From contig CAWJDT010000001.1 of NCBI GenBank assembly GCA_963841735.1, forward strand, positions 1,088,001 to 1,152,000: DNA of 64,000 nucleotides. The letters run 5' to 3'. The stretch's first letter is position 1; each line of letters begins with the position of its first letter. The DNA comes from an uncultured Actinomycetes bacterium (lineage in GTDB: Bacteria > Actinomycetota > Thermoleophilia > RBG-16-64-13). The notes under the pieces are model-generated. The model did no database searches, was not told where the DNA came from, and saw only the letters and a program-made list of their open reading frames with translations. Positions 1 through 64,000 of this stretch are shown piece after piece. Position numbers and translations under genes: made by a program.

Positions 1-24
1 CGCGTTGTTATCTCCTTCCAGTGG

Positions 25-1242
25 ATGTCCCAGGGCGGCGAACAGATTCTCGCGAGCGCAGAAGAATTGACCGCGCTTGAAGGACAGGGTGCGGCTCTGC
101 CATTTGTCTTTCTGAGTATCGACGGAGAGGGCGTCACGAGCATGGACGCCGATCAACTCGCCTCGGTGCGCTTTCCGGCGCTGGCTTTCGGCCTGGCGAG
201 AAGCTGGAGCGCGACTGACTCGACGGGACAGGGTTCATACAGTGGGCTTGGTGGCGCAGGATCAGTCTATGCCTTGCTTCCTTGGGTGGACGAGGGGGCA
301 GACGACAAGACGATCGCGGCTCAGCCGATCGATGACCGACTCGACGGGCTCGCTTTCACCACACCTACGCGGGATGTGTGCCGCATCCAAGGAGGAGCGA
401 TAGAGACCCTCTGGAAGTGCGACGAGGACCCGATCACGGCCATCATGCATCCATCGGCTTCGTACGGAGCGTCCTACTCGCTGGGAAGGACGCTGGTGCT
501 GCGAGGCGGGGGCGTTGTGCAAACGACTACCGGTCCCCCCGACGCCGGGGGTTCCTCGGAGAGCACCTCGGGGGTGACGGACGTAGCGGCTACGGCCATT
601 CCGGTAGGCGATCCAGGGGCATCGTGGGAGCTGCGCACATTCCCAAGGGACGGAGGCCAATGGCTGCCGGCGATGAACCGCGTCGTCTTCGACGAGAGCG
701 GTGACCGGCTCTGGCTAGGCGGCATCTCCTATTCCGCGGACGCGACCAATGGCATCAGCGTCCAGCAGTTCCTGCAGACTGCCCAGCCTCACACCGCCGC
801 CCTCGCGGCGCTCCCCCTTGGGCATCCCTTCGCCGGCGACTTCGCCGTCTCGCCCGACGGAAACACCATTGTCTACATCGGGTTCGCAGGCACCGATGCC
901 GCGGTGACTCTCCGCACGGGCGACGTGGAGAAGGAGCTCTCCTTGGGCCTCGCCACCGCTTACCATCCTGTGTTCTCTCCGGATGGGAGCAAGATCTGTC
1001 TGGTGGGCTCCAAGAACGTGGATGGCGACACCGGCCTCTGGCTATGCGACTTGAACAGTGGAGACTGCAGGCAGATCAAGTCCACCGCTGGTTTGACGCC
1101 CACCTACCCGGCGTTCTCTCCCGACGGCCGGCGGCTCGCGTTCCGTGACTTTAAGCTGGGCGACATCTGGACGGTGACCGTCGAGGGCAAGGAACTTACC
1201 CGCTATGCGCTCACCACTGAGGAGGCCCCGATAGCCTGGTAG
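25..1242 (+). CDS. TolB-like/PD40 beta-propeller protein (frame is open to the window edge, so it may start upstream)
   Basis: C-terminal repeats FAVSPDGNTIVY, HPVFSPDGSKI and YPAFSPDGRRLAF are typical PD40/WD40-like blades. Confidence 0.7.
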   Translation: MSQGGEQILASAEELTALEGQGAALPFVFLSIDGEGVTSMDADQLASVRFPALAFGLARSWSATDSTGQGSYSGLGGAGSVYALLPWVDEGADDKTIAAQPIDDRLDGLAFTTPTRDVCRIQGGAIETLWKCDEDPITAIMHPSASYGASYSLGRTLVLRGGGVVQTTTGPPDAGGSSESTSGVTDVAATAIPVGDPGASWELRTFPRDGGQWLPAMNRVVFDESGDRLWLGGISYSADATNGISVQQFLQTAQPHTAALAALPLGHPFAGDFAVSPDGNTIVYIGFAGTDAAVTLRTGDVEKELSLGLATAYHPVFSPDGSKICLVGSKNVDGDTGLWLCDLNSGDCRQIKSTAGLTPTYPAFSPDGRRLAFRDFKLGDIWTVTVEGKELTRYALTTEEAPIAW

Positions 1243-1327
1243 CGGGCGCACATGGTGACTAACGCTGAGGGGCGCCGACAATGGCGGTTATTGCGGGCGG
1301 CCCGGGGCGTACCTCATATCAGTAGAG

Positions 1328-3004
1328 CTACACTGCGACGATAATGGGGATGATCATCGGGCGACTGCGGGTGCGTTCCCAGAGCAGCTGCGAGAGGGAG
1401 TCGTGCATGGCCTTCTTGATGACGGCTTGGTCGGTAGCTCCCTCTTTGTAGGTCTTCGCGAGCGTCTGCGCGATGCGCGCCTGAGCGTCAACGATGAGGG
1501 CTTGTCCTTCCGAGCCCAGAGTCAGACCCCGCGTGATCAGCTCCGGACCCGATACCAGGCGGCCCGTTTGAGCGTCGATGGTCACGACCACGGTCGCGAT
1601 GCCGTCCTTGGCCAGGAGCTGCCGGTCGCGCAGAACAACCTGGCCCACATCTCCCACGCCGAGGCCGTCAACATAGACCACACCGTGCTCGACGCTCTCC
1701 GTTGTGCGTGCTCCTGACGCGTTCAGCTCGAGGCAGTCGCCGTTGCCAAGTACGAAGATGTTCTCTCTAGGGATGCCGACTTCCTGGGCAAGGGCTGCGT
1801 GGGCGACCAGATGGCGGGTCTCGCCGTGGATGGGCACAAAGAACCGGGGGCGAACGAGGTTCAGCATCAGTTTGAGCTCCTCGGCTGCCCCGTGGCCCGA
1901 GACGTGAACGTGGACGGTACCTCGATGCGCGACCGTCACACCGGCCTTCGCCAGCCGGTTGATCACGCGATTCACCGCCTTCTCGTTTCCCGGCACTGGG
2001 GTGGCCGCGATGACGACGGTGTCGCCCTGCTCCACCCTGACCGTCTTATGATCTCCGTTCGCCATACGCGCCAGCGCGGAGAGGGGCTCTCCCTGGCTGC
2101 CCGTGCACATGACGAGCACCTTCTCCGGTCGGAGCCTGGAGGCTTGCGAGGCGTCGATGATGTCCTTGTTGTCGATCACCAGGTAGCCCAGCTCGCGGGC
2201 GATGCCCACGTTGGTGATCATGGAGCGTCCCTCCACTGCCACCTTGCGTCCGGCGGCCACCGCCGCGTCGCAGATCTGCTGCACGCGGTGGATATGGCTG
2301 GAAAACGAAGCCGCGATCACGCGGTGCTCCGCATTCTGGATGATCTCGCGCAACACGGGGCCGACGGAGGCTTCGGAGCGTGTGACCCCAGCGGTCTCGG
2401 CGTTGGTCGAGTCCGACATCAGCAGGTCCACGCCTATCTTCGCGAACTTCGTGAGCGCGCCGTAGTCGACCAGGCGTCCGTCGATGGGGGTCTGGTCCAG
2501 TTTGAAGTCGCCGGTGTGGACGATATTGCCCGCCGGAGTGCGGACGAACACTCCGACCCCGTCGGGAATGGAGTGGTTCACCGCAAAGAAGTCGAAGGAG
2601 AAGGAGCCCACCGATACGTGGCCACCCCCCCGGATCTCCTGCAGCTTGACCTTATTGGACTTGAGCCGGTGCTCTTCGAGCTTGCCGCGGATGAGGCCAA
2701 GGGTGAGCTTCGTGCCCAACACGGGCACCCGGCGGTCGAGCGCCTTCAGAAGATAGGGCAAAGCCCCGGTGTGATCCTCGTGGCCGTGGGTGATGACGAT
2801 AGCGCGCAGCTTCTCCTGGCGCTTCACAATGTACGAGAAGTCGGGGAGGATCAGGTCCACCCCGGGGTGATCATCGTCGGGGAACATGATGCCGGCGTCG
2901 ATAACCACCATGTCGTCCCCATATTCGAGGACGGTCATGTTCTTGCCTATCCCGTCAAGCCCGCCGAGGGGGATGACGCGAAGGCGGTTACTATTCTGTG
3001 CCAT
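1328..3004 (-). CDS. rnj: Ribonuclease J
   Basis: LRVIPLGGLDGIGKNMT start, THGHEDH metallo-beta-lactamase motif, HTGDFK, GSQGEP, HVSGH and RPMIIP C-terminus. Confidence 0.95.
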   Translation of the reverse strand: MAQNSNRLRVIPLGGLDGIGKNMTVLEYGDDMVVIDAGIMFPDDDHPGVDLILPDFSYIVKRQEKLRAIVITHGHEDHTGALPYLLKALDRRVPVLGTKLTLGLIRGKLEEHRLKSNKVKLQEIRGGGHVSVGSFSFDFFAVNHSIPDGVGVFVRTPAGNIVHTGDFKLDQTPIDGRLVDYGALTKFAKIGVDLLMSDSTNAETAGVTRSEASVGPVLREIIQNAEHRVIAASFSSHIHRVQQICDAAVAAGRKVAVEGRSMITNVGIARELGYLVIDNKDIIDASQASRLRPEKVLVMCTGSQGEPLSALARMANGDHKTVRVEQGDTVVIAATPVPGNEKAVNRVINRLAKAGVTVAHRGTVHVHVSGHGAAEELKLMLNLVRPRFFVPIHGETRHLVAHAALAQEVGIPRENIFVLGNGDCLELNASGARTTESVEHGVVYVDGLGVGDVGQVVLRDRQLLAKDGIATVVVTIDAQTGRLVSGPELITRGLTLGSEGQALIVDAQARIAQTLAKTYKEGATDQAVIKKAMHDSLSQLLWERTRSRPMIIPIIVAV

Positions 3005-3205
3005 GCTGTGAGTAGGTCTCCTTTCGACCGTTACTACAGATCATTGGCGGGCCGAGGCCAGGGCAAAGACGGGAGTCGGTCTATTTGCAGGCGGGGCAAG
3101 CCGGAGCCGCCCCGTTATTCATTCGTGTTTCATTAGTACCCATTATCCCCCAGAACGGTAACGGCCGTCCGCCGACCCGGCGAGTCGTGTCGCTAGGCTC
3201 GAATT

Positions 3206-4420
3206 TCAAGGCGTGGCAACGCCTCCAACCGCATGTCTGCCGTGTAGTGCGTAGTACAGGGCTAGGGACGCTGCCGCGACGATGGCCATGGCCGCATACA
3301 TGCCCCGGTAGCCGGCAAAGGGAATGACGAGGCCGCACAGCAGGGGGCCGATGCCCATGCCTATATCTCCAAAGACGAAGAAGGTCGAAGTGGCCAGCCC
3401 CATCCGGTGCGGGGGAGTGATCTTAGCAGTGATCGTCCGGCCGCCAGACTGTATGGCCCCGAAGCCCAGACCCATGGCCGCGGCCGCCAGCAGGAGGACG
3501 TAGTCATGACGGGCTTGGCTCAAGAGGGCCAAGCTAACCGCAAAGATGAGGATCGCCGGGTACATGACCGAATTCTCGCCCTTTGCGTCGAATCGCCGCC
3601 CGACGAACGGCCTCGTGACGAAGATGACAGCGGCGTATACGATGAAGAACAATCCGGCCGCGCGTGCCAGCTGGATCTTCTCCGAGTACAGGGCAAGAAA
3701 CGAAGCGACGCTCGAGTAGCAGAGGTAGGTCACCATCACGGCCAGTGCGACGGGGACTACCCTTGGCTCGATGAAGTTCTTCAGCTTGAATCCCTGGCTT
3801 TCGCTCAGCTGCTCATCGGTCAGCTTGAGATTATTCACAGATAGAAGCGGGAGGATCGCCACACTGATCGCGGAGACGATCGAACAAGCGATGATGACGG
3901 AAGTAAAGCTGCCGTGCCGAAGCAGGAGCAGGCCGACGAACGGTCCGATAGCGGTCGCCAGGGTCTGGCCCAGCGTGAAGTAGCCGAAGCCCTCGCCATA
4001 CCGCTGCCTGGGCACAACCTCGGCGACAATCGTTCCCGTGGCCACAGTGGCGGCGCCGTGCCCGGCGCCATGAAGGAAACGGACGAGAAGCAGCAGTGCG
4101 GTGCTGCTCGCCGCGAAGTAGAGCGTTGTCATTGCCAGGCTCACTACGGTACCCACATAAAGGATCTTGGTCTGGCCTACTCGGTGAATCCACTTGCCGC
4201 ACAGAGGCCGGGTGACGAGTGCGCCGATGACGAAGATGCTGCTCGATAGACCGGCCACCGCCGTGGAGGCGCCGAATTGGTCGGTCGCGAATTTCGATAC
4301 GACGATCATCAGCAGGAGGAAGTTCAGGGAGCCCAGGAAGTTCACAACCGTGACGACAGTAAAGCTCCTGGTCCACAACTTCGGCCCGGCCACGGTGTTA
4401 GCGCCTCTCTTGCTGTTCAA
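3206..4420 (-). CDS. MFS transporter
   Basis: About 12 hydrophobic segments, KLWTRSF start, RFLHGAG and RYGEGFGYF motifs. Confidence 0.85.
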   Translation of the reverse strand: MNSKRGANTVAGPKLWTRSFTVVTVVNFLGSLNFLLLMIVVSKFATDQFGASTAVAGLSSSIFVIGALVTRPLCGKWIHRVGQTKILYVGTVVSLAMTTLYFAASSTALLLLVRFLHGAGHGAATVATGTIVAEVVPRQRYGEGFGYFTLGQTLATAIGPFVGLLLLRHGSFTSVIIACSIVSAISVAILPLLSVNNLKLTDEQLSESQGFKLKNFIEPRVVPVALAVMVTYLCYSSVASFLALYSEKIQLARAAGLFFIVYAAVIFVTRPFVGRRFDAKGENSVMYPAILIFAVSLALLSQARHDYVLLLAAAAMGLGFGAIQSGGRTITAKITPPHRMGLATSTFFVFGDIGMGIGPLLCGLVIPFAGYRGMYAAMAIVAAASLALYYALHGRHAVGGVATP

Positions 4421-4849
4421 CCTGTCGAATTCCTAACGCAGCTTTGCTCCCCGGCGATTCTACACCCAGCTGGCTGAGTGGCGGTCCAACACCGCCTTGC
4501 CCAGACGAAAAAGCAGTGCAAGCCCGCTTCGGTGGCTCCCCTGTTCGGTTGGGTCTTGCCGTCGCGTTTTGGGCGCGCGCTTACATGTGGCGGACCAGCT
4601 GTGGTATTTTCAACGGGTAGTAATTGACTCTCGCTCCCGAAGGCCGCTCGTCAAGTTGCACTCCTAGCCATATGTACTGAGGGTTATCGTTGTATGTTGA
4701 TCCCCGCGGACACCCAGCCAGAATGTTTGGCCATGCCTCTGCCACCATGCGGAGCGGCGGTCGTGCTACGGGCAAGTAATACGGATATCTCGCGGTCTGG
4801 CGAGCAACATTCTAAGCGCCGCGCAAAATGCGTCGCATAGGAGCGTGCG

Positions 4850-5416
4850 ATGCATAGCGTTGGAGATCTGGTTGTCTACGGAAGCGTTGGGGTCTGCAAA
4901 GTCGAGGCTATCGGGGTACCCGCTCTGTCGGGAGTAGACTCGACCAAGGATTACTACACGCTCGCCCCTCTGTACAAGGATGGGCGCATTTACGCGCCGG
5001 TAGACACTTGTACCTTCATGCGTCCGGTCATGTCTCGCGATGACGCGCTTTCGCTTGTCAGACGCATACCGACCATAGATGAATCTATCTATGAATCCAG
5101 CCAGATGGGCCAACTCAAAGAACACTATCAGGCCTTGTTACTTTCTCACGATTGCGCTGACTTGGTCCACATCATCAAGAGCGTATATGTGAAAGGGCGA
5201 GCCCTCGCCGAAAATCGCAAGAGCCTCGGAAATGTAGAGGCACAGTATTTAAAGCGGGCGGAGGAAATGCTCTACGATGAACTTGCCGTCGCCTTAAGCA
5301 TGCCAAGGGGCGACGTAAAAGGCTACATTGAAGGTGCAGTCGAGGGGATCTTGCCGCGGGAATCAACAGCGGTCGAAAGCGAACCTGCCTTCAACGAAGC
5401 AGAATTGGTCTGCTGA
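4850..5416 (+). CDS. CarD-like/TRCF-domain transcriptional regulator (Firmicutes-type paralog)
   Basis: VGDLVVYGSVGVCKVEAI N-terminus, YYTLAP..IYAPVD, and LKRAEEMLYDELAVAL; AGGAG RBS upstream. Confidence 0.85.
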   Translation: MHSVGDLVVYGSVGVCKVEAIGVPALSGVDSTKDYYTLAPLYKDGRIYAPVDTCTFMRPVMSRDDALSLVRRIPTIDESIYESSQMGQLKEHYQALLLSHDCADLVHIIKSVYVKGRALAENRKSLGNVEAQYLKRAEEMLYDELAVALSMPRGDVKGYIEGAVEGILPRESTAVESEPAFNEAELVC

Positions 5417-5537
5417 ACGCGGGCTCCTCGGGCGTAAGGCGTGCGCGCCGCCGCCCTCAAAGATGAGGCCGACACCCGGTGATGGGGCGGGCTCATGCTG
5501 CAAGAGCGCGCTGAATGGGCATTCCGGCCCCTGAGCG

Positions 5538-8378
5538 CTACTCCGCCGCTTTGTATACCCAGGTCACTGAGCACGGGCCGCGGTTCCACAACCCGGCGGT
5601 GATCTGGATCTCGGCCTTGGCACTCGCGGGCTCCGGAACGATGAAGCTGGGTGTCAGCGTCGCGCTGGTCTCCGCCATGCTCGGGTTGACACCTACTTCC
5701 ATGTACACGTCGCCTTCAAGAGCGACTCCCTTGCTTGAGTACTGGAACCGCTCAAATGGGTTCCGGCCGGCGTCGTAGGTTCCGGAGCCCCTGCCCGATG
5801 CTCCCAATGTCACGGTGTCACCGGGAATGAGCACTTGCGGCAGCGGATCCCAGTCGAACGAGATGGTCACGTTCCAGGCCTCGTATTCTCGGTCCCTCCA
5901 ACGGTCGTTGACCGTGAACCCGTCCTTACTCACCTTGTAGATGACGAACATATCTTTGAAGCGCTCCTCGGGGAAGAAGGTGGGGTCCGACCCGCCGCCG
6001 CGGTACTCGAGCGGCAGTTTCTCTGGATTGACGATGGTTTCGTCCAAGATCCAGTGCGGCCCCTGGATCTCCTGGTCCCCCGATGGCGCGCCTCCGCTTG
6101 CCGGGGTCCCCGCGGGCGGCCAGCCCCCCGGGAGCTTAAGGGAGGCACAGCCTGCGCTGTCGAGACGGTTCACATATACGGTGACCGGGTCGTCACCCGG
6201 GACCACCGTCCACGACACTTCCCCAAAGGTGGACCGGTGCTGGGTGGTTTCGCCGAGGATCTGAGCATCACCTTTGAGCGAGATCATGAGGTCCACACCT
6301 TCGGGTTTCACCCTCGGCACCGATGCCGTGACCATATACCCTATTTCGGTCTGTTCGGCGCTCAGTGTCACGGTGGCCAACTCGATCAGATCCCCATAGA
6401 TGAGTTGGTCGTTGGCTGGTCGCATCCGATTGATGACCTCGAGCACGGCCCTGTCTACCCGCAGCACTCTGCCGCCCACGTTCGCCGGCACCTCGACTCG
6501 TGTGCCGCCGACGGTTACCTCGGTGGCGGCCGTACGCACCAGGATCTCCTTGATCTGCTCGGCATCGAGGCTGGGGTCGATGGACCTCATGATTGCCGCG
6601 GCCGCCACCACCTGCGGAGCGGTAAGGCTGGTGCCGTCTACGCAAATGGGTTTGCCGTCTGCATACCGGCCTACTGGTATGTCGATGCCGCAGGCCGAAA
6701 GGGTAACCTCGCCCTCGCCGATGGCGTAGTTTGAGCCGCTTCTCAATCGGCCGGTCCTCACCCCCTCTATCATCGCGTCCAAGGTCATGTCGGCCGGGAT
6801 ATCCCCATCCCTCCGCAGTGCGTCGTAGGTGTCTTCCCAGAATTGCGTGGATTTCATGTCTTCGGGGGTAGCCCGGTTCCCTGAGCGGTCGAGCATGCCC
6901 ACGGTGATGAGGTTGGGAGCCCTGATGCCTCCCGGCCCGTAGTTGGAGCCATCCAGCGCCCTGTTGTCATTGCCGGCCGACGCCACAAAGAGCACGTCTT
7001 TGTGCTCTATGTACATCCGTTCGAGGAAGTCCTTGTAGATCGAGCAGCGCCACGCATATCGCGGGTCCGGGTCCGTGGTGTCCGTTACAGCGTCGTACGG
7101 ACCGATCGAGAGATTGATAATCGTCGCTCCGTTCTCGATAAGCCTGATCATCTCCACGAAGGTGGCCACGAAGTAGCTTGCGGGTTGACCACTCGGGTCC
7201 TCGACCGTGACCAGGGCATCCAGCGGAAGGTCGTCGGACACCGTCCCGGGGGAAATCACCTCCAGATTGCGCAGGAATGACGTGTTCCACGCCCAGGGGC
7301 TGCCAAAGCTCATGGTCAGTCTGCTCCCCAATCCCGAGGCCACTCCCGTGACGCCCTGATCCCAGTCGGCGCCGATGACATGAGCCACCATGGTGGCGTG
7401 AGTGAGGCCACCCGGCAGGCTGTTGCTGGGCTGATCGGTTGTGTCCTTGGCCGCCAGGCCCCGTGACTTTACCCGGTACGCTGGGAACACGCCGTTTGCG
7501 TCGGGGAAGAAGAGCTCGGGAGCCAAGCCGTTGCCCGATTGCGTGTACACCTGGCTGTCTACTATGCCCACGCTGACGGGGTGCTGCAGTGTGTCGCTCG
7601 CCCCCCAGATCTGCCAGGCCTCCATCATGCCGATCATTTGGTAGGGTCTGAAGCCGTTGTCTATCTGGTATACGGGATCGCGCATGGGAGAGCACATGAC
7701 CCCCTGGATGGCGGCCTTCGTGCTATCGATACCGTTGGGGGCGGCCGACTTGACACCTGGTAGAGCTCGGATGGTCTCGATGGCTGTTTCGAGGTCCTGG
7801 ACGGTCGAGCCGGAGGTTTGGATCTGGTAGAGGCTCATGTACTCGATCTCGCCCACAACGGTGCCGTTGATCTGGGCGGCGACCTGCTCAGCTTGGGCGT
7901 GACTCTGCCCTTCCTCCATGACCACGAGCACGTTGTTGGCTGGGGCCAAGCCATAGAGGTTGCTATGGACTACGGTGGAGGGACCGGGATCGACCGCCTC
8001 GGCCTTGCCCAGATCGAGGGTGGTAGACGTGGTCTGCGCGTCGCTTGGGTCATCGCTGCCAGACGAACCGCCGGGGGCTTGAGTTGCCTCAGTACTCTGT
8101 GTAGTCGTGTAGGTGTGGTGATGGTCTTCTCGTACCCCGAAGTACACTCCAAGGCCAATACCCGTCAGCGCCACCAGTCCCAGTGCAGACCACTGGACCC
8201 AGTGGGCCGCTCGGCGTTTCTGGGGCGGCTGCGAGGACGAGGACATCGGTGCAGGCACGGCGCTGTCTGGGCTAGTCACACCACGCTGCGCGGGGACAGC
8301 AGCTCCACAGTGGCGACAGAACCCTTGTACGTCGTCTGCCAGCTCCGCCCCACAGCCTGTGCAGTACCTCACGTCCAT
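5538..8378 (-). CDS. Membrane-anchored S8 (subtilisin-like) serine peptidase with N-terminal zinc ribbon
   Basis: CxxC..CxxC N-terminus, TM helix and Thr-rich linker; catalytic motifs VGIVDS, THATMVA, ASAGND and DGTSLTAPQV. Confidence 0.85.
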   Translation of the reverse strand: MDVRYCTGCGAELADDVQGFCRHCGAAVPAQRGVTSPDSAVPAPMSSSSQPPQKRRAAHWVQWSALGLVALTGIGLGVYFGVREDHHHTYTTTQSTEATQAPGGSSGSDDPSDAQTTSTTLDLGKAEAVDPGPSTVVHSNLYGLAPANNVLVVMEEGQSHAQAEQVAAQINGTVVGEIEYMSLYQIQTSGSTVQDLETAIETIRALPGVKSAAPNGIDSTKAAIQGVMCSPMRDPVYQIDNGFRPYQMIGMMEAWQIWGASDTLQHPVSVGIVDSQVYTQSGNGLAPELFFPDANGVFPAYRVKSRGLAAKDTTDQPSNSLPGGLTHATMVAHVIGADWDQGVTGVASGLGSRLTMSFGSPWAWNTSFLRNLEVISPGTVSDDLPLDALVTVEDPSGQPASYFVATFVEMIRLIENGATIINLSIGPYDAVTDTTDPDPRYAWRCSIYKDFLERMYIEHKDVLFVASAGNDNRALDGSNYGPGGIRAPNLITVGMLDRSGNRATPEDMKSTQFWEDTYDALRRDGDIPADMTLDAMIEGVRTGRLRSGSNYAIGEGEVTLSACGIDIPVGRYADGKPICVDGTSLTAPQVVAAAAIMRSIDPSLDAEQIKEILVRTAATEVTVGGTRVEVPANVGGRVLRVDRAVLEVINRMRPANDQLIYGDLIELATVTLSAEQTEIGYMVTASVPRVKPEGVDLMISLKGDAQILGETTQHRSTFGEVSWTVVPGDDPVTVYVNRLDSAGCASLKLPGGWPPAGTPASGGAPSGDQEIQGPHWILDETIVNPEKLPLEYRGGGSDPTFFPEERFKDMFVIYKVSKDGFTVNDRWRDREYEAWNVTISFDWDPLPQVLIPGDTVTLGASGRGSGTYDAGRNPFERFQYSSKGVALEGDVYMEVGVNPSMAETSATLTPSFIVPEPASAKAEIQITAGLWNRGPCSVTWVYKAAE

Positions 8379-8424
8379 TCACCTCCCACCGCGTTTGGGC
8401 TGGGCCTGCAGGTTAAGTCCTCTT

Positions 8425-8452
8425 ACTATAAAACACCTAGCGCTGATGTCAC
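8425..8452 (-). promoter_or_regulatory. Putative sigma70-type promoter for the S8 peptidase
   Basis: Minus strand GTGACA-N16-TATAGT, upstream of the GGAGGTGA RBS. Confidence 0.4.
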
Positions 8453-8500
8453 CAGTGGTTTCTGCTCTTGTTTGGAGTGAGTCCGCGGCGTCTGCAACCG

Positions 8501-8567
8501 TTGAGTCTGGCCCCGGCCTACCCCCGAACTATCCCAAAGACGCGAAAACCCGGCCTCATGGCCCGGA
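8501..8567. repeat. Junction repeat, copy R1
   Basis: CCCCCGAACTATCCCAAAGACGCGAAAACCCGGCC closely matches the copy at 23447-23482. Confidence 0.8.
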
Positions 8568-8590
8568 CCCCCGCGGCGAGGCGGGGGTCC
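8565..8590 (-). terminator. GC hairpin after moxR
   Basis: GGACCCCCGC-N6-GCGGGGGTCC perfect 10-bp inverted repeat right after the stop codon. Confidence 0.55.
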
Positions 8591-8594
8591 GTCG

Positions 8595-9575
8595 TCAGGT
8601 ATCCTCCACCGGGACCGGCACCGAGTTCACGATGTCGGTGATGATCTGCTGGGCGGTGCGGTCGCGCAGGCGCGCCTCGGTCTTCAGGATGAGGCGATGG
8701 GCCAGCGCGGCGACCGCCAAGAGTTTCACGTCATCGGGCAGGACATGGGTGCGGCCCCTCACGGCCGCCAGCGCCTGGGCGGCCCGGTGCAGGCCCAAGG
8801 AGGCCCGGGGGCTTGCCCCCAGTTTCACGTCGCCGTGCCCTCTGGTGGTTCGGACCATACGTACCATGTAGTCACGCACCGAGGGATCTACATACACGCG
8901 CCGGCAGAGCTTCTGGAGGGCGAGTAGCTCATCGGCGCCGGTCACGGCCTCCAACGTGTCGAGAGGGTTGCCCTCTCCGAAGCGGATCAGCACCGCCGCC
9001 TCCTCTTCTTCGGAGGGATAACCTATCTCCAACTGGAGCATGAAGCGGTCCAGTTGCGCCTCGGGCAGCGGGAACGTCCCCTCCAGTTCGACAGGGTTCT
9101 GGGTGGCCATGAGCATGAAGGGCCGCGGCAGATGCACGGTCTGGCGGTCGACTGTCACTTGCTGCTCCTGCATGGCTTCCAGCAGGGCCGACTGCGTGCG
9201 TGGTGTGGCGCGGTTGATCTCGTCGACGAGCACGATGTTGGCCATGATCGGCCCGGGGCGGAACTCAAAGGCGCCCTTAGCCTGGTCGTAGATCTCCACT
9301 CCGGTGATGTCGGAGGGGAGGAGGTCGGGGGTGCATTGGATGCGGCGGAAGTCGCAGCCCAGCGACTTTGCGAGCGCACGCGCGAGTACAGTCTTGCCCA
9401 CTCCGGGAACGTCTTCTACCAGGACGTTGCCTTCGCATAGGAGGGCCACCAGCATGAGCTCGGTGACCTCGCTCTTGCCCACCATCACTGCGCCCACATT
9501 GGCCACGACGCGGTCGGCGACCGACTTGACCCTAAGCGCTTCTTCCTCAGATAGCTTGTCGATGCGTGTCTCCAT
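8595..9575 (-). CDS. moxR: MoxR family AAA+ ATPase
   Basis: EDVPGVGKT Walker [31 protein letters not shown] and [11 protein letters not shown]; start METRID with GGAGG RBS. Confidence 0.93.
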
Positions 9576-10959
9576 TACCCTCCGCCTTGTCCGCGGGGCG
9601 GCTCGTCGGTCTGCTGTCGACCGTGCGCGCTGCTCCGCGTTTGAGTCTGTGCCGGCTCTCTCTTGCCTGGTGGAGCTCCGCGTCCGTGGGTGTTTCCGCT
9701 CCATACTTAGCTCGTACGTAGGTCTCGGTGATAAGGGTCACGTCCGCTCCATGCCCGGGGAGCGCAACGCAGAGTATCTGCTGGTATTCAAAGGGAGTCT
9801 GAGACGATCCACGCGGCAATCCCGACTCTGTTCCCCAGCGTAGCATGTCGGCGTAGAGGCGGCGCACGCAGGTGATCTGCGCAGGCTCCTCATGCGGTTT
9901 TCGGCGAAGCCTGCCGAGAGACAGTAGGCCGCTCACCCAGGCAAGCATCCGGCGGAACAGCCTGGCAAGGTCAAGTCGGAACGCGCCCCTCAGAGACTCC
10001 ATCTCCACTGTGCCGGCGCCCGCTCTCCGACGCATCCAATCGAACAACTGAGAAGTGACCCGCCAAGCGGCCGCAAGCACCACTCCGATGACCATGATGT
10101 AGTAGATGATTCGAAAGGGGCTCCACCGTCGCGACGGTGGCTGCGGTGGCCCCGGGGAGAGACCTTGCTCCGCCGGAGGCGGGACCACCGGGCCGGAGGA
10201 GGTCTCGGAGCCGGGTGACGGAAAGATGCTGGCCACGAGGTCGAACAGTCGGTCGATGAGCCCCCCCAGGGCGCGGATGCCTCTGACGATGAGCTGCATC
10301 AGCTCCGGGGAGAAAAGAAAGCCGGCGAAGACTCCCAACATGAGCACGAGGGCCACGCTGACGAAGAGCATCCCCCACCAACTGCCGCCTCTCCGGGCGA
10401 ATAGGGGACCACCCTCGTCGCTCACTCGAGCGGCGGCGGCTCCCACGAGGCCACAAGCGACGAAGGCAACGGCGGTGGGGATCGCCGCCGACAGGTCGAC
10501 GTCGACCTCGTAGCCGACGAATAGCGAGCCGGCCAGTATGAAGAGGCCGAATTGGAACCCGCTCACGACGGTCTTGTAAGTCATGCGGCCGCTCGCAAGG
10601 CGGGCTCCTAGCCACCAAAGAACGCCGGCCGCCAAAACGACGAACGCCGCCGCGCCGGCTCTGTGAGGCATGCCACTGAAGCCGCCGAGTATCGCCACGA
10701 GCAGGAGGAGGGTCGCGAGCGGCCAGGCAAGCCAAGAAAGCACCGTGGTGGTGCGGGGGGAGCGGCCCATAGCGCCCAGTCCGAGAGTCCATGCGAACGA
10801 GGCGGCATAGATCAGCAAGAGCGGAGGCACTGCGACGGCGACCCCCAGTCCCTGGCTCGCGGTGTGCAGCAATGTGTAGAGCCAGGCGAATTCCAGGCCG
10901 GCTACGGCGGCAGTCGCAATCACGGCTCGTCCCCGCGTTTGAACGCATTCTCCGGCCAT
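9547..10959 (-). CDS. DUF4129-domain membrane protein
   Basis: Multiple TM helices; C-terminal RRLY..ML.W....GLPR..SQTPFEY...[11 protein letters not shown]; MoxR operon context. Confidence 0.75.
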
Positions 10960-12293
10960 CAGGCCACCGCGGCTTCGTCGGAGGTTGCTTCCACCGCTGC
11001 CGCGGCCGCTTCATCATCTCCGGATGTCGCGGGCCGGCTGATCTGGTGCCAGCGCACGCCGGGCGCGTGGGGGGCCTGGCTCTGCGCGCCCAGGTGGAAC
11101 CCCAGGACGCGTCTTTGCGCCCTGGCGAGATCGTCCATCAGCAACTCGATGGCCGGCGATGCCTCGCCCACAACGAAGACCAGGGTGCCGCCGAACCCCA
11201 GTTTGCTGCGCTCGCGGTCGAAGAAGTCGACGAATACGTGGTCCACGTCCGCGGTGGTCTTGGCAAGCGCCTCCAAGATGAGCGCAAGGTGGGCATTGCC
11301 GCTACTCGGCGCGATGCACGCGGGGTGCTGAGTGTCGGCCAACTTGGTGTTGGCGAAGAACCCGGTCTGCACATCTCTCTCGAGAAGGTGGCGGGCTACG
11401 GAAGCGGCCGTGCTGATCCCCAGTTCGAGATCCTCTTGAGATCGGTCCGCAAAGCTGTCAATAGCCAAGAACACGTCGACCTTGAGGTCGGTGGTGAATT
11501 CAAACAGCTTCACCTGGAGCGCTCGGTTGCGCGCAGTCGCCTTCCAGTGGATGCGGCGCGGGCTGTCGCCGTGCTCATACTCGCGCACCCCCATGAGGCG
11601 CGACGGATCGTCGAACACGCGCCGCTCCGACTTGGCGTCGCCCAGATGGGAGAGCGAGGGGATGCTGAGTTCTGTGAGCGTATACATGCGCGGATAGACT
11701 ATGAGGTGATCGATGTCGGACTGCACACGGCTACGTGGATGGAGACCGAAGATGTCGCCGGATGTCACCGTGAGGGGACCCAGACGATAGTAGCCGCGGG
11801 CCGACGAGTTCAGCCGCTGAGTGAAGGTGGCGGCAGAGTACCAGAGTAGAGGAGTCGATTGAGACAGAGTCACAAAGCCCGGCCGCTCCGCCGCTTCGGC
11901 CAACGGGTCCCCGCCGGCCCCGGCCGCGGGGCGGCCGGGCTGAAAGGATGGACCGGCCGGCAGGCCGGTGGACGTGGTCGCGGGAGTCACCAGCGAAGCC
12001 GGCACCTCGTCCTGGATCTCGATCCAAGGGAGCGGGAGTAACTTGCGATTGACCACGCGTAGCGTCAAGAACACTTCGTCACCGGGGAATACCCGTTGCT
12101 CGCTGAGCCGGCGCTCGCAAGTAACGCCCTTCAGACATAGATAGCTCCACAGCTTGGCCACGAGAGCCGCGGACAGCGCCAATCCAAGGAGCACCACGAT
12201 CGCCGAGTAACCGGCCCACGCAGCCAGTGCGAGTGCCCCGAAGCCTGTGATGATGACGGCGTTGTGAAGGAGGGGGCTAACGGGTCTTGCCAT
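10959..12293 (-). CDS. DUF58-domain protein
   Basis: RGYYRLGPL..SGDIFGL, LIVYP and GVREYEHGDSPRRIHWKATAR. Confidence 0.9.
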   Translation of the reverse strand: MARPVSPLLHNAVIITGFGALALAAWAGYSAIVVLLGLALSAALVAKLWSYLCLKGVTCERRLSEQRVFPGDEVFLTLRVVNRKLLPLPWIEIQDEVPASLVTPATTSTGLPAGPSFQPGRPAAGAGGDPLAEAAERPGFVTLSQSTPLLWYSAATFTQRLNSSARGYYRLGPLTVTSGDIFGLHPRSRVQSDIDHLIVYPRMYTLTELSIPSLSHLGDAKSERRVFDDPSRLMGVREYEHGDSPRRIHWKATARNRALQVKLFEFTTDLKVDVFLAIDSFADRSQEDLELGISTAASVARHLLERDVQTGFFANTKLADTQHPACIAPSSGNAHLALILEALAKTTADVDHVFVDFFDRERSKLGFGGTLVFVVGEASPAIELLMDDLARAQRRVLGFHLGAQSQAPHAPGVRWHQISRPATSGDDEAAAAAVEATSDEAAVA

Positions 12294-12391
12294 GGGGTGC
12301 GCATTCTACCACCGGGAGTCGCGGGCACCGGCGCCATGGCCGGCGCCGCGGGAGGCGCCCTCAGCGCCTTGTCACGCCCACTGCTGTTCTG

Positions 12392-13042
12392 TCAGCCGTC
12401 CTCGCTCGAGTGGACCTGCTCCCACCACTTGTAGTGGTGCTCCTTTGCCGTCTGCTCGTCCAGCCGGCCGGAGAACATGGAGGCCAGGTACTTCGTCCCG
12501 CCCTTGAGCAGCACGACATGACCGACGTGTCCGGCCAGGACGACCACAGCGCCGATGACAAAACCCACGTGGACGCCCACTGTCGCCTCAAACGCCCCTT
12601 CGCTCAGGCGGCCGCGCCCGGCGAAGAGAAGAACGCATCCGGTGACCACGATGCCAAGGGCGAGCACGGCGGCCAGCACGGTGGCCAGCTTCTGCCCCGC
12701 GTTGAAGCGGCCCTGTGGCGGCATCTCCCGGCGTAAGAGGGCGCCTCCGAGCACGGCCTTGCGCAGCCAGAGGCGGTCGTCGGCATCCCAATGGGTGATC
12801 TCCCGAAGGTCATCGACGAGTCGCCTTCTTGCGAAGAGCAGAAAGAGCACCAGCGGGAGCCCCACCATAACCAGGCCGATAGCGCCATGTATCGTGGCTC
12901 CATTGCCGGCGGCAGACGCAGACTCTTCGCGCCCCTCGCCCGCAGCCGATGCGGAAACGAGCGCTGCGACGAACAGCACTACGTACGCCCAGTGGCCTAT
13001 CCTCTCAGTCAGGACCCAGCGGAATATCCCCTTGTTTGCCAT
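12392..13042 (-). CDS. FdnI-like cytochrome b/b6 membrane protein (orphan)
   Basis: ERIGHW, conserved His residues in four TM helices, PPQGRFNAGQK and AKEHHYKW. Confidence 0.8.
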   Translation of the reverse strand: MANKGIFRWVLTERIGHWAYVVLFVAALVSASAAGEGREESASAAGNGATIHGAIGLVMVGLPLVLFLLFARRRLVDDLREITHWDADDRLWLRKAVLGGALLRREMPPQGRFNAGQKLATVLAAVLALGIVVTGCVLLFAGRGRLSEGAFEATVGVHVGFVIGAVVVLAGHVGHVVLLKGGTKYLASMFSGRLDEQTAKEHHYKWWEQVHSSEDG

Positions 13043-13317
13043 GTGGCGCTCTCCATGATCGGTCGAGTTCTCTTGGCTATTGTGTACGCTAGGCAGGTAC
13101 TACCCAAGCAGCGCTGGTTCGACTCGCGATGGATCATGGGAGCGCCGCCTGGGCCGGGCGATAGGACGCTCTAGCTCACCATGCATTGCCCTTTGCCGAA
13201 CGCCCCGGTGCCCCGCATCTCTTCAACAATGATACTGTCGGCGCATCTCGGTGCTGCGAAGATCCGCGGCGTGGCGATACAATCGGTGGCAATCGACACC
13301 CAACGTGGAGGCAGATC

Positions 13318-14832
13318 TTGGCTAGGCCGGTAGGCTTTGACAACGAGAGGTATCTGGAGGAGCAGAGTCGTGCGATCGTGGAACGCGCGAGCACGCTCGG
13401 CGGCAAGCTCTACCTCGAGTTCGGGGGGAAGATCGCATACGACTACCACGCCGCTCGGGTGCTTCCCGGCTATGACCCGAACGTCAAGATCAGCCTGCTG
13501 CGGCGGTTGAGGGAGCAGGCCGAGATCGTGGTCTGCATCTACGCCGGCGCCATCGAGCAGCGCAAGATGCGGGCCGACTTCGGTATCCCCTACGATCAGG
13601 ACGTGCTGAAGCTTATCGACGACCTGCGCGATTGGGATCTGCTGGTGCGTGCGGTGGTCATCACCCGCTACGAGGACCAGCCCTCGGCGCGCGTTTTCAA
13701 AGCGCGGCTCGAGCGTCGTGGCCTCCCCGTCTACACCCACCGGTTCACGCGCGGGTATCCCACCGATGTCGACCGTATCGTGAGCGACGAGGGGTACGGG
13801 GCGAACGAATACATCCCCACGGAGCGGCCGGTGGTGGTCGTGGCAGGCCCGGGCCCGGGGAGCGGCAAGCTGGCGACGTGCCTCTCCCAGCTCTACCACG
13901 AGCACCGGCGGGGGACAACGGCCGGCTATGCCAAGTTTGAGACTTTCCCTATCTGGAACCTGCCGGTCAAACACCCGGTGAACGTGGCGTACGAAGCCGC
14001 GACTGTGGAGTTGCGGGATGTCAATCTCATAGACCCGTTCCACCTGGAGGCGTACGGGGAGAAGGCGGTCAACTACAACCGCGACGTCGAGGCGTTCCCC
14101 CTTCTTGCCAGGATACTTCAGCGCATCGGAAGTGCGGCCGGCTACCGCTCGCCCACCGATATGGGGGTCAACCGCGCGGGCTTCGCGATCGCCGACGATG
14201 ACTTGGTGCGCGCCGCGGCCGGGCAGGAGATCATCCGCCGGCATTTTCGGTACGCGTGTGAGTACGCGGTGGGGCTGGTGGAGCGGGAGGATGCCGACCG
14301 CTCACAGCTGATCATGAGCGAGCTGGGGCTGGATGAGACGAAGCGCAGCGTGGTGCCGCCCGCGCGCCAGGCGGCCGCCGACGGTGAGGCTCGGTACAAG
14401 GGCAACGACGGGGTCTTCTGCGGCGCGGCGATCGCTCTACGCGACGGCAGCATCGTCACCGGGAAGAACTCTCCGCTGATGCACGCCGCCTCGGCCGTGG
14501 TGCTGAACGCGGTGAAACATCTCTCCCACATCCCGGACGACATGCCCCTGCTCACACCCAACGTGATGGAGTCCATTGCCGGGATGAAGAAGAACATCCT
14601 GCGGATGAAAGCTGTGAGCCTCGACCTGGACGAGATGCTGATAGCCCTAGGCATCAGCGCCACGACTAACCCGGCGGCATCCCTGGCGCTGGAGCAACTG
14701 AAAGCACTCGTGGGCTGCGAGTTCCACACCACCCACATCCCGACAGCCGGGGACGAGGCGGGGCTGCGCAAGCTAGGGCTCAACGCAACCAGTGACTCCC
14801 AGTTCGCGACGCGGTCCTTGGTGATCGGGTAG
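13318..14832 (+). CDS. DUF1846 family protein
   Basis: GFDNERY, KLYLEFGGK, PGPGSGKLATCLSQLYHE, YAKFETFPIWN and SPTDMGVN; TTG start after GGAGG. Confidence 0.9.
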   Translation: MARPVGFDNERYLEEQSRAIVERASTLGGKLYLEFGGKIAYDYHAARVLPGYDPNVKISLLRRLREQAEIVVCIYAGAIEQRKMRADFGIPYDQDVLKLIDDLRDWDLLVRAVVITRYEDQPSARVFKARLERRGLPVYTHRFTRGYPTDVDRIVSDEGYGANEYIPTERPVVVVAGPGPGSGKLATCLSQLYHEHRRGTTAGYAKFETFPIWNLPVKHPVNVAYEAATVELRDVNLIDPFHLEAYGEKAVNYNRDVEAFPLLARILQRIGSAAGYRSPTDMGVNRAGFAIADDDLVRAAAGQEIIRRHFRYACEYAVGLVEREDADRSQLIMSELGLDETKRSVVPPARQAAADGEARYKGNDGVFCGAAIALRDGSIVTGKNSPLMHAASAVVLNAVKHLSHIPDDMPLLTPNVMESIAGMKKNILRMKAVSLDLDEMLIALGISATTNPAASLALEQLKALVGCEFHTTHIPTAGDEAGLRKLGLNATSDSQFATRSLVIG

Positions 14833-14845
14833 GGCGACGCTGCGG

Positions 14846-14892
14846 TCGCCCCGATGACGCGAAGACCCGGTCTCGCCGACCGGGTCTTCGCG
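14846..14892. terminator. Hairpin between convergent genes; partial junction repeat R0
   Basis: CGCGAAGACCCGGTC-TCGCC-GACCGGGTCTTCGCG perfect inverted repeat; its left arm matches the GACGCGAAAACCCGG core of the repeat. Confidence 0.7.
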
Positions 14893-14900
14893 GGTGAGTC

Positions 14901-15155
14901 TCAGCTGCTATGCGCCGGCCGCTGCTCTTGCCGGCTCTTCTGCAGGTACTCGATGTACTTGCGGATGTAGCGCATGAAGAGGATGGCGCGGTCTTGGGCA
15001 AAGAAGGTCGCTGTGCCCGCCTCGGAGACGGGAACCGGGAACTCGAACCCGCACTCGGTGCCGTACCACAGCTGTCCGTCGCGGTAGAAGAGGAACGAGA
15101 CCTTCTGGTTGTCTTTGACCATGTCCTTGATGCTTCTTGTGTTGAGGCCGCTCAT
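14901..15155 (-). CDS. Small conserved hypothetical protein
   Basis: AGGAG RBS, typical codon usage and a protein-like FYRDGQLWY.TECGFEFPVP..AILFMRYIRK sequence. Confidence 0.75.
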   Translation of the reverse strand: MSGLNTRSIKDMVKDNQKVSFLFYRDGQLWYGTECGFEFPVPVSEAGTATFFAQDRAILFMRYIRKYIEYLQKSRQEQRPAHSS

Positions 15156-15435
15156 GCCGTAGCTCCTGTCTGTGATATCGGATGTATCAAGGAGGGAGGG
15201 GCGGCCCGAAGCCTCGGCTCTACAAAATGCAGCAGTCAGCGCGAGGGCAGACGCAGCATTCTGTCAAGGGATTTGAGTTGCGCGCAGAGTCGGAGGCTAG
15301 CGAGCCGCCGGCGGATCCGGAAAGTCGTCCGGCAGGACGACTGCACCTCGTATAGAGAAGAAGCTATGTGTATTCGCTGTGCGCATGGCTGCGGGATTAT
15401 AGCCAGCCCCTTGGGGCACGTCAAAGCTGCCCCCT

Positions 15436-15478
15436 AAGCGGAGAGGGGGGCGCGAATTCCCGGAACCGCTTGCGCGGT
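15436..15478 (-). repeat. Degenerate tRNA-Ser 3' half (att-like scar F1)
   Basis: AAGCGGAGAGGGGGG matches 23524-23538; variable arm ACCGC-GCAA-GCGGT; T-loop degenerate. Confidence 0.75.
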
Positions 15479-15558
15479 GTACCCGGGCACATGGGCTCAG
15501 GGGCGAGCGCCACCCCTACCCGGATAGCACTCAGTGATACTCAGTTGACGAAGGTTGG

Positions 15559-18501
15559 TCAATTCCTGCCGGAAAGGACGCGGTCGACGATTTCGTCGAC
15601 CAAGAGCAGGACGTTGGTCTTTTGCGACTGTGCGAGATACGAAACGACAAGGTATCGGTCACGTGTCCACCAGACACCCGTACTAGTGTACGAAACGTTA
15701 CCCACGGTGGCGCTAGCCGTCGATCCGCTTCCTGCGACGCCGTTGATCGTTACCTTGAAGAGGGAGATGCGAGGCACGACCTCTCTTCCTGAGAGATCGT
15801 AGATGGGCAGCACAGAACCCTTGAAGAAGGGTGAGCCAAGGCTATCGCTAACTTGCTTTGGAGTCTGCAATCCGTAGATCGTCACCACGCCGCCTTCGCC
15901 CTGGTAGTTGAACCCCACCTCCCATGCCTCGCACCCCGAACCGTTGTATATGTTGAAGTAGTCAGGGTGGTACTCCAACGTGATAACCGTGACCCCCGCA
16001 TCCTCGAGAGCAGCCCGTAGTGTCAGGTCGGTGAGCGACGTGGGCACTGTCACCGTGACGGGCGGAGCGGTCGTCGTGGTCGGTGCTGACGTGGTGGTGG
16101 TCGATGCCTCGGGGGAGGCGGCTACTAGAGGCCATTTATTGCCCGCCCGATCGACCACCTGCACCACCAACGTGTCGCCTGCGTTGATCTGATCGCTCTC
16201 AAAACGCTGACGCAAGCCGTCGGCCGGAACGGGGACGGGCGACGCGGTCAAACGCACGCCGTCCTTGTAGACGTGGTAGCCGTGGATGAGATCCTTGGGC
16301 ATGTTGCCCAGCTTGGCAGTGGACCAGGTGACCGCCCCGTCCTCCACCTCGGTGACCGGAGGCGGCCGCAAGAGATAGTACACGACCTCCACCTGGGCGG
16401 TCTGGGTGGTGCTGGTGTTGGCGATCAGTTGCTCCAGCTGTTTCTTCCTACTATCTAAGCTATCCATGCGGCCGAAGTCCGCCACTGTGAGGGTTTGGGG
16501 ATAGGGAAAGCCCAGACCCGCGTCTATGGCCACCGCGCTTTGATAGGCGGCGTTGTTGGTGGCGACAAAGTCGTAGGCGGCGGACTGAAGTGCGCCTCCG
16601 GTCGAGCCGCTGCCGTCGATCACGAGCAAGGCGTTGTCACTGTTGCGCCCCTGCAAGTAGACACCTGTCGTGCTAAGCGGCGGCAGGGCGCGGGTGAGCT
16701 TGATGTAGGTGGTGTACTCGTCGAAGTCAGTGGCAGAAGCGTGCTGCTGCTTGCTCGCATAGGTGGTGACGTTGGACTTGAAAGTGCGGTTGGCCCCGCC
16801 GAAGTCTTCTGGCGCGGACATGAGTGCGCGCACATACGCCCCGTAGGCCGCCCCGATACCGCCGGGCTCTCCGTGCAGCTCCAGAGCTCTACTGAACTCA
16901 GCCACGTCATCCCGGCTCGAAGGATGATCCGAGCCGTCGACAATGACTGTGGGCACCAGCGACGCGCCGTAGCGCTTGGAGCACCAGTCGAGAAAATGGG
17001 CGGCGGCATAGTAGCTGGAGACGTCCGAGGTGGTGAGCGGGATGGAAAGATAGACGTCAGCGACCACCGACGGACTGGCGTAGTGCAGGCCCCGCTCGGC
17101 CTCAGAGAGACCGCGGGCCCGCGCGGCCAGATATTCGGCGGCGGCTTCGAAGAACCAGCGGTTGGTGGCGGCACCGCCGCCGGTATAGTACTGATCGCAG
17201 AGAAGATGGGTGAGCTCATGGGTCGCCACCTGTTCCAACTCTTTGTAGCTGCCGAGCCGGCTGTTGGAGATCTTGACGGTTCCCCAGAACAAGCTGGTGC
17301 TTCCTTCGACCGCGCCGGTGTTGGTGACCAGCACTTCTTGGGCCCCGTCCATCTGTCGGAACAGAGTAAGCGCGGCCGTGAATTGCCTGATCTCAAGCAA
17401 GCCTGCATAGCCGGTTTCCAGGGCATGCGACAGGTCTTCCACGTAGTCAGGCACCTTGGGCAGACTGACCCAGGGGTTGCTCGAGGGCCAGTCTGCATCC
17501 TTGCGGACACTGTACGACACGCCGGATATGGGGTAGTAGGTAACTTCGAACTTGTGGTCGCCGGCAGGGACGTAGGTCATCCAGTTGCTCATGAAGTGAA
17601 GACGGATGCGGTAGCGAGACTGGGTGGATCCAGAAGCCAGCGCGGTTGCGGGCGCCCGTCTGGGCGGATACCGGCCGACGGCCACCTGAGCAGACGTTGG
17701 GGGTGAGACGGCCGGCGCTAGGGCCACCCGGCTGCCGGCGGCATAGGAAGCATAGGGAACATCGAACATCACCCGCTGGGTGGTCTCGTCATAGTCCACC
17801 ACCCGACCTACCGGCTCCCACTGGCCGCTTACCGGATCAAGCGCCTCCGGCGTCAGCCCGGCCGGATCCCACCCGGCAGGCAGTAGGTCTGTCGCCAAGG
17901 GCAAGGCTACGATCACATCACCGCTGAGGGCAGAAGCATCGTTCGCCCGGAGTGCGTACTCACCCGAGACCACCTGGGAGTCGTCAACGATCTGACCGGA
18001 GGGAGCCGTGACCTGGGTGAGGGTCGCATCTGGTCCAGGGGTCCCCCCGAAGGCCGGGAAGGTGACCGTCGCTCCGTCTGCCGCGGTCACCACCACCGGG
18101 TCAAGTGAGGCCTGCGCGATACCAGCCCCGCTGCTTCCATCATGCAGGAGGCCGAAGTAGATTCCGAATCCAGCGCCCACGATGATGAGCGCAACGACCG
18201 GGAGCAGCCAGGCGAGCACGGAGGCGCTGCGCTGCGGCGGCGACGGGACGGAGGGTAGCAGAAGCGTGGGCGCCGGCGCTGCCGTCCCGGCCGGCTGCCG
18301 CTCGCCAGTGAGTCCCGGCACCTGAGAGGCGGGGAGCCACTCCGGCAGCTCTATGTTCCACACCAGATCGTTCGGGCCGATGGTCCCATTCTGGGCATAC
18401 GTGTAGAGTTGTCCCCAGGAGAGGGGGCCGGTCTGAAGACCAGCGGGTGAGCCTTCTTTGCGGTGGTACCAGCCGTATGCCAGTGAGCGTGTCTCGGCCA
18501 C
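15559..18501 (-). CDS. Membrane-anchored putative zinc metallopeptidase with N-terminal GYF_2 (DUF4339)-like domain
   Basis: WY..GPLSW..L......I..NDLVW....EW.PA N-terminus, TM helix, ATHELTH (HExxH) and WFFEAAAEY; GTG start after GGAGG. Confidence 0.7.
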   Translation of the reverse strand: MAETRSLAYGWYHRKEGSPAGLQTGPLSWGQLYTYAQNGTIGPNDLVWNIELPEWLPASQVPGLTGERQPAGTAAPAPTLLLPSVPSPPQRSASVLAWLLPVVALIIVGAGFGIYFGLLHDGSSGAGIAQASLDPVVVTAADGATVTFPAFGGTPGPDATLTQVTAPSGQIVDDSQVVSGEYALRANDASALSGDVIVALPLATDLLPAGWDPAGLTPEALDPVSGQWEPVGRVVDYDETTQRVMFDVPYASYAAGSRVALAPAVSPPTSAQVAVGRYPPRRAPATALASGSTQSRYRIRLHFMSNWMTYVPAGDHKFEVTYYPISGVSYSVRKDADWPSSNPWVSLPKVPDYVEDLSHALETGYAGLLEIRQFTAALTLFRQMDGAQEVLVTNTGAVEGSTSLFWGTVKISNSRLGSYKELEQVATHELTHLLCDQYYTGGGAATNRWFFEAAAEYLAARARGLSEAERGLHYASPSVVADVYLSIPLTTSDVSSYYAAAHFLDWCSKRYGASLVPTVIVDGSDHPSSRDDVAEFSRALELHGEPGGIGAAYGAYVRALMSAPEDFGGANRTFKSNVTTYASKQQHASATDFDEYTTYIKLTRALPPLSTTGVYLQGRNSDNALLVIDGSGSTGGALQSAAYDFVATNNAAYQSAVAIDAGLGFPYPQTLTVADFGRMDSLDSRKKQLEQLIANTSTTQTAQVEVVYYLLRPPPVTEVEDGAVTWSTAKLGNMPKDLIHGYHVYKDGVRLTASPVPVPADGLRQRFESDQINAGDTLVVQVVDRAGNKWPLVAASPEASTTTTSAPTTTTAPPVTVTVPTSLTDLTLRAALEDAGVTVITLEYHPDYFNIYNGSGCEAWEVGFNYQGEGGVVTIYGLQTPKQVSDSLGSPFFKGSVLPIYDLSGREVVPRISLFKVTINGVAGSGSTASATVGNVSYTSTGVWWTRDRYLVVSYLAQSQKTNVLLLVDEIVDRVLSGRN

Positions 18502-18673
18502 GGTGCCTCCCACTAGGTTAGGCGATCCCGCGCGCCTTGTCGCCCAGGAGTTGCCGTCCTTCATTGTAGGAGAAAGTCGTAGAAGAGCCAACCGGGAAGA
18601 CGGCTATCGACGTCGGGTGGGTTGGTGGGTGCGATCTCGTCCGCCCCATTCGGTCCCCTGGTGACGTCCGCTT

Positions 18674-18740
18674 GTGAGTGTTGTCGACTTTGCCCCCGAA
18701 CTCGCCCCAAAGACGCCAGAACCCGGTCTCAGCGACCTGG
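18674..18740. repeat. Junction repeat, copy R2
   Basis: TGAGTGTTGTCG..TTTGCCCCCGAACTCGCCCCAAAGACGCCAGAACCCGGTC abuts the stop codon at 18741. Confidence 0.85.
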
Positions 18741-20117
18741 CTAGACCGTCCTCGGAGGCTGATTGTTTCCCTCGGCCGGTAGCGCATTGCTGGAGCTGAG
18801 CTCATCCGCGCTAGCGGGCAGAGCTCGTTCCACTGCTCTGTAGCGAAGTTCGATAGTACCGAGATCGTTCGGCTCAGGTACCGACTCTCGGCTCGCCCGC
18901 CAAAGCATCTGCGCTTGGCTCATCAGCGCAGCTCGATTCGACTCGTGCTGCACACCGGGGGTCAGCGAGGCGATAGCCTCGAGCAGGCGGAGGATCACCG
19001 GGACGCTTTCCCTCCCGTATTGTCGTATCTGGCTGAAGGCCGCGTCGACCAGGCCGGAGTAGGTCAACGGATAGGTGACCAGTCTCACCTCGCCTTCGTA
19101 GCTCAGGACCGCCGGAGGGATGCGCCGGCCCCCGACCATTCCCAGGCCATCGGCGAGTTGATCGATGCACGCGATAGCCGTGTCGGGATCGTTGATCCCC
19201 GGGGAAAGCGAGCGCACGGCTATCTCTACCAGTTGGTCGATCGCAGACTCCACATCCGGATTGAGAGATCTCTGCGTCCCGAGGGTGAAGCACTCATTCA
19301 ACTCCCCCGCGAGTTCCTCGGTTGGCGTCACTTCCGGCCAGGCGTCCAGCAGCTTGCCTCCCTGGATCAGGAAATGTCCCACGCGGTGCTCGAGACGGAG
19401 TACCAGTCCGTTCTCGTGAGCCAACTTCAGCAGCCGGTCCTGGTCGAGCGCCTGGATGTATCCACTACCTTCGGCCGCGATCTCCTGAGCCCCCGAGGGG
19501 AAGCCCTCAGGCAGGCTCCGGCCTGGCCGCCGCTCCGCCCGTTTGCTCTCCGTCTGGGGGAAGAGATGGTCAATGGCAACGCGCAGCTCGCGGCCGCTGG
19601 TGGCCACGATGGACTCCGCCCTTATCGAGAAGACGGCATGATCTATGAAGTACACGAGGAGGCCTACGCCGGCGATGGCGAAGAGGATGCCCACCGTAAG
19701 CGAGATATAGGGTACGAACTGTGGGGAGCCGGTGCTCCGCACCGTGCGCAAGACGAGAAGACAATAGATGAAAGCGGCCAGAAACGTGCCCAGCACGAGC
19801 TGATATCCGCGGTCCCTGATGAAGTTCCTGAGCAAGCGAGGCCCGAACTGCTGTGAGGCCATTGAGAGTCCCACGATGGTAATCGAGAACGTCAGTGCGG
19901 CCACCGTGATCATCGATCCAGAAATGGTCGAGAGAAGGATGCGAGCCCCCTCCGGTCCTCCCTGGTATATCCAGCCGGGCACCAGGGCCCCGCTACTTCC
20001 GATGGCGTGATCGACCCAAGGTAGGAGAAAGGCGAGCCCGATGGCACCGGTCACCATTGCGGCGGGCACGAACCAGTAGTTGTTTATCAGGCGGCCTCTC
20101 AAGCGCGTCACCTCCAC
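18741..20117 (-). CDS. DUF2254 family membrane protein
   Basis: YWFVP, ARILLSTISGSMIT, ASQQFGPRLLRNF and EIAVRSLSPGINDPDTAI. Confidence 0.88.
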   Translation of the reverse strand: MEVTRLRGRLINNYWFVPAAMVTGAIGLAFLLPWVDHAIGSSGALVPGWIYQGGPEGARILLSTISGSMITVAALTFSITIVGLSMASQQFGPRLLRNFIRDRGYQLVLGTFLAAFIYCLLVLRTVRSTGSPQFVPYISLTVGILFAIAGVGLLVYFIDHAVFSIRAESIVATSGRELRVAIDHLFPQTESKRAERRPGRSLPEGFPSGAQEIAAEGSGYIQALDQDRLLKLAHENGLVLRLEHRVGHFLIQGGKLLDAWPEVTPTEELAGELNECFTLGTQRSLNPDVESAIDQLVEIAVRSLSPGINDPDTAIACIDQLADGLGMVGGRRIPPAVLSYEGEVRLVTYPLTYSGLVDAAFSQIRQYGRESVPVILRLLEAIASLTPGVQHESNRAALMSQAQMLWRASRESVPEPNDLGTIELRYRAVERALPASADELSSSNALPAEGNNQPPRTV

Positions 20118-20246
20118 CTGCGCTGGCGTTGAATTCTAGGCGTATCCCATTGGTACCCTGTTTGCACCGATCCTGCGCACGGTAGAGCAAGGCCGCTCTG
20201 TGCCCTGGGCGCTCCTATACCTTCAGCCCCTCCCGCTGATGAGGAC

Positions 20247-20313
20247 TTTGCCTCCGACATGCCGCCGAGCTCGCCCTAAAGACGGCAAGACCCGGCCTCT
20301 CAGATCGGGTTCC
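20247..20313. repeat. Junction repeat, copy R3
   Basis: TTTGCCTCCGACATGCCGCCGAGCTCGCCCTAAAGACGGCAAGACCCGGCC plus hairpin, at nearly the same spacing from tRNA fragment F2 as R4 from the intact tRNA. Confidence 0.8.
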
Positions 20314-20336
20314 AGTGCCCATTCTTGGCTTTGCTG

Positions 20337-20380
20337 AGCGGAGAGGGGGGATTTAAACCCCCGGGACCGTTTGCACGGCC
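20337..20380 (-). repeat. tRNA-Ser 3' half (att-like scar F2)
   Basis: GCGGAGAGGGGGGATTTAAACCCCCGG versus GCGGAGAGGGGGGGATTCGAACCCCCGG in the intact tRNA; variable arm GGCCGT-GCAA-ACGGTC. Confidence 0.85.
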
Positions 20381-20455
20381 CTTAGAGGCCTGTGGTGCGT
20401 GGTCAACAGCGCCTATGGGCTCTTCAGTACGCGGGAACGGCCGATAGGCAACGAC

Positions 20456-20947
20456 TCAGTAGACGCCCGCCGACCGGAACGCCTCCTTCACGTCCGAGAG
20501 AAGATAGATCACCTGCAGCTTGTACTTCTCCGACGTGGTCCTGATCGTGACCTGATCGGGCCCCGTCCCGTCGGTGCCCGTCCCCGTCTTGTACTTCACC
20601 TTCTTGATCGTCCCGCGGTCGATTGCGAAGTTGCCCGGTGACTCGGCGAGCGCCGCGTCCGGCGGCATATGCAGGTACACCTCATGGTAGTTGGACGTCG
20701 CATCAAGCTGCGCCCCCCACTGGCCGAGGAAGCCCTTGCCCTTGGCCTTGGCGTCACCGCGCGCCTGATTCATTGTCGCGGCGACCCTTTCCTTCGTATG
20801 CTCAGCGAAGATGATCCGGCGGTCGGTGAAAACGAGCGAGTACCTCGTTGGTTTCATGCCCATGAACCCGCCGACCCGCATGAGGTTGCCAACGGTCGCG
20901 ATGATACGTTCGCCTCCGAGAGGGGCGAGTACTGGCGTGTCTATCAT
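20456..20947 (-). CDS. Hypothetical protein (PH-like fold possible)
   Basis: AAGGAG RBS before MIDTPV; YSLVFTDRRIIFA motif. Confidence 0.65.
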   Translation of the reverse strand: MIDTPVLAPLGGERIIATVGNLMRVGGFMGMKPTRYSLVFTDRRIIFAEHTKERVAATMNQARGDAKAKGKGFLGQWGAQLDATSNYHEVYLHMPPDAALAESPGNFAIDRGTIKKVKYKTGTGTDGTGPDQVTIRTTSEKYKLQVIYLLSDVKEAFRSAGVY

Positions 20948-21033
20948 GGGTGCTCTCACTCCTTCCTCGCATGAGAGAGAATGCCCCGGGACTCCGGAGC
21001 TTTCCCTTATCGGATCGTACGGCGCGTGATCCA

Positions 21034-21504
21034 CTAGTAGTGGAGCTTGTCCAGTGCTTGCTGTGCCGCGGGGTCGTCCATGGTGATCTTTGGATCGGCG
21101 TCATCACCCTTGGTGAATGTTGTGTTGTCCTTCGCCACGTCGTTGACCGCCCAGAATGTGCCGGCGCCCTCTGGGTCGTCGGTCGCCCAAACTCCTTGAT
21201 GGTTCTCCATGCTGCTCGAGAATTCCATGGCGACGAAGTACACGTTGGGCAGGGTCGCGCTACTGACCATCCAACCAGAAAGCGGTCTCACCACGGCGTC
21301 TTCCTTTGCGCCCGCGGCGATGGCGTCGAGAAGACTGGGCGATACGATCGTATCCACTGCCTCTGTGGCCGGGGCACCTGCGGCTGCTGTGGTGGCGCTC
21401 ATCGCCGTCGTCGTTTGCGTCGCCCCATCATCTCCGCCGCAGGCGGCAAGGGGGATGACGAACAAGGCAATCGTCAGCGGGATCAAGACGCAACGCAGCT
21501 TCAT
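21034..21504 (-). CDS. Lipoprotein of unknown function
   Basis: Signal peptide MKLR..LAAC lipobox and Thr/Ala-rich linker. Confidence 0.7.
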   Translation of the reverse strand: MKLRCVLIPLTIALFVIPLAACGGDDGATQTTTAMSATTAAAGAPATEAVDTIVSPSLLDAIAAGAKEDAVVRPLSGWMVSSATLPNVYFVAMEFSSSMENHQGVWATDDPEGAGTFWAVNDVAKDNTTFTKGDDADPKITMDDPAAQQALDKLHY

Positions 21505-21611
21505 GACATGGACCCCCATCTTGTTCGAATTAGAATCACTGCAACCGACGGTGATTGGCCGGTGCGCAGAGACCTTATCACCCTGAGGCGGTGCCGACAA
21601 AATCCCATCGG

Positions 21612-21696
21612 TGTTTCACATAGGAACCGGAACTTTGTCCAAGAAGTGTAGAGCAGGTACCGGAGCCGCTGTGGAAAGTATGTGCCGAGACGGCAC
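21612..21696. mobile_element. Relic terminal region of a second IS481-like element
   Basis: TGTAGAGCAGGTACCGGAGCCGCTGTGGAAAGTATGTGCCGAGA resembles the element end at 23331-23414 in the same orientation. Confidence 0.6.
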
Positions 21697-21710
21697 GCGG
21701 CCTATCGGCG

Positions 21711-23414
21711 TGTCAAGTCCCGGTACCCGCTTTACAGTTTGGCTCCGGTACCTTCTTTACAGTCCCTTCGGCCTCGATCGGGATTTGCGATTTCTTCTAG
21801 GAGGCCTTGAGCTTCCTCGGCCGGCCCTTGGGAACGCCGAAGGCCCCGTGCTCCTTGCTTCGGTCGTGCCGAACGGGATGGGTGCGGATGAGCTTGCCCG
21901 CCGCCCAGATCTGGACCGTGTCTCCGGCGAGCCGCACCTCCACCTGCTTGCCGGCACAGGCGGTGCTCACGTGGTAGGCGGTGCCGGCGAAACTGAGATC
22001 GCCCCGGGAATCCACCTGGCGTAGCACCGCTGGATGGGTCCTGGATCGGACTCCGGCCCCTTGAGGCCGCCGGCGTAGGGCAGGCTCCTCCGCCTCGTTC
22101 TTGTGCTTGCGAGCCAAAGTGGCGACGAGCACGCCCCGGTGGAAGATGCTGACCAGACCGTCGGCGCCGAACTCAGCTTCCACCGTCTCTCCGCCCAGGA
22201 AGCGGCCCACGGTGTAGTCGGCTCCGGCGAGGCGCATGCGCCCGTTTGCGCTCACCTTGCGCCTGGCTCGCCGACTGTGAGGCCCGAGCTCGGCATCTGG
22301 TGCTTCGTCTTCTTGGGGAAGGACAGGCTCGAACCTCTCCAGGTTGTCACCCGTGAACCGGTCGGCCGGCGGGACCATGCCGATGCCCTGGTGGGGTCGC
22401 TCGGTGTTGTAGAAAGCCACCCAGACGTCCAGCTCGGCCTGGGCCTCCTCGGGGCCGGCAAAGACCCGGCCTCGCAAGAACTCAGACCTCACGGTCTTGT
22501 GGAAGCGCTCCACCTTGCCGGTGGTGGTGGGCGAGTTAGGCGCGGTTAGGAGATGGCGGATGCCGTTCTCCCGGCAGATGCGATCGAAGAGCACTTCACC
22601 GGGGCGGGGACCAAACCGGCTGGAGAACACCTTGCCGTTGTCGGTGAGGATCTGATCGGGAACACCGTAGCGGCGAAGAGCCGAAGCCAACGCTTCGCAG
22701 ACCGGTCGGGCGGTGGCTCGGAAAGCAAGAAGCGCAGAGATGCAAAAGCGGGAGTGATCGTCCAGGCCGCTCACGAGCTTGAGTTCCGAGCCGTCCGTGA
22801 GCATCACTCCGCCCATGACGTCCATCTGCCAGAGCTCCATGGGCCGACTCCGCTCCCAGCGGCGGTAGTCCTCCCGGCGTTTCTTGCGCTTCTTTGGGTC
22901 GATGAGACCGTGGCGGCAAAGACAGCGGTAGATGGAGGAACGCCCCGGCGGAGGATCGACCCCCTCGCGCAAGAGCTGATGACGGATGCTGCGCGGTCCC
23001 CAGAATGGACGCATCCGCCGGAGTTCCACCACCCGGGCCACCACGTCGGGTGCCATCTGGTGCGGGCAGTTCCCCGGCCGACAGGAATGATCTACCAGGC
23101 CCGCCAGTCCCGCGCGGGCATAGCGCCTAAGCCAGTTGTGCACCGTCTGGCGGGTCACGCCGTAGCGGTGAGCTACCTCGGTCACGGAGGCCCCGCCCAA
23201 GACCTCCAGGATGGCTTTGTGCCGTTGTTCCACGAGTCCCAGCCTGACAAGCACGATGACGACCTCCCCCGATAGCAGCCATTTCTCATGCATATCGGAG
23301 GATTGGGACCGGAGGCCCAGGTCTCAAGGGTGTAAAGCAGGTACCGGAGCCGCGTCCCGAAACTGTAAAGCACCTACCGGAGCCAATGTGTCAAGTATGT
23401 ACCGGGACTACACA
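21711..23414 (-). mobile_element. IS481-family insertion sequence
   Basis: TGT...ACA ends; imperfect terminal inverted repeats TGTCAAGTCCCGGTAC / TGTGTAGTCCCGGTAC; internal repeated GGTACCGGAGC-like binding sites; no clear target duplication. Confidence 0.88.
21797..23293 (-). CDS. IS481-family transposase
   Basis: N-terminal HTH; WQMD, DDHSR, TDNG and GKVERFH DDE motifs; YNTERPHQGI; duplicated C-terminal beta domain. Confidence 0.92.
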   Translation of the reverse strand: MHEKWLLSGEVVIVLVRLGLVEQRHKAILEVLGGASVTEVAHRYGVTRQTVHNWLRRYARAGLAGLVDHSCRPGNCPHQMAPDVVARVVELRRMRPFWGPRSIRHQLLREGVDPPPGRSSIYRCLCRHGLIDPKKRKKRREDYRRWERSRPMELWQMDVMGGVMLTDGSELKLVSGLDDHSRFCISALLAFRATARPVCEALASALRRYGVPDQILTDNGKVFSSRFGPRPGEVLFDRICRENGIRHLLTAPNSPTTTGKVERFHKTVRSEFLRGRVFAGPEEAQAELDVWVAFYNTERPHQGIGMVPPADRFTGDNLERFEPVLPQEDEAPDAELGPHSRRARRKVSANGRMRLAGADYTVGRFLGGETVEAEFGADGLVSIFHRGVLVATLARKHKNEAEEPALRRRPQGAGVRSRTHPAVLRQVDSRGDLSFAGTAYHVSTACAGKQVEVRLAGDTVQIWAAGKLIRTHPVRHDRSKEHGAFGVPKGRPRKLKAS

Positions 23415-23416
23415 CA

Positions 23417-23498
23417 TTGAGTGCTGTCGCGTTTGCCCCCGACTTGCCCCCGAACTCGCCCGAAAGACGCGAAAACCCGGCCACCCGGGCCGGGCTCC
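23417..23498. repeat. Junction repeat, copy R4 (tRNA terminator plus tandem TTGCCCCCGA sites)
   Basis: TTTGCCCCCGACTTGCCCCCGAACTCGCCCGAAAGACGCGAAAACCCGGCC-ACCC-GGGCCGGG. Confidence 0.85.
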
Positions 23499-23526
23499 GA
23501 CTTGGGTAAATCCTGCTTATCTGAAG

Positions 23527-23615
23527 CGGAGAGGGGGGGATTCGAACCCCCGGTGCTGCTTGCGCAGCACAACGGTTTTCGAGACCGCCGCATTCAACCG
23601 CTCTGCCACCTCTCC
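23527..23615 (-). tRNA. tRNA-Ser (CGA)
   Basis: GGAGAGG acceptor, anticodon arm GCGGT-CT-CGA-AA-ACCGT, long variable arm and GGGGGTTCGAATCCCCC; CCA not encoded. Confidence 0.96.
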
Positions 23616-23721
23616 GCGCGGACGCCCCGCAGGGCGCGAAGCGGAGTATAGCGCGAGGAGGGGCGCTGATAGAATCGACATGCAGACACTTATCCCTCAG
23701 CCGTCAGGCAGGTCGCTCGCG

Positions 23722-23910
23722 ATGACAACCGACAGAGTGAGAGAGATCGAGCAGAAGATCGCCGAGCTCAAGGCGCGATGGCCGGCTCATTCCGTGCCGC
23801 CCCACTTGTGGGAGGAGCTGGAGGAGCTGGAGAGCGAACTCACACAGGCTGAGCGCGCCGTCACCGAGGAGACCGATGGCCGGGCAACGGGTTCTGATCG
23901 ACTACAGTAA
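23722..23910 (+). CDS. Small helical hypothetical protein (WPAHSV motif)
   Basis: EIEQKIAELKARWPAHSVPPHLWEELEELE; overlaps the start of the ferredoxin gene. Confidence 0.6.
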   Translation: MTTDRVREIEQKIAELKARWPAHSVPPHLWEELEELESELTQAERAVTEETDGRATGSDRLQ

Positions 23911-24091
23911 GTGCGATCCGAGGCGATGTGAGGGCGGCATCTGCACCGCTGCTCTCGCCTGCCCCCGCAAAGCGATGGGGCAGGAAGCCCCGTACGAAGT
24001 CCCGATGCCGCCTTCCGGCCCCTGCAAGGGCTGCGCCGAGTGCGCGCTCCACTGTCCCTCCAAAGCGGTCCGACTGGTCGCCGGTAGTTGA
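23876..24091 (+). CDS. Small 4Fe-4S ferredoxin
   Basis: IDYSKC..RC...IC....CP and CKGCAECALHCP; GAGGAG RBS. Confidence 0.8.
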   Translation: MAGQRVLIDYSKCDPRRCEGGICTAALACPRKAMGQEAPYEVPMPPSGPCKGCAECALHCPSKAVRLVAGS

Positions 24092-24168
24092 GCGCGCCGC
24101 GCGGCTCGGTGCTGCGCGCGTTTCCCCTTATCGCGGCCTAGTGGTGGCGTTGGCGCCGCTCCCGCGCT

Positions 24169-25176
24169 CTAATGCCGGTGCCCGGAATGCCCGCCCTTCG
24201 CCGGCAAGCCGGCCGCCGGTAAGGCGCAGCTGCTGCCTGCGCACTCCCCTCCGGCGGTCTCCAGCTCCAGAGTGACGTGACCCACGCTGAACGTGCCCGC
24301 GAGCATCGCCTTGACGGCGCCTACAATCGTGCCGGCCTCGGAGACTGCCGCGTCGTCGACCTCCACGTGGGCTGAAAGGGCCAGGTCGCTGGACGAGATC
24401 GACCAAACATGGAGGTCGTGTATGCCCCGCACTCCGGGTATGGTGAGCACGGCCTGCTCCACCACGGCGAGCTCCAGCCCTTCGGGTGTGCCCTCCATAA
24501 GCACGTTCACGGTGCTGCGGATGATCCGGACGGCCTCGCGCCCTATCCAGAGCGACACCAGGACGGAGACGATAGCGTCGGCGTAGTTCCAGTCCCACAG
24601 GTAGAGGACCACGCCGCTCAGCATGACCCCGAGACTGGTGACGGCGTCACCCACCAGGTGCAGGAAGGCGCTACGCAGGTTGAGATCGTGGCCGTGGGAG
24701 CGGAGCAGCAGTGCCGCCACTCCGTTGACCACCAGGCCGCCGCCGGCAAAGATGATGACCCACAGGCCTTCCACCGGCTGGGGATCGAGGATGCGCCGCA
24801 CCGCCTCCACGATGATGTACACCGAGATGGCGACGAGTACTGCCGAGTTGAACAAGGCCACCAGGATCTCGGCCCGCTTGTAGGCGAAGGTGCGGCGGGG
24901 GTTGGCCTCGCGCCGCCCGAGCCTGACGGCCCAGAGGCTGAGGCCCAGTGCCACCACGTCGCTGAGATTGTGAGCCGCGTCGGAGAGTAGTCCCAGGCTG
25001 TTGGCGATGATGCCGCCGACGATCTGCAGCAGCGTGATGACCAGGTTGAGCCCGAGGCTGACGATGAGGCGCCGGTCGGGGGCGACGCCAAGCCCGGGGC
25101 TGCGGATGGGTCCGTGGTCCGCTTCGCGCCCTGCGAGATCCTCCCCCGAGCTACTTTCCGCGGCGAGTCCGATCAC
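24169..25176 (-). CDS. czcD: Cation diffusion facilitator (CzcD-like Zn/Co/Cd exporter)
   Basis: SLGLLSDAAHNLSD, NLRSAFLHLVGD and HDLHVW. Confidence 0.88.
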   Translation of the reverse strand: MIGLAAESSSGEDLAGREADHGPIRSPGLGVAPDRRLIVSLGLNLVITLLQIVGGIIANSLGLLSDAAHNLSDVVALGLSLWAVRLGRREANPRRTFAYKRAEILVALFNSAVLVAISVYIIVEAVRRILDPQPVEGLWVIIFAGGGLVVNGVAALLLRSHGHDLNLRSAFLHLVGDAVTSLGVMLSGVVLYLWDWNYADAIVSVLVSLWIGREAVRIIRSTVNVLMEGTPEGLELAVVEQAVLTIPGVRGIHDLHVWSISSSDLALSAHVEVDDAAVSEAGTIVGAVKAMLAGTFSVGHVTLELETAGGECAGSSCALPAAGLPAKGGHSGHRH

Positions 25177-26163
25177 CGGACCACGATCTCCTCACCCGCT
25201 CTGACGGTCTGGTAGCGCTCGCCGAGGGCGTCCTTGAAGGCGGTCAAAGTCCAGTCACAACTGTCGTGGGCCGAGAGGGCGACCAAGCCGAGATCGAGGC
25301 CGGCCAAACATGACGCCGCCTGCCGCGCTTCGCGTCTGGTGATCCGTTGCCAGGGCAGCTTGCCGTTTCCGATGATGGTCTGTCCGCCTTTGCCCACGCG
25401 CGAGCCTGTCACAGGGAAGTGCAATCCCCCGATCACGCCGTACAGAGGTAACCCCGTGACTGCTTGGGCTCGCTCGAGCATCCTCTGCAGCGACGGGTGC
25501 CCGCAGCCCACGATCGCCACGATGCCCTTGTCGCTCACATTGATCAAGCAGCAGTTGCTCTGCGATGGGTCCCATCCTCCAGATCGCTCGGGTCAGCGGC
25601 CCGCTACTTGCGATCCCTTCGGCCAGCTTGCGCGGCTCTGTGACCACCTCGACCGCGGCCGAGCTGTGGATCATGGGGGTGGGAACGTAGGCCGGTATGC
25701 CATTCAGCGCCACGGGTTGCTCGGAAAGGGCGAAAGTGCGTTCCCGCATCTGCTGCGTTCCGCCCACGTGATCGAGATGAAGGTGGGAGATGAAGACCGC
25801 GTCTATCTCGAAGGGAGAGACCCCCAACTGTTCCATGTTGCGGAGAAGGGGGGAGGGATGCTCTCGCCGGGGGTTGAAGCCCGTGTCGAAGAGGATCTTC
25901 TTCTCGTCGGCGGTGATCAGATACGAGACTCCCGGTTCTCCCAGCAGCCCCTCGCGCGCAGGGTAGAGGTCGATCAGGGGGAGGACGGAGAGGCGCGAGA
26001 CCGCGCCCAATCCTTTGAGCGGCTCGGGTCGCACCTGCTGCCACTCGCGGTCGGCCTGCCTGCGCTCGCGGAGAAAGGCAGCAGTGGCAGCCGGCCGCGT
26101 CAGGCCCGCCAGCGCCCAGTAGACGGCGTACCCCTTGTCCTTGGCCTTGTCCTTCAGTGCCAC
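25173..26163 (-). pseudogene. MBL-fold metallo-hydrolase, frameshifted near 25550
   Basis: ILFDTG and ISHLHLDHVGG in one frame; GCGHP, GGLHF and LSAHDS in the adjacent frame. Confidence 0.75.
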
Positions 26164-26206
26164 GGCGTCCCTCTCCGGGGCTATGCGGCCGTCGGCGACA
26201 CGCCGG

Positions 26207-26686
26207 TCATAGTGCGTCTTGCTCCCGCCGCTCGACGAAGAACTCCCGTAGGAGCCGGGCGGCCTCAATCGCCGAAACCCCGGCGCGGACCTCGGGTTGG
26301 TGGTTGAGGGCCGGATGATCGACGATGTTGAAGACGGTGCCGGCCGCTCCGGCCTTGGGGTCGTCGGCTCCGTAGACCAGTCGCTTGATGCGCGCGAGCA
26401 CGATTGCTCCGGCGCACATAGCGCATGGCTCCAGAGTGACGTAGAGGGTGGCCTCTTTGAGTCGCCACCCGCCCAAGATACCGGCCGCGTCGCGCAGCAC
26501 CAGCATCTCCGCGTGGGCGGTGGGATCGTGGCGCCGCTCGCGCTCGTTGCCCCTAGCGGCGATGACCTCTCCGCTCACCACCAGCACCGCTCCCACGGGC
26601 ACCTCGCCCTGGGCCGCGGCGGTACGGGCCTCGTCGAGGGCTAGGGCCATCAAACGGTAGTCTTCGCCTTGTGAGGGAATGATCAC
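26207..26686 (-). CDS. tadA: tRNA adenosine(34) deaminase
   Basis: [32 protein letters not shown] and LNH. Confidence 0.93.
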
Positions 26687-26814
26687 GACGCGATGCCTTT
26701 GCTCGGGTGGTCTTGCCTGCTCTCACAATCATACAGGGACCTCCCGGGTGCGGCGCGCTTCGGTCCGCTCGCGTGGCACCGCGCCCCCTGCCGTTGTTGC
26801 GCTGGCTTCGCCAC

Positions 26815-27072
26815 TCAGGCCGCCCGCGCCGTGCCGCGTCCCTCTGCCCGTCGCTCCACTCGCAGTCCGCTCACCTCGCTGACACTACCGTCCCTGTGCA
26901 GGATGCGTAGGCCGCGCACTGTGTCCTCGCTTATGTCGAGGTAGATGGCAGCCACTCCGTCCTGCGGCGCCTCGAACTCGATCTCCTGCCGGGTAACTGA
27001 GAACTTGCGGAAGACGACATAGGCTATGCACGCCATCAGAACGGCTGTGGCTACGACGGCTGAAATAAGCAT
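26815..27072 (-). CDS. Small membrane-anchored hypothetical protein
   Basis: GGGAGGG before MLISAVV; N-terminal TM helix. Confidence 0.45.
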   Translation of the reverse strand: MLISAVVATAVLMACIAYVVFRKFSVTRQEIEFEAPQDGVAAIYLDISEDTVRGLRILHRDGSVSEVSGLRVERRAEGRGTARAA

Positions 27073-27377
27073 GAGACCCTCCCGAGCTACTTGGATCACC
27101 TTGAAAAGCAGCATAGCCGACGGGTCGGATAGGAAAGTCGGCGCTCCGGCTCCGGCTCCGGCTGCGGTGCCACCTTCGGATCGACGCCGCCGAAGGCCGG
27201 CCGTCGCGCCAGGGCGCAGCTGAGTCCGCCCCAGTGGCGCGGGGCCGGTACCCGCCGGCGCCCTCCAGCGCCGGCCCGCCCGCTTCGGTCGGATCCGTCT
27301 CTTGACTCCGGATGAGTTTCGCTGCTAGGTTGCTGAGATACTCATCGCATACCACTACTCTCTTCTGGGGGTGCCAC

Positions 27378-28009
27378 ATGGCCCGCATCGAGTTCACCGA
27401 CAACTACCAGGACCTCTCCACCGAAGGCGGGTACCAGTTCAAGTTCGTCTGCGAGAGTTGCGGCAACGGCTACATGTCCAGCTTCGTCGCCAGCAAGAGC
27501 GGCATGGCCACGGGGCTGCTCGGGGAGCCGGCAGCGTCGTCGGTGGCTTTCTGGGCAGGGCCTCATACGGCGCCGACCAATTGCGCGACCTGGTTGCCGG
27601 CCCTGCCCACGACAAGGCGCTGCAGGAAGCGGTGGAGGAGATCCGCCCGTTGTTCGTCCAGTGCAAGCGCTGCGGTCAATGGGTGTGCCGCGAAGTCTGC
27701 TGGAACGCCGACCGGGGTCTGTGCACCGCGTGCGCTCCCATGGCGCAGCGGGAGATCAGCTCTCTGCAGGCCCAGATCACGGTCGAGCAGGCCGGGCAGA
27801 AACTGCGCGAGCAGGACCTAACTGCCGGGCTCAACCTCAGCGCCTCCGCGGTGGTCATCTGCCCCACCTGCGGCGTCGAGAACGAGGGCGGCAAGTTCTG
27901 CCAGGAGTGCGGAGGCTCCCTCGCGGCGCGCACCGAATGCCCGAGGTGCGGCACCAAGTTCAAGGCCGGCGCCAAGTTCTGTCCTGAGTGCGGCGCCAAG
28001 ACCAACTGA
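27378..28009 (+). pseudogene. Double zinc-ribbon protein, frameshifted near 27520
   Basis: MARIEFTDNYQDLSTEGGYQFKFVCESCGNG continues in another frame into QCKRCGQWVC and CxxC repeats (CPTCG, FCQECG, CPRCG, FCPECG). Confidence 0.75.
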
Positions 28010-29304
28010 TGACCCGCACCGGTCGGTTCAGTTTCGACGGGCGTTCTGGGGCGGCCGAATGGTCGTTCGACGGATCGTCGCTTGTGGTCACCCCCGAGGA
28101 TGGAGGCCCGCTTTCCTTTGCCGTGAAAGAGATCACCGGCGTGTCCGGCGATGGCTACACAGTCCGCGTGGGCCTCGATGGCGCGGAGGCCCCACTCGAA
28201 CTCTCCATGCTGGGCCACGACGGTCCCACCCTGCTTGAGTCGCTCCGCCGGGAGTGGATCAAAGCTCGCGCGGGAGTCCTGCGGCTTGGCGGGTCGGGCG
28301 ACGGTTGGCCCACCTCAGGCCTGGTCGCCGGTCTCGATGCAACGGGCACGCAGGGCGTGGCGGCGGAACCCTTCAACGCTCTGGTGTTCGAGGATGTCCT
28401 GGTGGTCGCAAGCGAAGGTCGGGATCTCGATCCCCTGTTCCTAGCCCTCGCAGAGAAGACCTTCTTCGACGAGTCCACCTACACTGTTCACGTGGACGAA
28501 TGGCCCGGACGGAGTGTCGTCTTCTCCAAGTTGGCAAAGGAGACCGAGGAGTTCCTGCGTCGTCTGGCCGACAACCGGGCACTCTTGGCCAAGGAGGCGG
28601 CGACGACGTTGGCCGCGACCGTTCCTAGCGTCCCCGCGGGACAGCGAGGCGCTTTAGCCGGCACTTGGATGCCAGGCAGACTTCTTGATGTCTCAAGAAT
28701 GGACGCTCTCTGTCCGGGGTTCGAGCAGGCTTTGTGTAGCGAATGGTTGCCCTCTCTGCCCCGGCACGAGGAAGGCACCTACCTGTTGGAGTGGGCGACG
28801 GCCGGATCGACCTGGCTGGGCTGCATGCGTGAAGCGGACGCGGCCGGCACGGGCGGCGAAGACGGAGCGGCCGAGGGCGACGCTGCCGGCGAAGACGGAA
28901 CGGGCGTCGGGGAGACGGCGGAGAGTGAGCCGGCTCCCGACAAGACCGTGAAGCTCAGGCCGGCGGAGGGCGACGCTGCCACGAGGCCGCTATGGATGCT
29001 GGCGGGCAAGAAGGGCACCTGGTTCTTGGAGGCCCTTTCTGTCGAAGACCGGGCCACCTACTGCTTTGCCGGTGGCGACGATATGCCCGCTCTTGTGTCG
29101 TGCCTGCTATGCGCGCCGCAGTTCTCCAAGGAGGCCCTCTACAACCCGCTCAGCGAGCTGATAGGCGACAAGGCCGACCTGGCCATCCCGGCTCGGTCTC
29201 TAGGCTTTCTGGTGGAGCTGCGCAAGCGCTTCCGACAGCGGGTCATCCACCGGTCGGCGGAGGGCTGGAAGGGCGATATCGACAAGCTTGGCGGGGGCGC
29301 CTAG
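28009..29304 (+). CDS. Hypothetical protein
   Basis: Long ORF coupled by TGATG to the upstream gene. Confidence 0.65.
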   Translation: MTRTGRFSFDGRSGAAEWSFDGSSLVVTPEDGGPLSFAVKEITGVSGDGYTVRVGLDGAEAPLELSMLGHDGPTLLESLRREWIKARAGVLRLGGSGDGWPTSGLVAGLDATGTQGVAAEPFNALVFEDVLVVASEGRDLDPLFLALAEKTFFDESTYTVHVDEWPGRSVVFSKLAKETEEFLRRLADNRALLAKEAATTLAATVPSVPAGQRGALAGTWMPGRLLDVSRMDALCPGFEQALCSEWLPSLPRHEEGTYLLEWATAGSTWLGCMREADAAGTGGEDGAAEGDAAGEDGTGVGETAESEPAPDKTVKLRPAEGDAATRPLWMLAGKKGTWFLEALSVEDRATYCFAGGDDMPALVSCLLCAPQFSKEALYNPLSELIGDKADLAIPARSLGFLVELRKRFRQRVIHRSAEGWKGDIDKLGGGA

Positions 29305-29340
29305 GCTCAGCGCGAGCGCCCGCCAAGAACGGTCGGCCCA

Positions 29341-29496
29341 AAGAAAAAGCGAGTCCCGAGTGAACTCGCTTTTCGCCTTTCAACGGCTCCCACTGCAGAC
29401 CGGTCTCACGGTACTCCGCGGCCATTTGCCTCCGCGTTTCCTCCTCCGGCCCCCTTGTGAGTTCCTCAGACGCTGCGCTGGACTCTCGGGACTCTG
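29341..29496 (-). ncRNA. Candidate rod-shaped small RNA (6S-like or GGA-rich)
   Basis: Closing stem GAGTCCCGAG/CTCGGGACTC, nested helices, terminator hairpin with U-tract, and upstream promoter. Confidence 0.55.
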
Positions 29497-29502
29497 GTGA
29501 TG

Positions 29503-29530
29503 ATTCTAGTCTTTCCGGTTGGGAAAGCAA
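29503..29530 (-). promoter_or_regulatory. Sigma70-type promoter for the candidate sRNA
   Basis: Minus strand TTGCTT-N16-TAGAAT, with an A/T tract upstream. Confidence 0.55.
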
Positions 29531-29670
29531 GACCTTTGAGACCCCTCCCAAAGAAGAAAAAACCGGTGTGTGCGAATGGTGCCAGCGGCCCTCTCATTCG
29601 CTGCCAGCGGCCCCCTCTGTTCATGAGGGTTTGCGGCCTTTCGCGACGGCGACCGGCCCACGCGCGACAC

Positions 29671-32913
<3,243 letters not shown>

Positions 32914-33278
32914 ATAAGTCTTCCTCTTCCTCGCGACTGGTCGGGACTCGGCGCCGGGCGCCGGAGCCGGGCCCGTGGCCTCGGTAGGGGCTTGGGGCGT
33001 AGCTGCCGGGGTGACGGCGCGGGGCACGGTCGCCCGTGCGGCGGCCTTGCTCCGGGGTCGATTCTATCGTGGAGGGAGCGTCGGCGATACTGGTCTTGAC
33101 CCGATTGCGTGACCCTTCGGAAATCGACGACTGCCGTGCCGCATTGTTGCGCCACGACATCCTTCGCTCGTCTCCCTTGGGTCGCCTAGAGATGGAAGTG
33201 CGAGCAGCCTCGCACGGACCGGTATTTGGGTGCCACGTACAAGCGCCGGGGGCGAGTACCCGATCGCCGGCGGCAGCC

Positions 33279-33307
33279 AAACAAAAAGCCCCGCAAAAGC
33301 GGGGCTT
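33279..33307 (-). terminator. Intrinsic terminator of the tRNA operon
   Basis: AAGCCCCGC-TTTT-GCGGGGCTT followed by a T-run on the minus strand. Confidence 0.8.
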
Positions 33308-33315
33308 CCGTGAAG

Positions 33316-33389
33316 CGCGCCGGAGAGGATTCGAACCTCCGACCTCTGGTTTCGTAGACCAGCGCTCTATCCAACTGAGCTACCGGCGC
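33316..33389 (-). tRNA. tRNA-Arg (ACG)
   Basis: GCGCCGG acceptor, CTGGT-CT-ACG-AA-ACCAG and GGAGGTTCGAATCCTCT. Confidence 0.96.
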
Positions 33390-33393
33390 ACAC

Positions 33394-33487
33394 TGGCGGA
33401 GAAGGAGGGATTCGAACCCTCGGAAGGAGCATTCACTCCTTCACTCGCTTAGCAGGCGAGCGCCTTCAGCCTCTCGGCCACTTCTCC
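33394..33487 (-). tRNA. tRNA-Ser (GCT)
   Basis: GGAGAAG acceptor, CTCGC-CT-GCT-AA-GCGAG, long variable arm and encoded CCA. Confidence 0.96.
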
Positions 33488-33623
33488 ATTTGGCGGCGAG
33501 GCCCGCCACCTCAACGAGCCGATATTCTAGCAGAGAGTCTCTACGCAAGTGTCCACGGAGGAGTGAGCCCCCCCTGCCCGAATGAGAGGGAGTAGGGTGA
33601 TCCAGGTTTCCAAGGAGGTCTCC

Positions 33624-33836
33624 ATGTCCGGGGTGTTGCGGCTTATCCAGACCATCGTCGTGGTGGGGGCGCTTGTAGGGGGCGGTATGGCTCTGTGGCG
33701 CAACCGGGACAAGGTCAAAGATACCTGGGAATCGTTGGGCGGTCTCTCCGGAGTCCAGGGTTCTACCGGCAAGCTGTTGGAGTCGATTGGCCCAGTGAGC
33801 GGTGTCGTGCGCCAGCTGGCGACCATCAAGAAGTAG
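33624..33836 (+). CDS. Small membrane protein
   Basis: AAGGAGG RBS and an N-terminal TM helix. Confidence 0.65.
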   Translation: MSGVLRLIQTIVVVGALVGGGMALWRNRDKVKDTWESLGGLSGVQGSTGKLLESIGPVSGVVRQLATIKK

Positions 33837-33931
33837 CCGGAAGCTCCGACATATGGTTCCGCCGAGGCTGGCGGGTCGTCGGATGCTAGTATCGCAGCCT
33901 GATGCCTGCCAGATCTTCGGAAGGACGTTCG

Positions 33932-35080
33932 ATGAAGCCTAGTGATAGTCCCCAGTGCCGTTGCTTCTCTTCGGGCCCGTGTGCCAAGAGGCCGGGATGG
34001 AGTCCCTCCGCTCTGGAGGATGCGCTGGTGGGCCGGTCGCATCGCTCGAAGGCAGGCCGGGCGCGCATCCAAGAGGTCATCGACCGGTCTCGGCACATGC
34101 TGGGAGTCCCCGACGGATATCACCTGGGTATTGTGGCCGCTTCCGACACCGGGGCTATGGAGATGGCTCTGTGGTCGCTGCTGGGGCCGCGCGGGGTGGA
34201 TGCCCTGGCCTGGGAGAGCTTCGGGCAGGGCTGGGTCACCGATATCACCAAGCAGCTCAAGCTCCCCGACGTGCGGGTGCTTTCGGCCGACTACGGTCTC
34301 ATCCCCGACCTGAGCCAGGTCGACTGGGACGGCGACGTGGTCTTCACCTGGAACGGCACCACCTCGGGGGTGCGCGTGCCCAACGCCGACTGGATCGCCG
34401 ACGACCGCCGAGGGCTTGCCATCTGCGACGCCACCTCGGCCGTGTTCGCCATGGACGTGCCCATGGCCAAGCTCGACGTGGTCACCTATTCGTGGCAGAA
34501 GGTCCTGGGCGGCGAGGCACAGCATGGTGTGCTCACCCTCAGCCCGCGGGCCGTGGAACGGCTGGAGAGCTATCGGCCGACTTGGCCGTTGCCCAAGATC
34601 TTTCGCATGACCAAGGGCGGCAAATTCATGGAGTCTGTCTTCCAGGCCGACACCATCAACACTCCGTCGATGCTGTGTGTCGAGGACGCGCTCGATGGCC
34701 TGAAGTGGGCCGCGGATATCGGGGGACTGCCGGAACTCATCCGTCGCAGTGAGGCCAACCTGGCCGCGGTAGCCGCTTGGGTGGAGCGCACTACTTGGGT
34801 GGACTTCCTGGCTGAGGACCCGGCCACCCGGTCGTGCACTTCCATCTGCCTCAAGATCGTCGATCCGTGGTTCCTGGGGCTGACGGTGGAAGAACGGGCT
34901 CAGGCGGCGAAGAAGGTGGCTGCTCTCTTGGAGGTCGAAGGCGTGGCCTATGACATCGCGCCCTACCGCGATGCCCCTCCCGGTATCCGGCTGTGGGGCG
35001 GCGCGACAGTGGAGACCTCCGACCTGGAGCTCCTGTTCCCCTGGCTCGACTGGGCCTACGCGGAGGTCAAGGGCGCCTGA
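33932..35080 (+). CDS. serC: Phosphoserine aminotransferase
   Basis: [36 protein letters not shown] lysine and INTPS. Confidence 0.92.
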
Positions 35081-35152
35081 CGCGGCCGCGTCAGGCGGCC
35101 CCTCGGGCCCGCGGCGCAGGTTGTGGCGCGCCGCAGCTTGCGGCCCGGCGGG

Positions 35153-35431
35153 CTAGACCGTGTCGGTCTTGGCCGGAGTCTCGGCCTGAGTTTCAGTCAC
35201 CGCCGGTGTCGCCGCCGGAGTCACGGCTGTAGTAGCTGTGGTGGCGGTAGCGGCGGTCACATCTTCCTTCATAGCCGCCTTTACGTCCTCCTGGGTCTCT
35301 TTGAGGCCCTTTTTGAAACCGGTGATCGAGCGTCCCAGCGAGGAACCCAGTTCGGGCAGCTTCTTGGGCCCGAAGATGAGCAGGGCGATAACCACCACGA
35401 TCACGATTTCCCAAACACCGATGTTAGGCAT
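35153..35431 (-). CDS. tatA: Sec-independent translocase TatA
   Basis: IGVWEIVIVVVIALLIFGPKKLPELGSSLGRSITGFKKG. Confidence 0.93.
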   Translation of the reverse strand: MPNIGVWEIVIVVVIALLIFGPKKLPELGSSLGRSITGFKKGLKETQEDVKAAMKEDVTAATATTATTAVTPAATPAVTETQAETPAKTDTV

Positions 35432-35505
35432 GAACACACTCCTAGCCGATCGATTCTGCAAATGCAGACGCGGCATTATCGCACCAAGCCGTAGCCCGCG
35501 TCTGC

Positions 35506-37737
35506 CTACAGGGAGTTCTTGAGCCAGCTTCTGATGTCTGCCGTGGTCACCGTCCCGCCAGGCGGTCTCGGGCTCAGTGCGCCCAAACGTGGGTCTGTCT
35601 CCGGGCGGAGCACCTCGGCCGCCGAGCACAGGTCGAACGTCTGGCGCATGGCCGTGGTCACGAAACGGGTGGGCTGAGAGTAGCCGTACACGTCGCTGAA
35701 GCTACGCGGGTAGGTGTAGTAGCGCAGGGGGCAGCAGACGTACAACCAGTCCTTCGCCCTGGTGAGGGCCACATAGAACAGGCGACGCTCTTCTTCGATC
35801 TCCTCCGGCCGTCCGGTGGCCATGTCGGAGGGGATGTTGCCGTCGGCGGCGTGGATGACGAACACAACGTCCCACTCCAGGCCTTTGGCCGAATGCATGG
35901 TGGAGAGGATGAGGAAGTCCTCGTCGAGCAGGGGCGGTCCGGCCAGGTCTTCGGTGTAGGTGGGCGGGTCGAGGGCGATCTCGGCTAGGAAGCGGCCCCG
36001 GTCGGGGAAGCGGGCGGCCAGCCACTCGAGCTGCTCCAGGTCCATGAGGCGAGCGCGGGCGTTGTCGTGCAGGCGTTCCAGAAGCGGCGTATAGAAAAGC
36101 CTGATCCGTTTGATCTGGGAGCTGAGATCGCCCGGCTCGCGACTCCCGATGCCGGTCATGAGCGACACCAGTTCGTGCCACGAGCTGCACGCTGCGGCGG
36201 AGGGCGAGGGGCAGTCAGACCAGGCGGCGAAGCCGAGGGGCACCTCGCGCGGCGCCGGAGCGGAACGTCCGGCCGGGCTGCTGCCGGGTAAGTCTTCGAT
36301 CTCGGGGCCGCGGGCGACCACCAGCCGGTCCATGAGCGAACGGGCCTTCTTGGGCCCGACACCGGGCAGCAACATCAGCACCCGGGTGCCGGCCATGACG
36401 TCGCGGGGATTCTCGGCCAGGCGCAAGAAGGCCATGAGGTCTTTGACATGCGCGGTCTCGACGAAGCGCAGCCCGCCGTACTTGTGGAAGGGGATGTTGC
36501 GCCGTGCCAACTCCAACTCCAGCGCCAGGCTGTGATGCGAAGCCCTGAACAGCACGGCTTGGCGGCGAAGGTCCAGGCCCGCCTCCCGGTGGTCGAGCAC
36601 CGAGCGGATGATGAACTCGGTCTGCTCGTCCTCGTCGTCGCAGGTGACGAACTGCGGTTTGGCTCCGCCGGTGCGCTCCGACCACAATTCCTTGGCGTGC
36701 CGCTCGGTGGATGCGGCGATCACCTCGTTGGTGGCGCTCAGGAGAGTCTGGGTGCTGCGGTAGTTCTGCTCCAATGTGACCACTCGGGTCTCGGGGAACT
36801 GTCGGGGGAAGTCGAGGATGTTGTGAACGGTGGCCGCCCGGAACGAGTAGATGGCTTGGGCGTCGTCGCCCACTACGGTGAGGTTCTTGCCGCCGGGGCA
36901 GAGCATCTGCAAGATCTCGGCCTGCAGGCGGTTGGTGTCTTGGTACTCGTCGACGAGGATGCAGTCGAAGCGGCTCCGGATGGAGCGGGCGGTGCGGGCG
37001 TCGGTCAGCAGGCCATGCCAGAAGAGAAGCAGGTCGTCATAGTCGAGGACGCTCTGCTCGCCCTTGCGGTCTACATAGGCGCCGAAAAGCCGGCGGAGGT
37101 CTTCGACCTCGTTCTTGCACCAGGGGAAGCGGGTCTCCACCACCTCGTCTACCGGCTCGCGGGCGTTGACGCAGCGGCTGTAGATGTCCACGCAGGTGGC
37201 CTTGAGCGGGAAGCGGCGGTCGCTCGTAGATAGCCCCATTTCGGTGCGGAGCATGCCCATGAGGTCCTCAGCGTCGCCCCGGTCGAGGATGGTGAAGGCC
37301 GGGTCGAGACCGATGGCCCGTCCGTGTAGACGCAGCAGGCGGGTGGCCGTGGCGTGGAAGGTGCCGCCCCAGATCTTGCCGGAGGCCGCCTGTGCTCCGA
37401 GGCGGCTGGAGCCGCCGTTGGCCGCCGGGGCCTCGCCCGGCGGCGCCTGGTCGCGCGCCCGGCGGGTCTCGGCGTCGAGTTGGCGGAGGATGCCTTCTAC
37501 CCGGCGGAGCATCTCGGCAGCCGCACGCCGCGTGAAAGTGAGTAGCAGCACTCGGCCGGGGTCGGTGCCGTTCGCTATGCGGTAGGCCACTCGGTGCGCC
37601 AGCGTGGCGGTCTTGCCTGTGCCAGCGCCAGCCACGATCAGCAGAGGGTCATCGTCATGCAACACGGCCAGTCGCTGCTGCTCGTTCAAGCGGGCGAGGA
37701 TCGTTCCGATGGGGGTCTCGGTCAAGGTGTCATTCAC
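35506..37737 (-). CDS. UvrD/PcrA-like ATP-dependent helicase
   Basis: AGAGTGKT, LTFTRRAA, VDEYQDTN, VGDDAQAIYSFR, NYRS, HSAKGLEW and EERRLFYVALTRA. Confidence 0.92.
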   Translation of the reverse strand: MNDTLTETPIGTILARLNEQQRLAVLHDDDPLLIVAGAGTGKTATLAHRVAYRIANGTDPGRVLLLTFTRRAAAEMLRRVEGILRQLDAETRRARDQAPPGEAPAANGGSSRLGAQAASGKIWGGTFHATATRLLRLHGRAIGLDPAFTILDRGDAEDLMGMLRTEMGLSTSDRRFPLKATCVDIYSRCVNAREPVDEVVETRFPWCKNEVEDLRRLFGAYVDRKGEQSVLDYDDLLLFWHGLLTDARTARSIRSRFDCILVDEYQDTNRLQAEILQMLCPGGKNLTVVGDDAQAIYSFRAATVHNILDFPRQFPETRVVTLEQNYRSTQTLLSATNEVIAASTERHAKELWSERTGGAKPQFVTCDDEDEQTEFIIRSVLDHREAGLDLRRQAVLFRASHHSLALELELARRNIPFHKYGGLRFVETAHVKDLMAFLRLAENPRDVMAGTRVLMLLPGVGPKKARSLMDRLVVARGPEIEDLPGSSPAGRSAPAPREVPLGFAAWSDCPSPSAAACSSWHELVSLMTGIGSREPGDLSSQIKRIRLFYTPLLERLHDNARARLMDLEQLEWLAARFPDRGRFLAEIALDPPTYTEDLAGPPLLDEDFLILSTMHSAKGLEWDVVFVIHAADGNIPSDMATGRPEEIEEERRLFYVALTRAKDWLYVCCPLRYYTYPRSFSDVYGYSQPTRFVTTAMRQTFDLCSAAEVLRPETDPRLGALSPRPPGGTVTTADIRSWLKNSL

Positions 37738-38004
37738 GTCGCGCTGCGTTCCTCTCCTCCGTAGCCAAGCCTCACCGCTTCAAGCATACAGAGGGGGTCG
37801 GACAGACAGATCGTGCAAACCAACTGCGGGGCCAGTTTGCGGGCGAAGCATCAGAGTGGTAGACCGCCCGGGGCGCACCGGCTGCGAGTGATGAAACCCC
37901 TCGCGCCTTCTTGCGTCGCCCCGGACGGTCTACCTTGTTCACGTTCTGGCGGTCGTCCTACGTCCTATCCACGATGCACCAGACTCCAAGACCGACAATG
38001 TCTG

Positions 38005-39330
38005 TCACGGAGCCGGCCACGGCGGTTTGGGGTATATGGGATCAGCCGTGCGCTTCTTGCCAAAGTCGATCACTTCGAACACGCCGCTCTGCCACTGGCC
38101 CAGATCGCCTGGATGGCAGTCTATGGATAGCACTTGCTTGTCGAAGAAGGTGTCACCGAGCACAGTCTGGAAATGCTCCGTCTTGAGCACTTCAGCCACC
38201 TTGGTCGCGTCCAGGGTGCCGGCCTTCTCGATGGCCTACCCGAACAACTCCAGCGAGCCCATGAAGTATGCGTCGCCCCAGTAGTCCACGTTGCTCTCGC
38301 TGAAGCCCTCAGCCTTCAGAGTGGGGCTACTCAGCAGCCTGTCGCGCATGGCGGCGAGCTCTGGAGAGCTGTTGATGCTCCAGGCTCCGTAGGTACAGAT
38401 ACCTTCTGCTGCTCCGCCCACTGCTTCCTCGAACGCCCCGAACGACGCCCCGGTGCCCATGACCAGCATCTTGGGGTTGTATCCCATTTGGATCATCTGC
38501 GTTACCATCAAGGAGTTCCACTGCGGCTGACAAGGGACAAACAGGCAGTCGGCACCGGAGTCCTGCGCCTGCCTGAGCACCTGTGCGAAGTCCGTGGTGT
38601 CGGCCGGAATCGCGGCTTCGAGCACGACCTGCACGTCTCCCTGCACCTCCACTTCCTCCTTGAACATGGCCAAGTATTCGCTAGCTTGCGGGTCATCCTC
38701 CGGGTAGAGTATTGCCGCCGTTGCTGCGCCCACTTTCTTCATGGTTTGTAGCAGCCTGGGCATGTGATAGTACTCTGAGTAGTTCAGGGTCTCGACGAAC
38801 AGTGGGTACTTGTCCATCTCAAACCGGATGCGGGAGATGCTACCCTCGGCGCCTATCATCAGATAGCCGTGCTCATTGGTCAACGCCGCCGCGGCCAACA
38901 CGAAATCAGTGCTGGCGGGCGAGAAGATGAAGTCGACCTTGTCTTCGACCATGAGTTTCTCGAGAAGGCTCATGGAGGTGTCCAAGTTGCTCTCATCGTC
39001 GTAGACCAGCATCCGCACCGGCAGCTTCTTGCCGTATTCCTCCACGTAGATGCCGCCGTCGGCGTTGACCTCCTCCGCCCACAACTTGTAGCAGGGGCCA
39101 AAGGAGCTCTCCTCAAAGACGCTCAGAGGCCCAGTCTGGGGACGTGCGGCTCCGATGACGATCTCGTCCTTGCCGCCCGGCGTGGTGACGGTCGTCGTGT
39201 CCGTGCCGCCCTGCGTGACAGCAGTTGTCTCAGTCGTCTCCCCTCCACAGGCCACTGTGACCATGACCGCAGCCAACAGAACGAAACATAAGAGCAACGA
39301 AATGGCGATCCTGCTGTGCTTCACCTGCAT
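38005..39330 (-). pseudogene. Branched-chain amino acid ABC-type substrate-binding lipoprotein with an in-frame TAG at 38236-38238
   Basis: VAC lipobox and INADGG...YDDES-type LivJ motifs; the same frame continues ELFG*AIEKAGTLD...YPKPPW. Confidence 0.75.
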
Positions 39331-39576
39331 GTTGAGGCCTCCCTATCCGCTTGTTCGACACGTGGGCAGTTGAGACGTTGCCCGATTCAGAAAGCCGCCG
39401 CACCGATCGCCCCTCCTTCGATCTTGGGTCGACCCCATGCGCTCATCACACCCGCCACCATCCGGCGATGGCCCGCGACGACTTTGCTTCTCTCTCGCTC
39501 CTTCTGTTAGTTCACGTTTGGTGACGCTGCGAGAGCGGTTATCGCGTGTGCCGTGGGGCGCGCGAAGCACCCCTGC

Positions 39577-41215
39577 CTACCTTGATAGGAACCCGGTCTG
39601 CGCCACCGATCGCACCCGGATGGCCGCTTCATTGGCCACCGGGCAGTAGTGCTCGCATACGCCGCAGCCGCTGCAACGCTCGGAGATGACGCGGGGGAGT
39701 TTGACGCCCGCGTGTTGGTCACCGCCCTGGCCTTGGCCACCGCTCTGCCCGCTGCCTCCCGTGTCGAAGACGATCGCCTTGTCGGGGATGGGGCAGAGTT
39801 CCTGGCACACCAGGCAGTCACGGCCTTCCGACCAGGGGATGCAGGTGTTGTGATCGATGTAGGCGCGGCCGATGACCTTGAGCCGCTTCTCTTCGAGGCT
39901 GAGCGCGCGGATGGCCTGGGTAGGGCAGACCTTGCCGCATTCGTTGCAGCTCCAGTCGCAGTAGGCGCGGCGGTAGTCCATCTGCGGGGTCATGAAGCCC
40001 TCGACGCCGGCGTCGAAGACCGCCGGCTGGATGACGTTGGTGGGGCACACCTTCATGCACTCGGCGCAGCGGGCGCAGGTGGCCATGAAGTCCAGCTCCT
40101 GGCGGGCACCGGGGGGCCGGATGAGGAACTTGTTCCGCTGGATGCGCCCCAGCCCGGTGTAGAGGAAGAAGCCACCCACGAAGGCCAGGCCGCCCGCTTT
40201 GAGCAGAGCCCGCCGGCTGGGGTCGTGCACGTGCTGCTTGCGAGGTCTGCGGCCCCAGTGGATGGCCCCGCGAGAGCAGGCGTCGGCGCATTCCAGGCCG
40301 GCCTCACAGCGGGAGCAGTCGGTAGAGCGGCCTCCGTCACGGACGGCGTCCATGGGGCAGGCGGCGACGCACGACTCGCAGAGGGAGCAAGCATGGTCGT
40401 CGACCACCCTGCCGAAGAGCGCTCCTCGGCCGATCAGGCCCAGGAGAGCGCCCAGCGGGCAGAGGTGGCGGCACCACAGGCGGCGCTCTATCCACGAGAC
40501 GGCGAGGATAACCACGAACATGATCAGCATGACCAGTTGCAGCTTGTAGGCGAGACCATCGGGAAAGACAAGACGGCCGGTCAGAGCGCCGGTCACCGAG
40601 TCGACGCCGCCGCGCAGCGGCGGCGCCAGATACAGCAGGTCGCCTGCCCAGGCGCAGACCCCGGTCGATGGCGGGGTACACCAGGGTAGTCGCCGCACCG
40701 GGTGAAGAGCGAGAGCGGGTCGAAGAGCAAGAAGACGGCGCTGCCGAACAGGATGAGCATCACCACCACCACGAGCCCGAACAGGGGCACCTGGCGCAGG
40801 ACCTCGCGTGCTCGGGGGCCAGGGTGGCGTTCGCGCCGCGGGCCGAACAGTTCGATCGATGAATCCCAGCGGGCAGACGTAGCCGCAGAAGGCCCGTGCC
40901 GAAGAACAGGGGGCTGAGCAGCACCGGCATCGCCAGCAGGAACTCCCAGCGCAAGACGCCGTTGGCCACGGAATTGACCGCCAGCAGCGGGTCGGCGAGC
41001 AGGAATCCGCCCAGCAGAAGGGTGCCCAGCGGCCAGATGGTCAGGGTCAGAAGAGCGAAGAAGAGGAGAAGAAAGAAGATTTGAAAGAGGCGCCTATACC
41101 GGTGGATGCCGCGCCGGCGGCCCCTCGCCCGGACCCGGGATGCGCGTATCGAATCGGCCCCGGCGTAGCTCGGGGCCTCTGGGCGGCGATCGGTGGCGGG
41201 CTCGTCGCCGGCCAT
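39577..41215 (-). pseudogene. Membrane polyferredoxin (NapH/MauN + MauM/NapG-like), several frameshifts
   Basis: ADPLLA, R.WCRHLCPLGAL, IRPPGA and many CxxCxxCxxxCP motifs spread over three frames. Confidence 0.75.
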
Positions 41216-42280
41216 CAGGCGGTCCCCTCGAAGATGTTGTACTTGGCCAGGTCGATCTCGCCCAGCCCCCGGGCGTTGGCCTCCACCAGACTGGGCAGGT
41301 CGGTGGGCTTCCAACCCATGAGGTCGCAGCCGTAGGCGTCGATGGCCACCTGGCTGGTGCCGGCGACGCAGGTCTTGCGCAGTTCGATGTCCTCGCAGCC
41401 TGCCGCCGGAGGGGCCGTTGCGCACCATGACCCGGTAGGCGTCCAGTATGACCAGGTGCGGCTTGACCAAGGTGTTGAGGTCGGTGATCTTTTGCGGGAA
41501 GTCGATGTGGATCTGACCTCGGGGGTCGCCCATGATGCCCATGAGGTTCTTCATGGAGAGGGTCAGGCCGGCCATGCCGTGAGTCTTGCCGATGGGGACG
41601 TTGATGAGGGTGTCGGCCTCCAGCGCGTCGGTGACCAGAGGCCAGGAGGTGATGGCCACGCCCCTCGGGGATGTCGACGCGCTCGAAGTTGCGGTTGCTG
41701 AGGTACTTGAGGGTGCCACCGGACTCCTCGTCGCCTGCTGCAGCCCCGAATTCTGGAAGGCGGCCCGGGGGCTGGTGGTGGGATAGTCGAGCACCGTCAC
41801 GTTGGCGGCGCCGGCTTCGAGGCACATGCGCACGATCTCGGCGATCACCAGGGGATTGGTGTTGACGGCGTACTCAGGAGGCTTGCCGGTGAGGACGTTG
41901 GGCTTGACCACCACCTTGGCGTCGCGCTTGACGAAGCGTTCCATGCCCCCCAACTGAGCGACGGCGGCGCGAACGTTGTCGCCGGGCGAGTCGCCTCGGA
42001 ACACGGCCAGATCGGGGGCTGCGGGGGCGGTGGTAGTCGTCGATGCGTTCCCGGCTTGGGAGGAGGTGGTGGCGTCGCCGGGGATGGCGCTCGTGGTCGT
42101 GGTGGCGTCGCCGGTGGTCGAGGTGGAGAACACTACGGCCTCCGAATCCTCGACGGGGGAGCCTTGGGACTCCGACCAGCGCAATAGGCGGGCGCAGCCG
42201 GCGGCGGTGGGGGCCAGGGCGGCGACGGTCAGCCAACGGCCCGTGGCCAAGAGGAAGGTCCTGCGATCCATCTGGTGCAT
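41215..42280 (-). pseudogene. DUF362 Fe-S protein with Tat signal, several frameshifts
   Basis: DRRTFL Tat motif, VVVKPN, TNP, INVPIGKTHG..LTLSMKNLMG and NGPSGG. Confidence 0.75.
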
Positions 42281-42390
42281 GATGGGCGGTAACGTACCCT
42301 TGTTTGCGAGACTTCTATCGCGGAGACACTAGAGAGGAGAGCGACGGCCGCTTGCCCGGCGAGGGCGGCGCGAAGAGTAAGAAGGTGATC

Positions 42391-43104
42391 ATGGGCAAGG
42401 ACACAGATCCCGCGACCACCCCGGCGGCGGACGAGCCGGTCGCCGGCACGGGCGGGTCGGAGGAGCCGATCGGTCGTCGGGCCTTCATCGGGCTGATGAT
42501 CGCCGGTGTGGCCGCGCTGTTCCTTGGCAAGGATCTGCTCGCTTGGATCGGGCGCCTGGGTGGGGCCCAGAGCTCTCGAGGCACGGAAGGATTCCGCATC
42601 AACAGCGTCGCCCCCGCGCCAGATTTTGTCGAGGATTCCTGGCGCCTGACTGTGGACGGGTTGTTTCGCAAGCCCTTGTCGTTGACCTTCGCAGATTTCA
42701 CTGCCCTCCCACAGGAAGAGCAGACTCAGGACTTCTACTGCGTGGAGGGCTGGGGTGTGGCCGATGTCGTGTGGAAGGGAGTGACCGTGCGGGAGTTGAT
42801 GGGCCGGGCCGAAATTGACCCGTTGGCTACACATCTGATCTTCCATTCGGGCGACTCGGCGCATTACACCGACTCTCTTACCATCGAGGAGGCCATGAGT
42901 CCCCACACCCTGCTCGCCCACGGTTTGAACGGTGACCCGCTGATTCCCGGCATGGGCAGCCCCGTCCGGCTGATCATCCCCGGCAAATACGGATACAAGT
43001 GCGTCAAGTGGGTGGTGCGGGTGGAGGCCGTCGTTTTGGGTCCCGGAGGCTACCTGGGATACTGGGAGGAGCGCGGCTACTCGGCGGACGCGACCATCTC
43101 ATGA
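42391..43104 (+). CDS. Molybdopterin-dependent oxidoreductase (sulfite oxidase/MsrP-like)
   Basis: GRRAF Tat-like motif, DFYCVEGW, WKGV and GSPVRLIIPGKYGYKCVKWV...GYWEERGY. Confidence 0.88.
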   Translation: MGKDTDPATTPAADEPVAGTGGSEEPIGRRAFIGLMIAGVAALFLGKDLLAWIGRLGGAQSSRGTEGFRINSVAPAPDFVEDSWRLTVDGLFRKPLSLTFADFTALPQEEQTQDFYCVEGWGVADVVWKGVTVRELMGRAEIDPLATHLIFHSGDSAHYTDSLTIEEAMSPHTLLAHGLNGDPLIPGMGSPVRLIIPGKYGYKCVKWVVRVEAVVLGPGGYLGYWEERGYSADATIS

Positions 43105-43772
43105 ACAGGTGGCGGCGGATCGAACGAGGGGCGCACTGGCTTTATGCCCTGCTCTTCATCATCTGTTTGGTGAGCGGGCTGCTGATGTGGATCCCGTCCA
43201 CCCGTGAACTGATCGGGGGCGCCAGGCTCGATATCTCCCAGCGTCACGCAGCGACAGGGTTCGCGATGGTGGCGATGCCGCTGCTCATGCTGGTGATCTT
43301 CGACCGGCGGCGACTACGGAGCGGGCTGCGGCAGATCAATCGATGGAGCGTCGATGACCGGCGCTGGTTCCGGGCGGCCCTGCGGGGCCGGTCGCTGCGG
43401 GGCGGCGCCATGCCCCCTCAAGGCAGATTCAACGCTGGCCAGAAGGCCACTACCGTCCTGGTAGCCGCGATGGCGGTGGGCTTTGTCGTTACCGGAGGGT
43501 TGTTGTTGGGGAAGGCCGGTCTACCGGCCTGGTTGGTGTCGCGGGCGTTCTGGCTGCACGGCTTCTTGGCTATCGCCGGGTTGGCGTTGCTGGCCGGGCA
43601 TCTAGGCATGGCCTTGCTGACCAGACACGGGCGCGCATCGCTAAGGGCCATGTTCAACGGTAGACTGGCCGAAGACGTCGCCCGCGAGCGCCATTCCTTG
43701 TGGTGGGCTAAGGCGGAGAAGGAGCGGACTGACGCTGAGGCCGGTGAGCCTGTAGACGGAGGTAGCGGATGA
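43101..43772 (+). CDS. FdnI-like cytochrome b membrane partner
   Basis: ERGAHW, His ligands and PPQGRFNAGQK; ATGA overlap with the upstream gene. Confidence 0.82.
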   Translation: MNRWRRIERGAHWLYALLFIICLVSGLLMWIPSTRELIGGARLDISQRHAATGFAMVAMPLLMLVIFDRRRLRSGLRQINRWSVDDRRWFRAALRGRSLRGGAMPPQGRFNAGQKATTVLVAAMAVGFVVTGGLLLGKAGLPAWLVSRAFWLHGFLAIAGLALLAGHLGMALLTRHGRASLRAMFNGRLAEDVARERHSLWWAKAEKERTDAEAGEPVDGGSG

Positions 43773-45391
43773 GCTTCGCAGGTCGGGCTAGATCACGCGC
43801 GGTTCTGCGGGCAGCTCTGGCGACGGCGCTACTGTTGCTCGCCGGCGCCCTGGTCGGGGGATGCGGCGTCGGCTTGGAGCAGGTGCGTCTCGACAGCGGT
43901 CCCGTAACCGGCCTCCGCGAGCAAGCGGACGGTCAGGAGCTGTGGGTATTCAAAGGCATCCCCTACGCCGCGCCTCCGGTGGGCGACTCGCGCTGGCAGC
44001 CGCCGCAACCGGTGGCTCCCTGGACCCAGCCGCTGGCCTGCACCAGCTTCGGCCCTGCCTGCCCGCAGGCGGGCAGCGACGGTCTCGGTGTGCTGTCGGT
44101 CGGCGAAATGGACGAGGACTGTCTGTATTTGAACGTGTGGTCGCCGGCGGAGTCGGCCGACAACCGGCTCCCGGTGATGGTTTGGATACACGGGGGCGGA
44201 TTCTCTTCCGGCGCAGGTTCACTGGCGCTCTACAACGGCAGCCACTTGGCGGCCAAAGGTGTGGTAGTGGTTACCATCAACTATCGGCTGGGCCCGTTCG
44301 GCTTCTTGTCGCATCCGGCTCTGTCGGCCGAAGCGGCCGACGGGGTCTCCGGCAACTACGGTCTGATGGACCAGATGGCCGCGCTGCGATGGGTCAAGCG
44401 CAACATCGCCGGTTTCGGCGGCGATCCCGGCAACGTGACGGTCTTTGGCGAATCGGCCGGGGCCATCAGTGTTCTTGATCTGTTGGTGACGCCCTCGGCC
44501 GAGGGTCTGTTCCAGAAGGCTATCGCCCAGAGCGGGATCATGCTCGATCAAGGATTCGGGGTGTCGACCACGGCCACCAGGCAAGGGGCGGAGGTGGCCG
44601 GCGCGGACTTTGTCTCCAGGCTGGGGATAGACGGAGGGGGAGATGTTGTCGCTCAGATGCGCGCCAAGACAACAGCGGAGCTGCTGGCGGCAGCGGAAGA
44701 CCTCGCGGGTGAAACTCCGGCGATCGAGCAGAGTCTCATGTGGAAACCGGTGGCCGACGGGCGTCTCCTGCCCGATCTGCCCACCCGGCTGTGGGCTGCC
44801 GGGAAGCAGCACGCCGTGCCTTTACTGATAGGCTCGAATGCCGATGAAGCAGAGCTGTTCCTGGCCGGTATGAGTTTCTCGGCGGCTGAGGCGGAAGCTC
44901 TAGTGAGGCGCATACTGGGGGTGAGTGCCGATGAGGCCCTGGCCCTCTATCCGGTCGCGGATGCAGAGAATCCCACCCAGGTCTTCAGCCGGATGTTCAC
45001 CGAGATCGGTTTCGCCTCCACCGCCCGTTACGCCGCCGGCTTGGCGGCCGCCGGCCCGGTCGCATACCTCTACGAGTTCACCCGGGTCCCCTTTGCCAAT
45101 CCCATGGGGGCCTTCCATGCGGTGGAGATCCCCTATGTGTTCGGCACTACAGGTATGTTCTCGATCCTGGGAGTCGTGGAGCAGGCGGACAAGGACCTCT
45201 CGGCCGCGGTGATGGGTTATTGGACCAGGTTCGCCGCCACCGGCGATCCTAACGGAGCCGGGGGGCCGGAGTGGCCCGCCTACGACCCGGGGTCCGACCG
45301 GCACCTGGAACTCGGCGACACGATTGGTGTAGGGATCGGTCTCTACAAAGCGGGGTGCGACTTGGCCGACCGGGTGCGGTTGGCCCATTAA
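43769..45391 (+). CDS. Type-B carboxylesterase lipoprotein
   Basis: FKGIPYAAPP, EDCLYLNVW, WIHGGG, FGESAG and AFHAVEI. Confidence 0.92.
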   Translation: MSFAGRARSRAVLRAALATALLLLAGALVGGCGVGLEQVRLDSGPVTGLREQADGQELWVFKGIPYAAPPVGDSRWQPPQPVAPWTQPLACTSFGPACPQAGSDGLGVLSVGEMDEDCLYLNVWSPAESADNRLPVMVWIHGGGFSSGAGSLALYNGSHLAAKGVVVVTINYRLGPFGFLSHPALSAEAADGVSGNYGLMDQMAALRWVKRNIAGFGGDPGNVTVFGESAGAISVLDLLVTPSAEGLFQKAIAQSGIMLDQGFGVSTTATRQGAEVAGADFVSRLGIDGGGDVVAQMRAKTTAELLAAAEDLAGETPAIEQSLMWKPVADGRLLPDLPTRLWAAGKQHAVPLLIGSNADEAELFLAGMSFSAAEAEALVRRILGVSADEALALYPVADAENPTQVFSRMFTEIGFASTARYAAGLAAAGPVAYLYEFTRVPFANPMGAFHAVEIPYVFGTTGMFSILGVVEQADKDLSAAVMGYWTRFAATGDPNGAGGPEWPAYDPGSDRHLELGDTIGVGIGLYKAGCDLADRVRLAH

Positions 45392-45453
45392 TAGGCGACC
45401 ATGCCCTTGAGGTAAGATGGCAGGTGTCATCTGGGCCTACGGGAGCATGATCT

Positions 45454-46650
45454 ATGGCTTTTGACAAACTGAGGAATCTTCGGCCGGTCAAGCGTTACCG
45501 CTCCGAGGGCTATGTGTTCATCTCGCTGGTGACGTTTGCCGCCTCGGTGCTTGTGCTCCGGGTGGTCTTGAAGCTCACCGGGTACGCTCAGATCGGCAAC
45601 GACTCGGTGCACATCGCTCACGTTCTTTGGGGTGGGCTGGCTCTGTTCGCGGGTGCCCTGTTGCTCCTGGTCCTCGCCAACCGCTGGGCGTTGACCGTGG
45701 GGGCGGTGCTCACGGGCTGCGGGGTGGGCCTGTTCATCGACGAAGTGGGCAAGTTCATCACTCGAAGTAACAACTACTTCACCCCGGCGGCGGCGCCCAT
45801 CATCTACGCGCTCTTCTTGGCCACCGTCCTTGTATATCTGCATGTGCGGCGCCCCCCTTCGAAGGACGTGCGCGGAGAGATGTACAGGGCTTTGGAGCAG
45901 ATATCCGGGGTTCTCGACCACGAGATGAGCAAGCGTGACTTGTACGTGCTCCGACGCCGCCTAGAGTCGCTGCAATGCTTGGCCGGGGACGAGGCCGTGC
46001 GTCGGCTGGCGGCGGCCATGCTGGAGTTCGTCGATGCCCAACAGCCGCGCATGGCCGAGACTACTCCGGGGAGGGCGCAGAGGTTCTCCGCTGTGGTTCT
46101 GGCTTGGTGCCGCAGGTCGATCACGCGCTCTTGGCTGAGGGTGGTATTGGCCGTGTTCCTTCTAGGACTAGGCCTCTACTCCGTGTTGGACATCGCATTG
46201 CTGGGCTTTCTTGCAGTCGCGCCCGAGTCGGCGAGCGCCGATCTTCTACGCTCTCTGGTCTCCCCCGGAGAGATGGCGGCTTTGTCGGACAAGATCTGGT
46301 TCTCTGTCCGGGCGGTGTTTGAAGGGGGCGTGGGGCTCGTGCTGCTCGCCGGAGGCACACTGATCAGCATGCGGCGCGAGTGGCGAGGCCTGGCTCTAGC
46401 CGTCACCGGACTGGTCTGTGGGCTCACCGTGGTCAACCTGCTTATCTTCTACGACGATCAGCTCGAGGCCCTCATTCTCACCGGCTTGGAGTATGTCCTT
46501 CTTCTGGTCGCGTACTTCTATCGCCGGGTGTACCTGGCGGAGGAGAGCGAGGAGGCAGGACGGGCTGGGGCCTGGGCCGAGAGCAGCTTCGCCGACGCTC
46601 TGCAGGAAGCGGCTTCCGAGGCGGGTATTGTGGCCAAGGATGCATCGTGA
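45454..46650 (+). CDS. Membrane protein of unknown function
   Basis: HIAHVLWGG and GLFIDEVGKFIT motifs; multiple TM helices. Confidence 0.75.
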   Translation: MAFDKLRNLRPVKRYRSEGYVFISLVTFAASVLVLRVVLKLTGYAQIGNDSVHIAHVLWGGLALFAGALLLLVLANRWALTVGAVLTGCGVGLFIDEVGKFITRSNNYFTPAAAPIIYALFLATVLVYLHVRRPPSKDVRGEMYRALEQISGVLDHEMSKRDLYVLRRRLESLQCLAGDEAVRRLAAAMLEFVDAQQPRMAETTPGRAQRFSAVVLAWCRRSITRSWLRVVLAVFLLGLGLYSVLDIALLGFLAVAPESASADLLRSLVSPGEMAALSDKIWFSVRAVFEGGVGLVLLAGGTLISMRREWRGLALAVTGLVCGLTVVNLLIFYDDQLEALILTGLEYVLLLVAYFYRRVYLAEESEEAGRAGAWAESSFADALQEAASEAGIVAKDAS

Positions 46651-48359
46651 TCGGCCCGGGTACTCGTTCTCCTGAGGTCGAGTCGGCCGGTCAGATATGC
46701 ATCCGACTGCACCAGGCCTACCGTGACCACCGTCTGTATCCGGAGGGCCATCCCACCACCCAAGGGGCCATGGATAGGCTTGTGGGCTTGGTGCAGGCGC
46801 ATACTGAGACATTCGGGTCTCTGGTGCTCGAAGTGGAGGAAGACCGGCTGATCCTGCAGGATGAACCGGTTGACGTCAAGAGCGGCAACACCGAGAACTT
46901 GGCCTTTCTCTTCTTCCGCGACGGCATCCGTACCCTGACCATTCACCAAGGCATCGAACCAGGCGAATTGGCCGGGTTCGTCGATTGTCTGTCCCGCGCG
47001 GACCAACTGGCCGACCTCGACCACGACCTCATCACCGCTCTCTGGGAGCAGGACCTCACACACATCGAGTGTGAAGTAGTGGACCCGTTCTCGGGAGGGG
47101 ACGGCAGCTCGGGCGATGCCTATGATGATCTCAAGGACACCGTCCTGCGCCGTCTGAACGAGTTGACGAACGAGGGCGGATCGGCTTTGGGTGAGCAGGG
47201 CGCGGAAGGAGCTGGTGGTGGCTCGGCCGATGCTGCCCCTGCGAGCTACCAGCCTGGTGCAGTAGATCCCGATGCCGTCGCGTTGACCGCCGAGGATCTA
47301 CAGGCGAGTGACTGGGCGTTGGCGCATCCCATCCCTCTTCTGGATGACTTCGCCGTCGTCCTGCTGGAGATCGTCGGTGATGCCCAGGGCATATCCGCGG
47401 GTGAAGGGCGGTTGATCGACTCCCTGGTGATGGTCCTTCAGCAGTATTTCGACGACAGGAACATCGACGGTCTCCGTTTGGTGGCCAATCGGTTGGACGT
47501 CTTGGAGGAACAGGGTCGCCGCCCCACCGGTTCTGCCGACGAGATCTTGGGACGGGCGGCTACGCCCGAGCGTCTGTCTGGTCTGATCGTGAGCCTGCAC
47601 TCAGCATCTCCCGACAAGGCCGACCGGTTGGAGCAATTCCTCAAACGCATGCGCACCTGTGCCTATCCCACGTTTCTTGAGATTCTGGCTACAAGCGATG
47701 ACCGAGGGGTGCGGAAGCTGGTACTCGACCTGTTGCGCGTCACAGGTGGCATACCGACAGAGCACCTGCTGCCGTTCATCAACGACACGCGCTGGTACGT
47801 GGTGCGCAACGCGGTGCAGTTGGCCACCGAGTCGGGTGATCCTGGGCTGGTCGATCAGTTCGAGCGGCTGCTGCGTCACTCCGACGCCCGGGTGCGGCGG
47901 GAGGTCATCCGCAGTCTCGACGCCTTCGATGAGAAGCGCTCATTGCCCCTATTGTTGACCGCGCTTGGTGATGAGGACTCGCCCGTGCGGATATTGGCGG
48001 TCCGCAGTCTGGGGCGTCTCGGTGGTGGCCGGCATTTCCCATCGGTGCTGGGTCAGGTGGAATCGCGCGATTTCGAGGCCCGGCCTTCCGAGGAGGTGGA
48101 GGCGTTTCTACTCACACTCGCCCTGCTGGGCGGCGATCGGGCGGTTGAGACCCTGAACAGGTTCTGGAAACGCCGGGTGTTCGGCACGCGCCCGATGCCT
48201 CTGCGGCTCGCGGCGATCCAGGCCTTGGGTGCCATCCAGTCAAAGGAGGCGGCTCAAGCTCTGAACGAGGCTGCGCAATCGGGCGAGGCACCCGTGCAGC
48301 GGACGGCCGCGCGCGCGCTCAGCGAGGCCCAGACCCGAGCGAGGAGTCCACGTCCATGA
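46647..48359 (+). CDS. HEAT-repeat protein
   Basis: LYPEGHP N-terminus; repeats DTRWYVVRNAV, DARVRREVI and DSPVRILAV. Confidence 0.8.
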   Translation: MIGPGTRSPEVESAGQICIRLHQAYRDHRLYPEGHPTTQGAMDRLVGLVQAHTETFGSLVLEVEEDRLILQDEPVDVKSGNTENLAFLFFRDGIRTLTIHQGIEPGELAGFVDCLSRADQLADLDHDLITALWEQDLTHIECEVVDPFSGGDGSSGDAYDDLKDTVLRRLNELTNEGGSALGEQGAEGAGGGSADAAPASYQPGAVDPDAVALTAEDLQASDWALAHPIPLLDDFAVVLLEIVGDAQGISAGEGRLIDSLVMVLQQYFDDRNIDGLRLVANRLDVLEEQGRRPTGSADEILGRAATPERLSGLIVSLHSASPDKADRLEQFLKRMRTCAYPTFLEILATSDDRGVRKLVLDLLRVTGGIPTEHLLPFINDTRWYVVRNAVQLATESGDPGLVDQFERLLRHSDARVRREVIRSLDAFDEKRSLPLLLTALGDEDSPVRILAVRSLGRLGGGRHFPSVLGQVESRDFEARPSEEVEAFLLTLALLGGDRAVETLNRFWKRRVFGTRPMPLRLAAIQALGAIQSKEAAQALNEAAQSGEAPVQRTAARALSEAQTRARSPRP

Positions 48360-49762
48360 CCAAGAACGGCGAGACCAGGTTCGACGGGCGGCGAGGACAG
48401 CAACTGGCTCTCGCCCTGGCCTCCGGGTTGCGCGTAGCCCGCTACTACGACTCCGGCAACGTGGTGTTGCGGCAGGCCTGCGAGACCCTGTACTCCCTAG
48501 CCATCGACATCAGCGAAGAAGAAGGTGTCGCGAGCGTTGGGGCGCATAGTCACTGTGCCTTCGTGAACAAGGGTCGAGTTCCGGCCTCGGCTGCCACCTA
48601 CGGCCATTTGGCTTTCTTGTTCGAGTTGTACGACGAATGGGGCATCAACACGCTCACGTTCTACCCCGGTTTGACCATGAACGAGTTGATGCTGGCGCTC
48701 AACCTGATCGCCCGCAACCGTCCCGACGCGGCGGGCGAGCTGGGCGACCTCCTTAGCTCTCGGGGGATAGAGACGGTGAAGGCGGAGATGTTCTCTCCGG
48801 GCAAGGGCCGGCAGCTGCAGCCTATTTCGCCTATTGTCGCCTATTCGGCGGCGATGCAGTTGGGGGTGGAACTGGGCGCGTCCACGGGACCCATCGAGGC
48901 GGGCACGGTTCGCCGAGCCCGGCACGTTACCCAGTCCGTGGTCGACGAGATCCTGCGCGACCCCACCTTCCTGCTGACGCTTACGACTATCAAGGACTTC
49001 GACGACTATCTTGTCCTTCACTCGACCAACGTGGCTGTGTTGTCGACCGTGCTGGGTCAGCGGCTGGGCCTTGACAAGGCCACCCTGGGAGAACTCTGCC
49101 TGTCGGGTTTTCTGCACGATGCCGGCAAGTTGGGCGTCGACCCTGATGTTTTGAACAAGCCGGGGTCGCTGGACGCCCAGGAATGGCAGCAGATGCGGCG
49201 CCACCCCATTCTGGCGGCCGAGGCGCTGCTCAACAGCCGGCGTCTCACGGGCTCCAACATGCGCTCGGTGGTGGTGGCCTTCGAGCATCACCTCAACTAC
49301 GACCTGAGCGGCTATCCCCACACCGAGATCAAGAAGAACGTATCGCTCTTCGGGGGCATCGTCTCCATCGCCGACCGCTTCGACGCCTTGACCACGGCTC
49401 GTGTCTACAGGAAGGTCAATCTCACGCCGCCGGAGGCGCTGCTGTACGTAGTGGAGGGTTCAGGCAGGCACTTCGACCGGGTGCTGGTGAAGCTGTTTGT
49501 CGAGGTCATGGGCATCTATCCGCCCGGTACGGTGGTGGTGCTTAGCGGGGGGGAGGCCGGGGTGGTGTGCCGTCCACCGACAGTGGGTTCGCCTCTTGAT
49601 CGTCCCAGGGTGCGGGTCGTCGTGGGCGGAGAGCCCGGTTCGGTGATCGATCTCGACGAGACCGAGAACGGCGAGTACGCTCGCAGCATCATCGGGGTGC
49701 TCAACCCCTCCAACAGGGGACAGATCCCAGCGGTGGACCCCGCGATATTCGCGTCCATCTAG
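48356..49762 (+). CDS. HD-GYP phosphodiesterase
   Basis: HSTNV, LHDAGK, HHLNYDLSGYP and IADRFDALT. Confidence 0.88.
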   Translation: MTKNGETRFDGRRGQQLALALASGLRVARYYDSGNVVLRQACETLYSLAIDISEEEGVASVGAHSHCAFVNKGRVPASAATYGHLAFLFELYDEWGINTLTFYPGLTMNELMLALNLIARNRPDAAGELGDLLSSRGIETVKAEMFSPGKGRQLQPISPIVAYSAAMQLGVELGASTGPIEAGTVRRARHVTQSVVDEILRDPTFLLTLTTIKDFDDYLVLHSTNVAVLSTVLGQRLGLDKATLGELCLSGFLHDAGKLGVDPDVLNKPGSLDAQEWQQMRRHPILAAEALLNSRRLTGSNMRSVVVAFEHHLNYDLSGYPHTEIKKNVSLFGGIVSIADRFDALTTARVYRKVNLTPPEALLYVVEGSGRHFDRVLVKLFVEVMGIYPPGTVVVLSGGEAGVVCRPPTVGSPLDRPRVRVVVGGEPGSVIDLDETENGEYARSIIGVLNPSNRGQIPAVDPAIFASI

Positions 49763-49791
49763 AGGGACCGTCGACGGCCGATTCGACATTC

Positions 49792-51033
49792 ATGGGTGTG
49801 CAAGGGACGGCGCTGTCAGAAGAGTTGCCACGGGGCGGTGACGCTCTGGCCTTCACTCTGATGGCCTTCTATCTGCTTTCCACACTCACCCTTGCCCTCA
49901 TGGCCGTCGTCACCACTGAACTTCAGCGCAGGTTCGGTCTCACCTCGTCGGAACTTGGTCTTTTGACCTCGGTGTTCATGTTCGCCTATGGGGCGGTGGG
50001 TATACCTGCCGGGACCCTCGCCTCGCGTTGGGGAGGGAGGGTGCTGGTGGTCAGTTGTGCCCTCTTCGTAGTCGGCTCAGTGACTTTCGGTCTGAGCTCC
50101 TCTTACCCCGGGTTCCTTGTGGGCAGGGTCCTGCAAGGACTGGGTGGGGGGACGGTGTTGCCGGTAAGCAGCCCTGTTATCGCCCGCTTCTTGGCTCCCG
50201 AGGCCCGGAATCGCGGTTGGGGTGTGTTCGCCAGCGGAAAAGGTCTGGGGACTTTGGCAAGCCTGCTCGTTATGCCCGGCATCGCTACGCTCGGAGGGTA
50301 TCGCGCCGTCTTTCTGGTCACCGGCGGCATGGCGGTTGTCATCGGGGCGGTGGCTCTGGCCCAGAAGCCGGTTCGGGCGTTGCCTGTAGCATCGGCTGAG
50401 GTCACCTCGCTCCGGGCGGTAGCAAGGACATTGGCGGCAGTGGCCGTCAATCGCAAGGTGCTACTCCTGGGCCTGTTCAATGCCGCCTCTCTGGCCGTGG
50501 GAACCAGCGTGCTCATCTGGACCCCTGACTTTCTCCAGGGCCGGTACGGGGCGAGCGCCGGTGTTGCCGCCTATCTCACCGCAGGTCTGGCCGTAGCTCA
50601 ACTCATCGGCGCTCCCACCGGTGCCGCCGCGGCCATCCGCTGGGGAAGGATGCCTGTCATCACGGGATCGATGGTGGCCATGTCGGTGGTGGCGGTGATG
50701 GTGCCGGTGGTGCCGGGCAGAGCGCTCGTATTCGTCATGGCTGCGCTGGTGGGATTCTTCAGTCTGGCCTACTTCTCGCCCCGGTTTGCGATGATCCCCG
50801 AGGTGGTGGGCGGGGCCGAACAGGTAGGCCCGGCGTCGGGCCTCATCAACGCCATCGGTTTCGGCATCTCCATGCTGGCCCCCTGGCTGTTCGGTCTGGC
50901 GCTCGACCGCGGCTTGGGCTATCTGGCCGGGTACTTGGTGCTGGCGGCCTTCGGCCTTGCCGGCGCCGTAGGTTCGCTCTTCTTCAGGGTCCCGACCAAA
51001 GCCGGGGAGGCCCAGGCGCTGAGCGGCGACTGA
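49792..51033 (+). CDS. MFS transporter
   Basis: 12 TM pattern; GTLASRWGGR and GRVLQGLG motifs. Confidence 0.85.
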   Translation: MGVQGTALSEELPRGGDALAFTLMAFYLLSTLTLALMAVVTTELQRRFGLTSSELGLLTSVFMFAYGAVGIPAGTLASRWGGRVLVVSCALFVVGSVTFGLSSSYPGFLVGRVLQGLGGGTVLPVSSPVIARFLAPEARNRGWGVFASGKGLGTLASLLVMPGIATLGGYRAVFLVTGGMAVVIGAVALAQKPVRALPVASAEVTSLRAVARTLAAVAVNRKVLLLGLFNAASLAVGTSVLIWTPDFLQGRYGASAGVAAYLTAGLAVAQLIGAPTGAAAAIRWGRMPVITGSMVAMSVVAVMVPVVPGRALVFVMAALVGFFSLAYFSPRFAMIPEVVGGAEQVGPASGLINAIGFGISMLAPWLFGLALDRGLGYLAGYLVLAAFGLAGAVGSLFFRVPTKAGEAQALSGD

Positions 51034-51063
51034 GACCTAGAGATCGCGGGCGCGGGCTCGACG

Positions 51064-51627
51064 CTAGGAGGGCTTGAGTAGAGTCTTGCCCATGCTCCAG
51101 GCGTCGCCCAGGCGTTCGCCCAAGGCCCAGTAGCCATTGTCGGGCATGGTCAGGACGAAGGGGCGGAGCTTCGTCACGTCGACCGCTCCGTTGGTGAGGA
51201 TCTCCTCGCTGGCGTAGACGTTCGCGACTTCGCCGATGAAGAAGAAGTCCTTGGGCAGGTTCACGATGTCGTTGAGCCAGCACTCCATGGTGAGAGGGCA
51301 CTGCCCTACCATGGGAGCAGAATCGAGCGCGCCTCTGACGACCTCGATGCGCGAGGCCTTGTCCTGCTGGAAGCCGTGCACCAGACCGCAGTAGTCGGCC
51401 AGAGGCGCTTGGTCCACGCTCGGGAAGTTGACGCTGAACTGGTCGTAGCGGTGGATCCCTTTGGCCGAATGCTGCCCATGTCCCATGGCCAGGCCCAGCA
51501 GGGGAGGATCGGAGTTGAGCTTGGTGATCCAGGCCGCCGTCATGAAGTTCGGCTTGCCTTCGACGACGGTGCCCACGATGACCACGGGCATCGGATAGAT
51601 GTCAAAGCTTCTGCCGATATTCTTCAT
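51064..51627 (-). CDS. Flavin reductase/flavoredoxin family protein
   Basis: YPMPVVIVG, NFMTAAW, FSVNFP, DYCG and CPLTMEC. Confidence 0.85.
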   Translation of the reverse strand: MKNIGRSFDIYPMPVVIVGTVVEGKPNFMTAAWITKLNSDPPLLGLAMGHGQHSAKGIHRYDQFSVNFPSVDQAPLADYCGLVHGFQQDKASRIEVVRGALDSAPMVGQCPLTMECWLNDIVNLPKDFFFIGEVANVYASEEILTNGAVDVTKLRPFVLTMPDNGYWALGERLGDAWSMGKTLLKPS

Positions 51628-51747
51628 GGCCGCAGGCCCTCCCGGAGTCGCGCACACTAGGTCTCGGGCCTCTCATTCCCAGCGCGGGGGCAAACGACAC
51701 ACTTCTTCGGCAGGGGGTGCGGGCCGCGCCCACGCCGCGGTCGAGGG

Positions 51748-53355
51748 CTAGTCTTCGGAGGCGGGGGCTACCGCGGGGTTCAGCTCGGGAGCGGGGGCGC
51801 CGGCGGGCGTCCGCCGCGCCAGCTGTGCGTCGGGTGAGGTGTTGCGGATCATGATCGCACCCACGACGGCTCCAACCAGCAGCACGATGCCTGCGACCAA
51901 GACGGCCCGGTGCAGGCCCTCCGTGAAAGAATCCTTGATGACCATCTCGATCGCGGCCATCTTCTTGTCGTCGATACCAGGCAGTGAGGGCATCGTTCCC
52001 GCTCCTCCCCGTCCTTCTTGGGCCAGTTTGGCCACCTGATCGGCAACCGCGGGGGGCAGACCCAGCTTGTCGAAGGCAGCGGCCAGAGCGGAGGCAAAAC
52101 GACCGGTGACGATGGAGCCAAGCACGGCCACGCCGAAAACGCCTCCCACCTGCCTCATGGTGTTGGAGGTCGCCGAAGCCATCCCCGCTCGGGCCACGGG
52201 TATGGTGCTCATCACAGCGGTGGTGATGGGGCTCATGACCAAACCGGTGCCGGTGCCGAGAACGGCCAGGATCCACCAGTAGTGGCCGTAGGGAGTGGTG
52301 CTCTGCACAGTCAGGAAGGCAAGAATGGCTCCCCCGACGAGGCACATACCCACGGTGATAGGCACCCGTGCGCCGATCCTACCGACGATGCGGCCCGAGA
52401 GGATCGCGAAGACCATCACGGCCAGGGTGGAGGGCAACTGGCGGATTCCCGCTCCCGTGGGAGAGAAGCCTTGGACGTTCTGCATGAAGAGGGCAAGGAA
52501 CATCAACATGCCCACGAAACCAAAGCTGATCATTAGGCCCACCAGGTTGGCTCCGGTGAACGTGATGTTCTTGAAGAAGCTGAGCTGGAGTACGGGGCTT
52601 GCTGCGCGTCGCTCCCACAGAGCGAAGACAGTGAGGGCCACCGCGGCGACGGCGAACAGCGAGATGATGAGGGCCGAGCCCCAACCGTAGGTGTTGGCCT
52701 CGATGAAGGCGAAGGTGACGCCGCCCAAGCCCACGATGGCGAGGGCCTGGCCGGGGAGGTCGAGGCCGCGCCCCTCCGGGCTCTTCGACTCAGGCACTAT
52801 CCGGGCTGTGATGACAAGCGCGGCTAGGCCTATCGGCACGTTCAGGTAGAAGATGCTCTGCCATCCGAAGGCGTCGACCATGACCCCGCCCAGCGCCGGC
52901 CCGACGGCCAGGGAGATCCCCGAGACTCCCGCCCATATGCCGATGGCCTGTGCTCTCTCCCTAGGCTCCTGAAAGGTGTGTGTGAGTATGGCTAGGGTGG
53001 ACGGCATCATGACGGCCGCCCCTAGTCCCTGGATGATGCGCCCGGCGATGAGCATGCCCACCGACGGCGAGAGCGCGCAGAACAGTGATCCCGCTGTGAA
53101 GATCGCCAGTCCGGCCATGAATGCTCGTTTGCGGCCGTAGAGGTCGCCCAGAGTGCCTCCGGTGAGCATGAAGGTCGCCAGTACGAGGATGAACGCATCG
53201 ACTATCCATTGCAGACTGGAGATGTCGGCGCCCATCTCGCGCTGGATGGTCGGGAGCGCCAGGTTCACCACCGTGTTGTCGAGCATGACCATGAAGAGGC
53301 CAAAGCACGTGGCTCCCAGGGTGAACAACTTGGTCTTGCGGTCGTCGTAAAGCAT
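51748..53355 (-). CDS. DHA2 (EmrB/QacA) MFS efflux pump
   Basis: MLDNTVVNLALP, LQWIVDAF, GDLYGRKR and WQSIFYLNVPIG. Confidence 0.9.
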   Translation of the reverse strand: MLYDDRKTKLFTLGATCFGLFMVMLDNTVVNLALPTIQREMGADISSLQWIVDAFILVLATFMLTGGTLGDLYGRKRAFMAGLAIFTAGSLFCALSPSVGMLIAGRIIQGLGAAVMMPSTLAILTHTFQEPRERAQAIGIWAGVSGISLAVGPALGGVMVDAFGWQSIFYLNVPIGLAALVITARIVPESKSPEGRGLDLPGQALAIVGLGGVTFAFIEANTYGWGSALIISLFAVAAVALTVFALWERRAASPVLQLSFFKNITFTGANLVGLMISFGFVGMLMFLALFMQNVQGFSPTGAGIRQLPSTLAVMVFAILSGRIVGRIGARVPITVGMCLVGGAILAFLTVQSTTPYGHYWWILAVLGTGTGLVMSPITTAVMSTIPVARAGMASATSNTMRQVGGVFGVAVLGSIVTGRFASALAAAFDKLGLPPAVADQVAKLAQEGRGGAGTMPSLPGIDDKKMAAIEMVIKDSFTEGLHRAVLVAGIVLLVGAVVGAIMIRNTSPDAQLARRTPAGAPAPELNPAVAPASED

Positions 53356-53451
53356 GGCGCCGGAGACTACCACACTCCCGTTGCCAAACAGGTTCGCGCG
53401 TGAGGTGGGCCGGCCGTCGCCCAAGGGCCGGGCATTCGACCGTAGTCCGAT

Positions 53452-54156
53452 CTAGGTTTCAGCGACCATCTCTCCGTCGATGCCGACCATCACGGTCTTC
53501 ACCGGCACGTCTATGTCGGAGAGAGAAACCGCTTGTTCGACAACGCGCTGCAGCCCGCCGCAGCAGGGTACCGTCATCAGGGCCACCGTGATCGACGGCG
53601 GCCTGTTCACCCGGATCAACTCGGCCAGCTTCTCCACGTAGGGGGCGACGTTGTCAAGCTTGGGGCAGGCGATCACCATCTTGCGTCCCTTGAGCAGGTC
53701 ATTGTGAAAGCTTCCCCGGGTGAAGGCGGTGCAGTCGGCGGCGACCAACAGGTCGGCTCCCTTGAAGTACGGAGCCTGCGGGGTAATCAGGTGGAGTTGG
53801 ACGGGCCACTGGGTCAGTTCCGACGGGGCGCCGCCGGCGGCCCCCGGGCTGGTGGCCTCTCCGGCCGCCCCTGAGCCGGGGTGCACGTGAAGGGCAGCTT
53901 CGGCTCCCCGGGTGCGGATGACGTGTGCCCGGGCGGCTTCGGGGTCGTAGGCAGCGCTCTCCCGCTCCTCGATGGTGAGCGCGCCGGTCGGGCAGACGTC
54001 CAGGCATACGCCCATGCCGTCGCAGAACAGGTCACGCACCAGTGTGGCCTTGCCCTCGTCGTCCAGCGCTAGGGCGCCCTCAGCGCACGCCGTCGTGCAA
54101 AGACCGCAGCCGTCGCAGAGGTCTCTATCTATCTCAATGATCTTTCTGGTTCCCAC
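53452..54156 (-). CDS. 4Fe-4S dicluster-binding protein
   Basis: CDGCGLC..ACAEG, CDGMGVCLDVCP, QWPVQLHL, AADC, ACPKLD and VPCC. Confidence 0.85.
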   Translation of the reverse strand: MGTRKIIEIDRDLCDGCGLCTTACAEGALALDDEGKATLVRDLFCDGMGVCLDVCPTGALTIEERESAAYDPEAARAHVIRTRGAEAALHVHPGSGAAGEATSPGAAGGAPSELTQWPVQLHLITPQAPYFKGADLLVAADCTAFTRGSFHNDLLKGRKMVIACPKLDNVAPYVEKLAELIRVNRPPSITVALMTVPCCGGLQRVVEQAVSLSDIDVPVKTVMVGIDGEMVAET

Positions 54157-54240
54157 GATGGCTCCTGTTCGTGTCGCGCTTCTGGTGAGCTGTATCTCCA
54201 CAAAACGGCGGTGTTGAAACACTGTTGCTATGCTGTGGCC

Positions 54241-55215
54241 ATGTCGAGCGAGCGATTACTTTCGGCTGCGCCGGCCGAGCCGTTGGCCCGGGAGTTGGCC
54301 TTCGCGCTCTCCGCGGGCGGTTTCAGCTACCGGTTGGCTCCGGCGCGGATCATGGATGGGCTCTTCGAGACCATGACCGCTCTCCGCGACCGGGGGTCGC
54401 TTGCGCCCGAGCTCTACGACGAGTACAAGCCCTACTTCCGATTCATGCCACCCCCGGAGGTGGCCGGACCGCGCACCGTGATCGTGGTCGCGTGGCCGTC
54501 ACTGCCCGACAAGGTACGTTTTCACTTTGACGCCGGGCCTCTAGACGCTGTCATCCCGCCCACGTATGTCTCCTCCCAAGAGCGGGAGAAGTGCCTGCAG
54601 ATAATGCGCTCGGTGCTAGACCCGGCCGGTTTCTCGGTGGGCCGGGCAACGGGTCCGGTCAAGCTGCTTGCCGTGCGCACGGGCCTGGCGCAATACGGCC
54701 GCAACAACCTCGCCTACGTCACGGGCTTGGGCAGCTATGCGCGGTTGAACGCGTTTTGCACCGACGCTGATCTGGGGGCGGTGGATTATGAGCGTAAAGG
54801 GAGCGAGCTCATGAGCTGCTGCCCTCCGTGCCGCAACTGCCATCATGTCTGTCCTACCGGCTGCATCCCTCATGCCGGCACCGTTATCGACGCAACACGC
54901 TGCCTGAGTTACTTCAGTGAGCACGAAGGCGATTGGCCGGATTGGCTCGACCCCAGAGCTCACAAGTGTCTCGTGGGCTGCATGCGCTGTCAGGAGATGT
55001 GCCCGGCCAACCGGTACTACCTGCGGAGCGAGAAGGTGGTGGCCGAGTTCGATCGGGCGGAGACCTGGATGATCCTCCAGGATCTTCCTACGGAACAGCT
55101 GCCCGTTGCTCTTCGGGAGAAGCTCGCGGCGCTGGACCTAGACGACTACTCGCCGGTCCTGGGCCGGAATCTCCGGGCGTTGCGGGACGCCTTGAGCGAG
55201 CCGGCTAAGGTCTGA
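54241..55215 (+). CDS. Epoxyqueuosine reductase (QueG)-like Fe-S protein
   Basis: KLLAVRTGLAQYGRNN, GS, CxxCxxCxxxCPTG, RCLSY and GCMRCQEMCP. Confidence 0.7.
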   Translation: MSSERLLSAAPAEPLARELAFALSAGGFSYRLAPARIMDGLFETMTALRDRGSLAPELYDEYKPYFRFMPPPEVAGPRTVIVVAWPSLPDKVRFHFDAGPLDAVIPPTYVSSQEREKCLQIMRSVLDPAGFSVGRATGPVKLLAVRTGLAQYGRNNLAYVTGLGSYARLNAFCTDADLGAVDYERKGSELMSCCPPCRNCHHVCPTGCIPHAGTVIDATRCLSYFSEHEGDWPDWLDPRAHKCLVGCMRCQEMCPANRYYLRSEKVVAEFDRAETWMILQDLPTEQLPVALREKLAALDLDDYSPVLGRNLRALRDALSEPAKV

Positions 55216-55270
55216 CTCGCCCTCTCGGATCTCGCTCGCCCGGGTCGCTATATCTCCTGCGCTATGTGTC

Positions 55271-55314
55271 TTGATTCCTGGTGCATACTGGAGTATATAA
55301 GCAATCATGCAAAT
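55271..55314 (+). promoter_or_regulatory. Promoter with overlapping imperfect palindrome (ArsR-type operator candidate)
   Basis: TTGATT-N17-TATATA followed by TATAAGCA-ATCA-TGCAAATA, in an AT-rich island. Confidence 0.5.
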
Positions 55315-55729
55315 ACAGGACAAGGACACTTCAGTGGACGGTGGCTCGGTCACCGCGGACATGCGGCCCCTGTTCGTCATGCACGCCGAGATGTGTCAGG
55401 CCTTGGCCAACCAGCATCGGCTGGCCATCATGTACACGCTCAAGGATGGGGAGAAGTGCGTGGGCGATATCGCCGCCGAGCTTGGTATCTCGGTGCACAA
55501 TGTCTCCCAGCACCTGCGCATCTTGCGGCAAAGGCTGCTGGTCCGCTCACGCAAAGAAGGTCAGACCGTCTACTACTCCGTCACTAATCCCAAGTTCGTA
55601 CAGGCCTGCGGGCTCATACGCGAAGCCCTGGTCGAGGAGCATCGGGCGGAGGGGGAATCTCTTCGGGTTGCGGGGCTCTTGGATTTGCCGGGCGTTACAT
55701 TCGGCCCGGATGCGGGCACAAACAGCTAA
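55307..55729 (+). CDS. ArsR/SmtB family regulator (true start may be 55334 or 55361)
   Basis: AEMCQALANQHRL, VSQHLRIL, RKEGQTVYY and QACGL. Confidence 0.9.
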   Translation: MQIQDKDTSVDGGSVTADMRPLFVMHAEMCQALANQHRLAIMYTLKDGEKCVGDIAAELGISVHNVSQHLRILRQRLLVRSRKEGQTVYYSVTNPKFVQACGLIREALVEEHRAEGESLRVAGLLDLPGVTFGPDAGTNS

Positions 55730-55794
55730 GGCGGCGTCGTAGGCGACGACTGCTCTCGGGAACGACAATGCCGACTACAGATGGAGGCGGTTCC

Positions 55795-56040
55795 ATGGAT
55801 CTCAGTTCACTGCAGGGTCAGAAGGTCGTCGATGCTAGGGGCACGTCATGCCCAGGGCCCATCCTGGCCGCCAAGAAGGGCATGGCCGACGTCAAGGTGG
55901 GTGAGATCATGGAGGTTCTTGCCACCGACTCCGGCACTCAGAAGGACCTGCCCGCCTGGTCGAAGAAGATGGGGCACGAATACCTCGGCTTTGTCGAAGA
56001 GCCCGGCTATCTGAAGCTGTTCGTCAAGAAGCTCAAGTAG
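55795..56040 (+). CDS. tusA: TusA/SirA-family sulfur carrier
   Basis: VVDARGTSCPGP, VLATD and DLPAW. Confidence 0.9.
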   Translation: MDLSSLQGQKVVDARGTSCPGPILAAKKGMADVKVGEIMEVLATDSGTQKDLPAWSKKMGHEYLGFVEEPGYLKLFVKKLK

Positions 56041-56057
56041 TCGCCGAGGAGCCTGAG

Positions 56058-56492
56058 GTGAGCGAGGGCGGAGGCTTCGCGCCAAAGATACTGGTCTTCT
56101 CGACCCACAACATCTCCGATCCGGGGATCGACCTGGCCGGCAGTTCGCACATGCACTACTCGCCGACCGTGGAGGTCATCAGCCTGCCCTGCTCCAGCGG
56201 CATCAAGCCGAGTTGGATCGCTTACGCCATCGAGCGGGGGTTCGACGGGGTGTTCATCGCGGCCGACGGCGAGGAGTGCGCCTTCTTGCCTGATTGCAGC
56301 CACCGCACCGCCAAGATCATGGCCGACTCCCAGGAGCTGCTAAAGGAGAAAGGCGGCGACCCTAGGCGGGTGAAGATGGCGGCCGTGTGCTCGGTGTGTG
56401 CCGATCCGTTCGTCAACTACATGCGCGAGTTCTCGGCCATGCTTGCTGAGTTGGGGCCGTCCGTCGGACCGGCAGGGACGGAGGCGGCATGA
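56058..56492 (+). CDS. MvhD-like hydrogenase iron-sulfur subunit (variant Cys pattern)
   Basis: PKILVF..DLAG, LPCS and GFDGVFI; N-terminal Cys residues replaced, extra CSVC. Confidence 0.8.
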   Translation: MSEGGGFAPKILVFSTHNISDPGIDLAGSSHMHYSPTVEVISLPCSSGIKPSWIAYAIERGFDGVFIAADGEECAFLPDCSHRTAKIMADSQELLKEKGGDPRRVKMAAVCSVCADPFVNYMREFSAMLAELGPSVGPAGTEAA

Positions 56493-59182
56493 GCGCCAAG
56501 TACGACGCTCTCGTGATCGGCAGCGGCATCGGGGGCATGGAATCCGCCCTGAAGTTGGGCGACATGGGCTACAAGGTGTTGATCGTCGAACGTGAAGGCA
56601 GCGTCGGCGGCAAGATGATCCTGCTCAGCAAGGTGTTCCCCACCTTGGACTGCGCCAGCTGCATCTCCACCCCCAAGATGGGGGCCACCATCCATCATCC
56701 AAACGTGACGGCGCTCACTTACTCCGAGGTAGACGGCATCCAGAGTGATGGCAACGGAGGCTTCAAGGCCCAGATTCGCCAGAAGCCGCGCTTTGTCGAT
56801 GAGGTCGCCTGCACGGGCTGTCGCCAATGCGAGATGGTCTGCAACGTGGCGGTGCCCGACGAGTTCAACGCCGGCATGGTGTCCCGGCGGGCCGCCTACA
56901 TCGCGTTCCCTCAGGCCGTGCCGAAGAAGGCAGTGGTCGAAAGGGCGGGGACTTCACCCTGCACGTCCGCGTGCCCGGCTGGGATCAAGCCCCACGGCTA
57001 CATAGCACTCATCCGTAGCGGTCAATATGAGAAGGCCTTCGAGCTGGTGTGTGAAGCCACGCCCCTGGTTGGCAGTCTGGGCCGGGCCTGTTACGCGCCT
57101 TGCGAAGAGGAATGCTCCCGGGGCGGTCTGGAGGGGTCGCTCTCCATCCGCAGGCTCAAGCGCTTCATTGCCGACAGGCACTATGCGCAAGACAGGGTGT
57201 CAGTGGAGGCCCCTCCGTTCAACGGCAAGAAGGTGGCCATCGTAGGGTCTGGGCCGGCCGGGCTGACCGCGGCCTGGCATCTGGCCCGCAAGGGATACGA
57301 GGTCAAGATCTTCGAAGCGGCTTCGCAGCCCGGCGGCATGTTGCGTCTGGCTCTGCCGCCATACCGGCTGCCCAACGAAGTGGTCGATCAGGATGTGGCC
57401 AATGTCACAGGCATCGGGGTGACCATCGAGACGGACTCTCGGGTGGAGGAGCTCGAGGCACTGAAGGCCGCCGGTTACGATGCCATCCTGCTGGCGCTGG
57501 GTACACACCAGGCCACCAAGCTCCGGGTCCCCGGGGAGGAGCTGGCCGGCGTAATGCGTGCCGCCGACTTCTTGAAGGCCGCCAAGCTGGGTGAGGAACT
57601 CGACGTCAAGGGCAAACGGGTGGTGGTGATCGGGGGCGGCAACGTCGCTGTCGACGTAGCCCGCACCGCTCTGCGTGAGGGCGCTTTGTCGGCTCAAGCC
57701 CTTAGCCTGGAATCGTATAAGGACATGCCTGCCCATCCGCAGGAGGTTGCGGACGCCAAGGCCGAGGGGGTCACGTTCAAGAACTCCTGTGGAGTGCGTG
57801 AGTTTGCCGGGCAGGACAGGGTGCGAAGCGTGGAGCTGATGCGCTGCGTCGCCGTGTTTGACAGCAAGGGCCGTTTCAGCCCGCAGTACGCCGGAGAGGG
57901 CGGCGGCGGCATTGAGTGCGACATAGCGGTGGTGGCAGCGGGCATGCGCCCGGACTCGGGCGAGTTCGGGCTCCCTATCAACAGGAACGGCACCATCGAA
58001 GTCCACGGCGGCACTCTGCAGACCAGCCTGCCCCACGTATTCGCCGCGGGCGACGTGGTGCTGGGGCCCTCAATGATAACGTCCGCCGCCGGGCAGGGCC
58101 GGCGGGCGGCTCATATGATCGACCGCTGGCTCCAGGGCGAGCCTTTCGACGTGGCCGAGTTCGATGCCGTACTGCCGCCCGTGAACAAGGACGACGTCTT
58201 CGCCAGGCAGGCGACTGTCAGCGAGATCCCGCCGGCGCAGCAACGGGGGGGTGGGAAGTTGGCCCCGGGCGAGTTCTTCCCCGACGAGGAGACCATGACC
58301 GAGGAGGAGGCTCTACAGAGTGTGAGCCGCTGCCTGGACTGCGGTGTGTGTTCCGAGTGCCAGGCGTGCGTCAAGGTCTGCCCGGCTGAGTGCATCCATC
58401 TGAACATGCGGGGCAGTGAGATGGAGGTCGAAGTTGGAACGGTCGTCCTGGCCACCGGCTACACTCTGTTTCCCGCCGATTTGAAGCCGCAGTATGGCTA
58501 CGGCAAGTACAAGAACGTCATCACCGGCATGCAGATGGACAGGCTCCTGGCGCCCACTCGTCCCTACAACGGCGTGCTGCGGCCGGGGGACGGCAAGGTG
58601 CCCGACAACATCGCCTACATCCTATGCACCGGTTCGCGCGACGAGACTCTGGATAACCCGCTTTGCTCGCGGATCTGTTGCATGTACTCCATCAAGCAGA
58701 ACCAGCTGATCATGGGCGCCCTGCCGCTGGCCGACGTCACCGTCTACTACATGGACGTGCGCGCGGTGGGCAAGGGCTACGACGAGTTCTACGAGCAGGC
58801 TAAGGACATGGGAGCCAACTTCGTGAAGGGTCGAGTGGCTGAGGTCACGGAGAAGGAGAACGGCAACCTGGTTCTCAAGTACGAGGACATCGAGAACGGT
58901 ACGCTGGTCGAGACCGAGCACGATCTGGTGGTGTTGGCTGTCGGCGTTCGCCCGAACAACGACGTGCGGCGGCTCTTCGCCGACGGCGACCTGGGCCTGG
59001 ACGACTACGCCTATGTGGACGAGCCCGAGGAGGACTTGAACCCCGGGGCCACTAACATGCCTGGCGTCTACGTGGCCGGCTCGGCGTCGGGCATCAAGGA
59101 CATCCCCGATTCCATCCTTCACGCGGGGGCCGCGGTGGCACAGGCCGCCGCCCATCTCGAGAAGGCGAAGGCGAAGCTGTGA
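56489..59182 (+). CDS. HdrA/QmoA-like flavoprotein with inserted GltD-like NAD(P)H module
   Basis: GSGIGG and KVFPTLDCASC; insert PCTSACP..GRAC..PCEEEC, GSGPAG, GGGNVA; C-terminal CTGSRD..CSRICC. Confidence 0.88.
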   Translation: MSAKYDALVIGSGIGGMESALKLGDMGYKVLIVEREGSVGGKMILLSKVFPTLDCASCISTPKMGATIHHPNVTALTYSEVDGIQSDGNGGFKAQIRQKPRFVDEVACTGCRQCEMVCNVAVPDEFNAGMVSRRAAYIAFPQAVPKKAVVERAGTSPCTSACPAGIKPHGYIALIRSGQYEKAFELVCEATPLVGSLGRACYAPCEEECSRGGLEGSLSIRRLKRFIADRHYAQDRVSVEAPPFNGKKVAIVGSGPAGLTAAWHLARKGYEVKIFEAASQPGGMLRLALPPYRLPNEVVDQDVANVTGIGVTIETDSRVEELEALKAAGYDAILLALGTHQATKLRVPGEELAGVMRAADFLKAAKLGEELDVKGKRVVVIGGGNVAVDVARTALREGALSAQALSLESYKDMPAHPQEVADAKAEGVTFKNSCGVREFAGQDRVRSVELMRCVAVFDSKGRFSPQYAGEGGGGIECDIAVVAAGMRPDSGEFGLPINRNGTIEVHGGTLQTSLPHVFAAGDVVLGPSMITSAAGQGRRAAHMIDRWLQGEPFDVAEFDAVLPPVNKDDVFARQATVSEIPPAQQRGGGKLAPGEFFPDEETMTEEEALQSVSRCLDCGVCSECQACVKVCPAECIHLNMRGSEMEVEVGTVVLATGYTLFPADLKPQYGYGKYKNVITGMQMDRLLAPTRPYNGVLRPGDGKVPDNIAYILCTGSRDETLDNPLCSRICCMYSIKQNQLIMGALPLADVTVYYMDVRAVGKGYDEFYEQAKDMGANFVKGRVAEVTEKENGNLVLKYEDIENGTLVETEHDLVVLAVGVRPNNDVRRLFADGDLGLDDYAYVDEPEEDLNPGATNMPGVYVAGSASGIKDIPDSILHAGAAVAQAAAHLEKAKAKL

Positions 59183-61092
59183 GCGCGCAGGGCGACAACG
59201 TCGTCATGCCGGGCGTCGGCGCGCCGGGCGCGGCCGCGTCAGGTGCCGCCGCGCAGGCCGGCGCCACGGCCGCCAAGCGGCGCATCGGGGTGTACGTCTG
59301 CCACTGCGGCGGCAACATCTCCGACTATGTGGACGTGGAGAAGGTGGTGGCTTCGGTCCAGTCCGATCCCGACGTAGTGGTGGCCAGGACCGCCATGTTC
59401 ACCTGCTCCGACGCCAGCCAGCAGGACATCATCAACGACATCAAAGAGCAGAAGCTCGACGGCATCGTGGTGGCCTCGTGCTCGCCCAAGTTGCATACGT
59501 TCACCTTCAGGGACGTCGCGAAACGGGCCGGTCTGAGTCCCTACCAGTACACCCAGGTGAACATCAGGGAGCAGTGCTCCTGGACTCACACCGACGACCA
59601 CGAAGGGGCTACGCGCAAGGCCTACCAGCTGGTGAAGGCCGGCGTCGGCCGTACCCGCCTCACCGTGCCCTTGGAGCCGATAGTTGTGGAGACCGTGCCC
59701 AAGGCCGTCGTGATCGGCGGGGGTATCGCCGGGCTGCGAGCGGCACTGGGCCTGGCAGAGATCGGGTTGGCGGTGTTCCTGGTGGAGAGGGAAGACCACC
59801 TGGGCGGCTGGATCGGCGGCTTCGGTGAGATGTACCCGCACGGCAAGAACGGCCGGGAGTTGATAGCCAAACTGATAGAGAAGACACGTAAGCACCCAGG
59901 CGTCACCACGTTCACCAACGCCGAGGTGACCGGCAAGGCCGGCAGCTTCGGCAACTACGAAGTATCGATCCGGGTGAACGGCGGCGCTGAGCAGGAGTTG
60001 GCGGCCAAGGCCCCAGCGGAGTCGCAGGCCAAGGCGCCCGAGACCATCACGGTGCAGGCCGGTTCCATCATCGTGGCCACTGGGTTTGACACATACGCGG
60101 TCTCCGAGGATGAATTCGGCTACGGATTCGAAGGGGTGCTGACGCTCCCCGACTTCAAGCGCCTGGTCGACGACAGTGAAGGCCCGCTTCGCTACAACGA
60201 CAAGGCGGTCGAGGTGGTGGCCTACATCTACTGCGTCGGCAGCCGGCAGCGGGGCGACGTGGAGGATCCCAACGAATACTGCTCCCGCTACTGCTGCACG
60301 GCAGCCGTTCACGCTTCGATCCAGGCGGCGGCCAAGCCGGGCCGGGTGCACCAATATCATCTTCACAGGGACGTGCGCACCTACGGCAACTACGAGCTGC
60401 TGTACAACGAATGCCAGAACCAAGGCGCCGTCTTTCTCAAGGTGCCCGACGACGAGCCGCCCACGGTGCGCAAAGACCCCGAGAGCGGCAGGCTTCTTGT
60501 GACCACCCGCGATCTCCTGAGCGAAGGCGAAGAAGTGGAGATTCCGGCCGACCTGGTGGTGCTGGTCACCGGTATGGTGCCGCGGTTCAACCACGACCTG
60601 ATCAAGAGCTTGAAGCTGCCGGTGGGCCGGAGCGGGTTCTTCAACGAGATCCACCCCAAGCTGCGCCCGGTGGAGACCGTGGTAGACGGGGTCTACATCT
60701 GTGGCGCCTGCCAAGCGCCGAGGAACTCGGCCGAGGCGGTGGCCTCGGGCCTGGCGGCGGTGACGCAGGCCGCGTCCATCCTTAAGCGCGGATTCGCGGA
60801 GCTCGACCCGCTGGTCGCCTTCGTCGACACCTGTGCGTGTACATGGTGCGGGCTGTGCTTGGAGGCCTGCCCGTACGACGCACCGCGGCAGACGGAGGAG
60901 AACGGCAAGGCCGTGGCCTTCATCGACAAGACCGCGTGCAAGGGCTGCGGTGGCTGCGTGCCCGTTTGCCCGAAGGATGCCATCGATTTGGAGGGCTACA
61001 CCGACGCGCAGATGCGGGCCATGATCGACGGCCTGCTCGACATACCGGCTGAGGCGCCCGCGGGGGCGCCCGAGGAGGTGGCGGCGAGATGA
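59179..61092 (+). CDS. hdrA: HdrA/QmoB-like flavoprotein
   Basis: IGVYVCHCGGNI, VVASCSP, NIREQCSW, GGGIAG, CVGSR..CSRYCC, HPKLRPV and two C-terminal 4Fe-4S motifs. Confidence 0.88.
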   Translation: MSAQGDNVVMPGVGAPGAAASGAAAQAGATAAKRRIGVYVCHCGGNISDYVDVEKVVASVQSDPDVVVARTAMFTCSDASQQDIINDIKEQKLDGIVVASCSPKLHTFTFRDVAKRAGLSPYQYTQVNIREQCSWTHTDDHEGATRKAYQLVKAGVGRTRLTVPLEPIVVETVPKAVVIGGGIAGLRAALGLAEIGLAVFLVEREDHLGGWIGGFGEMYPHGKNGRELIAKLIEKTRKHPGVTTFTNAEVTGKAGSFGNYEVSIRVNGGAEQELAAKAPAESQAKAPETITVQAGSIIVATGFDTYAVSEDEFGYGFEGVLTLPDFKRLVDDSEGPLRYNDKAVEVVAYIYCVGSRQRGDVEDPNEYCSRYCCTAAVHASIQAAAKPGRVHQYHLHRDVRTYGNYELLYNECQNQGAVFLKVPDDEPPTVRKDPESGRLLVTTRDLLSEGEEVEIPADLVVLVTGMVPRFNHDLIKSLKLPVGRSGFFNEIHPKLRPVETVVDGVYICGACQAPRNSAEAVASGLAAVTQAASILKRGFAELDPLVAFVDTCACTWCGLCLEACPYDAPRQTEENGKAVAFIDKTACKGCGGCVPVCPKDAIDLEGYTDAQMRAMIDGLLDIPAEAPAGAPEEVAAR

Positions 61093-61382
61093 GCACCGCC
61101 AACGTCGCCAACGCCGCCAACGTCCCAGGGCCGGCCGATGCGGGCAACCGTGACGTCCGCGAGGTCATCCGCGACGAGCACCTCATGCGTGGTCGCATTC
61201 TCAAGCTTCTTCAGGATGGGCCCCTGACCATACCCGAGATCGCCGAAGGTCTGGGCAGGCCCACCTTCGAGGCTACCTTCTGGGTGATGGGAATGCGCAA
61301 GTACGGCTACGTGGCTGAAGTCAAAGAGGTTACCGACGAAGGCTACTTCCAATATCAGGCGATCGAGAGGGACGAACCATGA
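61089..61382 (+). CDS. Small winged-HTH protein
   Basis: ILKLLQDGPLTIPEIAEGLG...MGMRKYGYV; translationally coupled on both sides. Confidence 0.7.
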   Translation: MSTANVANAANVPGPADAGNRDVREVIRDEHLMRGRILKLLQDGPLTIPEIAEGLGRPTFEATFWVMGMRKYGYVAEVKEVTDEGYFQYQAIERDEP

Positions 61383-62509
61383 CCACCAGGGTGAATCCCC
61401 GCCTTATCGACGACTTGGCACTTTACGGGGCCGAGGACGTGCAGAAGTGCTACAACTGCGGCAACTGCACCGCTACGTGCTCGCTCACCGACCAGTCGTA
61501 CAACTTCCCCCGCAAGTGCATGCATGCCCTCCAGATGGGCATGGAGAAGAAGCTCGAGGGCAGTCTTGAACCCTGGCTCTGCTACTACTGCGGCGAGTGT
61601 TCGGCGGAGTGCCCGCGCGAGGCGCAACCGGGCGAGACCATGATGAGCCTGCGCCGCTGGCTCACCTCGCGCTACGATTTCACCGGCATCGGCCGCATGT
61701 TCTACCGGCGGCCTGTGACCGAGATCGTCGCGGTGGTGGTGGTCGCGCTCCTCACCGGCCTGGGGTTTACCCTGTTCGGCGTGTATGGCGGCGACATCAA
61801 CCACTACACCGGGGTCGATGCCTTTCTTCCTGGGGACACGATCCACATTTTTGACTGGATCCTAGCGGCCGTCTTGCTGGCCTTCCTGCTGCCCAACTGT
61901 GCCCGTATGTGGTGGTTCACTTTGGGCCGGGAGACCCTGGGCAAGTCGCGCACCGGGCGGCTGTCGCCCCTGGCCTATCTCAAGGGGTTCTACCTCTTCC
62001 CGTTGCACTTCGTGACGCAGAAGCGCATGGCGCAGTGCAAGCAGAAACGTCCTTGGGTGGTGCACCTGATCCTCATGCTCAGCTACGTGACCATGCTGAT
62101 ACTCATCATGTTCTTCCTGAAGCGCATGTGGGCCGGACCCAGCATCGACTGGCGAGTGCACGTGTTCGGATATGCGGCCAGCGCCGGGCTGCTGGGCGCT
62201 ACCGTCTGGGCGCTTCGGGGACGCATCAAGAAGGCGGAGGAGCACTACAAGCATTCGCACGAGAGCGACTGGATGTTCCTGGTGCTTCTGATCGTCGTGG
62301 CGGCGACTGGGGTCCTGCAGCATGTGCTCCATCGTGCAGGCGTCGATGTCGCGGCCAACGTCGCGTACGTTGTGCACCTCATGGCGGTGGTGCCCATGCT
62401 TGGCTTGGAAGTCCCCTTCAGCAAGTGGTCACACATGGCCTATCGACCGCTTGCCATGTACTTCTCGGCACTCCACGGGCAGGTGGAGCCGCTGACCCGT
62501 TGTCGATGA
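61379..62509 (+). CDS. QmoC-like Fe-S/membrane heme-b subunit
   Basis: CYNCGNCTATC and WLCYYCGECSAECP, then about 6 TM helices with His residues, and PFSKWSHMAYRP. Confidence 0.82.
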   Translation: MTTRVNPRLIDDLALYGAEDVQKCYNCGNCTATCSLTDQSYNFPRKCMHALQMGMEKKLEGSLEPWLCYYCGECSAECPREAQPGETMMSLRRWLTSRYDFTGIGRMFYRRPVTEIVAVVVVALLTGLGFTLFGVYGGDINHYTGVDAFLPGDTIHIFDWILAAVLLAFLLPNCARMWWFTLGRETLGKSRTGRLSPLAYLKGFYLFPLHFVTQKRMAQCKQKRPWVVHLILMLSYVTMLILIMFFLKRMWAGPSIDWRVHVFGYAASAGLLGATVWALRGRIKKAEEHYKHSHESDWMFLVLLIVVAATGVLQHVLHRAGVDVAANVAYVVHLMAVVPMLGLEVPFSKWSHMAYRPLAMYFSALHGQVEPLTRCR

Positions 62510-62622
62510 AGTGCCGAGCGACGCCCAGACCGAGTCTGCCGCGTGACAGCCGGACCTACTTCGACGCATCTAACGACAGCCGACAGCGCCCCAGGTAATT
62601 AGAGAAGCGAAAGGAAGAGCAA

Positions 62623-63105
62623 GTGGACACCAGCAAGAAAACGATCATTCTTTTCAGCGGTGATTTTGACAAGGCGATGGCAGGGTTCATCATCGCCAAC
62701 GGCGCCGCTGCCATGGGCGACGAAGTAACCATGTTCTTTACGTTCTGGGGCCTCAACCTGCTCCGCAAACCCAAGAAGGTCAAGATCCCCGGCAAGAAGA
62801 CCTTCCTGCAGGTCATGTTTGGGAAGATGATGCCCCGTGGCCCGGGCCACCTAGGGCTGTCCAAGATGAACTTCTGCGGCCTCGGCGCTCCCCTCATGAA
62901 GGTGGTCATGAAGTCGGCCAACGCGATGACGCTGGAGCAGTTGATGGATAGCGCTCGTGAGCAAGGTGTGAAGTTGATCGCCTGCACCCTCTCGATGGAC
63001 ATCCTGGGCTTCAAGAAGGAAGAGCTTCTGGACGGCATCGAGTATGCAGGCGTGGCCGCGTATCTGGGCGAGGCCGACGAGGCGAACGTCAACCTGTTCA
63101 TCTAG
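62623..63105 (+). CDS. DsrE2/DrsE-like sulfurtransferase
   Basis: FSGDFDKA, MFFTFWGL, IACTLSMD and AGVAAYL. Confidence 0.88.
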   Translation: MDTSKKTIILFSGDFDKAMAGFIIANGAAAMGDEVTMFFTFWGLNLLRKPKKVKIPGKKTFLQVMFGKMMPRGPGHLGLSKMNFCGLGAPLMKVVMKSANAMTLEQLMDSAREQGVKLIACTLSMDILGFKKEELLDGIEYAGVAAYLGEADEANVNLFI

Positions 63106-63274
63106 AAGGCACCGGGGGATACCCCGATCGTCGGTCCTCGGGAGGCGGCGCCTCGCTGTCTCTCAGTCGACGATCTCGGCCAAGCGGTCGCAGGCCCAAG
63201 AGACGTGGTCTGGGCGGCATTTCGTGGCCTGGCGTGAGACTCCACCGGCCGTCATGCCCCGGCCCAGAGAGCTG

Positions 63275-63751
63275 TCAATCCCCTTGCTTGCTTCCCGCCT
63301 TCACCGCGGCTTGGGCCGCGTGATCGGCCAGCCGTTGCATCGAAGTCGCCCTGAGAGAGAGCGATGTTGCCATGAGTTCCAGGGCTTCGACTCCCTGCGT
63401 GGTTATGGCGTACACACGGCGGCTGGGCCCGGACTCGGGAGTCTGCCAGGAAGAGGCGACAAGTCCCTGCTCCTCTAACTCGCGCAACAGCCGGTACATG
63501 CTTCCCGGGTCGATGCAGACCAGATCGGCAGCCAGAGTTGTTATCTGTTGGACCAGATCGTAGCCGTGGGTAGTCGATTCGGCAATGGACGCCAAGATTG
63601 CTGCTTCCAGCACCGACCTCCGGTAGCGGCCGCCACCAGGACCTCTGCCTCCCGGCCCCTGACCGTCCGGACCGGCGCCCGCCGCTCCGCAGAAGCCTCC
63701 CGCGGCACCTTGTCTGCCTCGTCCCCGAGGCCCACCCGGACCGGCATTCAT
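63275..63751 (-). CDS. PadR family transcriptional regulator
   Basis: HGYDL, DPGSMYRLLRELE..GLV.S.W and GPSRRVYAIT. Confidence 0.88.
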   Translation of the reverse strand: MNAGPGGPRGRGRQGAAGGFCGAAGAGPDGQGPGGRGPGGGRYRRSVLEAAILASIAESTTHGYDLVQQITTLAADLVCIDPGSMYRLLRELEEQGLVASSWQTPESGPSRRVYAITTQGVEALELMATSLSLRATSMQRLADHAAQAAVKAGSKQGD

Positions 63752-63757
63752 AATCGA

Positions 63758-64000
63758 TCATCGCCCCATTCTGCGGTTGGCTCTTCCAAGGATGAAGTCG
63801 TCTATCGCTCTGTGCAGGGCTGTCGCCGCGTGGTTGGAGCAATGCTGCTTGGGTTCCGGCAGACCTCCCAGAGTACTCATGATATCAAGGTCATCCAACT
63901 CGTAGGCATCTTCGACGGTCTTGCCGGTGGCCAGCTCGCTCATCATGCTGCAGGTCGCGATGGCCGCGTGACAACCGAAGACCTTGTACTTCACCTGGGC
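63758..64000 (-). CDS. NifU/IscU-like scaffold protein (5' end outside the window)
   Basis: KYKVFGCHAAIA..SMMSELATGKT and LGGLPEPKQHCS. Confidence 0.85.
   Translation of the reverse strand, partial: AQVKYKVFGCHAAIATCSMMSELATGKTVEDAYELDDLDIMSTLGGLPEPKQHCSNHAATALHRAIDDFILGRANRRMGR

Follow-up and report, generated by a model that had tools for sequence, protein, structure and literature searches.

The window analyzed here is a stretch of 64,000 nucleotides from an uncultured actinobacterium, in which a Qmo-like set of redox genes stands together with genes for the sulfur carriers TusA and DsrE2. This raises the question of what such a complex would exchange electrons with. Using open reading frames and family profile searches, we identified eight codirectional genes between 55307 and 63105 on the forward strand, in the order ArsR-TusA-MvhD-like-HdrA(insert)-HdrA-wHTH-QmoC-like-DsrE2:

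55307-55729, + strand: ArsR/SmtB-family regulator, 140 aa (NCBIfam HTH_metalloreg, E 1.1e-25)
55768-56040, + strand: TusA sulfur carrier, 90 aa (PF01206, E 9.2e-22)
56058-56492, + strand: MvhD/FlpD-like iron-sulfur subunit, 144 aa (PF02662, E 7.3e-29)
56489-59182, + strand: HdrL-type HdrA with GltD/NfnB-like insert, 897 aa
59179-61092, + strand: second HdrA, 637 aa
61089-61382, + strand: small winged-helix (wHTH) protein, 97 aa (weak HTH_20/TrmB matches only; winged helix in the AlphaFold model)
61379-62509, + strand: QmoC-like membrane anchor, 376 aa (NF038018, E 1.9e-51)
62623-63105, + strand: DsrE2-family sulfur transferase, 160 aa (PF13686, E 5.1e-63)

All eight genes, their order, and their shared strand agree with the first-pass annotation. 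That annotation had opened the regulator's frame at 55271, which we corrected to 55307; the other two frames there gave no family matches. At four junctions, adjacent genes share 4 bp (56489/56492, 59179/59182, 61089/61092, and 61379/61382), so that the wHTH gene overlaps each of its neighbors. The genes 3' of dsrE2 (NifU_N, Mrp/NUBPL, and CbiA-Fer4) are convergent, and the operon therefore ends at dsrE2. Because the gene set recurs in 18 further loci whose flanks are not conserved, the arrangement is not a product of chance. On this evidence from sequence and synteny, the eight genes make up a single operon, whose products would assemble into a redox complex of Qmo shape anchored in the membrane.

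Both HdrA flavoproteins are strongly similar to methanogen HdrA (E 1e-103 to 1e-117). The 897-aa protein keeps the FAD domain of HdrA but neither its N-terminal nor its C-terminal domain, and it carries an insert. Aligned with HdrA 5odc_A, its residues 6-152 correspond to HdrA 145-290 and its residues 617-894 to HdrA 289-569, while approximately residues 153-616 form an NfnB/GltD-like NAD(P)H-FAD-2x[4Fe-4S] insert that lies within the inserted ferredoxin domain of HdrA, exactly between its two CxxCxxCxxxC motifs. In HdrA, this inserted ferredoxin domain is said to serve the low-potential branch, as reported with the structure of MvhAGD-HdrABC. The GltD part comprises Fer4_20 and Pyr_redox_2 domains, and the closest solved relatives of the insert are 9bov_A, 8oh5_C, and NfnB 4ylf_B/5jca_L (E 1e-58 to 1e-87). 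Since its nearest structures are subunits of NfnB and Stn type, which bind NADPH, the GltD-like module that the first-pass annotation had read as NAD(P)H-binding is real, and it would bring NAD(P)H to the complex. It resembles NfnB/StnABC-type subunits in its 2x[4Fe-4S], FAD, and NAD(P)H sites, but there the module is a free subunit, whereas here it forms part of an HdrA polypeptide, inside the ferredoxin domain.

The 637-aa second HdrA contains an N-terminal Cys-cluster domain, an FAD domain, and a C-terminal 2x[4Fe-4S] ferredoxin domain (Pfam Fer4 domains at 547-611). Its residues 29-265 align with HdrA 7-243 in 8rvu_a and its residues 286-620 with HdrA 313-650 in 5odc_A (E 8.5e-117); the inserted ferredoxin domain is missing, and no FlpD (MvhD) domain match was found in this protein. 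The FPTxDCxxC motif is likewise missing from it but present in the 897-aa protein, whose Cys58 falls at the Cys/Sec position when aligned with HdrA. The terminal domains missing from the 897-aa protein, both N- and C-terminal, are thus present in the 637-aa one, and the two complementary flavoproteins may form a heterodimer in place of the HdrA homodimer. The NAD(P)H insert is present in most versions of the sulfur-carrier cassette and absent from some.

The MvhD-like subunit (PF02662, 100.7 bits) has been rewired. Its cysteines are Cys45, 74, 80, 111, and 114, each invariant in 120 of the 120 nearest homologue clusters. Of these, Cys45 and Cys74 alone have counterparts among the canonical cysteines of methanogen MvhD (5odc_D); the cysteines of CCNWC and GGC are missing, and C111-S-V-C114 stands in place of "SASEG." This CxxC occurs in both cassette subtypes but not in hydrogenase-linked MvhD, and it is a candidate thiol/persulfide exchange site.

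For the membrane anchor, a comparison with canonical QmoABC gave 175.6 bits over the full length of the NF038018 qmoC model, below the equivalog cut-off of 300, which is in keeping with the "Qmo-like" wording of the first-pass annotation. The protein has two CxxCxxCxxxC motifs and five to six hydrophobic segments, and its N-terminal part is HdrC-like with 2x[4Fe-4S], matching 7bkb_C (E 9.7e-10). His156, 229, 333, and 352 are invariant across sequences of 27-100% identity, and the subunit probably binds two hemes b. Through these centers it would connect the HdrA pair to menaquinone. Of the futalosine route to menaquinone, the genome contains two genes of the MqnA/MqnD family, whereas the classical MenA was not found in it; given the MqnA/MqnD-family genes, quinone is a plausible partner.

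TusA scored 77.1 bits with PF01206 (cut-off 28.6). It has a single cysteine, Cys28, within an S-C-P-G-P motif, and Cys28 and P29-G30-P31 were invariant in the 13 cassette TusA sequences aligned, all of which show the C-P-x-P motif. Across the aligned insert-bearing loci these sequences are 73-90% identical, and the cassette TusA scored 44.6 bits with the E. coli TusA equivalog model, below its cut-off of 78. The gene lies directly 5' of the mvhD-like gene in all 16 cassette loci with upstream coverage. By tblastn, the operon's TusA is the sole one detectable in the genome, so housekeeping sulfur transfer may also depend on it.

DsrE2 scored 212.1 bits with PF13686 (cut-off 25) and 95.8 bits with the NCBIfam equivalog NF047629 (cut-off 210). 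No hydrophobic segments were found in it, and the protein is soluble. In an alignment with its closest structure, 3pnx_A (E 2.9e-36), Cys121 pairs with a cysteine and Cys85 does not; Cys121 is the candidate active cysteine. The gene adjoins qmoC, before or after it, in all 11 insert-bearing loci of our QmoC-relative survey and also in locus L043. DsrE2 is present in 15 of the 19 cassette loci, and in two of the other four a PF02635 DsrE gene adjoins the cassette. The synteny of tusA with a dsrE-family gene in homologous loci, which the first-pass annotation had named as a test, thus holds. Two loci, L057 and L102, have in addition a DsrC-like gene upstream of the cassette, and the L102 copy ends in C-x10-C-V. 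The genome has a second DsrE2-like gene, which shares its operon with genes for a cysteine desulfurase and NifU. Together with this operon, the Fe-S assembly-like cluster convergent to the window's dsrE2 would fit a biosynthetic carrier role.

In order to place the operon among its relatives, we surveyed QmoC homologues. Relatives were present in at least 578 of 593 candidate stretches; the best 80, which are 53-86% identical, were analyzed. Among these best 80, 65 loci lack TusA and DsrE2 and 15 are of the sulfur-carrier type. MvhG and/or MvhA stand beside MvhD in 55 of the 65 loci without carriers versus none of the 15 with them, and the hydrogenase cassette is far commoner in this set than the sulfur-carrier cassette. 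The operon's QmoC shares 53-68% identity with the bacterial QmoC of an HdrA-QmoC-HdrA-MvhD-MvhG-MvhA cassette and nests among hydrogenase-linked QmoCs in a quick tree. Given this identity, the operon appears to have the chassis of that cassette, with TusA, DsrE2, and the wHTH protein in place of the hydrogenase; the rewired MvhD-like subunit would then occupy the position that serves as docking site for Mvh hydrogenase in the sister system. PF00374 ([NiFe] hydrogenase) had no match in the genome. The hydrogenase version has been published as "Mvh-Qmo-Hdr," with the hypothesis that electrons from H2 are bifurcated to ferredoxin and to menaquinone, the latter as the high-potential partner (PMC10945360). 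The operon described here combines a Qmo-like chassis with both an NAD(P)H module and TusA/DsrE2.

The wHTH protein distinguishes the two cassettes further. It has no cysteine, and its AlphaFold2 model (pLDDT 84.4) consists of three helices and a beta-hairpin wing, for which Foldseek returned only generic ArsR/MarR-type wHTH folds (E >= 5.8e-4). Its homologues fall into 322 clusters, called "hypothetical protein" or "predicted regulator" where the source names them, and R70-K71-Y72-G73 is invariant. Counting the window's own locus, 18 of 19 cassette loci encode the protein, with its gene placed between hdrA2 and qmoC/dsrE2; the 65 non-cassette loci among the best 80 QmoC relatives gave no match to it. 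It is specific to the sulfur-carrier cassette type among the loci listed, and it may be a structural or adaptor subunit.

Comparison with known systems locates the operon between several of them. Mvh-Qmo-Hdr, as outlined for Ca. Methanoglobus hypatiae and Ca. M. nevadensis (MvhAGD, two HdrA, and HdrC-QmoC; PMC10945360), has the same chassis of HdrA pair, QmoC type, and MvhD type. The operon differs from it in lacking MvhA and MvhG, in having TusA, DsrE2, and the wHTH protein, in the NAD(P)H insert in one HdrA and the rewired MvhD cysteines, and in a gene order that puts MvhD first and QmoC last. Like QmoABC type I of sulfate reducers and green sulfur bacteria, it combines two HdrA-like flavoproteins with a membrane subunit of the HdrC-cluster/heme-b type, but it has no aprBA link, Sat, Apr, and Dsr were not found in the genome, MvhD is a separate 144-aa gene, and the NAD(P)H insert and carrier genes are present. 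In canonical QmoB, an MvhD-like domain is fused to the C-terminus. Type II Qmo is characterized by Neukirchen et al. (2023) as having QmoA/B closer to typical HdrA than to bacterial QmoA/B, and as occurring with or without Dsr/Apr. By that description the operon may resemble it, in its likeness to methanogen HdrA (E 8.5e-117 and 1e-103) and in that Dsr/Apr were not found.

The 897-aa protein also fits the definition of HdrL, likened here by description. In Desulfobacterium autotrophicum HRM2, HdrL joins a large HdrA to an NADH-binding part of glutamate-synthase type, and mvhD lies at the same place (PMC2702500); the 897-aa protein likewise holds HdrA and a GltD-type module in one polypeptide beside mvhD. 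The HdrL loci described for HRM2 contain dsrABC, fdh, or hdrBC (PMC2702500), whereas the operon's HdrL-type gene stands with QmoC, TusA, and DsrE2. The genetic tie of an HdrA-containing system to TusA and DsrE-family carriers is shared with sHdr, for which tusA is linked to shdr in 302 of 397 assemblies and dsrE2 lies in 199 shdr clusters, by the counts given in PMC11094781. However, sHdr acts through HdrB1/B2, HdrC1/C2, and lipoate-binding proteins, none of which the operon encodes; no HdrB or HdrC pair of an shdrC1B1AHC2B2 core was found in it, and sHdr lacks the QmoC and NAD(P)H insert that the operon has.

The host genome is 2.82 Mb and 89.7% complete, so absences from it are provisional. 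AprA was not found over its cut-off (best 61.4 bits versus 641.75), nor was DsrA; Sat had no match, and neither DsrC nor YeeE was found in the genome. This search for aprA, sat, and dsrA leaves the Qmo-like reading of the first-pass annotation standing. Its further statement that APS reductase and HdrBC are lacking holds at the locus, and for AprA throughout the genome, but not for HdrB-like proteins at other loci: eight CCG-domain matches lie at five other places, none near the operon. Two other, self-contained Hdr loci of the genome have CCG proteins, one of them with a MetV-like gene. We also considered the operon as an HdrABC heterodisulfide reductase and rejected this identity, as its products have no CCG match.

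What, then, would the complex do? We divide our belief evenly between all other readings and a bifurcating or confurcating complex that ties sulfane sulfur on the carriers to NAD(P)H and menaquinone. Beyond NAD(P)H at the HdrL-type subunit and menaquinone at the QmoC-type subunit, the third redox partner may be sulfane sulfur held as persulfide or thiosulfonate on TusA Cys28 and DsrE2 Cys121. This sulfur couple would be coupled with NAD(P)(H) and menaquinone/menaquinol by flavin-based electron confurcation or bifurcation. Standard potentials are approximately -270 mV for S(0)/H2S, -74 mV for menaquinone, and -320 mV for NAD(P). The sulfur couple thus lies between the other two, which is the order that a bifurcating or confurcating flavin needs. 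If this reading is correct, the operon provides a putative route for electrons to or from protein-bound sulfur in an uncultured actinobacterium. The interpretation in the first-pass annotation is, as a whole, partly supported, since we infer persulfide as a redox substrate, flavin bifurcation, and the direction of electron flow.

Within the half of our belief given to sulfur redox chemistry, we lean tentatively toward a reductive direction. The carriers would capture incoming sulfane sulfur, NAD(P)H and menaquinol would reduce it to H2S, and the ArsR-type repressor would switch the operon on. The oxidative direction, which takes its share from the same half and adds nothing to it, seems unlikely to us, even with several observations in its favor. 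In this direction, sulfide would become carrier-bound persulfide at an MvhD-like/HdrA site in a true bifurcation, with menaquinone receiving electrons downhill and NAD(P)+, or ferredoxin where the insert is missing, receiving them uphill. The S(0)/H2S potential falls between those of menaquinone and NAD(P), and the NAD(P)H module sits in the HdrA domain reputed to form the low-potential branch. By analogy, the module docked at MvhD in the sister cassette would be a mid-potential donor (H2), with quinone and ferredoxin accepting. TusA and DsrE2 are also typical companions of cytoplasmic sulfur-oxidizing systems, as far as the survey in PMC11094781 describes them. Against this direction, no enzyme for further processing of sulfane sulfur was found (no DsrAB in the genome and no sHdr-type cluster at the locus), so the carriers would fill up unless sulfur were exported. 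We also know of no sulfide-oxidizing catalytic motif in HdrA or MvhD.

A reading in which the complex is an NAD(P)H:menaquinone (perhaps ferredoxin) oxidoreductase with no sulfur redox chemistry, and TusA/DsrE2 serve regulation or sulfur supply, e.g. for Fe-S/cofactor assembly of a cluster-rich complex, we also regard as having only a minor chance. It draws on the second DsrE2-like gene with its cysteine desulfurase and NifU, on the NifU_N/Mrp/CbiA-Fer4 cluster adjoining dsrE2, and on TusA being the genome's single copy. The operon moreover encodes no S-S cleaving or forming site of known type (no CCG/HdrB, DsrK, DsrAB, or molybdopterin subunit), which also weighs against the bifurcating or confurcating reading. 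However, the equally cluster-rich hydrogenase sister cassette manages without TusA/DsrE2 (0 of 65 loci among the best 80 relatives), and the Fe-S assembly genes neighboring the window's dsrE2 are not conserved at other cassette loci. In addition, the extra DsrE or DsrC-like genes of some loci resemble a relay more than a maturation aid, and insert-free versions would be left with quinone and ferredoxin only as donor and acceptor.

It is improbable, in our judgment, that the complex feeds electrons to a terminal enzyme whose gene lies elsewhere, as QmoABC does for AprAB, with the carriers delivering sulfur to this enzyme rather than to the complex. Canonical Qmo is described as working with a separately folded partner (PMC3333476), two loci (L043 and L057) encode a molybdopterin oxidoreductase of 742 aa close to the cassette, and CCG-domain proteins occur elsewhere in the genome. 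Yet no partner gene was conserved beside the cassette in the 17 loci compared, and the CCG proteins belong to the other self-contained Hdr loci. Finally, a canonical QmoABC that works with APS reductase, whether to reduce sulfate or to oxidize sulfite, would fit the overall shape of two HdrA-like flavoproteins and a QmoC-like anchor, but has next to no probability: it is contradicted by the sub-cut-off QmoC score, by AprA, Sat, and DsrA being undetected in the genome and AprA and DsrA over cut-off in none of five other cassette-bearing genomes, and by the unfused MvhD with its altered cysteines.

The regulator that opens the operon matched HTH_metalloreg with 89.3 bits (cut-off 55), and its closest solved relatives are HlyU, SqrR, and BigR (E 1e-11 to 8e-8). 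It scored below the cut-offs of both the BigR and TsoR models (BigR 48.9 bits versus 155). The sensing Cys pair of SqrR/BigR is missing, with "MC" of SqrR (6o8k) replaced by "MY" (Tyr), and homology therefore gives persulfide sensing no support. The regulator's own Cys30 and Cys101, which in the alignment with 6o8k sit elsewhere than the SqrR/BigR sensing positions, are conserved in the orthologues examined, and orthologues lie 5' of tusA in loci L043, L055, L056, L057, L059, L097, and L107.

The operon proved to be real, conserved, and uncharacterized. It encodes an electron-splitting core and a quinone anchor, and its only additions for handling a substrate are the sulfur carriers and an adaptor with rewired cysteines. 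The eight co-directional + strand genes of the first-pass annotation were borne out by ORF listing and family scans. These did not support its start for the regulator at 55271, since the ArsR frame begins at 55307 and two other frames near 55271 had no family match.

Genes of the operon (window coordinates, strand, product; from ORF listing and family scan except where stated).
55307-55729, +, ArsR/SmtB regulator
55768-56040, +, TusA
56058-56492, +, MvhD/FlpD-like protein
56489-59182, +, HdrA with GltD/NfnB-like insert, 897 aa
59179-61092, +, second HdrA, 637 aa
61089-61382, +, winged-helix (wHTH) protein, 97 aa (ORF listing; fold from model)
61379-62509, +, QmoC-like protein
62623-63105, +, DsrE2

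Four of the gene junctions are 4-bp overlaps in the ORF listing. Convergent to dsrE2 on the opposite strand are genes for NifU_N, an Mrp/NUBPL P-loop ATPase, two CbiA-Fer4 ATPases, and DUF5320 (positions 1758-5122 of locus L015, or G000:C1:1151758-1155122 in the window's own genome, G000, just past the window end), and we therefore place the end of the operon at dsrE2. This convergent cluster was not kept beside the cassette in the other loci compared. Farther along from it, a Nitro_FeMo-Co protein is encoded. Promoter and terminator scans of the operon returned sites no more frequently than in shuffled sequence, and no public sequencing runs, RNA included, were listed as covering its 7.8 kb. 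An imperfect palindrome at 55282-55311 (overlapping 18-nt arms, 72% complementary) lies over the ArsR start codon and is a possible operator. Directly upstream of the operon, 54211-55215 (+) encodes a QueG/reductive-dehalogenase-like Fer4_16 protein, which is also found upstream of the cassette in locus L055 (54% identity); tblastn gave no match to it in the other cassette loci.

When aligned with methanogen HdrA (5odc_A), residues 6-152 of the 897-aa protein correspond to HdrA 145-290 and residues 617-894 to HdrA 289-569. Because the alignment covers HdrA 145-569, this protein is without the N-terminal and C-terminal HdrA domains. Its insert of ~464 residues splits the inserted ferredoxin domain precisely between that domain's two CxxCxxCxxxC motifs; a family scan assigned the insert Fer4_20 together with FAD and NAD(P)H folds, and among solved structures it comes closest to 9bov_A, 8oh5_C, and NfnB of Thermotoga and Pyrococcus. 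The FPTxDCxxC motif is kept, with Cys58 aligned to the Cys/Sec position of HdrA. HdrL of Desulfobacterium autotrophicum has been described as an HdrA/glutamate-synthase fusion beside mvhD (PMC2702500), and by its predicted domain layout the 897-aa protein is an HdrL-type subunit. The 637-aa HdrA comprises an N-terminal Cys domain, an FAD domain, and a C-terminal 2x[4Fe-4S] domain; family scan, alignment, and sequence agree that its inserted ferredoxin domain and FPTxDCxxC motif are both absent. In domain content it thereby complements the HdrL-type protein. The QmoC-like protein carries two cluster motifs and five to six hydrophobic segments, and four of its His stay invariant among homologues down to 27% identity.

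Judged from its cysteines, the MvhD-like protein is the most unusual part of the operon. Compared with methanogen and hydrogenase-linked MvhD, it retains only Cys45 and Cys74 of the canonical cysteines, is missing those of CCNWC and GGC, and has gained Cys80 and C111-x2-C114. All five are kept without exception in the 120 nearest homologue clusters, which are close (72-100% identity) and so give limited depth. TusA has a single Cys, within S-C-P-G-P, and is the sole TusA in G000 by tblastn. DsrE2 is soluble; its Cys121, not Cys85, aligns with the Cys of 3pnx_A. The wHTH protein has no Cys and is modeled (pLDDT 84.4) as three helices with a wing. Foldseek of this model returned only generic ArsR/MarR-type winged helices (E >= 5.8e-4) and no functional lead. 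A complex prediction in which TusA was the scored partner of the MvhD-like and wHTH proteins (separate alignments) gave a score of 0.00 and "no answer," which is uninformative on binding either way. The sensing cysteines of SqrR/BigR-type persulfide sensors do not align with the ArsR protein, and we rejected its membership in that group; Cys30 and Cys101 of this protein may nevertheless let it sense sulfur species.

Of 301 genomes of the phylum searched with QmoC, 24 gave a match, G000 included, with close matches confined to the window's own family. In the genomic regions compared, G030 contained a complete cassette, as did G089, in which dsrE2 stands ahead of qmoC. Two more, G248 and G299, have TusA-MvhD-HdrA-HdrA-wHTH-QmoC, with the GltD insert absent. 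In 401 genomes of the phylum, a wHTH profile found matches in 8, from three families, and the cassette is therefore patchy in the phylum. A scan of species genomes with a QmoC alignment yielded at least 593 candidate stretches, 578 of them encoding a relative, and the best 80 of the 578 (53-86% identity, many phyla) were sorted by tblastn with the operon proteins into 15 sulfur-carrier-type loci and 65 others. Two of the 80 duplicate loci from the phylum search (L089 is on the same contig as G089's L045, and L064 on the same contig as G030's L044). The window's own locus, L043, L049, L052, and these 15 make 19 distinct cassette loci.

Within the 15 from the best 80 of 578, the insert is present in 11 (L055-L059, L079, L084, L086, L089, L097, L102) and absent in four (L081, L088, L096, L107). 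TusA occurs in all 16 cassette loci with the upstream side covered (L058, L079, and L088 are cut off there), the wHTH protein in 18 of 19 (not found in L107), and DsrE2 in 15 of 19; in two of the four loci with no DsrE2 match, L049 and L096, a PF02635 DsrE gene adjoins. When all flanking ORFs of 17 cassette loci were clustered, only the cassette genes themselves proved conserved. Some loci have an extra sulfur-relay gene upstream: a DsrC-like protein (PF04358) with one terminal Cys at L057 1843-2157, and another (PF04358) at L102 146-463 whose C-x10-C-V end is the two-cysteine DsrC signature. L102, labeled Gemmatimonadales, is the only one of the 19 outside Actinomycetota, and no DsrA was found in its genome. 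In L097, a MAG contig, hdrL, hdrA2, the wHTH gene, and dsrE2 match as many short pieces in differing frames, which points to frameshifts or errors in sequencing.

Most of the 65 other loci (best 80 of 578) share the gene order HdrA-QmoC-HdrA-MvhD. Pfam scans of two loci, L131 and L132, found MvhG and MvhA beside MvhD, and tblastn matched MvhA and/or MvhG in 55 of the 65 versus none of the 15 sulfur-carrier-type loci from the same best 80. The 10 loci with no such match include short or cut-off ones (L082, L119, L124, L130) and two with a different gene order (L095, L105). One genome, G030, has both cassettes: the sulfur-carrier type in L043 (C38), whose QmoC is 77% identical to the window's, and the Mvh-hydrogenase type in L044 (C19), at 68%. 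In a maximum-likelihood tree built from 84 QmoC rows by a quick search, the cassette QmoCs form three clades within the hydrogenase-linked radiation, the window's clade adjoining actinobacterial hydrogenase-linked QmoCs. The tree excludes two duplicate contigs and any HSP with under 300 query residues covered, and thereby L049, L052, and most loci that look canonical; its placement of the cassette is a hint only. Taken together, these loci represent a single chassis, in which two complementary HdrA proteins are combined with a QmoC anchor and an MvhD-type adaptor. It comes with either of two front ends: a hydrogenase, or else TusA, a DsrE-family carrier, and the wHTH protein. The sulfur-carrier form usually also has an NAD(P)H module set within the ferredoxin-facing domain, and its adaptor cysteines are changed.

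Qmo- and Hdr-type complexes have a central place in anaerobic energy conservation, and to our knowledge all characterized examples terminate in an established catalytic partner: HdrB, AprAB, a hydrogenase, or a formate dehydrogenase. The operon falls outside canonical QmoABC, HdrABC, sHdr, and Mvh-Qmo-Hdr. A canonical Qmo for APS reduction was rejected: the QmoC-like protein reaches 175.6 bits against the qmoC equivalog model, under the cut-off of 300, and G000 (2.82 Mb, 8 contigs, 89.7% complete) has nothing above cut-off for AprA and no match for Sat or DsrA. AprA and DsrA were likewise above cut-off in none of five other cassette genomes. G000 also gave no match for DsrC, YeeE/YedE, or [NiFe] hydrogenase. 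The operon may fit the loose description of "type II Qmo" for organisms without Dsr or Apr, a role left open by its authors (PMC10504309). No description of a TusA/DsrE2-linked Qmo-like operon was found in the open-access main texts searched. For the hydrogenase-linked sister, an Mvh-Qmo-Hdr cluster has been published for Ca. Methanoglobus, with the hypothesis that electrons from H2 are bifurcated to menaquinone and ferredoxin (PMC10945360).

We infer that carrier-bound sulfane sulfur would replace H2 as the third redox partner, and that NAD(P)(H) would replace ferredoxin. Standard potentials run from -320 mV for NAD(P) through approximately -270 mV for S(0)/H2S to approximately -74 mV for menaquinone; a sulfur couple lying between the other two suits a bifurcating or confurcating flavin. 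Sulfane sulfur would then be reduced by NAD(P)H and menaquinol, with the CxxC of the MvhD-like protein as a purely conjectural S-S-cleaving site. The main weakness of this model is that the operon encodes no known site of that kind. Sequence alone cannot give direction, and we lean toward the reductive one because the organism shows no means of further sulfane-sulfur processing, because known sulfur-oxidation systems are missing from it, and because a repressor-type regulator heads the operon.

The strongest rival is that the carriers merely supply sulfur for biosynthesis. A DsrE2-IscS-NifU operon elsewhere in G000 (G000:C1:1757190-1759435; L136 6152-8435) speaks for it: there, a further DsrE2-like gene (36% identity to dsrE2 of the operon) comes first, with genes for a class-V aminotransferase (cysteine desulfurase type) and a NifU_N/FeS_assembly_P protein, a putative link between a DsrE2-family protein and Fe-S cluster assembly. 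The hydrogenase cassette, however, manages without carriers. The oxidative, truly bifurcating direction is a serious alternative to reduction of sulfane sulfur. One specific form of it we consider improbable: the MvhD-like CxxC, beside an Fe-S cluster, would be a new catalytic site interconverting sulfide and TusA-persulfide, and the sulfide/sulfane-sulfur couple would act as mid-potential donor for flavin-based bifurcation that reduces menaquinone and NAD(P)+ together (ferredoxin in insert-free versions). Selenium handling was rejected, as the matches of TusA to YedF and of the insert to YgfK were far under cut-offs and weaker than those to TusA and GltD/Nfn.

If carrier-bound sulfur is the substrate, the operon would represent new enzymology of cytoplasmic sulfane sulfur, give a function to Qmo-like ("type II") genes where neither sulfate reduction nor known sulfur oxidation occurs, and reveal hidden sulfur-cycling capacity in uncultured soil and sediment bacteria. 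Were the bifurcating sulfide-donor reading true, sulfur could drive formation of low-potential reductant with no need for reverse electron transport, and the HdrA-QmoC chassis would take interchangeable donor modules, hydrogenase or sulfur carriers. The pair of sulfur-carrier and hydrogenase-linked cassettes offers a clean comparative design.

Elsewhere in G000, MenA was not found; two MqnA/MqnD-family genes are present and make synthesis of menaquinone by the futalosine route plausible. CCG-domain proteins are encoded at five places away from the operon, two of them within separate Hdr loci. One of these, at C1 ~445-449 kb, encodes HdrA, MvhD, an HdrC-like protein, and a CCG protein. The other, at G000:C5:178596-184433 (L135 about 4500-11200), encodes a CCG protein, an HdrA with a GltD-like part, an HdrA, MvhD, and a MetV-like protein (PF12225), and presumably resembles the acetogen-type methylene-tetrahydrofolate reductase/Hdr loci (MetFV-HdrABC-MvhD). 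Its HdrA/GltD gene is broken over several frames in the assembly and may be a pseudogene or an assembly error. The window also contains an IS481-family transposase at 21797-23293 (-; 278.7 bits, cut-off 224) and, with matches under family cut-offs, a NapG/NapH-like ferredoxin-type protein at 39577-40698 (-) and an MsrP/SorA-like molybdoenzyme fragment followed by an FdnI-like cytochrome b at 42304-43772 (+).
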